A stretch of 64,000 nucleotides of DNA, from NCBI GenBank assembly GCA_000004985.1, contig GG738862.1, one strand, 5' to 3'. Shown here in pieces: positions 1-64,000 of the stretch (its first letter is position 1; every line of letters starts with the position of its first letter). The DNA comes from Naegleria gruberi (lineage: Eukaryota). Under the pieces are notes generated by a model. That model was not told where the DNA came from. It was given only the letters and a program-made list of their open reading frames with translations, and ran no database searches. The translations under genes and the position numbers were made by a program.

Positions 1-158
1 ATTTTATCATAAAATAATTATTTCGGAATGATGAAACAATAGAAAGAAACATGAGAGTGAGACTCTTGGAATTGAATGAAAAATTAAACGACTTGGAAAG
101 AAAGATGCAATATGTTGAAGCTGCTGTGAATTCTATAGAACAATGTCAAAACAAATAA
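1..158 (+). CDS. 3' end of an upstream gene (partial). C-terminal peptide ...MRVRLLELNEKLNDLERKMQYVEAAVNSIEQCQNK* with stop TAA at ~156-158.
   Basis: Open frame running into the window start and ending in TAA. Coiled-coil-like C-terminus. No family recognised. Confidence 0.25.
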
Positions 159-203
159 TAATAATAATACATCATCATCATAAAATAATAAATTTGTGTA
201 CTT

Positions 204-1298
204 TTACTTTTTGGAAGGTTTCTTCTTTCCTTTAGCCAAATCCTTAGCGAAACCAAATAATGATTCCAATTCTTTCATTTCCTTTTCAAGTTCATCTTCC
301 ATATCCTTAAGAGATTTACCTTGTCCAAGAGTGGCTTTCAAATCACTTTCAAACTTTTGTAATTGTTCCTCAGAATCAACACCAAGAACTTGTTTCATCA
401 TCTTTTTCATGGCTGGATTTTGGAAATCTTTCATAACTTCTTCAGGTGAAATATTCAAATCCATCTTACTGATATCATCCATTGATAGTTTAGTTGTTGT
501 TGTTGAATTACTTGTTGATTTCTTTTGAGAATTATTAGCAACAGGTGTGGCAGTAGTAGAAGTAGAAGTAGTAGTAGTAGCAGATTTACCTGTTGGTTTG
601 GCAGTGGATGGAGTCTTTTCAACCTTCTTTGATGCAGAGTTGACAGCAGCAGCTGCAGCAGCAGAAGCAAAATCACCTCCCTTTGTATCAGCTTGATTCT
701 TAATAAAGTTGAAAATTTCAGGACTATCAAATTCATTCTTCAATGAATCCATATAATTTTGTCCAAATAATTTGTAAGCATTCTTATCTTCATAACTCAA
801 ATCACCTTCATCTTCAATAAGTTGTTCATTCATTCCATTACCTCCTGTACCATTATCAAAAGAATTAATCATATCCTTATATTGATCCCATCTTCCAGAA
901 AGTCCCAATTCTTTCAACATTTTATCCATTTCAACATCATCAATATCAACATCTTCATCTATTATGGATCCGAGTGGTTTGTTTCTAGTATTATTATTAT
1001 TATTATTTGAAGTAGTAGAAGTAGTAGTAGCCTTTGGTTTTCTTTCTTGTTTTGTCAAAATTTCTTCATCTTCTAACAAGGCTTGTAATTCTTCAAGTTC
1101 TTGTTCTTCCTTTGCTGCAGCAGATGATTTACTTTTATTGACGGAATTTAAAATCCTACTCATTTCTTCATCACTAACACCACCCTTCTTCTTGGCATAT
1201 TGAATAGATGAGACGGAGAAGATGGTACGATATTGTTGTTGTTGTTTTGTTGACAACTTTAGAGTTGTTCTTGAAAGTCTACGAAGGTTGCAAAGCAT
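204..1298 (-). CDS. Hypothetical acidic/S-T-rich protein (364 aa). N-terminus is presequence-like (R/K/S/T-rich: MLCNLRRLSRTTLKLSTK). Long poly-T/S/N tracts.
   Basis: Long ORF. The plus-strand ORFs overlapping it (196..528, 822..1010, 964..1203) are low-complexity antisense artefacts. No confident homology. Confidence 0.5.
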   Translation of the reverse strand: MLCNLRRLSRTTLKLSTKQQQQYRTIFSVSSIQYAKKKGGVSDEEMSRILNSVNKSKSSAAAKEEQELEELQALLEDEEILTKQERKPKATTTSTTSNNNNNNTRNKPLGSIIDEDVDIDDVEMDKMLKELGLSGRWDQYKDMINSFDNGTGGNGMNEQLIEDEGDLSYEDKNAYKLFGQNYMDSLKNEFDSPEIFNFIKNQADTKGGDFASAAAAAAVNSASKKVEKTPSTAKPTGKSATTTTSTSTTATPVANNSQKKSTSNSTTTTKLSMDDISKMDLNISPEEVMKDFQNPAMKKMMKQVLGVDSEEQLQKFESDLKATLGQGKSLKDMEDELEKEMKELESLFGFAKDLAKGKKKPSKK

Positions 1299-1530
1299 TT
1301 TTTATATCATCAAATTGATTGAAAATTGTAGTTTATTATCATCAAATATCAATTTGATATTATTATTGTTATTATTTAATATTACTATTTAATATTTCAT
1401 TAATGGGTGGAGTGATGATGTGTTTAATTGATATAATTTTCTCTCTGGTAAATTTTTCTTATTCCGATTATCACTTGTTTTTCCTTTCTAATATATGTTG
1501 CCAAGCCTTGTTTTTATAAAAAGTCTTCTT

Positions 1531-1707
1531 CTATGAATAATTGTATCTTTCTGGGTGATTGGAAAAGGCCAAGTAGAGTAAAAAGAAGATTGGAATGGAC
1601 ATTCCTGCTCTTCTCATATGAATTCTGTTTAATTGAAAAAATCCAGTGATTGCATTCTTCTTTCCGATAAATCTCTTAAGACTAATACTCTTTGGCTTTT
1701 CTCCCAT
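1531..1707 (-). CDS. Candidate small ORF (58 aa): MGEKPKSISLKRFIGKKNAITGFFQLNRIHMRRAGMSIPIFFLLYLAFSNHPERYNYS, with a C-terminal hydrophobic segment.
   Basis: ATG-initiated ORF below the 60-aa cutoff of the ORF track. It sits in a 1.36-kb spacer that is less AT-rich than other spacers. Speculative. Confidence 0.15.
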   Translation of the reverse strand: MGEKPKSISLKRFIGKKNAITGFFQLNRIHMRRAGMSIPIFFLLYLAFSNHPERYNYS

Positions 1708-2664
1708 TTTTATTTAAAATTTGAAATAATTTTGTGATCGAAAATTTATGTGAAATAATTAAGAAGAATGATAATTAGAATTGGAATTTAAACATTCAAA
1801 TAATAAAAGCCAAGGTTCATACCAATTGAGGATAACTTGTGGATTTTGAAAGATTCACAATTATTAACCAGAACCAATAGAGAATCTTCTGAATTCTTCA
1901 ATCCATTCTCAGATGCATGGACATTGGTAGGCAGGTTTCAGTTGTGATTTGGAGTTGTTAGTAGTTATTTTTCAAGTAAAGTGAGGGTGTTATCGTTTAT
2001 GAAAGTTAAATTACTTAATTTAAGAAAAGCAATGCTATCTGTGTCCATCCTAGTTTGGATGAAGCTACACTAAAATGGGCGAATGTTATGCTTGGAAGTC
2101 TGTCTTTTTATGGATGGGATTGTTTCTGATTCAAACAATGTTATTAAGAATTTGGTAGAATGAGTGAAAAGAATATTGAAAGTAATTATGAAGTGTTGAG
2201 AGTTAATCTGTTTCAAATGCCTAACATTGTTTAAACAAACCTCCCCAATAAGGGTCCAAGATAATGTATACATCATCTTATAAGGTGTTTGTATTAATGT
2301 CTTATAAGGTCTTTTTATATATCGCCATTCAACGTTTTGGAGTGTAGCCCATATTTTCCTTAATTGAAATATGGCAGATATCTTTTTAATGAAGTATCAT
2401 GGTCGGTATTACATGTAATATCTCTATAGGTCTCCTTAATACAAGTTCATCAATAGATTTGTTTGGCTTCCCTTAGTTCCTTGACTATTCTTGGGAATCA
2501 AAGTAAATAAAAGTATACGTATTGTTTTACATGGTTGGGGATGAGCCTTTCTTTAGTGGTGATGAATCTGCAAAATCAGTTGTAGTAATCGAAAAGATGA
2601 GGATGTTTTTTTTCGCGCCAAAAAACTACAAATTGTTTTGAATTAGATTCAAAAATATAAAGAA

Positions 2665-3500
2665 ATGCCAAAGAAGAAGCCTTCATTTGATGACTCGGAT
2701 CATGAATCGGAAGAAGAAGTTGAAGAAGTAATTTCTAGGAATCATCCTGTAACAATATCAGATGATCAAATAATATCGGATTTATGGGAAGTTTTCAATT
2801 CGATAGATAAAAATCAGGATGGTGTTATAACGTTTATGGAATTAAAAATCATGCTTAAACGATTAAATCAATTTAGTTCGGATGCTGAAGTGCAGTCGAT
2901 GATTAAAAATGTAGCAGAGAGTAATGATTTGGTAGATTTTCAAAACTTTGTTCGTGTGTTTATGGATTCATATAGGGACAGTGTTTTGAACGGAAGTGAC
3001 GAAGAAATGGACCGAAAAGTGTTTGAAATATTCGATGTTAATAAGGACGGAATGATTGAGGTATGTTTTACTGAGTAATTCAAGTACTTTAAACCATCAA
3101 TGGTCATACATCTCTGTAAAACATGTTTACACTCTAAACCATAATGGAAAACTCATCTGATACAGATCGAAGTAAGTAATTCAAATCTGGAATCACCTCT
3201 CCTAAACCATATATGCAGGAAATCAAGGAAATTATTCACGAATATTGTATGGGAGATTTAGCTGAAGATTTTACAGAAGACCGTATCGTAGAGTAAGTTT
3301 CTTTAGATTTGGATTGTTAGAATTTCCTTATCCTAATAGCATGTTGCATTTACTGGACACTAATTTTGATGGTGTAATCGATTTTAAGGTATGTTCTACG
3401 AAAATTTCTTTAAGGAACCAAGAAAACCCGCTTCCCAAAATGTACTGTCTTTGCCCTCTTCTTGATCAACATTCTGTGTTGCAAACAGGAATTTCGCAAC
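2665..3500 (+). CDS. EF-hand calcium-binding protein, multi-exon (exon 1 = 2665..3060; further short EF-hand exons around 3200-3390; 3' structure unresolved).
   Basis: Canonical EF-hand loops: DKNQDGVITFMEL, DVNKDGMIEV, DTNFDGVIDFK. GTATGT donors sit immediately after the EF-hand exons (3061, ~3387). Confidence 0.5.
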
Positions 3501-3638
3501 CTCGCTAACAGCAAGTTGACCTAGTCACACTTTGTGTGATCACAACGCAATTCACTTCTCTTTGAAAACTCTTCCAATCACAACAAATAAACCAAAGTGA
3601 AAAAAACCTTCTATTGTAACTTAGTAACAAAATTAATC

Positions 3639-5145
3639 ATGTTGCATAAGCGAGTTAAGGATATTAGAAGTGAAGTTGGAGATACTTGTTTTCTTCCTTC
3701 TATTGGGCCATCTTCACCTGAAAATAACTCCTACCTCAAATCATCATCATCATCCTCTTCAGTTGTTGCACCAACATCATCATCCTATCATCACTCTGGT
3801 GCAATGAAATATCAATCCTATGAAATGATGAAGAATATCTTCTCAGTATTCGACAGAGATAATGATGGTTTTATTAGGTATGTTTCAATGTACTATTCAA
3901 TTTTATTAACACAAGCCTTATCATCTCCATGATCATCACTATTAAATCCTTGAAAAACATTTGAACATGTAAAACAGACATGCGGAATTAAGACTCTTTC
4001 TCAATGACCTTGGATACCATGTAACTATTGATGATGTCGACCAAATCATACGGAGTGCTGGCTCAAAAGGTTGCATTACCTTTGATGAATTCCTTGACTT
4101 GATGATGGTCGAACAAGAAGATGAACAAGAGGAACAAGAGGAAGCATTCTATTTTCCAGCCTCTAATAATCCATTCGAAGACCCATTCACAGTGGAGACT
4201 TCACCCACCAAAGTAATATCACCATCAAGAATTTCACCAACCAAACCTACCTCTCCTTCCACAACACAATTTCAAAGAACTCCACCTCGTAATATTCCAC
4301 CTCCTTCCTCACCCTCCTCCAGACACTCACCATCAAGTTATAATTCAAATACACTTTCTCCACCAAGCTTTTCACCTTCATCAAGAAGTGGTAATACCAC
4401 ACCTTCCTCTCCTAATCATCAACTTGCTCCAATTTCACCTCAATCTAATGCCTCTACAAGAAGTAGAGCAACTTCACTTTCACCTGCTTATGGTGCCTCT
4501 CCACCTAAAGTTAATTTTACTAAACGTGTGCTTAGTAAGAATAACTTGAAAGAAACAAAGGATGGATTTAGTTTGTTTGATGCTTTAAGGAAACGTATTC
4601 CAATTTTTAAACCATTCCAGGACTCACCAACACAAAATCTTAATACAAATACCACCTATATAAGACCTGTTGAGAATTTGAAATTGCCATCTCTTGATGC
4701 AAGGTCAAGAAGAAATAGTTCTCCTGTGGTTCCAGTCATTTTACAAAATCAACCAAGTAGTGGTGGATTTGTTGGTGTACCAAATTCTCCAAATACAAAT
4801 AATACTAGAAAAGTAAGAAAGGGTTATAGTCAAAATGCTGTTCAACATCTTCAAATGTCCACTTCTCTTTCATCTGGTATGGATTATATTCAAGAGAATA
4901 GTAAATCTACTCCAACTGATTATGGTACTGCTCACACAAGAGAAGAATTAAAGGATGCATTCTCTTTATTTGATACAAATGATGATGGAAAGGTTAGCAA
5001 GGCAGAAATGAGAAATGTAATGAAAAAGATTGGTCTATCAATGATCATGTCTGATGCTGAGCTTGATCAATTATTTGGCATGGTTGATAAAGATGGCGAA
5101 GGAAATATTGACTTTGATCAATTTGTGCAACTCTTCTTAATGTAA
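3639..5145 (+). CDS. EF-hand protein with N- and C-terminal EF-hand pairs and a long S/P/T-rich low-complexity centre. join(3639..3877,3978..5145) with a 100-nt intron GTATGT...ACAG.
   Basis: ORFs 3597..3932 and 4099..5145 join in frame across intron 3878..3977 (phase 2). EF loops: DRDNDGFIR|HAELRLF, GSKGCITFDEF, DTNDDGKVSKAEM, DKDGEGNIDFDQF. Confidence 0.6.
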
Positions 5146-5164
5146 TTATAAATTTCTAAATTAT

Positions 5165-8087
5165 TTACTTTTTAAGTGTTGTTGTTGTTAGCTTGATCCA
5201 TTGATCTTTTCTACTCTTCTCAATATCTGATTGATATTTTGATTTCTCTTTAAAGAATTGCTCAATAGAGTTAACACTCTTTCCAAATGAATCTTGAATT
5301 TGAACGCCTTTTCTTATCCACTTTGAGAGTTTGTTTGTTAATCTCGATTGGTGATATCTCTTATCTAATAAAAGAACAGTTGCATAATCCTTACTATGTC
5401 TAATTGCTCTTCCAATTGATTGATTAACTCCATTCATACAAAGATTGTCTAAATATTCTCCCTTACTGACTTTGGTGGTTTTTTCAAAAAAGTTCTGTTG
5501 TTCTACCAATTCAGGATCGGTAGTATTTGGATAAGGCATTCCAACGACAATTATCAATCGACCATATCCATCTGAAAAGTTAATTCCCTCTGAAAGTTTA
5601 CCTCCCACAACACAACTCAAAACACTTCCATTATATCTCTGTAGACTACCACCACTACCACTGCTACTGCTACTGATGCTACTGATGCTGTTGTTGTTGT
5701 TTGTTGGAAGATACAGAATTTCCAAAATTATGATCAATAATCTTCTTATATTCCTGTAAGATTTTTTCCAATGATGAGTTGGGTTCCTCATTGGTGCTTG
5801 CCTCTCTCAAGAATTTCTTTTTCTTTTCTATTTGGCCAATTATACCATTATTCTTCCAGTATTCGAATACTGTCTTCTCATATTGGTAGCTAGGGAAGAA
5901 CAGTACAACACCATCAGGAACAATATTACACAAGTTCACTATCATTTTACCCAAACTTTTTGTTAGGGCATCATTCTTTTGTCTGTTTTTAAAGGTGAAA
6001 TCTAATACAATATCGTCGACACCTTTGGAAAGGGCGATCGGTAAGAAATGATTTTGGGGAACAATGTGCTTATCACATTGATAAATGTGAATTTTGGAAG
6101 ATTCTGTTTTGGGAAATACTTGTTGTATTAATTGTTGTATTGGTTCCATAGTTCCTCCAGTTAAAATTACTGATCTAGCTTCTTTTAAAATAGATTGAAA
6201 GTATACACTAGGATTAAGGAGAAGGAATTTAATCTTTTGTTGTGGTCGAACAAAAACTCTTCCATCCTTATCAACATTCATTAAGGCCAACAGTAGTGAG
6301 ACAAAATTATTTACAGCAATATTACTTGTTGCTGGTGTGATAATTTTAGATACATCTATTGAGGGTTTTGTTGCATTGTATTGTACATAGTTTGCAGAGT
6401 AATTGTTTCTCTTCACTGTCTTGTTATTGTGAATGGTAACAGTTTGATTATTAGAGTCTTGTCTTTCCATGAACATGTTCAACTTTTTAGTTAAATCTGA
6501 CTTTTCTATAAATTCTGCAATATCAAATAAATTAATATTATCTAATTTAGTCTCAAAAACGAGATCAGTAATGGAAACAATAAATCCACCAATATCATTA
6601 GAACCAGTTCCTTCATCTGCAATAATATTAAGAGTAGATGGTTTCTTTACAGTATTAAGATAGGTTATCATATTGTTAATAATTGTTAATAGTCTGTTAA
6701 TATTTGTTTGATTGGTACTTGAAAGTCTATTCTTGAATTTAGTATAATAACTATTAAGTGTCTCATTAACTAAATAAAGTTGAGTAATGTCCAATTCGAC
6801 AGAATGCATTTGATGGATAGCATTAATCAAATTGTGAGCTTCATCAATAATTACAACACAATCCTTCAATGTTGAGATACCAAGTGATTTTCTAGTTTGT
6901 TCATGAATAAGTGAATTGTAAGGCATGCAAATTAACTCTGATATAGGAAGTGCCTTTCTTGTTCCAAAATAAGAACAAATTTTCAATCTCTTTCCCAAAT
7001 CCAATAAATCCTCAATATCATGTACCTTAACAGTCATGTGATCTTTAAATAGTGAGGGATCATTATCATAAGAACATGCCTTTTTATCTCTCAAATATTG
7101 ACATTTCTCATTGATTGCATTGAGAGAATTTTGAATATTTCCATTCTTTGTTTTTCTATAGAGCACATCTTCGTTATTACATAAAACTTGTCTCGAGGCA
7201 ATATTAGAAACTCTAACCTTCTTTGAAAATTCAGTCTTTCTCAATTCCTGAACAAATTGATTCAATTGAGAATGTGTTCTACTGCAATATATAATTTTAG
7301 GTGTTTCAAAATTATCCTCCTCAACTGCTTTCTTTTGACCATAACTTGTGGAAAAGATTGGTCTTTCATCATCACTATCATCTTCATCATATAAATCCTT
7401 TAATAATTCATTATTAATTCCAATCTTATCTAGAACATCCACTTCATTCAATAATAAATCATCATCACTCTCCTTTAGAATGGTATCTGCAAGAAATTGT
7501 TGTCTCCTCTCATCATACTTTTGAACATTCTTCTTACTCTTTTCCAATCGTTCCTTTCTTTCCAATTCTTCTTCATCCTTTTGTCTTTTTAATGTTTGTT
7601 CAGTGACCCATGAAGGTTCTTCATCATCATTATCACTATTCAATTTTCTCTTTAAACAAGTTGAGTTTACATAATGATGTTGATGTTGATCATTATTTTC
7701 ATTACTAATTCCATCTCTTTCTGCATAATGAGCATAGAGCCATGACAAGGCTCCACAAATTAAACTCAATGATTTACCACTTCCTGTTGGAGATTCGAAT
7801 ATTCCTACCTTGCCACTTTGGATAGTATCAAATAATTGTTCCATATATTGTTGTTGGATATCATATGGTTTTTCATAGGGAAAGGAAAAGTTTCTTTTTG
7901 GTTTGTTGGTGGAGTTTATTGTGGAGGATGAGGTTGATGGTGGATTTTTACTTGTCACATTATGTGATGATGATTGTTGCTGTTGTGAGGGAAAGGTTTT
8001 TCGTGTTGTGGTGGACATTTTTTTTAATGGTGAAAAAAACGATATATTTTGGCGGGAACGTTTTATTCTTCTCTTGAATGGAAGCAA
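5165..8087 (-). CDS. DDX11: DDX11/ChlR1 (CHL1) DEAH-box DNA helicase, complement(join(5165..5638,5715..8087)). The 76-nt intron 5639..5714 is inferred.
   Basis: Motifs match DDX11 along its whole length: [62 protein letters not shown]...[46 protein letters not shown]. The two listed ORFs (5679..8087 and 5165..5791) are in different frames. Removing GTATCT...CTACAG (76 nt) restores the frame and reproduces the human spacing between the conserved blocks. Confidence 0.85.
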
Positions 8088-8362
8088 TCTTTACAAAATA
8101 TTAAATTACTTTAAACTGATTGAAGATAATCGTGATGATCGTATCATCCACGTGTTCAATTAATGAAAATCAATGCCAAATTCTTTCAATTTGAATATTA
8201 ATAGTTTAAAAAAATTGAATCATTATACTTCCGATAAGAAAGAGACTATTTGGACGTTTTTAAATTAGATTGGAACATTCAAGTAAATAGCGGTTAAAAA
8301 CTTTCTAGTAATATTAATTAACAGCATCATCTCACCATCACCATCACCATCATCACATCATC

Positions 8363-9292
8363 ATGGTAATAGCAAGAAGAGATGCTTTTGCAGGAGCTTG
8401 GTATCAAGATGATAAAGAGGCACTCTCTCATGAATTGAATGATTATTTGGAGAAGGCTTCATCAACAAGTAGCACTTCAATTCATCACGGAAAGAAGGTA
8501 AAAGCCATCATTTCTCCTCATGCTGGTTATCGTTATTCAGCTCCTACATCAGCACATGGATACAGTTGTGTATTGAATTCATCAAATTATGATAAGATTA
8601 GAACAGTGTTTGTTTTGGGACCTTGTCATAGACTTTACTTGGATGATCAATGTGTATTGTCAAAATGTGATCAGTGTAATACTCCACTTGGTGCATTGAA
8701 AGTTAACAAGAGTATTCAAAGTGAATTAGTAAGCAAGTATTCAGATTTATTTGGATATTTGAAAGATAAGAAGAATGAAGAGGATGAACATTCATTGGAA
8801 TTACAATTTCCTTTTATTGCATATTTATTTAGAGAAAAATTGAATCAGATTCAAATTGTACCAATCATGGTTGGTGATTTATCAAGTGAATCAATTAGTA
8901 GAATGGCTGAATCTTTGACACCTTATTTAGATAGTGAGGAATCATTATTTGTAATTAGTAGTGATTTCTGTCATTGGGGGAAGAGATTTAGTTATCAATA
9001 TGTTATTAATAAGGATATTTCTCTTTCAAAGTCAATTCAACAATTAGACATGTTGGGAGTTTCTAAAATTACTGAACACTCCAAAAATCCAGAAGAATTC
9101 TACAATTACATGAAAAAGTACAAGAATACAATTTGTGGAAAGAATCCAATTCTTGTCATGTTGAATGCACTACAGAAATCTAATAATTGGAAGAACCATG
9201 AATCATTATTCTTAAATTATAGTCAATCAAGTGCTGCTAAATCAATGGAAGATAGTAGTGTTAGTTATGTATCTATTGCTATCCTACAATAA
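8363..9292 (+). CDS. MEMO1: MEMO1 / AmmeMemoRadiSam-family protein (309 aa).
   Basis: ISPHAGYRYSAPTSAHGY motif and overall MEMO1-like length and pattern. A-rich ATG context. Confidence 0.8.
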   Translation: MVIARRDAFAGAWYQDDKEALSHELNDYLEKASSTSSTSIHHGKKVKAIISPHAGYRYSAPTSAHGYSCVLNSSNYDKIRTVFVLGPCHRLYLDDQCVLSKCDQCNTPLGALKVNKSIQSELVSKYSDLFGYLKDKKNEEDEHSLELQFPFIAYLFREKLNQIQIVPIMVGDLSSESISRMAESLTPYLDSEESLFVISSDFCHWGKRFSYQYVINKDISLSKSIQQLDMLGVSKITEHSKNPEEFYNYMKKYKNTICGKNPILVMLNALQKSNNWKNHESLFLNYSQSSAAKSMEDSSVSYVSIAILQ

Positions 9293-9485
9293 TTTGTATT
9301 ATAACAAAATCATAATAATATATGGTCAACTTGTAAATATATCTAACTTTGTGATAAAAATAAAATCGTAATTTTTTCCCGCCAAATTTTTGAGCAAACT
9401 TTAAAAAAAACAAAATAACACAAACCTAGGTTATCTATACCTTTATCCCTGAACATTTCCTATTACTAGCACAACCAAGGAAACA

Positions 9486-12400
9486 ATGGAAACAAACGAT
9501 ACAACCCAAGAGGAAGTAGAATATATTGATGAGGCACAATTAAAAAAGAAAAGGAAATCATTAAAGCCCAAAACAAAATCAAGACCAACAAGTGAAGAAT
9601 ATGTTGAATACAAACGTTCCCTTACGGATAGACATTCATCACCAAATGTACATTACTATCCGCCACCACCTCACATGCAATACTATCCGCCACCTCCTCA
9701 ACATGTCTCTTATGGTGGTTATCCACCTCACTACTCAAATCCACCACCAGTCAATTATCAATATAACAATGCAGTACCTCAACCAGCATCAACATATTCA
9801 TCAGATGGTGACTACAGCTACGATCAAAACAATGGAAAATTTTATTTCAAACCAAGAAGAGAAACCTTGAATTGGAGAGTTTTACTTTCTTTAAACTTGG
9901 AGAAAATTATGGATAAAGTTGATATTGACACTTTGGAAAGTATTACAAAGAATTTAACCTTTGCGAGAGTTGACTTTAATGATTTACGATATTTCAATGA
10001 AACGAATTTTGTTCAAGTATTCAGACTATCTCAATTAATAATTGAGTATTTGCTGTACGTTCAGAACTATTTATCGGTGAAGAAGTAAGTATTTAATAGA
10101 CAGAATCACCTAACAATACAAAGAAAAGAAGTAGAGTCAAATGTAAAAACAATTATAGGTGACTCGGAAGAATATAAATCTAATCTGGCCAAAAAAACAG
10201 AGGAGATTAACTATTTGAAAAAAGAGCTAAAGAGAAAAAAGAAAGCATTATATGCTTATGAATGCGTATTTGGTGCTAATCCTGAAAAGGCAAAAATATT
10301 ATTAATGTCACAAAACCAACCACAACCTCAACCTCAGCAAGTTGTTGTGACATCAAGCTCAAGATCTGATAAAGAAGAAACATTTGGAGAATTGAGAGGT
10401 GAAATTAGAAGGCTTCAAGAAAATCTTTTTTCTCAACTTGAAGATACCATAGAGAAGAAACAAAAATTATTGGAAAAAGAAAATCAAAAGAGATTAGATC
10501 AATTCCAGAAAGAATTTGAAAAATTCACGGACAGCTGTAAATATCAACAGGATAATCTCTATTCAGCATTGAGTAAATCAATATCTAAGTACTCAGAAGA
10601 AGGTAGCAATGGATCAGGAAACTCTCCGGATGACTTTATGAAATTTTCTTCACATCTCCAAAACTTGATACAGCAAAATAACCAATTATTGATGAGCTCA
10701 TTTGACAGGAAGATGAATGATTTATCAGCTTCAGCCAAGCAAACAACTCAGGTAGATAACAGTGCCGAACTGAACGAAATGAGAAGGAAGTTAGATGATA
10801 TAATGAGAAATGTTAACAAAAAACCAGAGCCAATAGTTGAGACTGTTGTTCGAAAAGTTGTGAAGAAAGAACCTCCAAAAGAAGAAATTGTTACTGTAGT
10901 TAAGGCTAAGCCAAAAGAGCCTCCAAAACCTGAACCTAAACCAGAACCAAAAGTTGATCCTCCAAGACCAAAGACCCCTGTTGTTGTAAAACCAAAACCT
11001 GAACCAGAGCCAGTAGTAGAACGACCAAAAACTCCAGTGATGGCTAGACCTAAACCAGTGGAAAAACCAGTTCAACGAGTTGAAACTCCTCCAAGAGTTA
11101 AAACACCACCTCCACCTAAGCCACAAACACCAGAACAAGAAAGTTTTATTTCTGAAACAACAACTGATAGCTCAGATTACTCTTCAACAGACACAAGCAT
11201 GACTTCGGATAATTCAAATCTAGGATTACGAGAACGTATCTACAAAGAATTGAAATTAGGAAAGATTTTTGATGAGCTTGATGAATCAATTGCATATCAA
11301 CACTATGAAGATAAACCTTGGTTGAAAGCAAAGTACAAGCAAAATCCAAAATTTGTCAAAGTGCAAAACTCTGAAACAGACCAAGTATTTGATCACGAGA
11401 TGAGAACATTGGGGGTGGATCCTAGCCAATCAGGAATAACTGAGAATGAGTATTTGAGAGGTTTACAGGTACTCCAAAAATCCAGAGGAAATACTGTAAA
11501 TAACAACCCGGATCACCTGGTCATTATGAACGCATTAAGAGAACAAGTTGACAAGATTGCTTTGGATAGATTAAATGGTGATTCCCAGCAAGGTAATAGA
11601 GTTTCTTTCTCCCATGATCCTACACTCAACGATTTTATTAACAAATTACAAAAAATTAATGACTATGATGCTATTAGGAGAGTAAACCCAACAGAAAATC
11701 AACAAGAATCTCCAAGACGAAGAAAGAGCAATGCTGAATCACCGAGAAGAAGAATAAGTAATGCTGAATCGCCCAGACGAAAGTTTAGCAATGCAGACGA
11801 GGACCCAGCCAATGATATTCCAAAAGTTAAAATCCCTGAAAAACCAGAACCAAAGATGAAAGCTATTACAATTGCCCTTGAGGCTCAAGCTAAAAAAATG
11901 GAAATGGATGCAAAGAAAACCGTAAAGAATCCAGAAGACAATCAACCCCGAGTTGAAACTAAGAAACCATCAGAGCAAATGAATACTCTCAAATCAACAA
12001 TGAATGATACAAAACAATCAAACACATTACAATCCACTTTGAAGAGCGACAGAAGCTTGAATAACACCAAAATTATTGAGGCAGAATTTGATGATGTGAC
12101 TGCTGATGAGCATGATGAGGGATCTACTATGTATGAGGTTGTTGGTGCTCAGGGAGGAAACGGAGGAGGCGGAGGTGAAGAAAGTGAATATTCGACTGAG
12201 TATGAAACTGAAACCGAAGATATAGAACCTCCAAGACAAGTTGCTCAATCTGTTTCAAAGCCAACCAATCAAGTCGTAGAAGAGGAAGATAATGACCACG
12301 ATGATGATTATGAGGAAATAGAGGAGGAAGAAGAGGAAGTACCAAAACCTAGTAGTCAGAATCTCATTCAAACTTTCGTTGCTCCTGAGTCAGATGAAGA

Positions 12401-12848
12401 AATTCCACCAAAACAAAATGTAAATACTAAGAGTGAATCCAATGTAAAGAAACAAATGGAATTGGAATCAGAAAGCGAAGAAGAACATGCTGTTGTAAGG
12501 GTTGTGAGCAAAGTCTCGAAGGTTAAAATTGAAAGTAGTGATGATAGCGATGAAGAGTTAAGTAGAGGTGGAAACCTTTCGAACCAAGCTTTGGGAAATA
12601 AGTTCAAGAGCTTGAACAATATGTGGGATGGAATGAATAATAAGAAACGACCAAGTAAGCTTGACAATATTAATAGAAACAATGACAGTAGCATTGATTT
12701 GCCAGGTTCTGATGACTTTGACATTTCAGCATTTAAGCAAAATCTTACTCCAAACTCAAGACCAGGAACTGCCTACTCGAGTGACATTTCTGGATTCATA
12801 AAGACTCTAAAGCATGATGACGATGATCTTGATACTGAAGAGTTGTAA
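9486..12848 (+). CDS. Large Dzip-like N-terminal-domain protein. It has a Y/P-rich N-terminus, coiled coil, a P/E/K-rich repeat region, three SPRRR.SNAE repeats and an acidic tail. It is probably one gene with a ~39-nt intron (10085..10123) that removes the single in-frame TAA.
   Basis: FYFKPRRETLNWRVLLSLNLEKIMDKVDIDTLESITKNLTFARVDF resembles the Dzip-like N domain (Pfam Dzip-like_N, PF13815). ORFs 9486..10088 and 10215..12848 share a frame. The only stop between them (10086-10088) lies inside a GTAAGT donor. Confidence 0.5.
11706..11795 (+). repeat. 3 x 30-bp coding tandem repeat (ESPRRRKSNA / ESPRRRISNA / ESPRRKFSNA).
   Basis: Direct reading: gaatctccaagacgaagaaagagcaatgct / gaatcaccgagaagaagaataagtaatgct / gaatcgcccagacgaaagtttagcaatgca. 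Confidence 0.7.
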
Positions 12849-12869
12849 TAAAATTAAAAATTAAAAAAA

Positions 12870-13127
12870 ATGTCTTGGAATGATGTGATAGCAACCTCAT
12901 CAACTCTTCTTTCAAAGTATTTGGAATTATTTGAAAAGGCTCGGAATTATATAGGAACATTAGAATTTGATAAACTTATTAATAATGAATTTTTATGGCC
13001 CAACCAATTTGAGACTAATTTATTAATTGTTGAAGTTATTGTAATTATAATGCTAATAGTAATGATTGTTATTGCATGGAGATACTATCAGCAATATATT
13101 CAACAATTAGTAATGGATGATAATTAA
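12870..13127 (+). CDS. Candidate small tail-anchored membrane protein (85 aa; C-terminal TM VEVIVIIMLIVMIVIAW).
   Basis: ATG start 22 bp after the stop of the upstream gene, in an A-rich context. It ends 11 bp before the stop of the convergent gene. No homology recognised. Confidence 0.3.
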   Translation: MSWNDVIATSSTLLSKYLELFEKARNYIGTLEFDKLINNEFLWPNQFETNLLIVEVIVIIMLIVMIVIAWRYYQQYIQQLVMDDN

Positions 13128-13137
13128 ATTTTTTGAT

Positions 13138-14181
13138 TTATTTAACCAAGTATAATCCTTCCAAGGCTGTACTTCCATCCTCATCAAATACCAAACGTGG
13201 TAGAATCACTTTATCTATTTTTCCAGATTGTAAATCCAAGTGATTTTGTAAATGTATTTTTTGATCAATTTTGCTTACTTCCAATTCTTGAGGAAGCTGA
13301 AAATCAAAATGCATTGGCTTGGCAACAAGTTTCATCGATAGAAAATGTTTAAAGAACTCCACTCTTTCTAAATTTGAGTTACACCAAAATTTTAACTTTT
13401 TTTCTGCAAGATAGGTCTCCATTTGTGGTTCATCATTCATTTGAAAGTTTTCAATCATTTTGGGAATGTACATGTATAGTATTTCATTCACTCTTGTTTC
13501 TGCTGTTGAGGATATTGACTTGACATAGTTAAAGACATTACTTTTGCTTGCTTCATTCATCATTGCAGAAAATTTCCTTTCTATAGCTCCAAAAATATCA
13601 ATGTGAAGATCTACAAGTGTATCCAGATCCAGATCCGTGTTATCTTCCAACCAAGCTGCAAGAGTTTGGCTTTTGTACCTCTCAAAGTATTTGATTACTT
13701 CTTGAGGAAGTGGAATTGGAGATGTCAAAAGTGCATCTCGTTCTCTCCTTTTCTTCAATGCCCTTTCCATTTGATTGGCATGTTCAGCAACCAGCTCATG
13801 AGCTTGATTGATTTTCCTCTTCAGCTCATTAATTGCCTGCAACTCCTGATCAACCTCTTCCTCCACTATTGGCTCTTCATTATGCTGCTCACCAGATTCA
13901 TCATGTTGTGGAAAAGTAGTATCATGATTGACAACCTCCACAGATTCAAGATTACTTTCCAAACTCTCGGCAACTTTAACTTGCTTTTCCGGTTGATCTC
14001 CTTCACCATCATCACAAGAATGAGTTACTTCATCCATACATGAGTCTTCGCTGGCTGTGGTTGGTTTCTCTTCATCATCATGATGGTTTAAAGTAACCTG
14101 TTCAATCATTTCTTGTGGGTTATTTTCAGACATTTTTTTAGTTGTTGTCTGTTTTGGACATGCCATCTTTCCATATCGCAC
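13138..14181 (-). CDS. Hypothetical protein (347 aa) with an acidic N-terminal half and a coiled-coil centre.
   Basis: Long ORF. The plus-strand ORF 13603..14043 is its antisense shadow. No family recognised. Confidence 0.5.
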   Translation of the reverse strand: MRYGKMACPKQTTTKKMSENNPQEMIEQVTLNHHDDEEKPTTASEDSCMDEVTHSCDDGEGDQPEKQVKVAESLESNLESVEVVNHDTTFPQHDESGEQHNEEPIVEEEVDQELQAINELKRKINQAHELVAEHANQMERALKKRRERDALLTSPIPLPQEVIKYFERYKSQTLAAWLEDNTDLDLDTLVDLHIDIFGAIERKFSAMMNEASKSNVFNYVKSISSTAETRVNEILYMYIPKMIENFQMNDEPQMETYLAEKKLKFWCNSNLERVEFFKHFLSMKLVAKPMHFDFQLPQELEVSKIDQKIHLQNHLDLQSGKIDKVILPRLVFDEDGSTALEGLYLVK

Positions 14182-14247
14182 GGTTGAATTCTAATGCTAA
14201 TAACCTTTCTCAATTCCAACACATCAATCCCAACACAAAAACAAAAA

Positions 14248-15979
14248 ATGTCTTCATCTAATACACCAACACATGTTGCTGCCATTGATTTTGGTACCAG
14301 CAACACCGCAGTTGCCTACGCAAAAACACCAACAACTTCAAACTCTCATTTTGACATTGTACTATTCCAGTTAGATAAGAACAAGCCCAAAACCAAAACT
14401 ATTGTTGCTTTAGATGTAATGAAACCTAAAGGACAACAATGTGTTGCCTTTGGTGATCAAGTTAAGAAGAAATTCGAGGATGAAGAATCCTTCCATTCAG
14501 ATGTATTAGTGTTCGAACATTTTAAAATGCTTCTTCATAACAACTCAAGTGGAAATGAGAGAGATGATGTATGCATTGCTCATAACGGTAAAACAAAACC
14601 ACTCACTCAAGTGATTGGAGAAACATTGAAATATCTAGTAGATCGGACTGTGGAAGAAATTTCCAGTAAAAGCATCAAAACAGTACAAAAGAAAGATATT
14701 ATGTGGGTTTTAACTGTACCAGCAATCTGGACATGGAAAGCTAAGAGTATAATGAGGAATGCCATGAGAGAATATGGCCAAATAGAAGAAAAATTTATCA
14801 TTGAAGCACTTGAACCTGAATGTGCTTCAATTACTTTGTGGCAAGAAAATCCTGAAATTGCCAATCAAAGTAAAACTGCAATGATTGTGGATATTGGGGG
14901 AGGAACAGTTGACATTAGTGTACATAAATTGAATACAAAAGAAAAAAGATTAGAGAGTAAATTAGAAGCAAGAGGAGGAGCTTGGGGTGGACGAAACATT
15001 GACCGATCTCTATTCGAATTTATGCAAGAAGTTTTGAAGTTTGATTTTACTTCATATAAATTTAAAGAAAATGGTGACTATTTCGATTTAACAGCAAATA
15101 TAGAAGACTTGAAAGTTTGTTTTGCTAAAGACTTTGATCCAAGAGACTACAAAGACAAGAATGGTAATCTTTCACTCAATCATGACCAAATCAAATATTC
15201 TATTGTAAAAAGAATTGAAGAATACAAGGAAAGAACCAAAACCAAACAAGTTGATTCTCTTCAGAGAAAGTATGGAATCAAAATTTCATTTCAAATACTT
15301 TTCAGCTTTTATATGAAAATTTTACAAAATATTACTTCTACTATCAATGAAATCATAACACAATTATCAAAGAATAATATAGCAATTGACTATATTTATC
15401 TAGCTGGAGGTATGGCAGAGGCAAAAGTAGTTGTCGATGAAATTAAGAATTCTAGTAAGAATAAGCAAGTAGCAGTTGTTACAAATCCTCAGACTGCAAT
15501 TGTAAGAGGTGCTGTCTATTATGGACTCAATCAAAATATTATCAAAACAAGAGTTTCTACATTTACTTACGGGTTATCTGTGAATGCACCATTCAATCCT
15601 GCTATTCATGATACATCGAGAAAAATTATTAATTTTAATAAGGAAGTTATGTGCAAAGATTGCTTTTTAGAAATAGTTAAAATAGGTGAGGAAATTGACA
15701 CGAATCAAATCAAATCATTAAGTGCTCCTCCAACAACAGTTGATCAAACTGTAATTAATTTTAATATTTTACAAACAAAGAAAAGTAATCCTAAATATGC
15801 AGATGAAAAAGATGTTGAAATATTAGCCTCAATTAGTATTGATATTTCGGATTGTTTGCATTTACCAATTGAAAAGAGGACTGTCACTGTTAACTTTATG
15901 TTTGGAGCTACAATTATTTATGTGAATGCAATTAATGAAGCTACTGGAAAACAAGAGAATGTCTATATTTCATTTGATT
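14248..15979 (+). CDS. Atypical Hsp70-family ATPase (HSPA12-like nucleotide-binding domain). It probably continues past the GTAAGT donor at 15980 into the next feature.
   Basis: AAIDFGTSNTAVAYA (phosphate-1), IVDIGGGTVDISVH (phosphate-2) and LAGGMAE (adenosine motif). The second ATG (14248, aaaaaATG) is the preferred start. Confidence 0.7.
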
Positions 15980-16026
15980 GTAAGTTAATCTCTTTCTTAG
16001 AATTTAATAGAAGAAATCTTCACTAG

Positions 16027-17455
16027 ACACTTCCAATAATAATAACACTTCAAAGAGATCTTTAGAAGAGGAATGTACTTCCTCTAAAAAGACCAAATCT
16101 AATCCCACATCAACTGATCCCTTAACTTCCATACTTCAGAAAAAAGAAGGAAACAGTCTCTTTAGTGATATTCTGCAAAGAAATTCAAAGAGTCAGCACG
16201 TTGCTCCAATATTAGTGAAAGACAATGAAAGTGAAAAATTTGAAGATGAAGTTAAAACGTATGATACTGTTTATAATGGTATTATTAGAGATTATAAACC
16301 AAAGGATTTCTTTAGGGCCCTCTTTAGAATTAAGGATATTCCACAAAAATACCTATCAAGTTATTCTGAATTAGCAAAATATTTGACTGAACCTTTCACA
16401 AATGTGGAAGACAAAGCAAAAGTTATCTATGCATGGATCACCCATAATATTGCCTATGATGTTTATTCAGCAAGAACCAATTCATATCACAATGATCCAA
16501 TCAAAACATTTAAAGAAAGAAAGGGTGTATGTGGAGGATATGCTGCCTTATTTCAAGCAATGATGTTTCAATGTGATGTTCCTTCAACAGTTAAAATTAA
16601 TGGTAGATCTAAATCAGTAGATGGAAATGTAGGATCTCATGCATGGAGTGCTGTTCAATTAGAAAATGGTCAATACTTTCTATTAGATTGTACTTGGGGA
16701 GCTGGATTTACTTCATCAGGTATATTCGAAAGACATTTTAATCCAAACTACTTCTTTGTCAATCCAAAAACTCTAATATCTACTCACTTACCTGACAATG
16801 ATAAATGGCAATTTTTAGAAAAAACAGTAACTCCAGATGAGTATTATGAACTACCTGTAATTACTCAACATGGTATTAATAATGGATTGACTATTATTTC
16901 AAACAAGAAAAAGAGTATTCTTTTACAAGATACAAACAGAGGAATTTTGGTTCTTCAAGCCAATCCAAACTTGAATTGGGATGCTGATTTAAAAGATTTG
17001 AGTGGAAATTCAATTGCAGACAAAACTTTTGTCTGTATGAATCCAGTACTGCCAATATTCATTACATTATTCCACAAGCTGATAAGGCCTACCGTCTATA
17101 TCTGTATTTGGATAAGATGTGCGTCACATCATATGAGATTAAAACAAGGAAGGTAACGATTAATGATGTCTTTGTTACTAAATATAAGGGAATGGAAGAT
17201 GCACGAGTTGGAATTCTCCATCCATTACAAAAGAGATTAGATTCTGATAAGGAATGGACATTTGTGTTAAAAAATCCTCAAGGAAGAGATTTATATTTTA
17301 GTTATGATGGGCAGTACATTCCACTTGTAAAAGTGGGAGAATTTCAAGTAATGAAAACAAGAATTCCACCAAATGCCAAACAAATCAGTATTTGTTTTAT
17401 GGAAGGAGAATATTGGGTAACCATCTGTCGTTATGATGTTCAATTAGTAATATAG
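16027..17455 (+). CDS. Transglutaminase-like cysteine-protease-fold domain protein (KY/transglutaminase-like superfamily), join(16027..17034,17079..17455). It has no start codon of its own and is probably the downstream exons of the Hsp70-like gene.
   Basis: Cys-His-Asp signature GVCGGYAALF ... HAWSAV ... LLDCTWG. The frame is open from 16011 with no ATG for ~110 codons. A 44-nt intron (17035..17078, GTATGA...ACAAG) joins ORFs 16215..17156 and 17108..17455. Confidence 0.6.
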
Positions 17456-17518
17456 CTCAACAAAATTTGATAATCAAGTAATTGTTATTAGGTAATTAAT
17501 CATTTTGCTCCATGTTGT

Positions 17519-19003
17519 TTACTTCATTCCATATCTTTTGGAAATGAACTCAAGCATTGCTGTGGATGTTGGTCTGGCAAGATGGTCAAAAACGAGTAGC
17601 TTTTTGATGATTGTGGTCATGAAATGATTTGAATAACCTCTAAATGTGTTATTCAAATATTGATTGAGCAGCTCATGAGATGGTATATAACCCAAACAAA
17701 TAAAGCCATTTGTAACACAAACATCTGTTGCATCTGTAAAGGTTGCAAGAGGGTCAATATCCCATATTTGACACATTATGTTGAAAAATGTAACTCCCAA
17801 GCTCCATATATCTAGTTTAGTAGATTTGTGATTCTTTTTCAATGTTTCTGGAGGTAAATAGAGCTTTGTACCAAATAAACTTGAAATACTTCCACTGGCA
17901 GAGTCATCTACCAATTCAAAATCTGACAAACAAACATAGACATCTGGTTTGTAATAGCTTACCAGAATATTTGCCTCTTTGATATCGTTATGAGATAGCT
18001 CAATATCATGTATGGATTTTAAGCCTTTCAAGTTTTGTACCACAATTTGTCCCAATAGAGCATCACGTTGATTGGAATCAGATTTGAGAATGGGAATGAA
18101 ACCAAGTAATGACATTTGTAGAAGTGGGCTAATCATTTCCACCTTGTAATGATCTTCAATATATCTATAGTCATACTTTTCAATACGAAGAACGTGAGAT
18201 GGTTGTGGAATGGTTTGCAGTTTTTTCTTTTTTGAATTCCAGATAATTGTAGAACATTCAATAATAATACTTACAATTTTGTACTCAAGATCCTCAATTG
18301 TTGGGAGTTGTCTATATTGTTTCAAAGCCTTTCTTTCCTTAAAGAACTTGTGCTCTATTTCATATACGATCCCATTTGTACCACTTCCAATGAATTTGAT
18401 TACCTTGTAGAATTGCTTAATTTCATCTGGAAGGTCAATAAATAGTTCTGTTTCTTTGATTGGTTTAATGGGTTGCTCCTCAATCTTCAAGTTGGAAGAG
18501 TAAAATTCAAATATAATTGAATCACCAATCTCAGTAAGTTGTTCTTCATTAAAATCAAGAGTTCCAATATTATCAAAGGTACGGTATTGAAAATGACCAA
18601 AAACACTATACATCTCTAAAAATACCTTTGATGCTGAATTCTCATCCAGTTTACGATGAATCTTGATACAATCTAATAGAGTTTCAAAATAATCTTCAAG
18701 AAAGAGAATGTGTGCACTGTGATGTTTAAGTTGCCTTACTCTTTCCTCATTACATAAATTAGCTAGTACATGAATTATTGAATTCAGTTTTTTCTCAATA
18801 GAAACTCTGTTTTGTTCCAATGTTGTCTTGTGATTAAGCAATGTGTAAAGACCGAAACGATTAACCTTGGTCTGTCCAATTATGAACCATAGAGAGAGCT
18901 TTTTATCAGCAATGATTTGATCTCTGGTTTTAAGTAATGAACTGTATGATCGATACAACATGTTGAATTGCTCTAGTGAATAGGTAATAACATATTCAAT
19001 CAA
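17519..19003 (-). CDS. Divergent protein kinase with a C-terminal kinase domain (possibly low-activity or pseudokinase: HND for HRD, DFE for DFG).
   Basis: IGSGTNGIVYEI (Gly-loop), ALK (beta3 Lys), SHNDIKEANILV (catalytic loop), SDFELV (DFG-like), LPPE, DIWSLGVTF. Confidence 0.7.
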   Translation of the reverse strand: MIEYVITYSLEQFNMLYRSYSSLLKTRDQIIADKKLSLWFIIGQTKVNRFGLYTLLNHKTTLEQNRVSIEKKLNSIIHVLANLCNEERVRQLKHHSAHILFLEDYFETLLDCIKIHRKLDENSASKVFLEMYSVFGHFQYRTFDNIGTLDFNEEQLTEIGDSIIFEFYSSNLKIEEQPIKPIKETELFIDLPDEIKQFYKVIKFIGSGTNGIVYEIEHKFFKERKALKQYRQLPTIEDLEYKIVSIIIECSTIIWNSKKKKLQTIPQPSHVLRIEKYDYRYIEDHYKVEMISPLLQMSLLGFIPILKSDSNQRDALLGQIVVQNLKGLKSIHDIELSHNDIKEANILVSYYKPDVYVCLSDFELVDDSASGSISSLFGTKLYLPPETLKKNHKSTKLDIWSLGVTFFNIMCQIWDIDPLATFTDATDVCVTNGFICLGYIPSHELLNQYLNNTFRGYSNHFMTTIIKKLLVFDHLARPTSTAMLEFISKRYGMK

Positions 19004-19072
19004 GTCTATTCCTAAATTGATTGGAAATTGTTTTTGTAAAGCAAATCAAAAAGCATAAATATTTAAAAAAAA

Positions 19073-20683
19073 ATGATCAAATCAATTATTGGGAAGAGTT
19101 TTCAACTTTCTAAAAGAAATAACACTTTTAATAATACATTAATCAACAATCAACTTTCAAAGCCTTCATTATTGCCACAATTTATTGAATTAATCAATAA
19201 TCATCGTTCCTTCTCTCTGACTTTATCTTTACATGATGAAGAAAAGGCTTCTCCGATATTATTAAATAATAATCAAACAAATAATTCAACAAGTACAAAT
19301 AATAATAGTGGAAAAAGTAATTCCGAAGAAAAATCAAGTAAATCCAATAAATCCTCTGATGGAGGTGGAGGTGGCGGTGATGGAAAGAAGAAATCATCTA
19401 AAACATTTAGTGTATATATGAAGAAATGGTTAACTTATGGAGTATTAACGACTATTGCAATTACTAGTGTAAATTATCAAGATATTGTAGCAGAAAAGAA
19501 GAGTATTGAATGGATTAAAGATGGTTCTAGGAATACTGACAATAATGAGAATCATAGATCCCCTTCATTAAATCATCACCATTTGTGGATTTCTCGAGAG
19601 GAAGAAGTAAAGAATTTGGAAAGTTTAATTAGTACTAATCATGATAGAGAAATTGCACCTTCATATATATTGGTAGTTGGAAGAAAGGGAGATGGAAAGT
19701 CAAATATTTCAAAGGAACTTTCTAAAAAGATTGGAAAGTCCTGTATTCACATTCAATTCCAAAGAGATATGAAAGAAATTCAAATTGTGGAAGAAATTGC
19801 AAAAGCAGTGAGGTATTATCCATTCATGAATAGAAATGATCTACCTCTTCACAAGTATATTGTAAGAAGTTTTTTGGAAATTGTTAGACCTTCAAAACCA
19901 ACATTTTCTGAAATGACTCATGTATTGAAATCAATAACTTCAAAGATGAAAGATGAAGAATTAGTTCCATATTTTATATTTGATGGAGTGGATACTCTTG
20001 TTAAAAAGAATAATGAAAGTGTAGAATTTAATCTCTTACCTGATTTGATTGAGCTTTGTAAAGAAGGATCGACTAATAATTGGTTTGGAAGTGTTTTATT
20101 CACAAATGAGGAAGGAATGAAGCATGTACAATCTTCATCTGGTCGTTATGCTATTAGTAACATTTATTATTTGCCTGGAATCAAGAAATTGGATGCCATT
20201 TCATACCTCTCTCAATCAACATCACGTGAAAATGCTGAAATTTTGGTAAATGATATTTGTGGGGATCATCTTAAAACAATACTTGATGTTTCTAAAGAAT
20301 TGAAAATGAATTTATCAAACGAAGAAATTATTCAACACTTTGTGAAATTTGTAAAACAAAATTTAAGAGGTCTAGAGCTAGGTCAAATACCCAATAATAA
20401 GGAAGCATTTGCCGTTTGGAATCTTTTATATTACATGTCAAAGAATGGAGGAGAATGTACCATCAGTGAAGCCTCAATATGTATTGGATATGAAAACAAA
20501 CCATTACAAGTCATCATTGAGAATCTTATTTCAAGAGATTTGATTCGTACCAAGGCTGATGGACAACTTTCGTTTTATAATAATGCCGTTGGTTATTTAG
20601 TGAATAGATCTAGGTCAAGAAATGTTGATCTATTCCACAAGTTCGACAAAGTGCAACCAAAAGAAAGAATTTTAGATTTTTAA
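19073..20683 (+). CDS. P-loop NTPase of unknown family with an N-terminal presequence-like region and one TM segment (possibly a Yme2/RNA12-like mitochondrial membrane ATPase; this is speculative).
   Basis: Walker A VVGRKGDGKSN, Walker B YFIFDGVD, TM WLTYGVLTTIAITSV. Confidence 0.55.
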   Translation: MIKSIIGKSFQLSKRNNTFNNTLINNQLSKPSLLPQFIELINNHRSFSLTLSLHDEEKASPILLNNNQTNNSTSTNNNSGKSNSEEKSSKSNKSSDGGGGGGDGKKKSSKTFSVYMKKWLTYGVLTTIAITSVNYQDIVAEKKSIEWIKDGSRNTDNNENHRSPSLNHHHLWISREEEVKNLESLISTNHDREIAPSYILVVGRKGDGKSNISKELSKKIGKSCIHIQFQRDMKEIQIVEEIAKAVRYYPFMNRNDLPLHKYIVRSFLEIVRPSKPTFSEMTHVLKSITSKMKDEELVPYFIFDGVDTLVKKNNESVEFNLLPDLIELCKEGSTNNWFGSVLFTNEEGMKHVQSSSGRYAISNIYYLPGIKKLDAISYLSQSTSRENAEILVNDICGDHLKTILDVSKELKMNLSNEEIIQHFVKFVKQNLRGLELGQIPNNKEAFAVWNLLYYMSKNGGECTISEASICIGYENKPLQVIIENLISRDLIRTKADGQLSFYNNAVGYLVNRSRSRNVDLFHKFDKVQPKERILDF

Positions 20684-20716
20684 ATAAATTATAATTTTGT
20701 ATTTTTTTTAATTTTT

Positions 20717-22444
20717 TTATAAAAGACCTTTGAAAATGTCATTGGCACCATCATCAGTCGGTAAACTAAACATAATGTTAGGATCAACTGAGTACAATTT
20801 GGTGATGACATAATTAATCATTTGTCTCTTCTTTTGCTCGTCTGTGTTTGTTTGAATATAATCAAAAACACTTGTTGTAACTTGTTTAAAGTCATCAAAA
20901 CTGGAAATCTTAACCTTTTGTGGGCTTGATTGAGGTGTTGTTGTTGTGGTAACTGTATTAATTTCTGCAGCTTCTTCTTCCTTTCTCTTTCTTTTGGAAG
21001 CTTGTTTCTTAGTCTTGTTCTTAGATGGTTTTCTGGCTAAAACCTTGAAGGAAGCAGATTCCTTAATGAGGATTGGGTTATCCAAATCAGATTCAATAAA
21101 GTAGGAAACTCTGAAAGCAAATTTACAATTACCATGATGATAACTACAATCTGTGAACTTAATCTTCATACTTGTTGAAGCAATATTTTCGTTAGCATTT
21201 CCCTTTGAAACGTTGGATTCTACAACACCTCCCAGAATAGTCTTACCGTTCTTTAAAACTTCATTCTTATTATCTGGGTGAATGATTTGTACACGACAGA
21301 AGAGTTGGAGATCATTATCAGATTCGTTCAAAAATTTAAGACACTTAATTTCATGTCTCATCTCATATTTGATAGAGCTATACAATTCACTTTCTACAAT
21401 AGAATCATTTCTTGGACCAGAATCTCTTGTTTCTAAATAAATATTAACTTGAACATTTGAAGAATCAAGAAAATCTCTATTAACATGACAATTTGACCAT
21501 TCACGATTCTCTTCACATTCTGAAGTATTATCACCTTCCTTTTTACAATCCATTGGTTTAGAATCACTATCATCTTCAATTTCTTCATCTTCAGTATTAT
21601 TTGCATTGGTATTTTGTACATTTTGACTTGTTGTAGTGGCAGTATTAGTTTGAACATTACTAACAGTATTATTGTTAGAATTTGTAGATGATTGTGTGAT
21701 GACTGTAGCAGGATTGTTAAGTGAGAGTTGTTGAGCTGTGGTGGTAGTTGTAGAGCTAGCAGTTGGAAGGGAATGTTGGAGATGTGAATGATTTAACAAT
21801 TGTTGTTGTTGCTGTAAGAGTACAGCAGCAGCAGCGCTTTGATCGTACAAAGCAGCTAATGGAGTATGGCTTGAGAAATGAATTGGGTGAATTGGATGAC
21901 TCAAAGGATGATATAAATATGGAGAATATTGACTTGGATAGTAATGATATGGATGATGACCAGCAGCTGCTGATAATAAAGCAGCATTATTTACAATAGA
22001 ATTACCACTTGTACTTGTTGTAGTATTATTAGATTCTACATTATTTGTTTGACCAGAGGCTAACATTTGAAGAGTGGCTTGATGATGAGTATGATCAACA
22101 GCATTATTCAACTCTTCCAAAAGTAATTGTGTAGTGGACATTTGAGTTGTAGCATTAGGATGAACAAAAGATGCCAAGTGGTGATGACTATTTGCAGATA
22201 ATGGTGTTGTTGGATCAACAGTATTTGGGTGCATATGAGAAGCTCCCATCATTAAACTAGCATGTTGTAAATTTTCGGTGCCTAACATTTGCATCAACTC
22301 ATGATAATTAATTCTCTTATCGTGAACAGATTCTACAACTGGTGTAGTAGAAGATCCATTGTTAGTATTCGTAGTATTATTATTATTATTATTGGATGAA
22401 TTAGTAATATTAGATGCTGATAACGAACGACGAGGTTGTTGCAT
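20717..22444 (-). CDS. N/Q/T-rich nuclear-type protein (575 aa) with a C-terminal beta-rich domain (possibly an Ig-fold DNA-binding transcription-factor domain).
   Basis: Long ORF with poly-N (NNNNNNTTNTNN) and poly-Q tracts, a KRKRKEEE NLS-like stretch, and a conserved-looking block RVQIIHPDNKNEV...CKFAFRVSYFIES. Family not resolved. Confidence 0.5.
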   Translation of the reverse strand: MQQPRRSLSASNITNSSNNNNNNTTNTNNGSSTTPVVESVHDKRINYHELMQMLGTENLQHASLMMGASHMHPNTVDPTTPLSANSHHHLASFVHPNATTQMSTTQLLLEELNNAVDHTHHQATLQMLASGQTNNVESNNTTTSTSGNSIVNNAALLSAAAGHHPYHYYPSQYSPYLYHPLSHPIHPIHFSSHTPLAALYDQSAAAAVLLQQQQQLLNHSHLQHSLPTASSTTTTTAQQLSLNNPATVITQSSTNSNNNTVSNVQTNTATTTSQNVQNTNANNTEDEEIEDDSDSKPMDCKKEGDNTSECEENREWSNCHVNRDFLDSSNVQVNIYLETRDSGPRNDSIVESELYSSIKYEMRHEIKCLKFLNESDNDLQLFCRVQIIHPDNKNEVLKNGKTILGGVVESNVSKGNANENIASTSMKIKFTDCSYHHGNCKFAFRVSYFIESDLDNPILIKESASFKVLARKPSKNKTKKQASKRKRKEEEAAEINTVTTTTTPQSSPQKVKISSFDDFKQVTTSVFDYIQTNTDEQKKRQMINYVITKLYSVDPNIMFSLPTDDGANDIFKGLL

Positions 22445-23485
22445 ATTGTTAGATTATTTGTGGAGTTGTTTGTTGTTGGGTTTAATAAGATTGAATTCTC
22501 TCTCTACTTGTAAAGAACCAAATATAATTTCGACAATGATGGGCAGGTTAACACACTTTTAACGTTGATAGAATACTTTCAAAGAAGTAATATATAAATA
22601 AACAGGTTGAATGATTAATTATATGGGTGATTGTGATTTATCAGGGCTTTGCCGAGAGTAAAAAGTGGTATCTTTGTTTGAGTGGTGTGATCGCTGAACA
22701 GCAGGTTATGTCGAATATATTTGTGTTCTTTGCAAAGAGGAGGTTTCAATGCAAATTATTTCTTTCAAAATAGATAAATCCCACTGGAGCGTTTTAAAGA
22801 TTTTTAACCGATTGTTTTCTAGCCTTGAACCTTCATAAAATTAAAAATAGTTTTGCCTTTCAACTAAAAATACATTTTTGATTTGTTTTGTTAGTGGCGC
22901 CAATTGCATTTCTTTGAAATTCCGGGTTTTCCGTGTATTACAATTAAGCTTTTTTATTGGGCCGTAGATGATCAACAAAATTCACACAACAGGTGTGCTT
23001 GTGAAAAAGATAAAAGACTTATTGGATTTATTTGTTAAAGTTCAGATGTTGTCCATATATACATTCTGTAGCTACACAACTGTTGTTGCAATTACTGCAA
23101 TACAAATGAATAAAGGGCATGTGGGTTTTGGTTATTTGAAAGACAATTTTATGCCATGTGCAATTTATTTGTTGAGGATTGAGTCTATTGGAAAAATGTG
23201 AAATTCTGCAATAAATTGTTGAATTGGTATTAGGATTGAAAGGTCCATTTATTCGTTAACGAATCCTTTCGATTCTAACTATGTGAATTTATTCATTTAA
23301 AGATGTATCCTCAACGATTAGTTTCATTTAAAGCTCCGTCTCACTTGAGATGCAACATTGTTAACGATACAAAAGATATTTTGCAGAATTGGAAATACTA
23401 CGAATTACAGTATCTACGAATTTTATTTACAATATATTCTATAATTTACAATCCTTTAACTCCAAAGGAATCAATGATGAATGAC

Positions 23486-25222
23486 CTACGTTGTGAGAAA
23501 ATGTGAATAAATGACATGCAACTGTCTGGATGTATCAGAATTTTCAAATTGTGGAATTGTTGTTTCATAATCTCGTAGATAAATTATCTTATTGTCAGAA
23601 TCGGTTTTTTGCTTCTTTTCTGGCATACCTAAATTCTTCTTGGAACCAATAACAATATCTCTTCTATTGAGTTTGGTTATGAAAAGACGAATATCAATAA
23701 GTGTAGACCAATAGAGTCCTAGGGATGGTCTAGTAATTTCACTTGGTGTTACTCTAAAGTAAGATCTCACTTTTGAAATGTCTCCAATCATAAAATCATC
23801 CTCATCATTATCCTCTTCTTCATCTCTATGTATTTCCTTAGGCATATTATAAATGTATGAACTATGAGCTTCTTCATTATTAAGACTTTCATTTCTATGA
23901 GATTGATGATATCTTTTCGTAGCTTCATTTTCTTCTTGGAAGAATGATGTTACTTGATTCAAAACTACAAATAATACTCTATATTTGGTTGCTAAATATT
24001 TCATGGCTTGTATCTGATTCTGTAAAGATCCAGCTCTTTCTATTGTTGAATTGGCAGATGAATCTCTATACAGCATACCCATAGAATCCAATACAACAAC
24101 CTTTATACCTCTCTTTTCAATTTCATTCTCCAACATGGTCATTGAGTGATGATTCTTTCTAACCAATACTTCATCTAATTCTTCTTTAGTCACAACCTTT
24201 TTCTGTATTATATTATCTAAAAGGTATGATGTTTCAATAGTCTTGTCAATATTATGTTGTTTGTAATACTCATTACATTGTCTAGCTCTGGCTTGTGCCA
24301 TTTCATCCAATCTCTCTACAGGATTTTGTTCAGAAAATAAATAAATAGATTTAGAATTTAAACCTCCAAATTCTTCTGGTAAAACTGATTGTAAACATAA
24401 TTGGAGAGCTAATTGAGTTTTACCACTACCTGCCACACCTGATAATTCAACAACAAATCCTCCACTTGTTTCCTTGAAAGGAATTCCAAAGATGCAATCC
24501 TTCTTACTTATTGGTGTTTCGAATAGTGAATCTAGTACTTCGTCTCCAAGTGATAAAAATTTTGGTTTTGAATTTGTATCATTTTGAATTTCTAAAAGTG
24601 ATCTAGGTGCTCTCAATAAAACCTGTTGTGCAATATCATGGAATATAATATCGACATGCTCAGATATGAATCCTTTGTGTTTAACAGGTAATGATTGAAG
24701 ATGATGTAAAAATTCTCTTTTGAAATTTTCTCTATCAATGCAATATTTTGACAAAAAAGTGAATAAATATATACAATTCATAGCTCGGAAGGTTAATTTT
24801 AACTGTTCTAGTGTTGGAAATGGTACATAGAATTGATCATTATTTTCATCTACAAAAGCTAAAGGAGGGAGTGGATAATCTGTATCAAAGAATGATTGTA
24901 AAATTTCCAAAATTGTTTTGTTTTGTACTTCTGATGAAAATCCATCTTGATAATCGTAATTATTTCTTGTTTCATTTGTATAATCATCATAGGTTTCCTC
25001 TTCCACAGATTCTTGTAATTCCTTGGTATCAGATTTTTCCAATTCCTCATCCTCCAACAATTGTTCTAATAATTCGTCATCGATCATTTCATCCCTATTT
25101 AACATTGCTAATGCAGATTCTTCTTCTGTTGTGGTAGTAGAAACTTGTTTGGTATTTTCTTCTTCACCACCCTCGTCTTCAATAATATTTGGTGATTCGG
25201 GAACACTCTCCATAGAGGACAT
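23486..25222 (-). CDS. XRCC3: RAD51 paralog, XRCC3-like RecA-fold ATPase. The N-terminal acidic extension and the true start are uncertain.
   Basis: ELSGVAGSGKTQLALQLCLQSVLPEEFGGLNSKSIYLFSE matches the XRCC3 Walker A region (AGKTQLALQLCL...GGL). Walker B is VVVLDSMGMLYR. C-terminal PSLGLYWSTLIDIRLFI resembles the XRCC3 tail. Confidence 0.6.
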   Translation of the reverse strand: MSSMESVPESPNIIEDEGGEEENTKQVSTTTTEEESALAMLNRDEMIDDELLEQLLEDEELEKSDTKELQESVEEETYDDYTNETRNNYDYQDGFSSEVQNKTILEILQSFFDTDYPLPPLAFVDENNDQFYVPFPTLEQLKLTFRAMNCIYLFTFLSKYCIDRENFKREFLHHLQSLPVKHKGFISEHVDIIFHDIAQQVLLRAPRSLLEIQNDTNSKPKFLSLGDEVLDSLFETPISKKDCIFGIPFKETSGGFVVELSGVAGSGKTQLALQLCLQSVLPEEFGGLNSKSIYLFSEQNPVERLDEMAQARARQCNEYYKQHNIDKTIETSYLLDNIIQKKVVTKEELDEVLVRKNHHSMTMLENEIEKRGIKVVVLDSMGMLYRDSSANSTIERAGSLQNQIQAMKYLATKYRVLFVVLNQVTSFFQEENEATKRYHQSHRNESLNNEEAHSSYIYNMPKEIHRDEEEDNDEDDFMIGDISKVRSYFRVTPSEITRPSLGLYWSTLIDIRLFITKLNRRDIVIGSKKNLGMPEKKQKTDSDNKIIYLRDYETTIPQFENSDTSRQLHVIYSHFLTT

Positions 25223-25463
25223 GATGAAAGGCTTGTTTTCTTGGAGCTATTTTTTTATGTGATTTGGTTATTTTAATTTCCATCAAAAATTGGAAAATAA
25301 TAACTGTCAAGTTTTCTTAAGAGAACAGTCCAACTTGAATATTGAAGAACAAAATATTCTTGTTTGTTAAGTATTAAATTAACTTTTTGATAAGGCTTGA
25401 TGATGTTTATGTTCGTTAAAAGTTTTCCCGCTCTTTTTTAAATTAAATAAAAATCATAAAAAA

Positions 25464-27278
25464 ATGTTCAATAACAACACTTCTCGATCTTTTGTATATA
25501 ATAACAATAATCAGGACTTACTATTCGGTGGTGGTGGAAATAATCAAGTATCATCATATTTGAATAGGAATGAACCTACAAGAGAGTCATTGAATAACAG
25601 TATTATGAAATCTAATTCCAATAATAATAGTATGCTTGGTGGTGGTAATAATTTGAGACAATCACTGGGAGGAAATAATAATTATTTATCAATGTTCCAT
25701 GATGATGATGATGAAGATGTATTTGATACAGCAGGTATTAACTCTCAACCTATGATGAGTAATAATTCCTTCTTAAATTCGGGACAACATAATGTTTTAA
25801 ATAATACAATGAATAATAATAACAATTTGGATAATAGTAAATTAAATAATAGTAGATTTACTCATCAGACATCTAATTTTAATAACACTAGCAAATCCTC
25901 AATGTATGGTGGTGGCCTACCATCTTCTCAACCTTTTGCTAATACATCCTTCAAATCTTATTCAATGAACAAACCTACTGGTATCTTTTTATCAAATAGA
26001 GAACAATTACCTCAATGTATGGAATATATCAACAATAAGATTAGTAACACTATGGCTTTATTGCCTTTAATGTCATTTTATAGTGAGGCTAATGCTATGA
26101 ATTCATTTAGATTGGATTTTAATAACTCTGATAATGATATTTTTGTTGTGAATGTACTTTATTACCTTTTAAAGGAAAGAGAAGATGATTCAGCTTCAAA
26201 AGTTACATTACAAGACAAAGTTAAAAGATTACAATGTGATCAAAGTGCTCTTCAGTTGAATAATAACAAATTGGAACAAAAAATTGTTGAACTACAAAAA
26301 CTTTACAACCTCGAACAACAAAAACATACAACACTTCAAAAGGAATCAAGAATGAAATTGAAAAAATTGGAAACAGCAAAAACAGCTTTGGAATCTCAAA
26401 ATAAGAATATTCAACAAAAGTGTGATCAATATGAACACAATCTGATAAAAATGGAAAAGGAAATGGATAAATTAAAGCAACAAATGACACACAAATTGAA
26501 TATGCTTCTCAATATGAATTTATATGGAAGTAATTTAAATTCAAGCAAAGTAGATGTAATTAATCAAACAAATCATCCTGCAATTTCATCACCAGCCATA
26601 ACACTTTCACCACATCATAACAAATCTTTTGCTTGGAAACATGGTTTGGAAAGAAATGAAGATATTCTCTATCAAAATGTAGTTGAAGCATTTAAAGATG
26701 AAAAACAAGAAATTCTTGCAGAGAATCAACAACTCAAGAGGTCATTAAAACAATTGAATGGAGAGTTGAATAATTTGAGACAACAGTACTCAATAACAGC
26801 ACCTCTATTTGATAGTCTTAAAGATGGGCAATTCGAGTTACCATACCATCTTGCCCAAGAAGAAATTGAATCAGCCATTAGAGATAAGATTCAAGATATA
26901 AGTAATATTATGGGAAAGTCTTCGCATTTAGGAGGTGGAGGAGGCATGCACAGTTTAGATGCTGATGTTGATGATATTGACTTGACTGATCCTGTTTCTG
27001 TTAAAATAGCATTAGACTCATTGAGGAATCAGTGCAATGAATATAGGAGACAATTAAATTCGAGACTAGAACATTACCCCTTCCAACACACATTTTCAAC
27101 AGCATCATTGGGTCAAAATAGGAGTGAATCATCGCCGACCTTCCCAACCAACATTCCAAGATTACACACTGATGACCAAAATCTTGAACAATTAATGTTA
27201 GACACTAATGAAATTCCACTCGATGAAGATGTGGCAGTTTCTGCACATAGTATAACTACAAACTATAATTTCCTCTAG
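25464..27278 (+). CDS. Asn-rich coiled-coil protein (604 aa), function unknown.
   Basis: Long ORF with N-runs and heptad-like stretches (LEQKIVELQKLYNLEQQKHTTLQKESRMKLKKLETAK...). Confidence 0.5.
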   Translation: MFNNNTSRSFVYNNNNQDLLFGGGGNNQVSSYLNRNEPTRESLNNSIMKSNSNNNSMLGGGNNLRQSLGGNNNYLSMFHDDDDEDVFDTAGINSQPMMSNNSFLNSGQHNVLNNTMNNNNNLDNSKLNNSRFTHQTSNFNNTSKSSMYGGGLPSSQPFANTSFKSYSMNKPTGIFLSNREQLPQCMEYINNKISNTMALLPLMSFYSEANAMNSFRLDFNNSDNDIFVVNVLYYLLKEREDDSASKVTLQDKVKRLQCDQSALQLNNNKLEQKIVELQKLYNLEQQKHTTLQKESRMKLKKLETAKTALESQNKNIQQKCDQYEHNLIKMEKEMDKLKQQMTHKLNMLLNMNLYGSNLNSSKVDVINQTNHPAISSPAITLSPHHNKSFAWKHGLERNEDILYQNVVEAFKDEKQEILAENQQLKRSLKQLNGELNNLRQQYSITAPLFDSLKDGQFELPYHLAQEEIESAIRDKIQDISNIMGKSSHLGGGGGMHSLDADVDDIDLTDPVSVKIALDSLRNQCNEYRRQLNSRLEHYPFQHTFSTASLGQNRSESSPTFPTNIPRLHTDDQNLEQLMLDTNEIPLDEDVAVSAHSITTNYNFL

Positions 27279-27335
27279 CTTACTAACTTGAAAACTAATC
27301 TAACGAACAAGTGAATCAAATAATTTTCACTAACT

Positions 27336-28610
27336 TTATTTCTTTAATTCATATTGATTGTCATAGTAATAAATTTCCTGTCTTGGATAATTAGAAGTTG
27401 GTTTTTCCACTTGAATTCTAACATGTCTTAAAAGATAGACTAAATATCCTATTATTGAAACAACTACAAATGTTAAATATTTTCTCTTATTTGGTAAGGC
27501 TGGAACAAGTTGATGTGTTGTTGATCTTTTAGTATTTAAATTTTGAATTGGTGTAATATTATTAACCATAGAAGAAGAATCATGTGATTTTGATGATAAA
27601 TTATTTTGATATTGAATGAAATATTGATTTGATTCATAAATGAATTCATCATGTATAGTACTTAACCATCTCTTCAAATTTGGATATCTATTAAAAATTT
27701 TAGTTACTAAATTATTTTCTAATGAATCGTTTGAATTAGATTTTACAATAGAAATAGATGTATGATAAATTGTACTCAAATATCCATATACAATTGTATC
27801 TAATGTGGAAGGATTATGTCCATAAAAATACTTGTTATCACTTCCTAATAACATATTTAAAGAATCCAAACATTCAATAAATAATTTAACACTAATTTTT
27901 TCGTCATGAGTTATTAAACCTAAATGATTCATTGTTTCTTCATCTAAATTTTTAAAAGTTTTACTTGATATTAAATTTTTATAAAGTTGAACATGTTTGT
28001 TTCTATCAGAATAAGTATGAATCCATCTAGAAATAACAGACATGTTACTAAAATATAAACTTTTTGTATAGGATTTGAAAATATCATCTCTATTCCAAAA
28101 GTAATGTAAATAAAAAGGTAAACATTTTTCATGTACAATATTAATAAAAGCTTCAATTTCTGTTTGAATTTGTTGTAAACTTGTTGAAGTATTTTCATTC
28201 AATGTCAAATTTGAATCTAAATTTTCTCCTTTACTTTTTAAGTAATTTAAAATTTCATTCATTCCATAAATTACAACGTTATTTTCACTATAAGAATGAA
28301 CAAGTATTGGAAAATGAATATCGTTAGATGAAATATGATTAGCATAAATAGATGATAATATACATGATGGTTCCATAATCTTAATTTTATATTTAATATT
28401 AGAAAATACCAAATAGGCATTAATTATTGTTGAATAAATATCAATATTAAACAAATGTTCGTTATCACTTGTTTTATTATTTAATAAATCCGAATAACTA
28501 ATATATAATGTAATAGAATTTTCTTCTCTATCCGATGATGATGAATCGGCTACCATTTGATGATGCGAATAGGAGGAGGAAGAACCACCATGTTGTTGAT
28601 GATAAAACAT
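27336..28610 (-). CDS. Metaxin-like (GST-fold) mitochondrial outer-membrane protein with a C-terminal TM anchor.
   Basis: EKCLPFYLHYFWNRDDIFKSYTKSLYF matches metaxin KLLPVLVHTFWID...YVEVTRKWY. KYFYGHNPSTLDTIVYGYLSTI matches QKFFFGDAPASLDAFVFSYLALL. C-terminal TM LTFVVVSIIGYLVYLL. Confidence 0.5.
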   Translation of the reverse strand: MFYHQQHGGSSSSYSHHQMVADSSSSDREENSITLYISYSDLLNNKTSDNEHLFNIDIYSTIINAYLVFSNIKYKIKIMEPSCILSSIYANHISSNDIHFPILVHSYSENNVVIYGMNEILNYLKSKGENLDSNLTLNENTSTSLQQIQTEIEAFINIVHEKCLPFYLHYFWNRDDIFKSYTKSLYFSNMSVISRWIHTYSDRNKHVQLYKNLISSKTFKNLDEETMNHLGLITHDEKISVKLFIECLDSLNMLLGSDNKYFYGHNPSTLDTIVYGYLSTIYHTSISIVKSNSNDSLENNLVTKIFNRYPNLKRWLSTIHDEFIYESNQYFIQYQNNLSSKSHDSSSMVNNITPIQNLNTKRSTTHQLVPALPNKRKYLTFVVVSIIGYLVYLLRHVRIQVEKPTSNYPRQEIYYYDNQYELKK

Positions 28611-28734
28611 TTTTTTTAAAAAGGCTTTTCACCACTAAAATCAAAGCCTTGTTTTTAGCATGCTTCTCTTTGGAAAGCCTTTATTCAATCAATTTATGAA
28701 GGCTGTTTGGTTGTTGAGGTTTGAAATTGAAAAA

Positions 28735-29734
28735 ATGCCACCATCGGATTCTGCAGTTTTTAAATTTAATTTCATGGTTAATGATAATGATAGTGATGAT
28801 GATGATGACGAGAATAATTCATCGGAAGAGAGTAAATTTGCTCCAACCATTGAAAAGAATGAAGAAATGAAGGATAATGTAGAATTGGAACCATTTAAAA
28901 TCATTAATTACAAAGATTTAAATACAAGAAAACAATATAATGAACATGTTCATACTTGGAAACATTTAAAATTTATTAATGTTACATCAATTATTTCAAA
29001 TCATGTTTCTCAACAATTAAATACAGATTTAGTTAAATATAAGTATGAAGGTGGATTTAAATTATGGGAATGTTCGGAAGATTTAGTTGAATTTATGACA
29101 AGTAATTTGAATTTTGTTGAAGAAAATGTAAAGAATAAGAATATATTAGAATTAGGATGTGGTCATTCTTTACCTTCTATTCATTGTTTATTATATTGTA
29201 ATGCAAATATTTGTGCTTTTCAAGATTATGTATGTTTTTTAATATTATTCCATATTGTAATATTAATATTAATAATATTAATAGAATCATGATGTTATTG
29301 AAAATTTAACAATACCTAATATTATAGTAAATTTGAATGATGAAAAACTTTTAGATAAAACAATGGAAAGATGTGAATTTTATTCTGGTGATTGGGGTTT
29401 CATGTCTGAACAACAATTGAACAAATTTGATTTAATTTTAATGAGTGATACTATTTATCATGTTGATTCCTATGATAGATTATATAGAGCTATTAAATCA
29501 TCTTTAAAGAAGGGTGGAAAAGTGTATGTTTTTTATTGTAATATTAATAATTTATTGTAATGATATAGATTGTGTGGAGCTAAATCATATTATTTTGGAT
29601 GTGGTGGAAGTACTAAACAATTTAAGGAATTTATTCAACAAAAAGAAGGTTCCAATGTAAAGATTGAAACTGTTAAGGATATTATGGATGGAACTTCAAA
29701 TGTTCGTGAAATTTTACTTTTTACTTTCAATTAA
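28735..29734 (+). CDS. METTL18: METTL18/Hpm1-type protein-histidine N-methyltransferase, join(28735..29229,29285..29523,29569..29734).
   Basis: SAVFKFNF start block (human MTFQFNF), YEGGFKLWECSEDLVEFM, ILELGCGHSLP (SAM motif I), AFQDY|NHDVIENLTIPNIIVN across a 55-nt GTATGT..ATAG intron, and C-terminal SYYFGCGGSTKQFKEFIQ across a 45-nt intron. Confidence 0.65.
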
Positions 29735-29855
29735 AAGAAAATACATTTCAATTATTTAGTATCTGTTTTTGCTGCAAGTAGATTATTCCTTTCGCATACT
29801 TTCTCATACTGGCATTGAACTCTGATAGTCACGAACTTATGATTGAATATAAGAA

Positions 29856-29926
29856 GCGTCGATGGTTTAGTGGTAGAATACGGCGTTGCCATCGCCGTGA
29901 CCCGGGTTCAATTCCCGGTCGACGCA
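29856..29926 (+). tRNA. tRNA-Gly(GCC): tRNA-Gly (anticodon GCC), 71 nt.
   Basis: GCGTCGA acceptor stem pairs with TCGACGC. D-loop AGTGGTAGAAT, anticodon loop TTGCCAT, B-box GGTTCAATTCC, discriminator A. A T5 run follows. Confidence 0.9.
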
Positions 29927-29937
29927 TTCAGAATTAA

Positions 29938-29942
29938 TTTTT
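29938..29942 (+). terminator. Pol III oligo-T terminator for the tRNA-Gly.
   Basis: TTTTT run 12 nt downstream of the tRNA 3' end. Confidence 0.5.
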
Positions 29943-30129
29943 ACTTTTATCTCTCACAATAAATTATTAAAATTTTTATTTTAAAAACTATACATTCACA
30001 TCTACCAGAAACTCAATTTTTACATCTTCAATCGTTATATTCATTGAATAAATCATCAAAGTTTTGACCCCATTTTTTAATAAATATTAAAAAAAATAAA
30101 ATTCTAATTTTAAAAATAAAAAAATAAAA

Positions 30130-31398
30130 ATGATATCATCCAAACAACAAGCAATTTCATCATCTATTAATGAACAACAACAGCAATTTGTCGATCATTT
30201 AGCATCATTAGATTATGATCCGAGCAGAGAAATACATTCATCTATTAGTTCTCACAATAACAAACAAGATAATGAATATCATGATGATCAAACATTGTTA
30301 TCTGATCTTCCACCGGAAATAATTTCATCAATATTTAGTTTTATTCCATTATTTTCATCAACAACAATGACATCCAATCTAGATTTGATGGATAATTGGC
30401 AAAATGAAGAAAAACAAAATTCAACCATTTCATCAATTTTATCAAGTTGTAAATTATTTAAATTATTAATAGAACAAGAATGGAATAATAAATTGGATAG
30501 AAATGTATATATTCAAACAAAAAAGGAAAATTATGAATTTTCACAATTAAAAATACAATTACAATATTATGAAAAATATTATGGAAGTTTATTTGATAAA
30601 AAATCTAGAATGGTACCAATAATGAGAATTATAATTATTTTATTATGTTTATTTGGTTTTTATGATTTTAATTTTTCAATTCAATTTATGTATATTCCCT
30701 TTTTTATACATATAATACCATTTACTGTATATTCCTTAATTGGGTATTGGAAATATAAAAGAAGATTTACAACATTTCCATTAAGATTAAGTTTAAATCA
30801 TTTAGCTAGTTCACAGATTATGTATTTATCTTTAATCAGTTTTACAATTTCATATGTTACATTATTCTATGGTGGAGTTTATTATAAATTGAATTATTTA
30901 AATAATACAAATATAGAAAATACTATTCATGGAAATTATATTTATTTTAAATATGAAATATATGTTGGATTAATAATTAGTATTTTAATTGGAATTTCTT
31001 TATTAGATGTTTGTTTAATTGCTATTAGAAAATATTCCAAAACTAGACATTTTTTATTACTATTAATAGTTATATTACCATTGTTATTATTTTATTCATG
31101 TATTATAATTGGTAAATTTATTACATTTTCATATATTATACTTTCTATTTTTTGTATAACAGCAACTATTGCATTAATATATTTAGAAAGTCAAAAAAAG
31201 GAAAAATTATTATCATTATTTTGTATTTTATCATTTTTATGTATTTTAATTTATTTAATTTTCAATTCATTACCATATTTTGAATATGTTATTATTATAT
31301 CACAATTATTATTTAAATTCTATGTTGGTTATTATGGAAAAAATAATGAATTTGAATGTTACTGTGAAAATTGTAAATATAAAGTTGTACATTTATAG
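30130..31398 (+). CDS. F-box-like N-terminus followed by a multipass transmembrane protein (422 aa).
   Basis: LLSDLPPEIISSIFSFIP (F-box-like) followed by at least 6 hydrophobic helices. Very AT-rich coding sequence. Confidence 0.5.
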   Translation: MISSKQQAISSSINEQQQQFVDHLASLDYDPSREIHSSISSHNNKQDNEYHDDQTLLSDLPPEIISSIFSFIPLFSSTTMTSNLDLMDNWQNEEKQNSTISSILSSCKLFKLLIEQEWNNKLDRNVYIQTKKENYEFSQLKIQLQYYEKYYGSLFDKKSRMVPIMRIIIILLCLFGFYDFNFSIQFMYIPFFIHIIPFTVYSLIGYWKYKRRFTTFPLRLSLNHLASSQIMYLSLISFTISYVTLFYGGVYYKLNYLNNTNIENTIHGNYIYFKYEIYVGLIISILIGISLLDVCLIAIRKYSKTRHFLLLLIVILPLLLFYSCIIIGKFITFSYIILSIFCITATIALIYLESQKKEKLLSLFCILSFLCILIYLIFNSLPYFEYVIIISQLLFKFYVGYYGKNNEFECYCENCKYKVVHL

Positions 31399-31679
31399 AA
31401 TTTTATTAAAATATATATATGGAAAGTTCACCGATTTGTTTTTTTCAAAATGTTGGAAACTCTAACACAACAAATAAATTCCTGCGAGGTCCTAACAAAA
31501 GTGATTGTACGAAACTTTAAATGCAATCGAAAAATCCATTCAGCAACCTAAATTTGAAACGTTACAGACATTCTTAAAATTGTAACTCGCTAGAAACGGT
31601 TATGCATGAGTTTGATGTAAATCACTCATTTCAAATATTTGAGAAACTAAGAATTGAGATAAGAATGAAATATATTGAA

Positions 31680-32555
31680 TTAAAATTTGTAGTACTCTTT
31701 CACTAATTGTGTAACAATATTTTGGAGCTCATTGTAAAAACCAACAAAGAAATGATCAGATCCATCCATAGGAATTAGTTCATGAGAAAATTTAGAACCA
31801 AGATTCTTTTCCTTAACTTGATTTTTGAAAAATTCGTGGAATTGTTGAGAATCTGAGAATGGAATCATTGAATCTCTATCACCATGTATTGAGTAGACAC
31901 GCAATGGATAATTTTCTTGTAATTGAATCTTGGTATCGACCTTCCCACGTTCTTCAAGAGCTTGCTTTGTAACATAAAGCTCTTTAATAATATCAGTTGA
32001 GCAAACAGTTACTGAGCCACCAATGGTGAAAGTTTTCCATAAGAAACGACCACTCTTTGCCAATTCTTCTCTTTCACTTTCAGTGAATCTATTAATTGGA
32101 GTATTACTCATATCAAATCTTCCACATAAATTCACAACAATTCCATTTTGTACATATTGGGGATACTTGTTTGAGTATAAGAGAACAACATTTCCTCCTT
32201 TCGAATGTCCACAAAGTGAAATTTGCTCATATTTCAAAGTATCTTTGAGATACATGACAATGGAGTGAAGATCTTCAACTTCTTTATAATAATTTGAATA
32301 GGAAAATTCACCTTCACTTTCTCCATTACCTGAAAAATCAAATCTAAATGTATCAAAATGTTCATCAAATAATTTAGGGAATATTAAATAGTTTTTATGG
32401 CAAGCCAAACCATGACAAAGAATTAGAATTGGTTTTTTGGTAGTACTAGCTGATGATGATTCATTGGCACCTTGTCGGAGTATTCCGAGCATGGTCTCAT
32501 TACTAGAGTTTTTAACGTGATGAATGGATTCGTGGAAGGTTTGAGTTGTGGCCAT
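31680..32555 (-). CDS. Alpha/beta-hydrolase-fold protein (serine hydrolase, ABHD-like). The start is most likely the second Met (MATTQT).
   Basis: LCHGLACHKN (HG motif), FDFSGNGESEG and LCGHSKGG (GxSxG nucleophile elbow). Confidence 0.65.
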   Translation of the reverse strand: MATTQTFHESIHHVKNSSNETMLGILRQGANESSSASTTKKPILILCHGLACHKNYLIFPKLFDEHFDTFRFDFSGNGESEGEFSYSNYYKEVEDLHSIVMYLKDTLKYEQISLCGHSKGGNVVLLYSNKYPQYVQNGIVVNLCGRFDMSNTPINRFTESEREELAKSGRFLWKTFTIGGSVTVCSTDIIKELYVTKQALEERGKVDTKIQLQENYPLRVYSIHGDRDSMIPFSDSQQFHEFFKNQVKEKNLGSKFSHELIPMDGSDHFFVGFYNELQNIVTQLVKEYYKF

Positions 32556-32675
32556 TTTTTTTCTAGATTTGATTGAGAAATTGATTTGGTTTCGGAGCAT
32601 TAAATAATATTCGCCTCTACATTTGTTGGGTTCAGAAAAAGTTGAAAGTTTGTTGTTCGAAATCAAGTGATGTTG

Positions 32676-35273
32676 TTATTTCTCAATTGTTGAATTGAGT
32701 TTGAGTTTGACAATTTCCATCTCTGATTTGTGAACTCGCCTTACTTCCTCTTTCATTTCCTTATATTCTTCTGATCTGAGGAATCTGCTGTATGTATCCA
32801 TCATGACTCCCTTTACTTGGATGAGAAGATCATCAAAGAATTTTTCTCCTTCTTCCAAATCGTACATTAAGCTTGCTAGTGTTGGTGATGTTTTGTTAAC
32901 TTGATCTGATATTTCAGATTGCAAGTAGGAATCACTCTTTCTTCTATTACTTTTAAGGAAGGTATGATCTTCGTGGAAACTCATATCTTCAAGGCCATCC
33001 TCATCCATATCATGAGATGTTGCCAAATCATCTTCTGTATTGTCACCGGTTGAACTCGAGTTGCTTCCTTCACTCGTTACATTACTTCCATAAGGGTCAG
33101 ATTTGGAATTATCATCACTTCCAGTACTTGAAGTACTTGGATTCTTTGATTTGCATTTTCCTCCATGATGACTGTCATTATCCAGAAACAATACTTCCAT
33201 TTCAGAGTCACTTCCATCAGATAGGGCATCCTCATCATGTTCGTCGCCATTTGAGTGTGTGCTGGCCTTTCTATGTTGTGGATATGAAGTTCTATGAATA
33301 TAATCTTCCATATATTGCTTTTCTTCTCTTTCTTTTTCCATCTCGTAATCTCTAAGTTTATAGTATTTATCAAGGAGCTTTTTTCTTTGAACTGAAGATA
33401 AATTGACTTCAAAAGGAGCACCATGAATAATAAATGTATCTATCACATACTGTCTCATAATCTTGGATTTTTTCAAATCAACCTTAGCTTCAGGTAAATA
33501 AAACCTTGTCAAATAAATATACAATTTCACATTTTCCAGTGAGAGTTCTTTGCTTGCAAATTTCATGAAATATTTGAGAGCGTAATCGTTTTGAAGTACA
33601 TCCTTAAACTCTGATTGCTCAGCTCCAGCAAGATTAGCAAGACTAATCATGAAATTATTTGTTCTTGGTGAAAGAACTGCCAAATCTGATTGAGAGCCTC
33701 CTTTAATAACATCCAAAAGAGTTGTATCTGTTGGTACTTTGTATTTTTGACCTGAAGTTTTTTGAAGAGGTGTATTAAATAGGGCAGAAGATGAGGATGA
33801 GGTCTTTAACTCTGGTTCTCGATTCTTGATTTCCTTCCTTTCCTTATATAAAGTATCTGTTTTCAATTCAAGAAAATCAATAACTTTCTTTTGATGATGA
33901 ATATTTGCAAGCATGTGGCTGTTAGATTTTTCCAAATGTTTCATCTTTTCCTCTAGAATGTGAAATTTCTTTTCCAAAGAAGAATAATCCTTTTTAAAGC
34001 TGGAATTTACACTATGACCATACTTTTGAAGAGTTCCATGAATGGATTTGTATAAATCATAGATATGATGATGAGCTTCGAATATTTCTTGATTAATTTC
34101 ACTACTTTTAGATACCTTAACCTCATCCACTGAGTAAGGTACATTGAGACGTTGTTGAATCACATCAGCCTCTGCATGTGAAGAGGAGGTGCTATTAGGT
34201 GACATTAATCTATTTCCAGATCTATTGTTACTATTTGTTGGTATTTGAGAAGATGAAAAGGGCGATGGTGGAGAACTTCCTTGTGGTGTTGATGGTTCTG
34301 ATGGAGTTTTTGGTGTTTGAATTTGTCTTCTCATAACACCCATAAATCTGTACTTGTCTCTATCAGTACTGCCTGGAATTTCTCCAAGAGACAATCTTAC
34401 TTCTGCCACTTGACCATTAGATAATTTGGCAGGAAGAGCACGAGGTTTACCAATCAAATGTTTGTTTCCAGTTTTTCTAAACCTTTGCATAAATTCATCG
34501 TGATTTTTAGCAACTTCGAAAGGCATTAGGATTTTGATATCCTTTCCAATAATATCTTTTTTCTTATATCCAAAAAAGCTCTCTGCTTGTGTATTGTAAG
34601 CTGTTATAGTTCCATAAGCATCACTCACAATAACAATATCAATCATGGCCTCAATAGTTGATAAAATGGCATTTGCTTGGGTTGATGTTGGATTATTGAG
34701 AGCATCTGAAGCTGTTGGTACTTGAGGTTTTTTCTGCAAGTATTGGTTAAGAAGATTCATCCACAATTTCTTTTCTTCTGCTGATGTTGCCATAAGAAAC
34801 CTTGGTGACAGTTTCTTTTTATCTATTGTTGATGATGATTTTGCTGTTGTTGTTGGGTGTTGTTTCTCGTTTAAAAACTCATCCATTTCCTCTATAATTT
34901 TGGCTGCATGCTCATCGTCGATTTTTGGTGTCCTTGAAATATTCTTATTTGGATTTTCATCAAAGAAGAAACCTATTGTGTTCTTCTTTCCGGTCATATC
35001 ATCGGAAGAAATTATTTGGGTAACGACAATATCATATCTTTCAATATTGTCATTGGTGTTGAGTGGAAATACTTCTCTCACCTCAACTTTTCCACTCGAA
35101 GGATGATGTTTCACTCTGTAAACACAATTACCATCAAACATGTAGGAATGTACTTTCCATGATGAGAATAAACTATTCTTTTGTTTAAAGGCTCCTTGTT
35201 TGATGATAGTCTCTGTTGACTCTATAACATCTCCTGCTTTTACAACTGGTATCATTGTTGAAAAGCCTATCAA
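32676..35273 (-). CDS. PH-like + PAS + RGS domain protein (865 aa), a putative regulator of G-protein signalling.
   Basis: N-terminal PH-like block (KQGAFKQKNSLFSSWKVHSYMFDGNCVYRVK). PAS motif IVSDAYGTITAYNTQAESFFGYKKKDIIG. RGS signature YALKYFMKFASKELSLENVKLYIYLTRFY...SKIMRQYVIDTFI. Confidence 0.65.
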   Translation of the reverse strand: MIGFSTMIPVVKAGDVIESTETIIKQGAFKQKNSLFSSWKVHSYMFDGNCVYRVKHHPSSGKVEVREVFPLNTNDNIERYDIVVTQIISSDDMTGKKNTIGFFFDENPNKNISRTPKIDDEHAAKIIEEMDEFLNEKQHPTTTAKSSSTIDKKKLSPRFLMATSAEEKKLWMNLLNQYLQKKPQVPTASDALNNPTSTQANAILSTIEAMIDIVIVSDAYGTITAYNTQAESFFGYKKKDIIGKDIKILMPFEVAKNHDEFMQRFRKTGNKHLIGKPRALPAKLSNGQVAEVRLSLGEIPGSTDRDKYRFMGVMRRQIQTPKTPSEPSTPQGSSPPSPFSSSQIPTNSNNRSGNRLMSPNSTSSSHAEADVIQQRLNVPYSVDEVKVSKSSEINQEIFEAHHHIYDLYKSIHGTLQKYGHSVNSSFKKDYSSLEKKFHILEEKMKHLEKSNSHMLANIHHQKKVIDFLELKTDTLYKERKEIKNREPELKTSSSSSALFNTPLQKTSGQKYKVPTDTTLLDVIKGGSQSDLAVLSPRTNNFMISLANLAGAEQSEFKDVLQNDYALKYFMKFASKELSLENVKLYIYLTRFYLPEAKVDLKKSKIMRQYVIDTFIIHGAPFEVNLSSVQRKKLLDKYYKLRDYEMEKEREEKQYMEDYIHRTSYPQHRKASTHSNGDEHDEDALSDGSDSEMEVLFLDNDSHHGGKCKSKNPSTSSTGSDDNSKSDPYGSNVTSEGSNSSSTGDNTEDDLATSHDMDEDGLEDMSFHEDHTFLKSNRRKSDSYLQSEISDQVNKTSPTLASLMYDLEEGEKFFDDLLIQVKGVMMDTYSRFLRSEEYKEMKEEVRRVHKSEMEIVKLKLNSTIEK

Positions 35274-36360
35274 AATTGCAAAATTGTTTTCTTTCTGACT
35301 AAAACAGTAGTTTCGAATATGTACACCCTTGCTGAAGTGAATCTTTTTCAGATATTCGAGCCTAATTTGTGAATTGTTTGTTCAACTTCCTTTCTTCCGT
35401 ATCAATGTGTGTGATATTTGTAGTGTTGATGTAAAGTGGAAGAATCTCTGTTGTGTGAATATGTTTCTTTTTTTTACGTATTTCATCGCACGAAGAAAGA
35501 GGCTATAAAAATTTGGATAAGGAAAGAAGGAGTTTGGAAGGGCCATCACGTGTTACTGAAAGAATGATGGCACAACCAAGTTAATTGGATAACACTCACA
35601 CTTTCAGATACAACTTTACAGAAATTCCTTATGTTTGTGTTGGTGGTAATGTGGTTTCCTTGATTACACTATTTGAAATGTGTTTACAAACCGTGGTTGT
35701 TTCTACCTTTGGACAATTGTGTAATTGTATAATTTTAGAAATAATAGTGGCCTGATGTAATGTCAGTTCAAATCGCTTGGTATTTTGCCGGATATCGAAT
35801 TGTTGCCACTTGACAATGAACAAAATGTGAGTTACATTTTAGGAAGTGGTTGAGAAAGGTATTCGAAAGATGTGTATTAATTCCTTAATGTGTCCAATAA
35901 GATATTCCCTTATTGTTAGAATGAGAATAATAATCGATTACTGATTGACATTACTTTGTTTACCGTAATAAATCTAACCTCTTACTGAAGATCCTTTGAT
36001 TTGGACCACCTCCTTAAACCATCAGGTACTCTGGATACAATATACAACAATGAAGGAATGCAAAGTGGATTCTCCATAGAAATCATTCCGATGCTAAAAG
36101 ACGAATAAGATGTTTGCTCGATGGTAATAAACGGACATTAAACTACAACGTCTTTGGCTACAACGTTAAGATTTTTTTTCGAATTGCTTGAAGAGCGCCA
36201 AATAGTATTTTCCCTTATGCTCACAATCAATTTAAAAAGAATATTCAAAAAAACAAAAGGCTTCAAATTCTTCTTCAAAAGTAACATCAAACTCTCTGAT
36301 TTGTGTTATTATTAATTTGGAATTTTTATAGATAGAATATATTATTGATTAATTGTGTTG

Positions 36361-38037
36361 ATGATAAGAGGAGCCTTTCAACCGGTTGAATCTTCTTCAT
36401 CTGTGTTTGATGATGAATCATCACCAGCCTTGTCTTTCGGAGGAATGTTGAATTGGAGTGATGATGAAGAAGATCATCAGATGGAGAGAACAATTCTTCG
36501 ACCACATTCAATACGTTCATTTGCAAGGGAAATTGATAATAATAATGATGGACAGGATCATGAGGATTTGAAAAAGACAACATCCCAATCAACTATGATT
36601 GAAAATTACTATCATCAAACTTGTACAACACTTGCTAATAGAGATTTGGATAGTTGGGATGCTGATGATGTACATGCTAACTGTCTGTTGAGATTATTAC
36701 CACCAGAAATGTGTTATTTGATTCTGACGTTTGTAGATTTTCAAACACTTTTGAATTGTCAACTTGTATCAAGAGAATGGTATCAATTTACTAATAACTG
36801 CGAGATTTGGTCTCCTTTTTATCATTTGAAGGGATATTCTCCCAGAAATTCATTTGACGAAACTCAAGGTGTGACTAACCGTTTAACAATGAATGAGTTT
36901 ACAATATTTGATAAGGATGGAGGAGTGGTAAATCCAAGACAAAAACATCTCTCTGAAGAATACCTATCATGGATGCTACAAGAAAGAGACTTTGATGAAT
37001 CGCCAAAGTCTGAACCTGGAGGATCAGGTTATCGATCATTGTTTTTATACAAAGCCTCACAACGATTCGAAAAAAAGACGAGAAAGAATGAATTAATAGA
37101 CATGTATTATAACTTGAACAGATTGGTAACTTATTTACCAGCATTGAAAAGAATCAGTTATTGGTGCTTCTCAATTGGTATTTTGATATTTTCGATTTTA
37201 TTTCCTTTATTAATGGATGATGAAGGAAAATTCAAGAATATTGAGAATTTAGGATTTTATTATTTTATTTATGTATTAGCTTGCTATGGTCCTGTATTTA
37301 TTGGGCATGCTAGTTGTTTGGTATTATGTTATTGGGTGTACAGGAAACATGTGAATCTTTCATATCATGACCAAAGTGAAAGATTGCTCATATTTTCAAT
37401 GACTAATGCCACTAGTTATTTGTTGGATGTTACATTTGAAACTCAATTATTGTGTTCTGTTCCTTTTAGTTTCTGCATACCTATATTTATGAGAATATTT
37501 GACTGGGGACATACAGTTTCAATGTTTCCCTTACTAACTACTATCATGGCACAAAAGTTCTTTTACTTTGTCTATGAAGTACAAAGAGAGAAAATATTGA
37601 AAAGGAAAAAGTGGGAAACTCTCAGAGCTGTTAATACTGTCTTATTGTTCCAGGTTGCCCTCATTTGTTTCAAACTTGACAAGATGTTGGTATTACGTTA
37701 TGTATTTGGAGATATTGTGATGGGTTTAAATTGGAGAATGATTTTCATTCCAGCTCATATATTTGGATTTATTTATTGCATGACAAATATTCATGCATTA
37801 CAGATTAAGAAGCATTTCTTTAGTATGCAACGTAATAATGAGGCAATTACCAGAAAGTGCATTATGTTTGGAGCATGTTTAGCATTTTACCTATTCTTCT
37901 TTTACATGTTTGGTTTAAAGTTAGATATGGGTGACAAGTTAGATTATTCCTTCTTGTACATTTTCGTTTATTGGTATGTTGTGAATATTATTTATGTACT
38001 TTTGAAGCAAGAAAGAATTCGTTCACACCTTATGTGA
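36361..38037 (+). CDS. F-box + multipass-TM protein (~558 aa).
   Basis: Clear F-box LLRLLPPEMCYLILTFVDFQTLLNCQLVSREWYQF followed by at least 7 hydrophobic helices. Confidence 0.6.
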   Translation: MIRGAFQPVESSSSVFDDESSPALSFGGMLNWSDDEEDHQMERTILRPHSIRSFAREIDNNNDGQDHEDLKKTTSQSTMIENYYHQTCTTLANRDLDSWDADDVHANCLLRLLPPEMCYLILTFVDFQTLLNCQLVSREWYQFTNNCEIWSPFYHLKGYSPRNSFDETQGVTNRLTMNEFTIFDKDGGVVNPRQKHLSEEYLSWMLQERDFDESPKSEPGGSGYRSLFLYKASQRFEKKTRKNELIDMYYNLNRLVTYLPALKRISYWCFSIGILIFSILFPLLMDDEGKFKNIENLGFYYFIYVLACYGPVFIGHASCLVLCYWVYRKHVNLSYHDQSERLLIFSMTNATSYLLDVTFETQLLCSVPFSFCIPIFMRIFDWGHTVSMFPLLTTIMAQKFFYFVYEVQREKILKRKKWETLRAVNTVLLFQVALICFKLDKMLVLRYVFGDIVMGLNWRMIFIPAHIFGFIYCMTNIHALQIKKHFFSMQRNNEAITRKCIMFGACLAFYLFFFYMFGLKLDMGDKLDYSFLYIFVYWYVVNIIYVLLKQERIRSHLM

Positions 38038-38039
38038 GT

Positions 38040-41000
38040 TTATTTCTCGTAACTTAAGATTAAATCTACCTTTGTAACATCAGCTGTTTTCTTATTTGGA
38101 GATCTGAGTCGTTCTATTGAAGTGTTCACATCAATAGGTTGATTTTTCTCGGTAAGACTTTCAATTCCAGCAATAATTGACAGATAATCGTATTTCATCT
38201 TATCTATATATGGCATTTCACTATTGTAACTGAGATTGTCATTGTGATCCTTTTTCAATTTCCTATTCAATTTTTCACATTCGGTACCAAGTATGCTTAA
38301 TCTCTTGAACAGAGTTGATCTGAGCTTTTGCTCTTGTACCTTATCAGAAAAAGTGGTCAGCTTCTGAATATTTGAGTTTAGGGTATTCTCAAATTCTTTC
38401 AACTCCATAAGAACGGTTTCTCTTGCAGCAACAACGGTTGCTCCCTGTTTCCATGTCTTGTAGGCATCTTTCATCAAATTTACATTACCAATATATTTAG
38501 AGCTACCATACCTTTGGTATAATTTGATTTTAAAGCCAGCTGGTATTAACAAATCATCCCAAACTTGTTCTAACTTTTCCAATAATGTAACACTATCAAA
38601 TCTATCAACATTATTGTCGAGTCTCCTAGGCGAGTCATCACCTGTGAAGAGAGTTGAGTTGTCGAACATATTTTGAAAAATGGATGTTTTGATTGCCCAT
38701 TTTCCAGAATGTGGATTTTTCTTTTCTGAAGATGGTAAAGACCTACGAGATCTTGGAGTTTTAGTACTTCTTGGGCTATCATCCTTCAAAATAATTGAAG
38801 TGGAAGATCTAATAGACACTCTTAAAATATCAGAATTTGTATCAGCTTCAGATAATGGGGTTGTCATTGACTGGTTCAATTGATTAGATAATTCTAAATT
38901 CTTAGCTGTTAGTTTTACAGGGGATGAGGATTTTTTAGGTTCAACCGGAGGTGGAGTTTCGTTTCTCTCTGAAGCTCTCGATGTATTCCTTGAGTTTTGA
39001 CTATTGGTTGTCGTTCCACTAGCACTACTTGTAGATCTCTTTTGAAGAGTGTACCTTCTAAGATTCTTAGATTTTTTCTCATGAATAGAAGTAACATCAG
39101 GGGTAGTTCTCTTTTTAGATGATGGTTTCTTAATCTTAATGTTATCATGGTCATTGCTCTTTGTACTGATCATGGATGAGTCAGAATTCATGGAATGTAA
39201 ACTAATAGCATCACTACCAGGTGTACCAATATTCACCTCTTCTGGATGATATTGTGGTTTTGGAGTTGGAGCAATTGGTTCCTGATGATCTTCTTTCACC
39301 TCTAAATCATGGTCTTCTTCATTGTCATTGGACATATCTTCATGCATAACAGCATCCTCACTAAATGTATTACTTCCTTGTCGAGATAAACTCTTATGTT
39401 CAATATCAGAGATTTGGTCTAGAATGGAATCGTCTGTTTGTTTGCTCTTGGTAACAGATTGATTCTCATCCGCGTAATCATTACTATGATCACTTCCAGT
39501 AAACATTAAACTATTCTCAGAGGCCATTATATCGGGCATAGGTTGTGTCGTATCGATCTTTGTTTTCGAAGAAATAACTGGTTCGTTTGTGCTTTTAGTT
39601 GGGAAATAAGGTATTCCTTTTGGTGGCTCAATATAATAAGATCTTTGATATTCAAGAGGTGGTTTTTCAGGAATATCACCAACAACAAGAGTCTTTTTAA
39701 GAACAGGGTCTTTTGATTTGGTTGATCTTGAAGTTGGAAGATCTGTAGGAATTCTTGGTGTTGACTTATTATGCTTGCTTCCTTTCAAGTTTGATTTACT
39801 GGTCCTGTGGTCGTTCTCTCGTTTGATTATATTCGCAAATAAATCAATTTCCTTCTCCTTTCTAACTTCAGTGTCAATGTGATCTCTTGGAAGATTTTCC
39901 TCCATCGTGTCACTGTCGTGTTTCCAATCTGTATTCTTAATATAGTTTGTTATATCCAAAAGGCCACGTTTTTCCAAGAATGATTGTACTAATTCTTGTT
40001 TTCCAGTTTCTTTCAAGGATTTTTCTTTAATTGCCTTCTCAAATTTGAATTTTTGTTTCTCTTTTTGAACTATTTGTTTGAACACATCCTGTGTATATGT
40101 GTTACAATGGTTGATATAATTAATAATAATAAATAAAACATGTTTGATTCTTGAAACTCTTCGTCTCTTGAGCTCTAAATTATGAGACAGCATAGTTGGA
40201 GACATACGTTCTCCACTATCGCTGTCATCCTCGTCATCATCCTCATCAGGATTTTTCCACTCAGAGAATGTATTAATCTTTGGAAGTTTTAACTCTTCCT
40301 CCTCGTCATCTTCATTAGTATTCAATTTTGGTTTCTTAATTTCATCAATAACTACTTCTTTGTAATGCTCGAATAAATTATTCATTAAAACCTCATTCTC
40401 GAAGAAAATATTTACATAAAATTTGGCTAATTTGATTATGTGCTCGTGTCTATTAATGTTAAGGGTTGAAGAGAGTTTCATGGACCACATGAGCAGAACT
40501 TCAGCTCCTTGAGACCACTCTCTTTTTGTTCTTGGATTCCAATCAAATGGAATACACTTCAAAATGGTGACCATTGTTGTTGCCATATCATCCAAAACTG
40601 AATATCTTGGAGTCACAGCACTAATTAATTTGTTTTCGTTCATCTTTTTCATTTCATTACACATATCTACAATTAATTTTTCCAATGATTGACACATTTC
40701 AGTTATGTACTTGTCTCTTTCTTGCCATTCCTCGTCTTTCATCAGCTTTTGCTTTGCAGAGAAAAGCTGCTCAAACTGGCCTTGATTTTTCTCTTCCTTG
40801 TATCTCTCAAGAGTATCCATAGTAAGTTTGGTATTCTTAATGTTAGCTTGGGTGAGATTTTGTTTCTGTTTCTCAATTTCTTTAGGATTGAATTCTTTGA
40901 ATTCTTGCATCAAGAATTGTTCTCTTTGAGAAAATATATCTGGATCTGTTTTCGTATCCAATGTTCCATATAAGAACGCATCCAAAGTGTTGTCCTTTAA

Positions 41001-42391
41001 AATTCCACCATCTGCGAATGCTGGTTTTACATTTAAATAACATAAAATGTCCTCTTCCTCTTGAAGTTCTTCCAACTCCAAAATCTTTTCCAACATTTGA
41101 GAAATACTGTAATCCAGAGAGGGCATTATTTCTGTCAGAGTCTTCTCACCACAATTTGTAGGATCATATTTTGTTAACTCCATAATTTTAGTAGCTGTAG
41201 TGTTAATTTGTTCAGCTTCTGTTTGTTTTGAAGCCTCTGAAAGTTTTCTCTTTCTTGCCTCCAAAATGTGCTTCTGTTTATCCCTTAGAGACACGGGATC
41301 ATCTTTTACTTTCACTTTTTTATCTACTGCAGAAGGTTTTTCCTGTTTTCCTCTGTCCTTATGAATTCGTGGACCATTCGATCCAACATCTCCCAAATCC
41401 CTGTCCATAACCATCTTAACCTCTTCACTTAAGAAGGGATTTCTAGAAAGTGTTGTGGCAGGTGTCATATTATAGGACAAGATCTTATCCAAAAATTTGG
41501 TTTGGTTTGTTTCCTCGAATGATTTGAAAACCCTCTTTTCAGAAGCAGTTGGAACTTTAGTTAATACAGAGCTTGGGTTCTGAGGTTTCTCATCATCATT
41601 GGTAGAGTACAATCCAGAGAGAAAACCATATTGAAAGTCTTCTTTCTTTCCAGGCATACTTTTTTGTCGGGGAGTGATATTTCCAGGAGGTCCACTTCTC
41701 GGTTTCAAATGTTGGTTGTTCAAGAGCTTTTTGTCAAAATTCTTATCTTCCATAAGAATGTCTCTAATTTTTGATGGATCAAATCTACATATTTGAATTA
41801 GTAATTGAATGTCTATCACACATACTTTGAAAAAGAGCATCGAGCAATATTTTGAATTCTAATCTTGTTTGTTTCCTCATCAAATACTCCTTTTTTCATC
41901 ATTGTTTTATATTTTCGACTCATATCATCAACAATTTTTTCCTTATGCATTTCAATTGCTCTCTTAATTGCTTTATCTCGATTATTTGCTGCTACAAGCG
42001 GATTATATGATCCAATATTACTAGTAAATTGTATTCCAATTTCCGCCTTCATTAAATTATCAAATTCCTTCATATCAATATCGGTCTTTCTTGTCGGAAG
42101 ACCAGCACCAACAATATCCGTAACTTTTGTTGAAGTAACACTTAAGGCATTATAAAAAGCATCAACATCCTCATATTCCTTATCAACTCTCCATCCTTCA
42201 TTCTTGTTAGGTATTTCAAAAGTAATTGAATATCCCTCTCCATCCAAATTTACAGTTTCCTTAGTCTCTTGTTTTTCATCCTCATCCGATAACCCCAATC
42301 TAGAAGTAAGGGCTTTATAATTCAAACTCGTATTGACCCTCTTCAAAGAAATTGGATTAACCAGCGATGTGGATGAGGCATATCCACTCAT
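38040..42391 (-). CDS. Large hypothetical S/T/K/E-rich protein (~1450 aa), complement(join(38040..41784,41826..42391)) with a 41-nt intron.
   Basis: ORFs 41816..42391 and 38040..41840 join in frame across GTATGTGTG...ATATGTAG (41785..41825, phase 2). No family recognised. Confidence 0.55.
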
Positions 42392-42673
42392 TTTTTAAAT
42401 TAATTTCATTTGATTTAAATTTGGCGCGCTCATAAAACTGTAAATTTCTCATACTGTAAAACCCCAGCCGTAAGACTCATTCAGTAGTAAAAAAACCATC
42501 AACTATCGAAATGAGTCGGAAAGATGTAACGAATCATCTCTTTGAATTCTCTCTTTACAAGGGTAACAGTTCTTTTTTTTATTGTTACCTATTGACGAGT
42601 GAGTGATTGATTTCCCGCCTTTCCTTCTTTGGCTTTGGTGTGCTGAATTTTAAAAGAAAACACAACAGAAAAA

Positions 42674-43986
42674 ATGTATTATAGTAATAGCAACACAAGT
42701 GTTGCTTCTCCTTCCTCGAGTGATCAGAAAACAACAGCAATAATAGAGGAGAGTCAAGGCTCACGTTCGAATCTAGCTGTGGAGAATGGTACCTCTCCGA
42801 AACAAATATCACCTTCGGAAGAGAAGAATATCAAAATAATTTCAGCAAATAATTCGCAAGCCTTCATACAGAATAAGATTGCTGGGCATGCTATTGTGGA
42901 AGATTTGGAGTTGGGACTACATCATGACGAAGGGAAAACATCAAGATCGATATCAAATGCATCATCAATTAATTCAACATCTAAATTAATAGAAATGCAA
43001 GAAATGAAACATATTCCTTCAAAGTATATTGACTTTATAACTGCATTTGATTATTTTGTAAACAATGGAAAGGATGAATTGAATGAAATTAAGAAAAATA
43101 TCAAGTATTCACAAAAAGATGAATTATCAACAATTTCAGAAACTTACTGTTTTTGTCTTACAAAAAAGAAGAGAGTCCGTTTTGAAACTTTGGAAAATGA
43201 TCAATTGGAAGAGTTAAGGAACTATCTTGCACTCATGACTATTCCTTTCAAAAATTCAAATTCAGTACATGTCGACATTTGTATGGAGGTTTTTCATGCT
43301 GTGTTGGGCAAGGAAATCAATTTTGATAACTCAAAAGAGAATGAGGAAATTATAATTCACGACAAAAAAGAAAGTAAATCTCCAATCACAACGGAGTGGG
43401 AAACACTGGGATTTCTTGGGCCTAATCTTGAAGAAGAGTTCAGAGGTTTTGGAATATTTGGAGCCCTTATGCTACTCTATTTTTGCACCTATCATCAAGA
43501 GTTGAGTGAGAAGATTTACCAACTCTCCAAGGACGAGAAAAAACACTTTCCTTTTGTAATATCAGTTCTTCATCTTCTCAAAATAGGTAAGTTTCAAAAT
43601 TCCTACCAATTAGTTATATTCTCAAAATTACATTAGCAATGGATTTAGTAAAGAATAAGAGATTCAACAAGTATATCAATCAGAATCAAAGTGTAATATT
43701 TACTATTCAAGTGGTGCATGCAGATATATGCAGAGAATTTCTCAAACTGTGGACCAACAAGTCATATACAGAGTTGGACTTTCACCACGTTATTGAATCT
43801 TACACATTTGAAATTGTTAAGAAAGACTCTCTGGCCAAACAACTTCTCCTTCCCTCTTCAAAATCTAGAGAAAGGGCAGCCACCAAAGCAACCACAACAA
43901 CAACTCGCTCACCATCTCCTTCCTCACCCACCATTTCACACCAACAACCCTCAACCTCCCTCAAAAACAGAACTGTTTTCAAATAA
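42674..43986 (+). CDS. ELMO-domain protein (ELMOD-like, putative Arf/Arl GAP), join(42674..43586,43637..43986).
   Basis: ELMO signature WETLGFLGPNLEEEFRGFGIFGALMLLYF (W..GFQ...P..DFRG.G). A 50-nt GTAAGT..TTAG intron joins ORFs 42674..43636 and 43639..43986 in frame. Confidence 0.65.
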
Positions 43987-44235
43987 TCAATGAGTCTAAT
44001 ACCTCTATAAAATGGTGAATAATTCCCTTTCACCAAATAACAACTTTTTTCTAAAATCCAAACCTGTTCCATTTTAAGAACATTAAGGCTCTTCGCATCT
44101 CATCACATGCTTTAAGTTGGATGCACAATCTATTTTAAAAAACTAAAGCAACGTTGCCTCCATAACAATAGCCATATCAACAGGTGAAAATCGTCTTCCA
44201 CAAACAACACAAGCCACTAGAAATATATTCTCCAA

Positions 44236-45357
44236 ATGCCTAATGCCATCAGTAGAGCAAACAAGCTCAAATCACCAACATCATCACCTAGTACAACGAC
44301 ACAATTACCTGTGTTTTCTGCTTTACCATCATCGGGATTTTCAAGTGGATCCTCTATTAGTGAGAAACCAGGAGCCTTAACAGTTGCATCATTTTCATCA
44401 AATGTTCAATTATATGAGGAGGAGAATTCAATGAATAATATTATGAGTGATTTTCTTAAAAAGAGTAACATTAGAGGAGGATTGTGGGTGTTCGCATGGT
44501 TTTTATTGAATTCTGGATTAGCCATTGCCAATAAGGCTGTCTTTTGGGGTGGGTTTAACTTTCCTGTTCTCCTTTCATGTATGCACATGATTATGAGTTG
44601 CATTCTTGCTCACATCTCCATCAAATTTCAAAATGATAGCAAGGATTTCAATGTTGAACCTTCTGCAATACCTCAAATCTACATTTATATCGTGATCTTT
44701 ATTGTAAATATAGTGTTTGGAAATGTTAGTGTTTGGAGAACATCACTACACATGTCACAAATTGTACGAAGCACCACACCAACCTTTGTTTTAATCACCA
44801 GTTACATGTTAATTGGTACCAAATCATCCTTATCAAAGATTGGAATGGTGATGATCGTAATACTTGGAGTTGCAATGACAGTGTACAGAAATTTTGAGAT
44901 TAATGGTGTGGACTTGTTGATTCTTATGATTGGAAATTTATTTGCTGCATTGAAGACAACTTTGACCAATTTATGTTTGAAATCTCAAAATGTGCATCCA
45001 CTTGTATTGACTAAATTTGTTTCCTTCTACTCTGCATGTGGTATGCTTGTGGTGGCCTTTATGAATGGTGAGATGCAATCCCTTACTGAAAATTATCATA
45101 AAGTCCAATGGTTGCAAGGTTATGGTTTGGCTGTGGTTACTTCAATTATGGCCTTCTTCCTCAATATTACCAATATGATAGCGAACAAGAAGACAAGTCC
45201 CCTCACCATCAGTTTGACTGCCAACCTTAAACAAGTTCTCATTGTTGTTTACAGCTTGGTCTATTTGCACGATTTGTCCAGTGTGAATATACTGAATATC
45301 ATTGGTGTGGCAGTCACACTGAGTGGAATGTTTATTTACTCTCTACTATCTCTCTAA
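44236..45357 (+). CDS. SLC35 / TPT-family nucleotide-sugar (or triose-phosphate-type) transporter with about 9-10 TM helices.
   Basis: Multi-helix hydrophobic profile with the TPT-like block LWVFAWFLLNSGLAIANKAVF. Length matches the family. Confidence 0.6.
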   Translation: MPNAISRANKLKSPTSSPSTTTQLPVFSALPSSGFSSGSSISEKPGALTVASFSSNVQLYEEENSMNNIMSDFLKKSNIRGGLWVFAWFLLNSGLAIANKAVFWGGFNFPVLLSCMHMIMSCILAHISIKFQNDSKDFNVEPSAIPQIYIYIVIFIVNIVFGNVSVWRTSLHMSQIVRSTTPTFVLITSYMLIGTKSSLSKIGMVMIVILGVAMTVYRNFEINGVDLLILMIGNLFAALKTTLTNLCLKSQNVHPLVLTKFVSFYSACGMLVVAFMNGEMQSLTENYHKVQWLQGYGLAVVTSIMAFFLNITNMIANKKTSPLTISLTANLKQVLIVVYSLVYLHDLSSVNILNIIGVAVTLSGMFIYSLLSL

Positions 45358-46055
45358 AGAGGAAGATGTTCAGTCAATAAACTAGAATCCTTAATGTGCG
45401 ATTTTGCCCAAACCTTACTCTATGCACTCTGAACTCTTTAATACACTATCTGTTGAAAATCGGATATTTCCAAATTGGTTCTTGCTGATAGTGCACAATA
45501 GGCTTTTCAATCTCAATTAGTTAATGAATGAATAATTTGTCTTTTTCAATGACTTTCGAACAATTAACATTATGGAAAGAAAATTATTATGATTTGTAGC
45601 CAAACACAGATGCAGATGGTGATTATCTCAGAGTAGAACCAAATAGAATTAATGGTCACTTTTCTAAAATGATTAATCAATTGATCAGAAGTAGATCTTT
45701 TGAAAGTTAAGAAACTACAAGATTCAAATCTTGGTTCAAAAAAGGTTATCTTCATTTCCTAACAAGTAAATCTTAGATGCAGAATTGATGTTCCTCGACC
45801 TCTTCGAATTGGAAAATTTAAATCCCAACGGTATTAAACTACGGTTTGAAAACGCGCCAATAAAAACACTGACATTAAATTTAAAGCGATTTCTTCCAGT
45901 TCCGAGTTCTGAAAGGAAAAAAATCGCATCTAAGGTTTTAATAAGGAAGTTGAATGTAATTAAGGCTTTGAGCGAATGTAGTGAATGTAGTGACAAATCC
46001 TGTTCTGTGATAAATTGGGTAAATAAACAACAGAAAACTCTAAGAAAATAGAAAG

Positions 46056-47858
46056 ATGCAACATCTCCAGCCAACTACTCGCAAGTCATACCTAAGCAAC
46101 ATTCAACAAATTGCCAAGTATTATCTGATAGCATGTTGCTTATTCATTCTCTCAATATTACTAGTACAATATCATGATCATCATCACGTTCTCAATATTA
46201 AAGAATTAAAATTCGGAGCCAGGCCTTCCTCAGTCAATAGTGAAGCATTCAATGAAGGAAGTGCAAGTAAGGATCAATATAATAATGGCATTACGATGAA
46301 TTTAGCTATGAATATTCCATCATCATTTAAAGATTTTTCAAAAACAACTAACAGGAAACACCATGTTCAGTGGAATAATATAAATCATTCAAAGCAAATT
46401 CCAAGTCTTACATGTAATTCATATGATTCTTCATCACATCAAGAACCACAAGTGCAGACAAGTGTAAACTCTTCCAAAACCCAAAGAGAAATATGTGATA
46501 CAGAGTATGGGTGTGTACTTTTAAACAATTGGAAGCAACATTCCTATTCACTGTGTGAGGAGATTCCATCCAGTACATTCCAAAGATTGAGGAAATACGT
46601 AATAGGAGGTGAGGAAAGATTTCCAACCAGAATGAAATGTTACAGTTACAATAATACACATGTTCCCCCTGCAACAGCTCCTCACACAGTTTGTGAGGTT
46701 TCCAATCTGGTGTTTGACTTTTCCAAGATGGTACATGCACCATGTCTACAATATAGACCTGGTTATTTTTGTAAGAAACCAACATATTTTAATTACAATG
46801 AAAGTGCATTAATTGGAAATTGCAGGAGAACTTCTGATTTTAAGCTGAGTTTATTCTCAAAGGATTTTGGAAAGGACATATTCTCCAGCTTTAGGACTGT
46901 TGAGGAAATACAATTCAAGGAGGAAGAGGACACGCAATACTATGATGGTATAACAATATTTGTTTCGAGAGAACAAGATGAGCATGTGAACATGTTTCAT
47001 TCAATGACTGATTTCTTTGCCACTTATCTCATGATTGAAATGTTTCAACTCAACAGTTCTCAAGTTCAAATTGTTTTATTGGATGATCATTATGATGGTC
47101 CATTTGATTTTCTGTGGAATTCTGTCTTTTCACTCAAAAGACCAATGATGAAAGCATCACAATTCAACAATTCAACTGTGAGATTTGAGAGGGCAATCTT
47201 TCAGCACTCTGGTTATGCAACACAATTTATGTCTCATATTTTGGATTTTGATAAACAAGATCAAAGAATTTGTAGCTCTAAAGTTGACCTTATTAATGGA
47301 TTTTCAAATAGAATTATGCATGCTCTTGATATCCATAAAAGAATTCCCAAGAAAAGAGATTTGTTAAAGGTTTTGCTCATTAGTAGAAGACCATACGTTA
47401 AGAATGGCATAAATCATCGATATATGGCTAGACAGATAGGTAATGAACCTGAGTTGATGGCATATTTGCAAAATGATCCAAAAATTAATTCTACATTTAT
47501 TATTGAAAGAATTGATTTTGCTGAACTCAATCTAACCCAACAAATTCAAAAGGTGCATGACTCTGATGTATTGATCGGTTATCATGGTGCTGGCCTAACT
47601 CATGCGCTTTGGCTGCCTGAGGGAACATCTGGAGTAATTGAAATATGGAAAACAGCAAAGATAAGAAGTTGGAGATGCTTTGAGCAAATATCGTATTGGA
47701 AAGGAAATGTTTACGAATTGTGGGTCAATACAGAGCAAAGAGTTATCAAAGTTGATAGATTTGGAGATTATTTGAGAATCAACCCTGACAAGTTCAAGAA
47801 GACCTTCAGTTCTGTAATTTCAAATTTAATTTCAATTAGGAATAAAACTCTATCTTAA
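46056..47858 (+). CDS. GT61 / EOGT-like glycosyltransferase (type II membrane topology).
   Basis: N-terminal signal anchor (YYLIACCLFILSILLV), a Cys-rich stem, and the GT61 (DUF563) signature DSDVLIGYHGAGLTHALWLPEG. Confidence 0.65.
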   Translation: MQHLQPTTRKSYLSNIQQIAKYYLIACCLFILSILLVQYHDHHHVLNIKELKFGARPSSVNSEAFNEGSASKDQYNNGITMNLAMNIPSSFKDFSKTTNRKHHVQWNNINHSKQIPSLTCNSYDSSSHQEPQVQTSVNSSKTQREICDTEYGCVLLNNWKQHSYSLCEEIPSSTFQRLRKYVIGGEERFPTRMKCYSYNNTHVPPATAPHTVCEVSNLVFDFSKMVHAPCLQYRPGYFCKKPTYFNYNESALIGNCRRTSDFKLSLFSKDFGKDIFSSFRTVEEIQFKEEEDTQYYDGITIFVSREQDEHVNMFHSMTDFFATYLMIEMFQLNSSQVQIVLLDDHYDGPFDFLWNSVFSLKRPMMKASQFNNSTVRFERAIFQHSGYATQFMSHILDFDKQDQRICSSKVDLINGFSNRIMHALDIHKRIPKKRDLLKVLLISRRPYVKNGINHRYMARQIGNEPELMAYLQNDPKINSTFIIERIDFAELNLTQQIQKVHDSDVLIGYHGAGLTHALWLPEGTSGVIEIWKTAKIRSWRCFEQISYWKGNVYELWVNTEQRVIKVDRFGDYLRINPDKFKKTFSSVISNLISIRNKTLS

Positions 47859-49939
47859 AAAAGGTCATCTTCAAATAAACTTCTCTCATCCTCATTTTCA
47901 TACGCTACAGGTGTGGAGTCCTTTCTATTATTGTTAGCCTTTTTCTTTTTCTTAGGTGGTTCTCTTTGTTCCTGACTAAATGATTGACTATTTGATTGAC
48001 TGTGTTGAGAATACTGAGAATGTTGACTTGCCTCTTCCTCACATTCACTGAATGCTGTAGAGTCCTCCTGAGTAAAATGAAAACTAATATCATTATTGAT
48101 ACAATAAAACTCATAGAGAGCATTTGAAATTGCCTTACCGAGTACTTTTTGTGGATTATCGAGAAAGGCAACATTCTTAACAAGCTCTTTCTTTTCAGTG
48201 GTATCTTCACATTTGTTATACCCTTGCATCAGCCTATTAAAGGATTTGTACTTTTTGGCAATAGCTCTTGCAGCTTTATCCGTAATTTTTGGTATTTGAA
48301 TGAGACTTGTTATCCATTGATCTGCCGAATTCTTTCCAGATGATGGGATTTGAGTAAAATCAACATTGCTAGTTCTCTTCTTGTATGGTGCATCAGAAAT
48401 TATCTTTGTGAATCCGTCCAAATATTGTGCTGTTTCCTCTACATTCTTAGTTTCGAATATTTTGACATTATTAAATTTGAATAAGGCTCTCAGTTTGTAC
48501 TTTTCCAATTCGTCTGCATTAACCTTGGTATTCTTAGTAGGAGCATTAGAAGCGTTTTTCTTTTTGTTTAAAGCATTAGAATACTGCTCAGCAGCAACTT
48601 TTTTCAAATACTCTGGTAATCCTTCTATTAGTACAATTATAATGTATTGTTTTTTAAATCTCTTGTTCCAATAATATATTGAATTTTGGCTCAAAGACTC
48701 ACTAAATTCCACATCTAGTGATTTTATAGCCTGTTCCAAATAATGTTCAAATATACTTGATTCTATCTCAATAGATTTCAAGTAAATATCAGTAAACATA
48801 TCTCCTGTTATTCTCAAAACTACATATGGTACTGTAAAATCAACATGTTTCTTATCAATATCATTGGCATCAAATTGAAAATAATCGTTGGGATTTTTCT
48901 TTTGTTTTTGTAGAACAAATATACTATAATCTAGAGGTAATCTTCTTTTCCATTGAACAGAAAATGCAAGGGGTAACTTTTGTGTAATGACCTGTTCTTT
49001 TGGAACTGAATTAGTTTCAATGAATGTAATAAGACTCTTTCCACCAACACTCTTTGATAACTCCTCATCTATTACAACTACCATTTCATCTTTGAAGCCA
49101 CCAGTAGCTCTTTTGAAAAATTCTTTCTTTTTCACATCCGAAAACGAAACTGGAGTAAAAATTTCAGTTCTTAATGGTTGAGAAGATTGAGAGGCGTCAT
49201 GCTGAGAATCAAAAAATAAATCTGATTCAATAGAATGTTGTGTATGAGAATCGCTATTTAAATGTAAGAGCCTGGAGTTTGGACTTGACTGAGAAATTTC
49301 AAATTGAGAATGTGATGCCTCTATGGAATTAATATTGTTATATTCAAGAGGTGAGTATGAAGGTGAAGCCGTCACAATGTTGCTTCTTGTCAATGGAGGA
49401 GAAGATTTTTCCTCCTCGCTCTCATCATCACTCAATACGTTATCAAAAAGCTCTGTAACTGTTCTCTTACTCTGAGTAAAATTAGTCAAAATTGGAGAAG
49501 ATAAAAAATCTGAAAATGATGAAGTTCCTGTAGAAGTGTGATTACCATTCGAAAAATGATTAGTTTCCTGAAGCTGTTTTGGAGGTGATGTGTACATCAT
49601 TGTTCCTTCATCTTCATCATCACTCAAAATTACACATTCAGAATTTGTATTTACAAATCTCCCATGAGGTGTCTCTGGAGTAATCAAACTTTCAATTAGA
49701 ATTCCATTCATTTGTGGAGGTGAAATTCCAAATCTTGTATTTTCATCCATTGTTAATAATCGATTCCTAGGAGTAACCAATGAAGGAGATTGATTTTTAC
49801 CTCCACTATTATTACTAACACCACTCATACCACTCGAAATGGGTGTATTATTACTTAATTTCTGAGAAGGAGGAGAAATAACTTCCTCATCATCGTCATC
49901 ACTCGAAAGACAAATACAATCCGATTGAAAAGATTTCAT
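47855..49939 (-). CDS. Mus81-family ERCC4/HhH protein, most likely the non-catalytic partner Eme1/Mms4 (no ERK catalytic motif seen).
   Basis: The C-terminus LIQIPKITDKAARAIAKKYKSFNRLMQGYNKCEDTTEKKELV...LGKAISNALYEFYC closely parallels the Mus81 tail (LMQISGVSG.KAAA...LLQAYDKCSSETEKEKLL...LGPALSRTIYQLYC). Upstream is an ERCC4-like core (IIIVLIEGLPEY..., IFETKNVEETAQYL). The N-terminus is S/D-rich. Confidence 0.45.
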   Translation of the reverse strand: MKSFQSDCICLSSDDDDEEVISPPSQKLSNNTPISSGMSGVSNNSGGKNQSPSLVTPRNRLLTMDENTRFGISPPQMNGILIESLITPETPHGRFVNTNSECVILSDDEDEGTMMYTSPPKQLQETNHFSNGNHTSTGTSSFSDFLSSPILTNFTQSKRTVTELFDNVLSDDESEEEKSSPPLTRSNIVTASPSYSPLEYNNINSIEASHSQFEISQSSPNSRLLHLNSDSHTQHSIESDLFFDSQHDASQSSQPLRTEIFTPVSFSDVKKKEFFKRATGGFKDEMVVVIDEELSKSVGGKSLITFIETNSVPKEQVITQKLPLAFSVQWKRRLPLDYSIFVLQKQKKNPNDYFQFDANDIDKKHVDFTVPYVVLRITGDMFTDIYLKSIEIESSIFEHYLEQAIKSLDVEFSESLSQNSIYYWNKRFKKQYIIIVLIEGLPEYLKKVAAEQYSNALNKKKNASNAPTKNTKVNADELEKYKLRALFKFNNVKIFETKNVEETAQYLDGFTKIISDAPYKKRTSNVDFTQIPSSGKNSADQWITSLIQIPKITDKAARAIAKKYKSFNRLMQGYNKCEDTTEKKELVKNVAFLDNPQKVLGKAISNALYEFYCINNDISFHFTQEDSTAFSECEEEASQHSQYSQHSQSNSQSFSQEQREPPKKKKKANNNRKDSTPVAYENEDERSLFEDDLF

Positions 49940-50382
49940 TATATTTAATCTCTAAATTAATTGATTTACTGAGAAGGGTTGGAGAAAATTTCCTCCGAAA
50001 GATGATAATCAACCAACAATCTCGAGACAATTTTTTTAATTTTAAAAAACATTAAAAACATAAACTTTTGATTCGACCAAACTCTGGAAGTTTAATTTTC
50101 TTTGTCCTCCTCACATGTTCTCATATTAACATATTGTTCATGAACAAATATTATATAATTGATAATCGGATGCTGGGTTCAATTCAAATCTTACTCTTAT
50201 TACTAATGAATAATCATCCTTGAAATGTTTTTACAACCATATGCAAAATGAAGCTAACTATCTATTGCACTATTTTGACCATGATGCTGAGAAGTGACAA
50301 TGATTACAAGAGTTTCATTGTCCTAGATAATGGTGATGATGTATTGAGAGTTTTTTCTCTGTTGGCTTTTCTCCTCTTTGAA

Positions 50383-50396
50383 GCATGACGTCATGC
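50383..50396. promoter_or_regulatory. Perfect 14-bp palindrome GCATGACGTCATGC containing a consensus CRE (TGACGTCA), 91-104 bp upstream of the RAMP4/SERP start.
   Basis: Read directly from the sequence. bZIP (CREB/ATF-type) factors bind TGACGTCA; this is established knowledge. Confidence 0.35.
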
Positions 50397-50486
50397 TCTT
50401 TGGCTAGTGAAAATTTCAGCACAAAGTTAAAAAATCAGAAAATTATTAAATTAAAAAAAATCGATCAACAACACAATACATACACA

Positions 50487-50693
50487 ATGGCTAACATTTC
50501 TAGAGCAAAACAAGTCAGCAAGAGTTTTGAAAAGAAGGTCTACGATAAGGATAGTGAAAAGGATAAGAAGAAGACCACAACTGAAGAATCTCCTCAAGTC
50601 GGACCTTTGGTTTTGGCTTTCCTCTTGTTCGTTGTCGTTGGTTCTGCTCTTGTTCAAATTTTCAACAATGCCAAGACTGGTCAAATTGAATAA
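50487..50693 (+). CDS. SERP1: Stress-associated ER protein / ribosome-associated membrane protein 4 (SERP1/RAMP4), 68 aa.
   Basis: ESPQVGPLVLAFLLFVVVGSALVQIF matches RAMP4 [25 protein letters not shown]. Family size fits and there is one C-terminal TM. Confidence 0.75.
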   Translation: MANISRAKQVSKSFEKKVYDKDSEKDKKKTTTEESPQVGPLVLAFLLFVVVGSALVQIFNNAKTGQIE

Positions 50694-51177
50694 TTGTTCA
50701 ATAGTAATATAAATACACACTTCCAACGATTTTTAGAGATCAATCACGACTAGAATTGATCGTAAGAACAGTTCATCTACTAGCAATCCTTTGTAAATTA
50801 TTAAGTGGAGCTATTAAATAAAATGTAGCCCAAATTTTGAAATCATTTTCATTCTTTTCAATCGGAATTTTCTTGTGATAACCAATCTTTCCTTAGTCCG
50901 CAATGCCTTTATGATTGGTGGAAAATAAGAAACTGAAAAAATTATAAAATACTATTTTATATTTTTCATTCACTTTCCAGGTCCATCATCAGTAGTGTGA
51001 TTTCATGTTTTAAACAATGTTTTAAATAATATTATAATTATTTTAACTATCTATTGGTACAACTACCGATTCATCCGTCATTGGTGTTGTTAATCGGCAC
51101 TCTTTTCTTGTTGAACAAGTCAAACAAAGAAATAACTGATTTTTAAATATTTTGGTTTTTTATATGTGTGAATCAAT

Positions 51178-51783
51178 TTACTTTTGTTGGGCTTGTTGGG
51201 CAGCTTGTTCGGCGTGTTCAAGAATCTTTTTCTTCTTTGATTCGGTCTTTTCAGCTCTCTTTTGCTTGATCTTATCTTGCTTTTCCTTCTTGACCTTAAG
51301 TTGTTCCTTGATACGTTGTTCACGGATAATTTCAGCCTTAGCCTTGAAGACGTGTTCCATCAAAATTCTCTTGCTCTTGAAGACGTTACCCTTGACCTTA
51401 GCGTACAATTCACGGTACAAAGTCTTGTCGATCTTTCCGTTGTCTCTGTACTTCTTCAACAACTTTCTTTCGACTCTCATTCTCTTCAACCATTGGAGCT
51501 TGGATGGATTTCTGGCGTCCTTTGAACCGAATCTCTTACCAATACCCATGTGTCTACCTTCGAGCTTGGCATCCTTTCTCTTTCTCCATCTGTATCTGGT
51601 TCTGATTTCAACAGGCTTTCTGATGATGATACCATCCTTAACCAACTTTCTGATGGTATTTCTTGAGGAAGCTTGAGAAACTTCAGACAATTCGTTTGGA
51701 TCAATCCAGACTCTTCCCTTACCGCAAGACAAAATGTCAGCGGCGAGTCTCTTTTGCAATCTGAATGTTGGACCACCAGTCAT
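51178..51783 (-). CDS. RPL19: 60S ribosomal protein L19 (eL19), intronless.
   Basis: [50 protein letters not shown]...GRHMGIGKR...[16 protein letters not shown] is collinear with eukaryotic RPL19. Confidence 0.9.
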   Translation of the reverse strand: [201 protein letters not shown]

Positions 51784-52428
51784 TGTGAGTTATTTTTTTT
51801 CAACAAGTTTTTTAATTTTTTGGTCAACGTTCAGAATAAGTTTTTACAATTAATTGTTGTTAGCTTTGCACAACCAGCAAAAATGCAGAAGGTAAGCTGA
51901 TAATTGAAAAAAATGTATTGCTACACTTGAAATTCTTGAATAATCTTTTTCATCAATTCCTATCATCAATCTTCTACTTCTTCTTACACAGTTAATCTCC
52001 TTGATTAAAAAATTAATTAGAAATACAATATAGAATGAATTGACAATTCTCTTCTTGTTTTGAATCAAACCTAACAAGAATATTCCCTGAAATAGTCTAT
52101 AATCCAATCCATCTACAATTTTTAATGTTTTAATTGAGATCTATCATGTCTAACAACCTTCCTCAACAGGTTGTACAACAATTACATGATTTTTCTAATA
52201 AGACAATAATTCCGTGATGGTGAACAAACCAGCCCGAGCTGTTTGAACGGAAAGAAAAAATTAATTAAACAATAAAACCTATTAATTGTCCACAATCTCT
52301 TGACCTAATCTTCCATAGACAATACTCGTAAAGTAACAGGCTGGTAAATCCTTTTATTAATTGTTCATTGTGTCTTCATTGAATTGAAAACCCGCCAAAT
52401 TTAAAAAGAAGAAAAATTAAAAAGAAAA

Positions 52429-54575
52429 ATGCACAACAGTCGCGTTCTTAATATTGTTGTTTTAGGTTCTGAACACAGTGGAAAGTCCACGCTGATTGAT
52501 TCTATCGTGTTCGATCCAAATAGAGATGGAGAGGTATGTATCAATGTTGAAGAATAATGTTGGATGTTAATAATATGTAAAATTCATTTTGATTGGATTT
52601 ATTAATTAATTGGATAAATATTAATCATATTGACAAACAATAATAATGGATTTAATATTCATTGGAACGGAATATCAACAATATTGGAAAATATAGTTAC
52701 CAAGAGTTTTAGGACCAAAGGAATTTTCACTTCAATTGAAAAATCAAGACATTACTTTTAATTTCATTGACACCAATTCTGAAAAGACTATTCAACAGGC
52801 TTTTTCTACCATGCCAGTTTTGAGTGCAGACCTTTTTGTGTTTGTGATCGATAGTACCAATGAAGAAAGTGTCAAGAAATTCTATGAAGAATGGCTTCCA
52901 TATGTTGAGAAATCTAAAAAGATGCTTTATATAATTTTGACCAAGACCGATCTTAGAAACACAGAAGATCCAGAGTTATTTGATCCAACCCAAGCTGAAA
53001 AGTATGTCAGATATCAAGGATTGTTTAAATACAGTTCCAAGACAAGGGAAAATATTGAGATTTTACTTTTCAACTTGTCAAACATTTTCATATTTTCAGC
53101 AGATTTCCTTTATAATTTTATTGAGGAACGTTTAACGAGTCAATGTCATAAGGCTCTGAGAAGAATATTTTGGTTGATGGATGAGTTAAATTGTGGATTA
53201 GTTGATAATTCTACCATTAAGAATTTGATTGGCGCCACTGATGAGGATAGTGTTGTAATTGATGAAAATGGATCTATGGATTTGGATTCATTCTTGTCAT
53301 TTATGGTTTCATTAATTTTAACAAGACATGAACATCTTGTTTGGACCCTTATTCAAAAATTCAATTATAATGAAAAACTTGAACTCGATATTGATGACAT
53401 TATGTATGTATACTTGTTCGAAATTTTCAATTATTCTAACCATTTGAATAGTACTGACGTTTCTCCAGATATTTCACATGAAGATTTCATCACTCTTAGT
53501 GATGAAGGAAAGAAAGTTCTCACAAGTATTTTCAAGAGATTTGATAGGGATAATGACGGCCTTCTTGATGAAAATGATATTGATGAAGCATTTAGTCTTA
53601 CAACAGCATGTCCATTCCATGAAATGTCAACCAATTACTTTGATTCTTGTAGAACTGTGGAGGATAAGAAGATTGATATCCATTCTTGGATTTCACTTTG
53701 GCAATTAATTGTGACAACAAATTGTTACAGATATATTCATTGCTTATTTGAATGGGGATGCAATAATGTTGATGGAATGATTGAAGTTAAAAAGTAAGTT
53801 TATCAAATAATTCCCATACAAAACAATTTCAAATAGGAAGAGACTTTTTAGAAAGGCTCCAGAAGATTATCCAAACGTTCTCAATTGCTATATTTTCGGT
53901 GCTTCTAACTGTGGTAAAACTTCAGTTCTTAGACATTTCGTTGGAAAACCACCACTCAATACTCATTACTCTACAAAATCCACTCAATACTCGGTGGTTG
54001 ATAGAATTACGTATCAAAATAGGGAATATCATTTAATAGTTACAGAATTCGAAGATAAGGAAATTCCATTCGTGTTAAAATCAGAAGAATTAATGGGAAA
54101 GTGTGATGTTGCTCTCTTAGTTTTTGATGGTAGTGATAAATTTTCATTCAGTTTCCTTGAACATATTCAAAGAGGATTGGAAGTTACCATTCCATGTGTT
54201 TACATGTTGACTAAGAAAGATTTAGGACTTGTGGATCAAGAAAACTTGAGTGTTACTCCAGAACAATTTTGTGAAGCTCTCTCGCTTGTTTGGCCTCCAT
54301 ACCTATGCTCTTTGGTTACTGAGGATGGTCTTAAGAATATCAAGACACTCTTTTCAGATCTGTTAGAAGTTGCTTTGAATCCAAAGGAATCAGGATGTGT
54401 TCCAAACTGGAATATGAATAATGAAGAATCTGATGAAGAAGTAGAGTCTGATGATGAAGATTTCCCACCTAAGGAATCACTAATGAAGAGAACACTTAAA
54501 ATGGTTGGTGTTGTCTCAGTTTTTGGATTTGTTGCTTTTGCCATGATGAAATGGTTAAAGAGGGCTAAGGAATAA
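52429..54575 (+). CDS. MIRO: Mitochondrial Rho GTPase Miro (GemA-like), join(52429..52533,52697..53793,53837..54575).
   Basis: N-terminal GTPase P-loop VLGSEHSGKST, EF-hand FDRDNDGLLDENDIDEAF, second GTPase P-loop IFGASNCGKTSVL and C-terminal TM anchor VGVVSVFGFVAFAMMKWL. The introns are 163 nt (GTATGT..TAG) and 43 nt (GTAAGT..TAG). Confidence 0.75.
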
Positions 54576-54626
54576 CTTATTAACCGTGTGAAATTTAAGA
54601 GTTTCATACAAATTAATAAATTTTAA

Positions 54627-56252
54627 TTATTTATTGTAAGTGTAAAAGTCTGAAAGTGTGGTGATTGGCCATCTTGGAATGTACCTTTCCTTATCACAAA
54701 CTTCTACTGGTTTGTGACATTCATTGAATAACCTTTGGAATGCTGCATAACCAATCATGACTGCATTATCAGTGCAATATTTCATTGGAGCAACTTTGAG
54801 ATCATATTCATACTTGTCAGATAGTTTGGTCAGCTCATGTCTAAAATATTGATTGGCAGAAACACCCCCAGAGACAATCAAACTGTTTGGATATTCATCC
54901 ACGTTAGCTCTATATCGGTGCATTGCCATCTCTAGCTTATCAATCAGATGAGTAAAAGCACACTTTTGGAAACTTGCCGAAATGTTGCAAACTACCTCCT
55001 CAGATAGTTTTTCATTCTTAAGTTCAATGGTAGACAATGATTGACTACCCTCTCGCGAGTAAGGATCTGTCGATGCTTGTAAATTAGCATTAATATCTTG
55101 TACATTTTTCACTGATCCATTATTTCTCAATCTATTCAATAAATGATGAAGATCTCTCTTTGAAATTCCTTGATTCTGCTCCTTTCTTACAGTTCTCAAA
55201 ACATCAGTCTTGATTCCACTAAATGAGAATGTAATATCATTTCTTCTGTTTCCCTTTCTCAATGGAATTGGAAAATTATAACTAGACGAATCTCCCAACA
55301 ATGCCAATTTCTCAACCAATGCTCCTCCACTATAATTCTCTCGTGTTCCAAACTTTTCATTGACATAATCATTCAAATTAAAGTCAATACTTTCCTGTAA
55401 CAATCTAGCTGTTTTATCAAATGCTTCTCCTATCGAATCATCCTCAGTTCCTCCCACTATTTCATATTGTCCAATTCCTCTACTGAAAACTACCAAACAA
55501 TGTCCACCACTAGCCAGTAACACTAAATAAGGGAAATTAGTATTTTCAGAAAACATTAGTGGAACCAATAAATGAGCTTCCAAGTGATGAACTGGTATAA
55601 CAGGAACATTCAGTTTCTCACAATATTTCATTGCAGTATCCAATCCAGCAGATAAACAAGGAGGTAAACCAGGTCCAACAGTTACAGCTACATAATCCAC
55701 AACTCTTTCTCTATTAGAATCCAAATTTGAAACCTTTTCCAATGCATTTTCAATCATCCCATCGAGTGTGGCTCTGTGCATATGAGCCATTTCAGTTGGA
55801 TGAACTCCTCCATATTGATTGACCAATTCATGATGAGTAATTACTTGTTCGTGCAGTATTTTTGGTCTCTCCATCACATTTTCTATTTGATTATTTGATT
55901 TATCAGATGATTCTTGTTCTATGGAATTATCATTTTGCACATTTTCAATGGTGGAGGATGGTTTGTGAATTTTCCTAAAGGTAGACTCGAGAATGGCTAC
56001 TCCTGTGTCATCACAACTTGTTTCTATCGAGAGAATTCTAATTGGCTTATCAAATAAATTATTCCGAAGGTGTGAATTGATATTGTGAAAAGAAGCAAGA
56101 CAAAACTTCGGAGTGGAATGAACAATTTGATAGAATTGTGATGATTGTTTCTTCTTGATTGCTACAGCAGATTGTAGGAATGTTCGGTTATTAGCAATTT
56201 TAGAAGTGCACGATGAGAGTATGAGGGATTTCACACATCTATTTTGAATCAT
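54627..56252 (-). CDS. OSGEPL1: Mitochondrial tRNA N6-threonylcarbamoyladenosine synthase (Qri7/OSGEPL1; Kae1/TsaD family).
   Basis: ILSIETSCDDTGVAILE, HPTEMAHMHRA and YVAVTVGPGLPPCLSAGL. A long N-terminal extension is consistent with mitochondrial targeting. Confidence 0.8.
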   Translation of the reverse strand: MIQNRCVKSLILSSCTSKIANNRTFLQSAVAIKKKQSSQFYQIVHSTPKFCLASFHNINSHLRNNLFDKPIRILSIETSCDDTGVAILESTFRKIHKPSSTIENVQNDNSIEQESSDKSNNQIENVMERPKILHEQVITHHELVNQYGGVHPTEMAHMHRATLDGMIENALEKVSNLDSNRERVVDYVAVTVGPGLPPCLSAGLDTAMKYCEKLNVPVIPVHHLEAHLLVPLMFSENTNFPYLVLLASGGHCLVVFSRGIGQYEIVGGTEDDSIGEAFDKTARLLQESIDFNLNDYVNEKFGTRENYSGGALVEKLALLGDSSSYNFPIPLRKGNRRNDITFSFSGIKTDVLRTVRKEQNQGISKRDLHHLLNRLRNNGSVKNVQDINANLQASTDPYSREGSQSLSTIELKNEKLSEEVVCNISASFQKCAFTHLIDKLEMAMHRYRANVDEYPNSLIVSGGVSANQYFRHELTKLSDKYEYDLKVAPMKYCTDNAVMIGYAAFQRLFNECHKPVEVCDKERYIPRWPITTLSDFYTYNK

Positions 56253-56297
56253 TTTTTTATTTGAAATGGGTTTGCAAATTGATTGAAGTCATAATCA

Positions 56298-58286
56298 TTA
56301 TTGTTGAATAATGATTTTGGCATCATCCTTGATTTGTTTAGAGTCATCTGAGGATTCTGGCTCTGGTTCTTCGTCATTGTCTTGTTCATCAGCTTCTTCT
56401 TCTTCTTCTAATTTCTTGGCAGCTCTCATTCTGTTATATTCTTCTTCATCGAGAAGTTCTTCATCTCCTACAGCTGGAGCATATTCTTCTTCACTGTCAC
56501 TATCTTCTTCAGTTGGTTGTTGTTGAGCTGGTTCAGTGGTAGTAGCCTTCTTCTTTGCCTTAAAGAGGAGAACCTTTGATCTCATTTCATCATCTTCTTC
56601 CAATTCTCTCTTGAAATCTTCGAGATCCTTTTCCTTTCTCTTAGAGTCTTGCTTTACATTACCTCCAACATGTTTATCATTCTTCTTATTCTTCTTCTTG
56701 GAGACTGGATCATCTTCCTTACCTTCTTCAGTGGCAAGTGGATTGTTAAAGTTCTTTTCACCGGTAAATGATTTCAACTCCCAATTTCTTTCCTTTCTCT
56801 TCTTATAAATCTTCTTAACAATGATAACTTCTGGAAGCTTTTCAGTTTGAGAATTCTTATAGTCAGCCAAGAGACCTTCATCATATTGGGCCTTTCTCAA
56901 ATCGTAACACATAATAGTATCACCAGGATGCAACAAAGCTCCTAAATGTGACTTGACAAAGATTGGATCAGAACCAAGTTCATCGCTTCTAACAATTTGA
57001 ACTTCACACAAAATATATTTACCATTAGCAGCAGGTAAATTGTTTGGATTCTTGTTATTCTTGGCAAAATATGAGTAGTCCAATAATTCAACATCGACAA
57101 CAGTAAATTCAGATAATTGTCTACTTGTCAATGCAGAGAAGAATGGTTGTCTCCAATAGAGAGCACCATCCAATTCGTTGGTTTGTAAAGTAGTTGGATC
57201 AACAAAGAAGATATTCTTATTAACCTTTGTACATAAAACCAATGGACCAATACCTCCCATTGATGTACTCAATCTCTTTGGCAAACAAATTAAATCTTCT
57301 CTACAAATTGGAGCAATTTCCAATGAGAATGAATATTTAAAGTTGAAAATGTTTGATTTGGCATCGTGAGTAACTAAACGTTCACCAGTTTTGCTCTTAA
57401 TTGATGCAACACTTTGCAAAAAGTCAACCAATTTCTTAGCATGTGACCTTTCAGAGAAGAAGAAATCCAAACCATCAGCTTCTTCCTTGATATTGATAGC
57501 TTTTTCGTGTACATTGTGCTTCAAAATCAATTGTTCCAAAAAGAGGAAAGTTCTCTTGTGGTCTAATTTTTGTCTAACTTGAACAACAGCATTCCAAGTG
57601 TAGAGAGTGTGAGATTTTTGACAAACTTCACATTGTTGATTTCTGACAATGAACTCGACAACAAAAGATTGTTGGAGAATAGTACCATTTCCTAAAACTT
57701 CTTTCTGAATAGTAATTTTAACTTTCAAACGTCTACTGTGAGGTTCAGTCCATAAGAATTTAGCATCAATCAATTTAACTCTATTCAATCCGTGAATACG
57801 TTTCAAACACAAAGTAAGCAATTCTTTACTTTCCATATCACATTTAATCCAATATTTAGGAGGTTGAAGATAACGTTCACATTCTCTACAGAAGAAGATT
57901 GTTTCACTCTTAGTAATACCATCAGTAATATCCACTTGAGATTTGATACAATTCAAACACATATTTGCAGGATTGGCTGGTGTAACTACACCACACAAAC
58001 AACATAAAACATTAGGTAAATCTTTCTTTTTAGTAGTACGACGAGAAGCATTAGTAGTTGTTGTTCTTGTTGTAATTTTACTTCTCTTTGATGAAGTAGT
58101 TGAAACTGCATCGTCGTTTAATTTTTGAAGACCTGATTGTTTCAAAGATGTAGTTGTTGTTGTTGGAGCCTCATGATGATGATGATGGTGATGAGTACAA
58201 CCAACACCCGAACAATTAGTTTGTTGCTCTTCAATAATCTCAACTTCGTCAGCAGTTGTTGTGGTGGACATTTTTTTTAATTTCAA
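56298..58286 (-). CDS. NMD3: 60S ribosomal export adaptor NMD3.
   Basis: N-terminal Cys4 clusters CCLCGVVTPANPANMCLNCI...FFCRECERYLQPPKYWI and the overall NMD3 architecture with an acidic C-terminal tail. Confidence 0.85.
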   Translation of the reverse strand: MKLKKMSTTTTADEVEIIEEQQTNCSGVGCTHHHHHHHEAPTTTTTSLKQSGLQKLNDDAVSTTSSKRSKITTRTTTTNASRRTTKKKDLPNVLCCLCGVVTPANPANMCLNCIKSQVDITDGITKSETIFFCRECERYLQPPKYWIKCDMESKELLTLCLKRIHGLNRVKLIDAKFLWTEPHSRRLKVKITIQKEVLGNGTILQQSFVVEFIVRNQQCEVCQKSHTLYTWNAVVQVRQKLDHKRTFLFLEQLILKHNVHEKAINIKEEADGLDFFFSERSHAKKLVDFLQSVASIKSKTGERLVTHDAKSNIFNFKYSFSLEIAPICREDLICLPKRLSTSMGGIGPLVLCTKVNKNIFFVDPTTLQTNELDGALYWRQPFFSALTSRQLSEFTVVDVELLDYSYFAKNNKNPNNLPAANGKYILCEVQIVRSDELGSDPIFVKSHLGALLHPGDTIMCYDLRKAQYDEGLLADYKNSQTEKLPEVIIVKKIYKKRKERNWELKSFTGEKNFNNPLATEEGKEDDPVSKKKNKKNDKHVGGNVKQDSKRKEKDLEDFKRELEEDDEMRSKVLLFKAKKKATTTEPAQQQPTEEDSDSEEEYAPAVGDEELLDEEEYNRMRAAKKLEEEEEADEQDNDEEPEPESSDDSKQIKDDAKIIIQQ

Positions 58287-58617
58287 TTTTAAAATTTATT
58301 TTTGCTGCTCGCAAAGTTTGATGAAGAATTTCTTGAAGGAATATTCGAGAGAGAGAAAATGTCAAATTTAGAACAGAAGAATGGACTAATTGTTGTGAGT
58401 CAATCCGGTTGGAAATTGAATGTGTTGTGAGGAGTGGACATGGACTGGAAAATGTGGAGAGATGAATGAACCAATTCATAAATTGATTGAAGGATATTGA
58501 TGATGTGAGAAAATTGAAAAAAATTTATCAGAATTTTCATCACAATATTTCAAAAATTGCACAATACACTTCGGAACCGAAACGAATAGCAACAAATCAA
58601 TAGATTAAAATTGTAAA

Positions 58618-59592
58618 ATGGTTGTTTTTAGAAGAACAGGAAAGCCAATCTTGGATAATGTGAAAAGTCCTGTGAGAAATGCTTCATCACTCTTGGAATA
58701 TTCTTCCTTTTTGAAAGAACATTCACCAGTGAATAAGTGGATTCGGATGGGAATGGCTGATGTCCCAATTTTTGATGAAAATCGTTTTGTAAATTCAATT
58801 TCTCAATTCAGAAATTATTTATATGAGGAAAATATGTCATGTGTAATTCCAATGTATAAACCAGTGGGAATTAATAGTCAATCTTTCATAATGAATTTTA
58901 AAACAAAGTTTGGATTGGGAAAGGATTTGAGAGTTGGACATGGTGGCTGTCTAGATCCCTCAGCTCATGGTGTGCTAATGATTGGTGTGAATGGACAAGG
59001 AACAAAGGCACTTAAATATTTAGATCGAGATGAGAAGGTTTATGATTTTGTGATTCAATGTGGTAGTTCAACACCTTCATATGATGCTGATACTGTGAAA
59101 TTTGCAACTTATTGTCCACATTATAGATATTTCTTTGATAAGAATTGTCAAACCATTGAGCAGGTTAATGAACTAGTGAATCAGTATTTGAAAGAGAGAA
59201 ATAATGTAATTGTTCAGAAAACTCCAGTGTTTAGTGCTGTAAAAATTGGAGGAAAGAGACTCTTTTCACATGGTTACAATAATTTGAGAAAGATGGAACA
59301 ACAAGATGAAGAAGAAAGGAAATACAGAGGATTATATTGTGAGGAAGAAACCTTGAATTTACCTTCCAGATCTATTCGAGTTGATAGAATTGAGTGTACT
59401 CATATCAATAAGGAACTAGGTCAATTATCATTTTCATGCACTTGCAGCACTGGAACATATGTGAGAATTTTGGGTTATGAAATTGCTCACTTGTTGGAGG
59501 TTTGTGGTGCTTATGTAACGGACTTGTATAGAACTAGAATTGGAAAGAATACAAACATGCTGAAATTGGATGAAATTGGAAATTTAGAATAA
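58618..59592 (+). CDS. TruB-family tRNA pseudouridine synthase (divergent, TRUB2-like).
   Basis: RVGHGGCLDPSAHGVLMIGVNGQGTK (catalytic Asp motif, GH.G.LDP) and KVYDFVIQCGSSTPSYDADT. Confidence 0.65.
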   Translation: MVVFRRTGKPILDNVKSPVRNASSLLEYSSFLKEHSPVNKWIRMGMADVPIFDENRFVNSISQFRNYLYEENMSCVIPMYKPVGINSQSFIMNFKTKFGLGKDLRVGHGGCLDPSAHGVLMIGVNGQGTKALKYLDRDEKVYDFVIQCGSSTPSYDADTVKFATYCPHYRYFFDKNCQTIEQVNELVNQYLKERNNVIVQKTPVFSAVKIGGKRLFSHGYNNLRKMEQQDEEERKYRGLYCEEETLNLPSRSIRVDRIECTHINKELGQLSFSCTCSTGTYVRILGYEIAHLLEVCGAYVTDLYRTRIGKNTNMLKLDEIGNLE

Positions 59593-59679
59593 TTTTCAAC
59601 TATTTTGGCGCAAGCATCTGTGCTTTTCTCTCTAAATTGGACCCAGATTTTGGACTGGAATGCAATATTGTGAACTAGA

Positions 59680-59775
59680 CTGATGATATTTCTTGAGGAA
59701 GCTTGAGAAACTTCAGACAATGGATCAATCCAGGCTCTTCCCTTACTGCAAGACAAAATGTCAGTGGCGAGTCTC
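59680..59775 (-). pseudogene. Relic fragment of RPL19, copying codons ~3-36 of its 5' coding end.
   Basis: ~96% identical to 51650..51751 of the intact RPL19 (4 substitutions plus one 6-bp deletion of ttcgtt), in the same orientation. It lies in the 236-bp convergent spacer between the TruB-like and F-box/LRR genes. The frame is disrupted downstream (ORF 59511..59756 is spurious). Confidence 0.6.
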
Positions 59776-59828
59776 AGTTTTTATCAAAACCTTAATTACT
59801 AATAAAAAATTAAGCTTTTTAAATTGTT

Positions 59829-61853
59829 TTAACAATAGTTTATAAATGGATTGATTGCAGTTTCATATCTGAATATTTGAGTTTTCGGAACTAGAACCAA
59901 ATCCTTAAAATCTTTTGTAATATTTTCCAAGAAATCAGATTTCGTAAGGGATGGAGATCCAGTCACATCTAGGAAAAGCAAATTTCTAAACTTGTTCATG
60001 AGAATTTCTTTAGAGCAAGCCATCTTTTGATCAGTAATCCATCTCAAATATAAACATCTCAAACTAGGTACTGCTTCAATGCATGTAAGTAAAGTACCAA
60101 GTTTCATTGTGGTTTCACTCAAATCGAGAGAATTCAATTTTTGAAGGCAGCTCAGATCTATTTCTGTCAAATATTCACAACAATCAATGTCCAATCTCTT
60201 CAAATCCAAGCAACATTTGACCAAATCATTGAGTTGATTATTTGAAATGGAACTACCACTCAAAAGTAATGTTTTGAGTTTGCTTCCATGTGTTAAGAAT
60301 CCGCCCCCAATTCCTGTCATTTTCAAATTCAAAAATTCTAATTTAGGAGTAAAACTAATAATTTCTCTCAAACGTTCTGCGTTCAATTTTCTATTGTAAG
60401 AAAAGTCCAATTTGATAAGATTTCCCAAGGCAGTTGCGGATGCAATACCTTCACTGGAACTAAGCATGGATAACCCCAATTCTCTAATCTCTCTACTCTT
60501 CATGACAGCAAAAGCTTTAGAAGAGTCAAGTAAATTAGTTGAATTGAGAATCAAAGTATTGACGGATGGACATTCAATTTTACACTCTGGTAACATCTCC
60601 AAGGAGGATATTTCAAGATGCTTCAACTGTTGGCTTAGAATAGAAGTGTCTTGAATACCCTTAACATTTCTCATAGTCAACCGAGTTAGAGTCGGAATTG
60701 TTTCTAAAACATGAGTGATAAATCCTGCATGGCTGTCCCCAAAACTGATATTTAGCATTTCAAAAGATTTCAATTGTGGTGAATGTTTCAGTAGAGTATC
60801 AATATTTGACAGAAGAATATTTCCAGAATCGATTGTCAAATGTTCAATACTCAAATTTCCCTTCATATTAAATGGAAAATGCTTTCTGCCCACAAAATAT
60901 TTCAAATTATTGCATTTTGGTAAGAATTCAGTCAATGTTGGACATTCTACGTTATTCAATACCAAGTAAACCAAACTTTCATAAAGATAATTTTGAGATG
61001 ATTCGCTAATGGCCATTGTTGGAAAATTAGAATTTGAAAAATTCAATTCAATATGAGATAATTGCTTGGATGATGTTTGAAGTGAGAATTTTTCCAAATA
61101 ACAATCCACAATTCTTAATTCTTTCAAGTTCACTAAATGTTTCATCATATTTTCATAATTCTCCAATCCCAAATTCACCTTGAACAAGTGCAATTTGAAT
61201 AAATTATTAACAGATTTCATTGATTTCATCTTGAGAGGTCCATCTTCAATATCTGACCTCACAAATTCCACCACAATATCCCTTTGATCATCCTTTGTAA
61301 TATTCTTAGCAACAGCTCCAGCAGGTGGTACAACTTCCTTCTTTTTTCTAAACATTGCAAAGAATCCCTTTTTTGATTCAGATGCTGACTCAACAGTTGT
61401 TGTTTTCGTTCTAATCCTCCTTGAATATCTTCCATTGTATAGACAAACATCGGAGAGAGTCAGTTTGTTAAGTTCCTGCAATTGTCTAACTAAATATCCA
61501 AACAATTCAAAGGAGAACAAATCACCATGACCAGCCAATGTCAAATCATTTAAATTCTGAAAAAGACATGTCGATTGCACAAATCTCTCCACATGATCAT
61601 ACGATTGCAAATGTGGACAAGGAAATGAAGCCTTCGGATCCTCACTGAATGGATTCAACTCCTTCTGAAGGAATGTTTTAAAATTATATTCCTTGATCTC
61701 GAGATTTAACACACACTCAACTACAATTTGTCTCCATTCCGAGCATACCAAGACAATACTGCCTAACAAGTGTTTCGAATGGAGAAATTTAAAAATTTCA
61801 AAGAGGACTGGTCCATGAAGATTGCCCAATTTTTTACTATCAAATGATGACAT
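59829..61853 (-). CDS. F-box / leucine-rich-repeat protein (674 aa).
   Basis: N-terminal F-box LHGPVLFEIFKFLHSKHLLGSIVLVCSEWRQIV, then repeated L..L..L...N LRR units through the C-terminus. Confidence 0.65.
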   Translation of the reverse strand: MSSFDSKKLGNLHGPVLFEIFKFLHSKHLLGSIVLVCSEWRQIVVECVLNLEIKEYNFKTFLQKELNPFSEDPKASFPCPHLQSYDHVERFVQSTCLFQNLNDLTLAGHGDLFSFELFGYLVRQLQELNKLTLSDVCLYNGRYSRRIRTKTTTVESASESKKGFFAMFRKKKEVVPPAGAVAKNITKDDQRDIVVEFVRSDIEDGPLKMKSMKSVNNLFKLHLFKVNLGLENYENMMKHLVNLKELRIVDCYLEKFSLQTSSKQLSHIELNFSNSNFPTMAISESSQNYLYESLVYLVLNNVECPTLTEFLPKCNNLKYFVGRKHFPFNMKGNLSIEHLTIDSGNILLSNIDTLLKHSPQLKSFEMLNISFGDSHAGFITHVLETIPTLTRLTMRNVKGIQDTSILSQQLKHLEISSLEMLPECKIECPSVNTLILNSTNLLDSSKAFAVMKSREIRELGLSMLSSSEGIASATALGNLIKLDFSYNRKLNAERLREIISFTPKLEFLNLKMTGIGGGFLTHGSKLKTLLLSGSSISNNQLNDLVKCCLDLKRLDIDCCEYLTEIDLSCLQKLNSLDLSETTMKLGTLLTCIEAVPSLRCLYLRWITDQKMACSKEILMNKFRNLLFLDVTGSPSLTKSDFLENITKDFKDLVLVPKTQIFRYETAINPFINYC

Positions 61854-62043
61854 TTTTTTTTGTAAATTTTAAAGAAACACATGACGACGATTGTGAGTGA
61901 ATAGGGAACTAGCTCATCAGCAGTATAACAGAAAAGAAAACATCGAATTGATGCAAAGTTGTTGTTTCAACATAATTAAAAGAATTTTACAAAGTTCATC
62001 AAATTTTAAATATCAAAAAAAAATAGCAAAATTTCATTCGTCT

Positions 62044-63132
62044 ATGTCCTTTGAAGGTTTGGCTTCGGTAATTATAGATAATGGATCCCATACGATGAAA
62101 GCTGGATTTTCTGGTGACTACCAACCAAAGGAATGTTTTCCGACAATTGTTTGGAGACAAACAGGAATGATTGGTTTGGGGGATACTCCGATTGCTGTTG
62201 GAGAAAGGGCTTCTGGATATCGGAGGGACAGTTTAAGGTTTCCTATTCGTAGAGGAAAGATTGTGGATTGGGATGATATGGAAGTGATATGGAGAAGGAT
62301 ATTTACTCATTATTTAGCAGCTGATATGGAAACAACTCCAGCTTTGTTAACCGAATCTCCTTCCAAGAATTCGAAAGAGGATAGAGAAAAAATGATTCAA
62401 GTATTGTTTGATGCTATGGAGCTACCTTCTGTATATATTGCCAATCAAGCTGTCACTACATTATTTGGTTGTGATAAAGTGAATGGCTTGGTTTTGGAAT
62501 CAGGTCATGGATCAAGTCATACTGTCCCTGTCTATGAAGGATATGCACTCAGTCATGCAACGGAAAGTTTGGATTTGGGAGGATTGGATGTTACTGAATA
62601 TTTGAAAAGGAAAGTTGATGAGAGGAATGAATCAAAACTGAGTTTTGGAATTGTTGAAGACATTAAGGAAAAACATTGTTATATTTTAATGGATTGTGAA
62701 AAATCTAGAGAAAATGAGAAAGTATCATATGAACTCCCAGATGAAACAGTCATTTTGTTAGGAGATGAATTGTATGAAGCCTCAGAATGTCTATTCAATC
62801 CATCCTTGATAGATTTCAATTGTAAAGGCATCCATGAAAATATCATTCCCTTGATAGAAAAGTGTGATCAAGATATTAGAAATGAATTGTACAGAAATAT
62901 AGTCCTTGGGGGCGGAAACACCTTACTGAAAGGATTTAGGAATAGAATTGAGAAGGAATGTAACAAAATCTCTCCAATAGAAGTATCAATTTGTGAAACG
63001 AACCATGCACAATTTTCTTCATGGAAAGGAGCTTCCATTCTAGCTCAAACTTCTCAATTTATTGATTTGAGCATTAGTAGGAAAGATTACCAAGAATATG
63101 GCTCTAAAATTGTACACAGAAAATTTTTCTAA
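62044..63132 (+). CDS. Actin-family protein (divergent actin / Arp1-like), ~362 aa from MSFEG.
   Basis: VIIDNGSHTMKAGFSGDYQPKECFPTIV, LLTESPSKNSKEDREKMIQVLFDAMELPSVYIANQAVTTLF, GHGSSHTVPVYEGYAL, IVHRKFF. About 45% identity to actin by eye. The PKxCFP block resembles Arp1. Confidence 0.75.
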   Translation: MSFEGLASVIIDNGSHTMKAGFSGDYQPKECFPTIVWRQTGMIGLGDTPIAVGERASGYRRDSLRFPIRRGKIVDWDDMEVIWRRIFTHYLAADMETTPALLTESPSKNSKEDREKMIQVLFDAMELPSVYIANQAVTTLFGCDKVNGLVLESGHGSSHTVPVYEGYALSHATESLDLGGLDVTEYLKRKVDERNESKLSFGIVEDIKEKHCYILMDCEKSRENEKVSYELPDETVILLGDELYEASECLFNPSLIDFNCKGIHENIIPLIEKCDQDIRNELYRNIVLGGGNTLLKGFRNRIEKECNKISPIEVSICETNHAQFSSWKGASILAQTSQFIDLSISRKDYQEYGSKIVHRKFF

Positions 63133-63214
63133 ACATTGGAGAAATTATAATTGAAATTATAAGAAGAAACTACACAAATAATTAGAATGTTTTGTTTATT
63201 AATTTACAATATTA

Positions 63215-63979
63215 CTACATTTCACAGTCATCAATTTCAATATCCACTGCTTCTTCTTCATCTAACATTAAAGCAAAGATGGCCTTCTCCATTTCTTCCT
63301 GTGAATCTTCGTAAACTTGAACTTCTTCACTTTGGTAGCCATACAGCTCAACAATTTGTTCGTTGAACCATTGTTCATTGAATAGAACTTTTGATGGATA
63401 GCCATTCTCCTCAATGACTTGAATCATTTGGTGGAAGAGAGTTTCAAGCTCACTATAATATTTAGAGAAGTTAAATTCGCTAAAGTATTCTCCTTCAATG
63501 GTTGATAAGCAAACGTCGAATCTTTCAGTAATTGCTTGATATAATTGGTCATTGGCAAATATATCATGATAGTTTTCAATGGCTTGATGAATTGTTTGGA
63601 GCATGAGTTCTTTGTTACGCTTCAATCCTTCTAACATATTTAAGGAAATATCAATTACTGCAAATTTTGAATAGTTGTTAGAAATAATGCCTTGAGCAAA
63701 TTCCATCTTCATGTTTCTAATTCGATTCTTAATGAGAGAATTATCCATAACTTTGAAATGCTTTTCAGTACTTTCAATTTTTTTGAAAAGTACATCTTCA
63801 TAACAGTCAACTATGATATTTCTATTGCTGGAAGGAAGAGTTTCGAATTGGAGTTCATCCTTTCTAATTTCATCAAATGATACAGTTACCTTTGAGAAGA
63901 AACCTTGCAATGCAAATTTTAGTGTACCATATTTGGATGGTTGTGTGGAATTGGAATGTTTGATAATAATTCTCTTCAA
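63215..63979 (-). CDS. Hypothetical acidic protein. The ORF may extend beyond the window end, so the true 5' end is unknown.
   Basis: Long ORF on the minus strand reaching toward 64000. No family recognised. Confidence 0.35.
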   Translation of the reverse strand: MKRIIIKHSNSTQPSKYGTLKFALQGFFSKVTVSFDEIRKDELQFETLPSSNRNIIVDCYEDVLFKKIESTEKHFKVMDNSLIKNRIRNMKMEFAQGIISNNYSKFAVIDISLNMLEGLKRNKELMLQTIHQAIENYHDIFANDQLYQAITERFDVCLSTIEGEYFSEFNFSKYYSELETLFHQMIQVIEENGYPSKVLFNEQWFNEQIVELYGYQSEEVQVYEDSQEEMEKAIFALMLDEEEAVDIEIDDCEM

Positions 63980-64000
63980 TGAACTCTGAATTTCTTCTTC

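Follow-up and report, generated by a model that had tools for sequence, protein, structure and literature searches.

The window analysed here is a 64,000-nucleotide stretch of the genome of Naegleria gruberi NEG-M, a member of the Heterolobosea, and not, as a first-pass annotation made from the sequence had implied, of a dictyostelid or another amoebozoan. Positions 14248-17455 correspond to the public locus NAEGRDRAFT_66423 and, judging from the sequence, very probably hold a single two-exon gene, in which an Hsp70-type ATPase is joined to a KY-type transglutaminase-like cysteine enzyme. The gene structure is not new, as the identical junction was already annotated when the N. gruberi genome was released; no mention of the locus tag was found in literature and supplement searches. 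The features of the locus are as follows:

14248..15979, plus strand: exon 1, consisting of 577 codons and the first base of a split Tyr codon, and encoding a complete predicted HSPA12-type Hsp70-like unit.
About 14248-15534, plus strand: predicted nucleotide-binding domain, an actin-fold ATPase.
14278..14307, plus strand: phosphate-1 motif AAIDFGTSNT, matching IDLGTTNS of DnaK, with D14 and G16 invariant among HSPA12 proteins.
About 15535-15979, plus strand: lidless SBD-beta-like sandwich, according to the predicted structure and Foldseek.
15980..16026, plus strand: putative intron of 47 nt, phase 1, GTAAGT...CACTAG, its last three bases being the stop of the unspliced Hsp70-like ORF.
16027..16214, plus strand: first part of exon 2, coding for a disordered linker rich in Ser, Thr, Asn and Lys (~62 codons here; ~65 residues in all), which prokaryote-style ORF calling takes as a spacer.
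16368..16688, plus strand: transglutaminase-like (papain-fold) core (Pfam Transglut_core, E=8e-14; DUF553, E=2e-10).
Cys 16530-16532, His 16638-16640 and Asp 16686-16688, plus strand: catalytic triad codons, in the motifs GVCGGYA, HAWSAV and DCTWG.
16896..17146, plus strand: first Ig-like beta-sandwich (model strands E234-312, pLDDT 81-93), broken here by a frameshift.
17041..17042, plus strand: point at which 4 nt present in a sister strain are missing, TGTATGAA[AGAT]TCCAG, a deletion that moves the reading from frame 0 to frame 2.
17047..17153, plus strand: 'second intron' of the public model, 107 nt, GTACTG...GGAAG, across which that model reads CMNP followed directly by VTINDVF.
17210..17455, plus strand: second, C-terminal beta-sandwich (model strands E334-411, pLDDT ~90), including the stop TAG 17453-17455.

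The elements of the proposed junction were all read directly in the sequence, in agreement with the first-pass annotation. The Hsp70-like ORF terminates at TAG 16024-16026, a GTAAGT donor is located at 15980, and the interval 15980..16026 measures 47 nt and ends in CACTAG. The downstream frame, which has no stop between 16011 and the TAA at 17154-17156, comes into phase after splicing, with T 15979 and AC 16027-16028 forming a TAC (Tyr) codon at the joint of ISFDY and TSNNNN; the predicted peptide across this joint is QENVYISFDYTSNNNNTSK. Removal of the interval, whose length is not divisible by 3, would place 577 upstream and 375 downstream codons in one frame, and its retention would lead to a stop after 15 codons. 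Six independent lines favor the one-gene interpretation, and we infer that 15980-16026 is spliced out.

The interval is very probably a U2-type GT-AG spliceosomal intron of the ordinary local type, as suggested by its sequence and by those of its neighbors. The N. gruberi genome has a GC content of 33% and 1.7 exons per gene (PMC8296547). Only 15 occurrences of GTAAGT were counted on both strands of the whole window, in which about eight loci, this one included, present a short GT..AG interval that joins two long open frames and meets a stop on read-through. The other candidates (n = 7) are 43-100 nt long, with GTAAGT or GTATGT donors and [T/C/A]AG acceptors; a Pfam domain runs over the junction in the introns at 29230-29284 (55 nt, methyltransferase) and 43587-43636 (50 nt, ELMO), by which these two are verified. 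The 47-nt intron fits this class in its donor, its YAG acceptor and its length. Joining of the two frames by recoding, either through a programmed -1 ribosomal frameshift or through stop read-through between 16011 and 16026, was considered extremely improbable: both frames are indeed open together over 16 nt, but the overlap, AAGAAGAAATCTTCACTAG, carries no slippery heptamer, the TAG read-through frame meets stops within 12 codons, and splicing of a local-type intron with a perfect GTAAGT...YAG accounts for the phase exactly. Ciliate-style tiny introns (15-21 nt) and stop reassignment, prompted by the compact AT-rich sequence, were excluded by the identity of the organism, and read-through meets further stops.

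The arrangement could also represent two adjacent genes, in which case the Hsp70-like gene would end at TAG 16026, the transglutaminase-like gene would have its own promoter and start within the 190-bp spacer, GTAAGT would be fortuitous and the public model an artefact. The unspliced ORF does have the normal length of an HSPA12 protein, the homologues found elsewhere are all separate proteins, and the public model holds at least two errors and is therefore not authoritative. However, the first in-frame ATG of the downstream frame is at 16560, 10 codons past the catalytic Cys codon, and the transglutaminase-like domain therefore has no usable start of its own; the first-pass annotation had noted this lack of an ATG, although the ATG-free stretch is 183 codons long and not about 110. 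The chance of finding GTAAGT at most 60 nt from a given stop is ~0.7%. As to composition, the spacer is coding-like, with a GC content of 0.34 compared with 0.31-0.32 in coding sequence and 0.17-0.28 in most of the short non-ORF gaps (<320 bp; three reach 0.32-0.35), but its A/T homopolymer content, to which the first-pass annotation had appealed, does not discriminate.

Further evidence came from the comparison with a genomic contig of a sister strain (L001), which is 99% identical. Both GTAAGT and CACTAG are kept in L001, and 2 of the 47 intron positions are substituted. Of the five substitutions in the 188-nt spacer, four fall on third positions of the proposed frame and leave the amino acid unchanged; the other two frames would have 0/5 and 1/5 such changes (P=0.009, on small numbers). 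The whole of exon 2 shows 9 synonymous and 4 non-synonymous changes (dN/dS ~0.11; P=0.0002). Since the linker and exon 2 are under purifying selection, the fused frame appears to be translated often enough to be maintained. That the spacer evolves as coding sequence, exactly in the frame set by splicing, and that the splice sites are kept while the intron interior has changed, also argue against two genes, a reading that we regard as very unlikely. The fusion, previously based on gene prediction alone, thus gains evolutionary support.

Splicing could nevertheless be facultative. Retention of the intron, or use of an upstream AG, would then mostly give an HSPA12-like protein on its own, with the fusion made in small amounts or under certain conditions. 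The intron is both AT-rich and short, the retention product would end 15 residues beyond the usual C-terminus of the family, and acceptors at 16000, 16010 and 16013 would each give T+AA=TAA right after ISFD. This alternative was judged unlikely because the linker and exon 2 are kept under purifying selection, because the AG at 16010 is missing in the sister strain, and because introns of 21-34 nt would undercut every local intron.

Exon 1 is a complete predicted HSPA12-type unit, composed of an ATPase and a lidless beta-sandwich. Its Hsp70-like identity was confirmed by a Pfam HSP70 match over the gathering score (E=1.1e-9): residues 12-266 align with DnaK 6-247, the phosphate-1, phosphate-2 and adenosine motifs of the ATPase (AAIDFGTSNT, VDIGGGTVDIS and LAGGMAE) are present, and 26/26 columns that do not vary in an alignment of 95 HSPA12 sequences are retained. 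The AlphaFold model of the exon 1 product (pLDDT 89.3, pTM 0.90) displays beta-strands at residues 432-574 with pLDDT >90. In Foldseek comparisons this model reached a TMq of 0.60 to full-length ATP-state DnaK, including SBD-beta, and ~600 columns were aligned to DnaK, BiP and Hsc70, again including SBD-beta, whereas lid-deleted constructs scored lower (TMq 0.44-0.49). A C-terminal helical lid (SBD-alpha) and an EEVD tail are absent from exon 1, which ends on the last beta-strand and is followed by the low-complexity linker; the Hsp70-like half was therefore assigned as HSPA12-like and not as a canonical Hsp70. The end of the exon falls within a few residues of the C-termini of stand-alone HSPA12 proteins (consensus ...FDFLxx). 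No other heterolobosean HSPA12-type member was present among the top matches of the whole-fusion search.

The Cys-His-Asp triad reported for the downstream half (GVCGGYA/HAWSAV/DCTWG) is present, and Transglut_core scored above its gathering threshold. The three residues (C106, H142 and D158) do not vary in alignment A6, and the triad is nearly invariant among 150 relatives. The structure model of exon 2 (pLDDT 87.6) comprises the core, with values >90, and two beta-sandwiches, while the linker aligns with low-complexity N-terminal regions of stand-alone relatives. The Pfam domain Ig-like_KY is below threshold on the Naegleria protein; it was detected in 30/39 and 7/10 relatives, at the position of the first sandwich. 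The second sandwich is read only with the frameshift repaired, and is conserved up to the C-terminus in P0136. On the basis of its sequence this half belongs to the KY-like family and is a putative enzyme; its nearest relatives come from separate genes, each with its own ATG, and have a low-complexity N-terminus. To our knowledge, no enzymatic activity has been demonstrated for the KY/Cyk3-type family.

The expected product of ~1040 aa and a span to 17455 did not hold for the reference strain, in which no continuous frame covers this distance: the frame shifts after 17041 and the window as written encodes 953 aa, because the frame-0 reading after the deletion stops at TAA 17154-17156 with a scrambled 37-residue tail. 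The ORF of L001 is unbroken (P0121), and the intact product would have 1054 aa. The public model NAEGRDRAFT_66423 (P0001) is 960 aa long, is named 'Transglutaminase-like domain-containing protein' in UniProt, and carries the identical 15979/16027 junction (ISFDY, TSNNNN) together with Pfam PF00012 and PF01841/PF04473; an exact-sequence look-up of P0001 returned no record. Two errors of this model could be corrected. Its start, Met 14419 (MKPKGQQ), leaves out 57 N-terminal residues and with them the phosphate-1 motif at 14278..14307, an essential ATPase motif; the position of this motif upstream of Met 14419 supports the gene start at 14248 given in the first-pass annotation.

The other error concerns the 'second intron' at 17047-17153, which in all likelihood is no real intron and was annotated to get round the frameshift. 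The 36 residues that it removes align with the homologues P0136, P0137, P0122 and P0140, the segment forms three high-confidence beta-strands in the model (E281-312), and its nucleotide sequence is 100% identical in L001. The false intron thus masks the 4-nt frameshift and deletes three beta-strands. A GT-AG intron was also tried as the cause of the frame change at 17041, and was rejected: no GT..AG pair of the required length class exists near 17031-17047, and L001 shows a 4-nt indel.

The downstream half might be decaying in the reference strain. In that case the deletion would be real, and NEG-M would produce either no protein or one that has lost the second Ig-like domain entirely and the first in part. 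The deletion lies outside any homopolymer or simple repeat, which makes a sequencing slip unlikely; the frame is kept in the sister strain and in all homologues, and the affected residues fall in core beta-strands of the model. On the other hand, the region is otherwise identical or synonymous between the strains, so any inactivation would be very recent, the deletion may be an assembly error, or be carried by just one allele if the strain is heterozygous or polyploid, and the catalytic core, 5' of the shift, is intact. We hold decay to be a real possibility, if somewhat short of an even one. Such decay would affect nothing but the 3' end and does not conflict with the fusion.

The two domains were found together in no other protein among the 281 relatives retrieved (119 HSPA12 and 162 transglutaminase-like), and the pairing of an Hsp70-like with a KY-like unit is thus on record in no other retrieved protein, in keeping with the unusual architecture pointed out in the first-pass annotation. 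Every homologue of either half that was found elsewhere proved to be a separate protein, so that co-occurrence lends the fusion no support. No fused orthologue was recovered by a whole-fusion word-index search, by a search with the transglutaminase-like half, by an exhaustive HMMER search in which P0121 was run against 1.84 billion representatives, by phmmer and profile searches, run locally, in which each half was compared with the relatives of the other, or by Pfam scans of 49 long relatives. The neighborhood of the closest stand-alone transglutaminase-like relative (L002) contained no Hsp70-like gene, the window contained no second copy of either half, and the matches of the whole-fusion and transglutaminase-half searches included no protein fragments from transcript assembly. 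The fusion looks lineage-specific, given that the transglutaminase-like relatives stand alone with their own ATG and the Hsp70-like relatives stop at the point that corresponds to the end of exon 1.

Provided that the protein exists and is active, it would represent a natural chaperone-type ATPase tethered to a papain-fold enzyme, and would offer a small hint on the role of KY-type proteins. A tentative and rather doubtful mechanism, drawn from the identity of the domains, is that of a chaperone module feeding a tethered cysteine enzyme. The ATPase and beta-sandwich module would bind extended client segments under nucleotide control, the bound clients would be handed to the flexibly tethered enzyme for cleavage, deamidation or cross-linking, and the Ig-like domains would dock the protein onto a structural target.

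Each half resembles a known family. The HSPA12A/HSPA12B-type atypical Hsp70s, which are expanded in bivalves, sponges and cnidarians, share 26-33% identity with exon 1 over the full exon, and have the same length and the same end (...FD, last beta-strand). Members of this family are often fused to other modules (CARD, caspase or HEPN_DZIP3), but a transglutaminase-like domain was carried by none of those retrieved (0/119). Proteins of the KY (kyphoscoliosis peptidase)/Cyk3 type likewise present a Transglut_core triad, followed by a conserved YFF..P..H.P..WQ segment and then by Ig-like domains; Branchiostoma KY is 38% identical across the core, and one relative with SH3 and transglutaminase domains resembles Cyk3. 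The difference lies in the N-terminal partner, which is an Hsp70-like ATPase in Naegleria, and a low-complexity, TPR, SH3, HEAT or DnaJ region in the KY-like relatives.

Among solved structures, the transglutaminase-like and Ig-like half was matched best by FAP246, from the C1b arm of the Chlamydomonas central pair (PDB 7SQC, 7N6G; TMq 0.73 and 0.69, profile E=6e-21, with an identity of just 12-14%). HSP70A chains in the same two structures match the Hsp70-like half of the Naegleria protein, and both FAP246 and HSP70A are located in the C1b arm organized by CPC1 (PMC9113940; bioRxiv 10.1101/2021.06.16.448709). The two Chlamydomonas proteins are not fused to each other, however, and HSP70A belongs to the canonical Hsp70s with a lid, not to the HSPA12 type. 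A metagenomic protein of 770 aa (P0264, JGI) has the architecture DnaJ-transglutaminase-Ig-like_KY, in which a KY-like module is coupled to the Hsp70 system via a J-domain; it would recruit Hsp70 in trans, with no Hsp70 fusion, and was the single example among the 49 long relatives scanned. In vertebrates, loss of KY disturbs the Hsc70/BAG3 chaperone-assisted autophagy pathway (PMC6078408). The Naegleria fusion, the J-domain-KY protein, the presence of HSP70A and FAP246 in the C1b arm and the Hsc70/BAG3 response to KY loss in muscle, four observations with no other connection, could be read as traces of a partnership that generally links Hsp70-type chaperones with KY-type transglutaminase-like enzymes, the chaperone passing clients to the enzyme and the fusion being its 'Rosetta stone'. 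We consider this reading improbable; if true, the function of KY, a human myopathy gene, would become approachable as an Hsp70-coupled activity.

The first-pass annotation had proposed that an Hsp70-like and a transglutaminase-like reading frame (14248-17455, +) belong to one gene joined by a 47-nt intron; its ORF ends, donor, intron length, acceptor and phase all proved correct when read from the sequence:

14248-16026 (+), Hsp70-like ORF, from ATG 14248 to TAG 16024-16026 (alternative mechanical start, 14194)
15980-16026 (+), candidate intron, 47 nt, GTAAGT at 15980, ending in CACTAG
16011-17156 (+), downstream frame, open from 16011 to TAA 17154-17156, as read from the sequence
16530, 16638 and 16686 (+), catalytic triad codons for Cys, His and Asp, respectively, as read from the sequence

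At the junction, T at 15979 (codon base 1) and AC at 16027-16028 form TAC (Tyr), giving the product ...ISFDY|TSNNNN. The two proposed domains were recovered by Pfam matches above the gathering scores, the first ORF matching HSP70 (E=1.1e-9) and the second both Transglut_core (E=8e-14) and DUF553, and the triad codons were located. The downstream frame does lack an ATG, although for 183 codons and not ~110; the first one (16560) lies 10 codons past the catalytic Cys, indicating that an upstream exon would be needed to translate the linker and the enzyme core. Two separate genes would leave the linker and the core without a start codon; this arrangement seems improbable. The 'spacer' between the two unspliced ORFs (16027-16214) had also been described as coding-like in composition, which held for its GC content (0.34; most short non-ORF gaps, 0.17-0.28), although three gaps also reach 0.32-0.35 and homopolymer content did not discriminate between spacer and gaps.

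Searching with the conceptual fusion retrieved a single near-identical sequence, NAEGRDRAFT_66423, a hypothetical protein from Naegleria gruberi (a heterolobosean, not a dictyostelid), listed in UniProt as 'Transglutaminase-like domain-containing protein' (960 aa; Pfam PF00012, PF01841 and PF04473). It contains ...NVYISFDYTSNNNNTSK..., exactly the junction proposed in the first-pass annotation; the one-gene model is thus already in the databases, and the gene structure is not new. This analysis contributes evolutionary evidence that supports the junction, corrects the public model in two places and documents a combination of domains that no other retrieved protein shows. The first correction concerns the start: the public Met at 14419 drops 57 residues (14248-14418), including AAIDFGTSNT, a phosphate-1 motif that corresponds to residues 6-15 of DnaK in the alignment and is conserved in all HSPA12 relatives. 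Because that motif would be lost, the sequence favors the start at 14248 as the better one.

The window was scanned for introns (GT..YAG, 30-300 nt, joining two open frames of 80 codons or more, with read-through soon meeting a stop), and ~8 loci of 41-100 nt with GTAAGT, GTATGT or GTACGT donors were found in the 64 kb; GTAAGT itself occurs only 15 times on both strands together. Judged by sequence, the 47-nt intron is of the local type. Seven further short introns (41-100 nt; donors GTAAGT, GTATGT, GTACGT or GTAAGA), two of them Pfam-confirmed and the others candidates, were observed:

29230-29284, intron, Methyltransf_16 Pfam match continuous across the junction after splicing
43587-43636, intron, ELMO_CED12 Pfam match continuous across the junction after splicing
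53794-53836, candidate intron within a Miro-like EF-hand/GTPase gene
10055-10099, candidate intron, scan only
41764-41825 (-), candidate intron, scan only
3878-3977, candidate intron, scan only
4535-4620, candidate intron, scan only

The published NEG-M GC content is 33% (PMC8296547), with which that of the window (~0.32) agrees; GC falls to 0.23-0.26 across 28001-32000, versus ~0.32-0.35 in the rest. A divergent neighbor lies at 13138-14134 (-), with ~110 bp between the two start codons; its product is acidic, ~330 aa long and without a Pfam match.

With the downstream half as query, P0121 (414 aa, 98% identical) was retrieved; it is encoded on L001, a 2,245-nt sister-strain contig that comes from an unrelated metagenome assembly in ENA. 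L001 is genomic DNA, ~99% identical to the window, with the 47-nt segment still present. Four of the five substitutions in the 188-nt spacer were synonymous third-position changes in the spliced frame (0/5 and 1/5 synonymous in the other two frames; P for at least 4/5 under neutrality = 0.009), and exon 2 overall showed 9 synonymous versus 4 non-synonymous changes (dN/dS ~0.11, P=0.0002), a bias indicating that both strains translate the spacer in this frame. GTAAGT and CACTAG are identical in L001. Recoding instead of splicing is given almost no credence. A facultative intron, with a stand-alone HSPA12-like protein as the main product, appears unlikely yet has some basis, since alternative acceptors at 16000, 16010 and 16013 would each create a TAA right after ISFD; one of the two L001 substitutions in the intron interior abolishes that at 16010 (AATAG). 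Taken together, the public junction, the L001 substitutions, the absence of a usable ATG and the local intron type support a single gene with a predicted splice. L001 also carries a 237-bp element (1923-2159), bounded by 23-nt terminal inverted repeats that match perfectly (TTGTTACGGTCAAACCTCGGACA; absent from the window), inside a convergent protein-kinase gene, replacing ~140 nt that code for kinase subdomains VIII-IX at window ~17722-17860 (-); its features suggest that a MITE was inserted and that a deletion accompanied the event.

The second correction concerns the 3' end. In the window, frame 0 meets its stop at 17156, and the final ORF, extending to 17455, lies in a different frame, whereas L001 has four extra bases after window position 17041 (TGTATGAA-AGAT-TCCAG) and a continuous frame. 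The public model excises 17047-17153 as a second intron (CMNP|VTINDVF), which was rejected: GTACTG and GAAG make a weak donor and acceptor compared with those of local introns, and the 36 excised residues can be aligned to four homologous proteins and form three confident beta-strands in the predicted structure. This 'intron' is most likely an annotation workaround for a frameshift. The intact form would have 1054 aa; the window as written yields 953 aa, including a 37-residue out-of-frame tail, and a true truncation of the NEG-M 3' end, compatible with the fusion, is a lesser but substantial possibility. The four bases missing from the window may thus reflect either a genuine NEG-M allele or a mistake in the assembly.

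Exon 1 aligned from end to end with HSPA12A/B-type proteins from bivalves, sponges, cnidarians and fish (26-33% identity), retained 26/26 invariant columns of a 95-sequence alignment, and ends at the same point as the family consensus (...FDFLxx). Its AlphaFold model (pLDDT 89.3, pTM 0.90), from which the helical lid is absent, aligned with DnaK, BiP and Hsc70 over ~600 columns, including the substrate-binding beta-sandwich, the best fit being to ATP-state, docked conformations (TMq 0.60). Exon 2 encodes a low-complexity Ser/Thr/Asn/Lys-rich linker of ~65 residues followed by the transglutaminase-like core, which is 38% identical to amphioxus KY; the structure predicted for the sister strain's intact protein (pLDDT 87.6) has two beta-sandwiches after the core, and the relatives bear the Pfam 'KY-like, immunoglobulin-like domain'. 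These include a Cyk3-like SH3 protein and the N. gruberi paralogue NAEGRDRAFT_57719. By sequence, catalytic residues are retained in both modules.

The architecture had been called unusual, and the pairing was indeed absent: none of 119 HSPA12 relatives carried a transglutaminase-like domain, and none of 162 transglutaminase-like relatives an Hsp70-like one, including the best 150 of 8,548 matches obtained when 1.84 billion representatives were searched exhaustively. Long extensions in 49 relatives comprised TPR, HEAT, SH3, CAP, RING, IQ and, once, DnaJ. Co-chaperone-type modules were observed in P0264 (DnaJ; JGI metagenome contig, 770 aa) and in Willaertia magna P0139 (TPR repeats; 618 aa). 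P0136, P0137 and Willaertia P0122, the closest relatives retrieved, each stand alone and begin at their own ATG, their low-complexity N-terminus aligns with the Naegleria linker, and no Hsp70-like gene lies beside P0136 on its contig. The domains are thus separate in all retrieved relatives, which, taken literally, is the outcome that the first-pass annotation had named as counting against its proposal; but these proteins are 30-38% identical, from other genera and not orthologues, and carry less weight than the evidence from within the species. Most probably the two genes fused recently: the downstream one would have lost its start while the upstream tail and stop codon became spliced out.

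With low confidence, we suggest that the lidless, ATP-regulated Hsp70-like clamp may capture extended client segments and hand them to the tethered papain-fold enzyme, with the Ig-like domains docking on a structural partner. Four observations, none of them a test, suggest that Hsp70 and KY-type enzymes may be connected more broadly. A DnaJ-transglutaminase-Ig-like_KY protein exists (P0264); HSPA12 modules are frequently fused to signaling or effector domains, e.g. CARD, caspase and HEPN; and KY loss induces the Hsc70/BAG3 pathway (PMC6078408). Finally, the best solved match to the exon 2 half was FAP246 (TMq 0.73, profile E=6e-21), and the C1b arm of the Chlamydomonas ciliary central pair (PDB 7SQC/7N6G) contains both FAP246, the structural counterpart of the transglutaminase-like and Ig-like half, and HSP70A, that of the Hsp70-like half.
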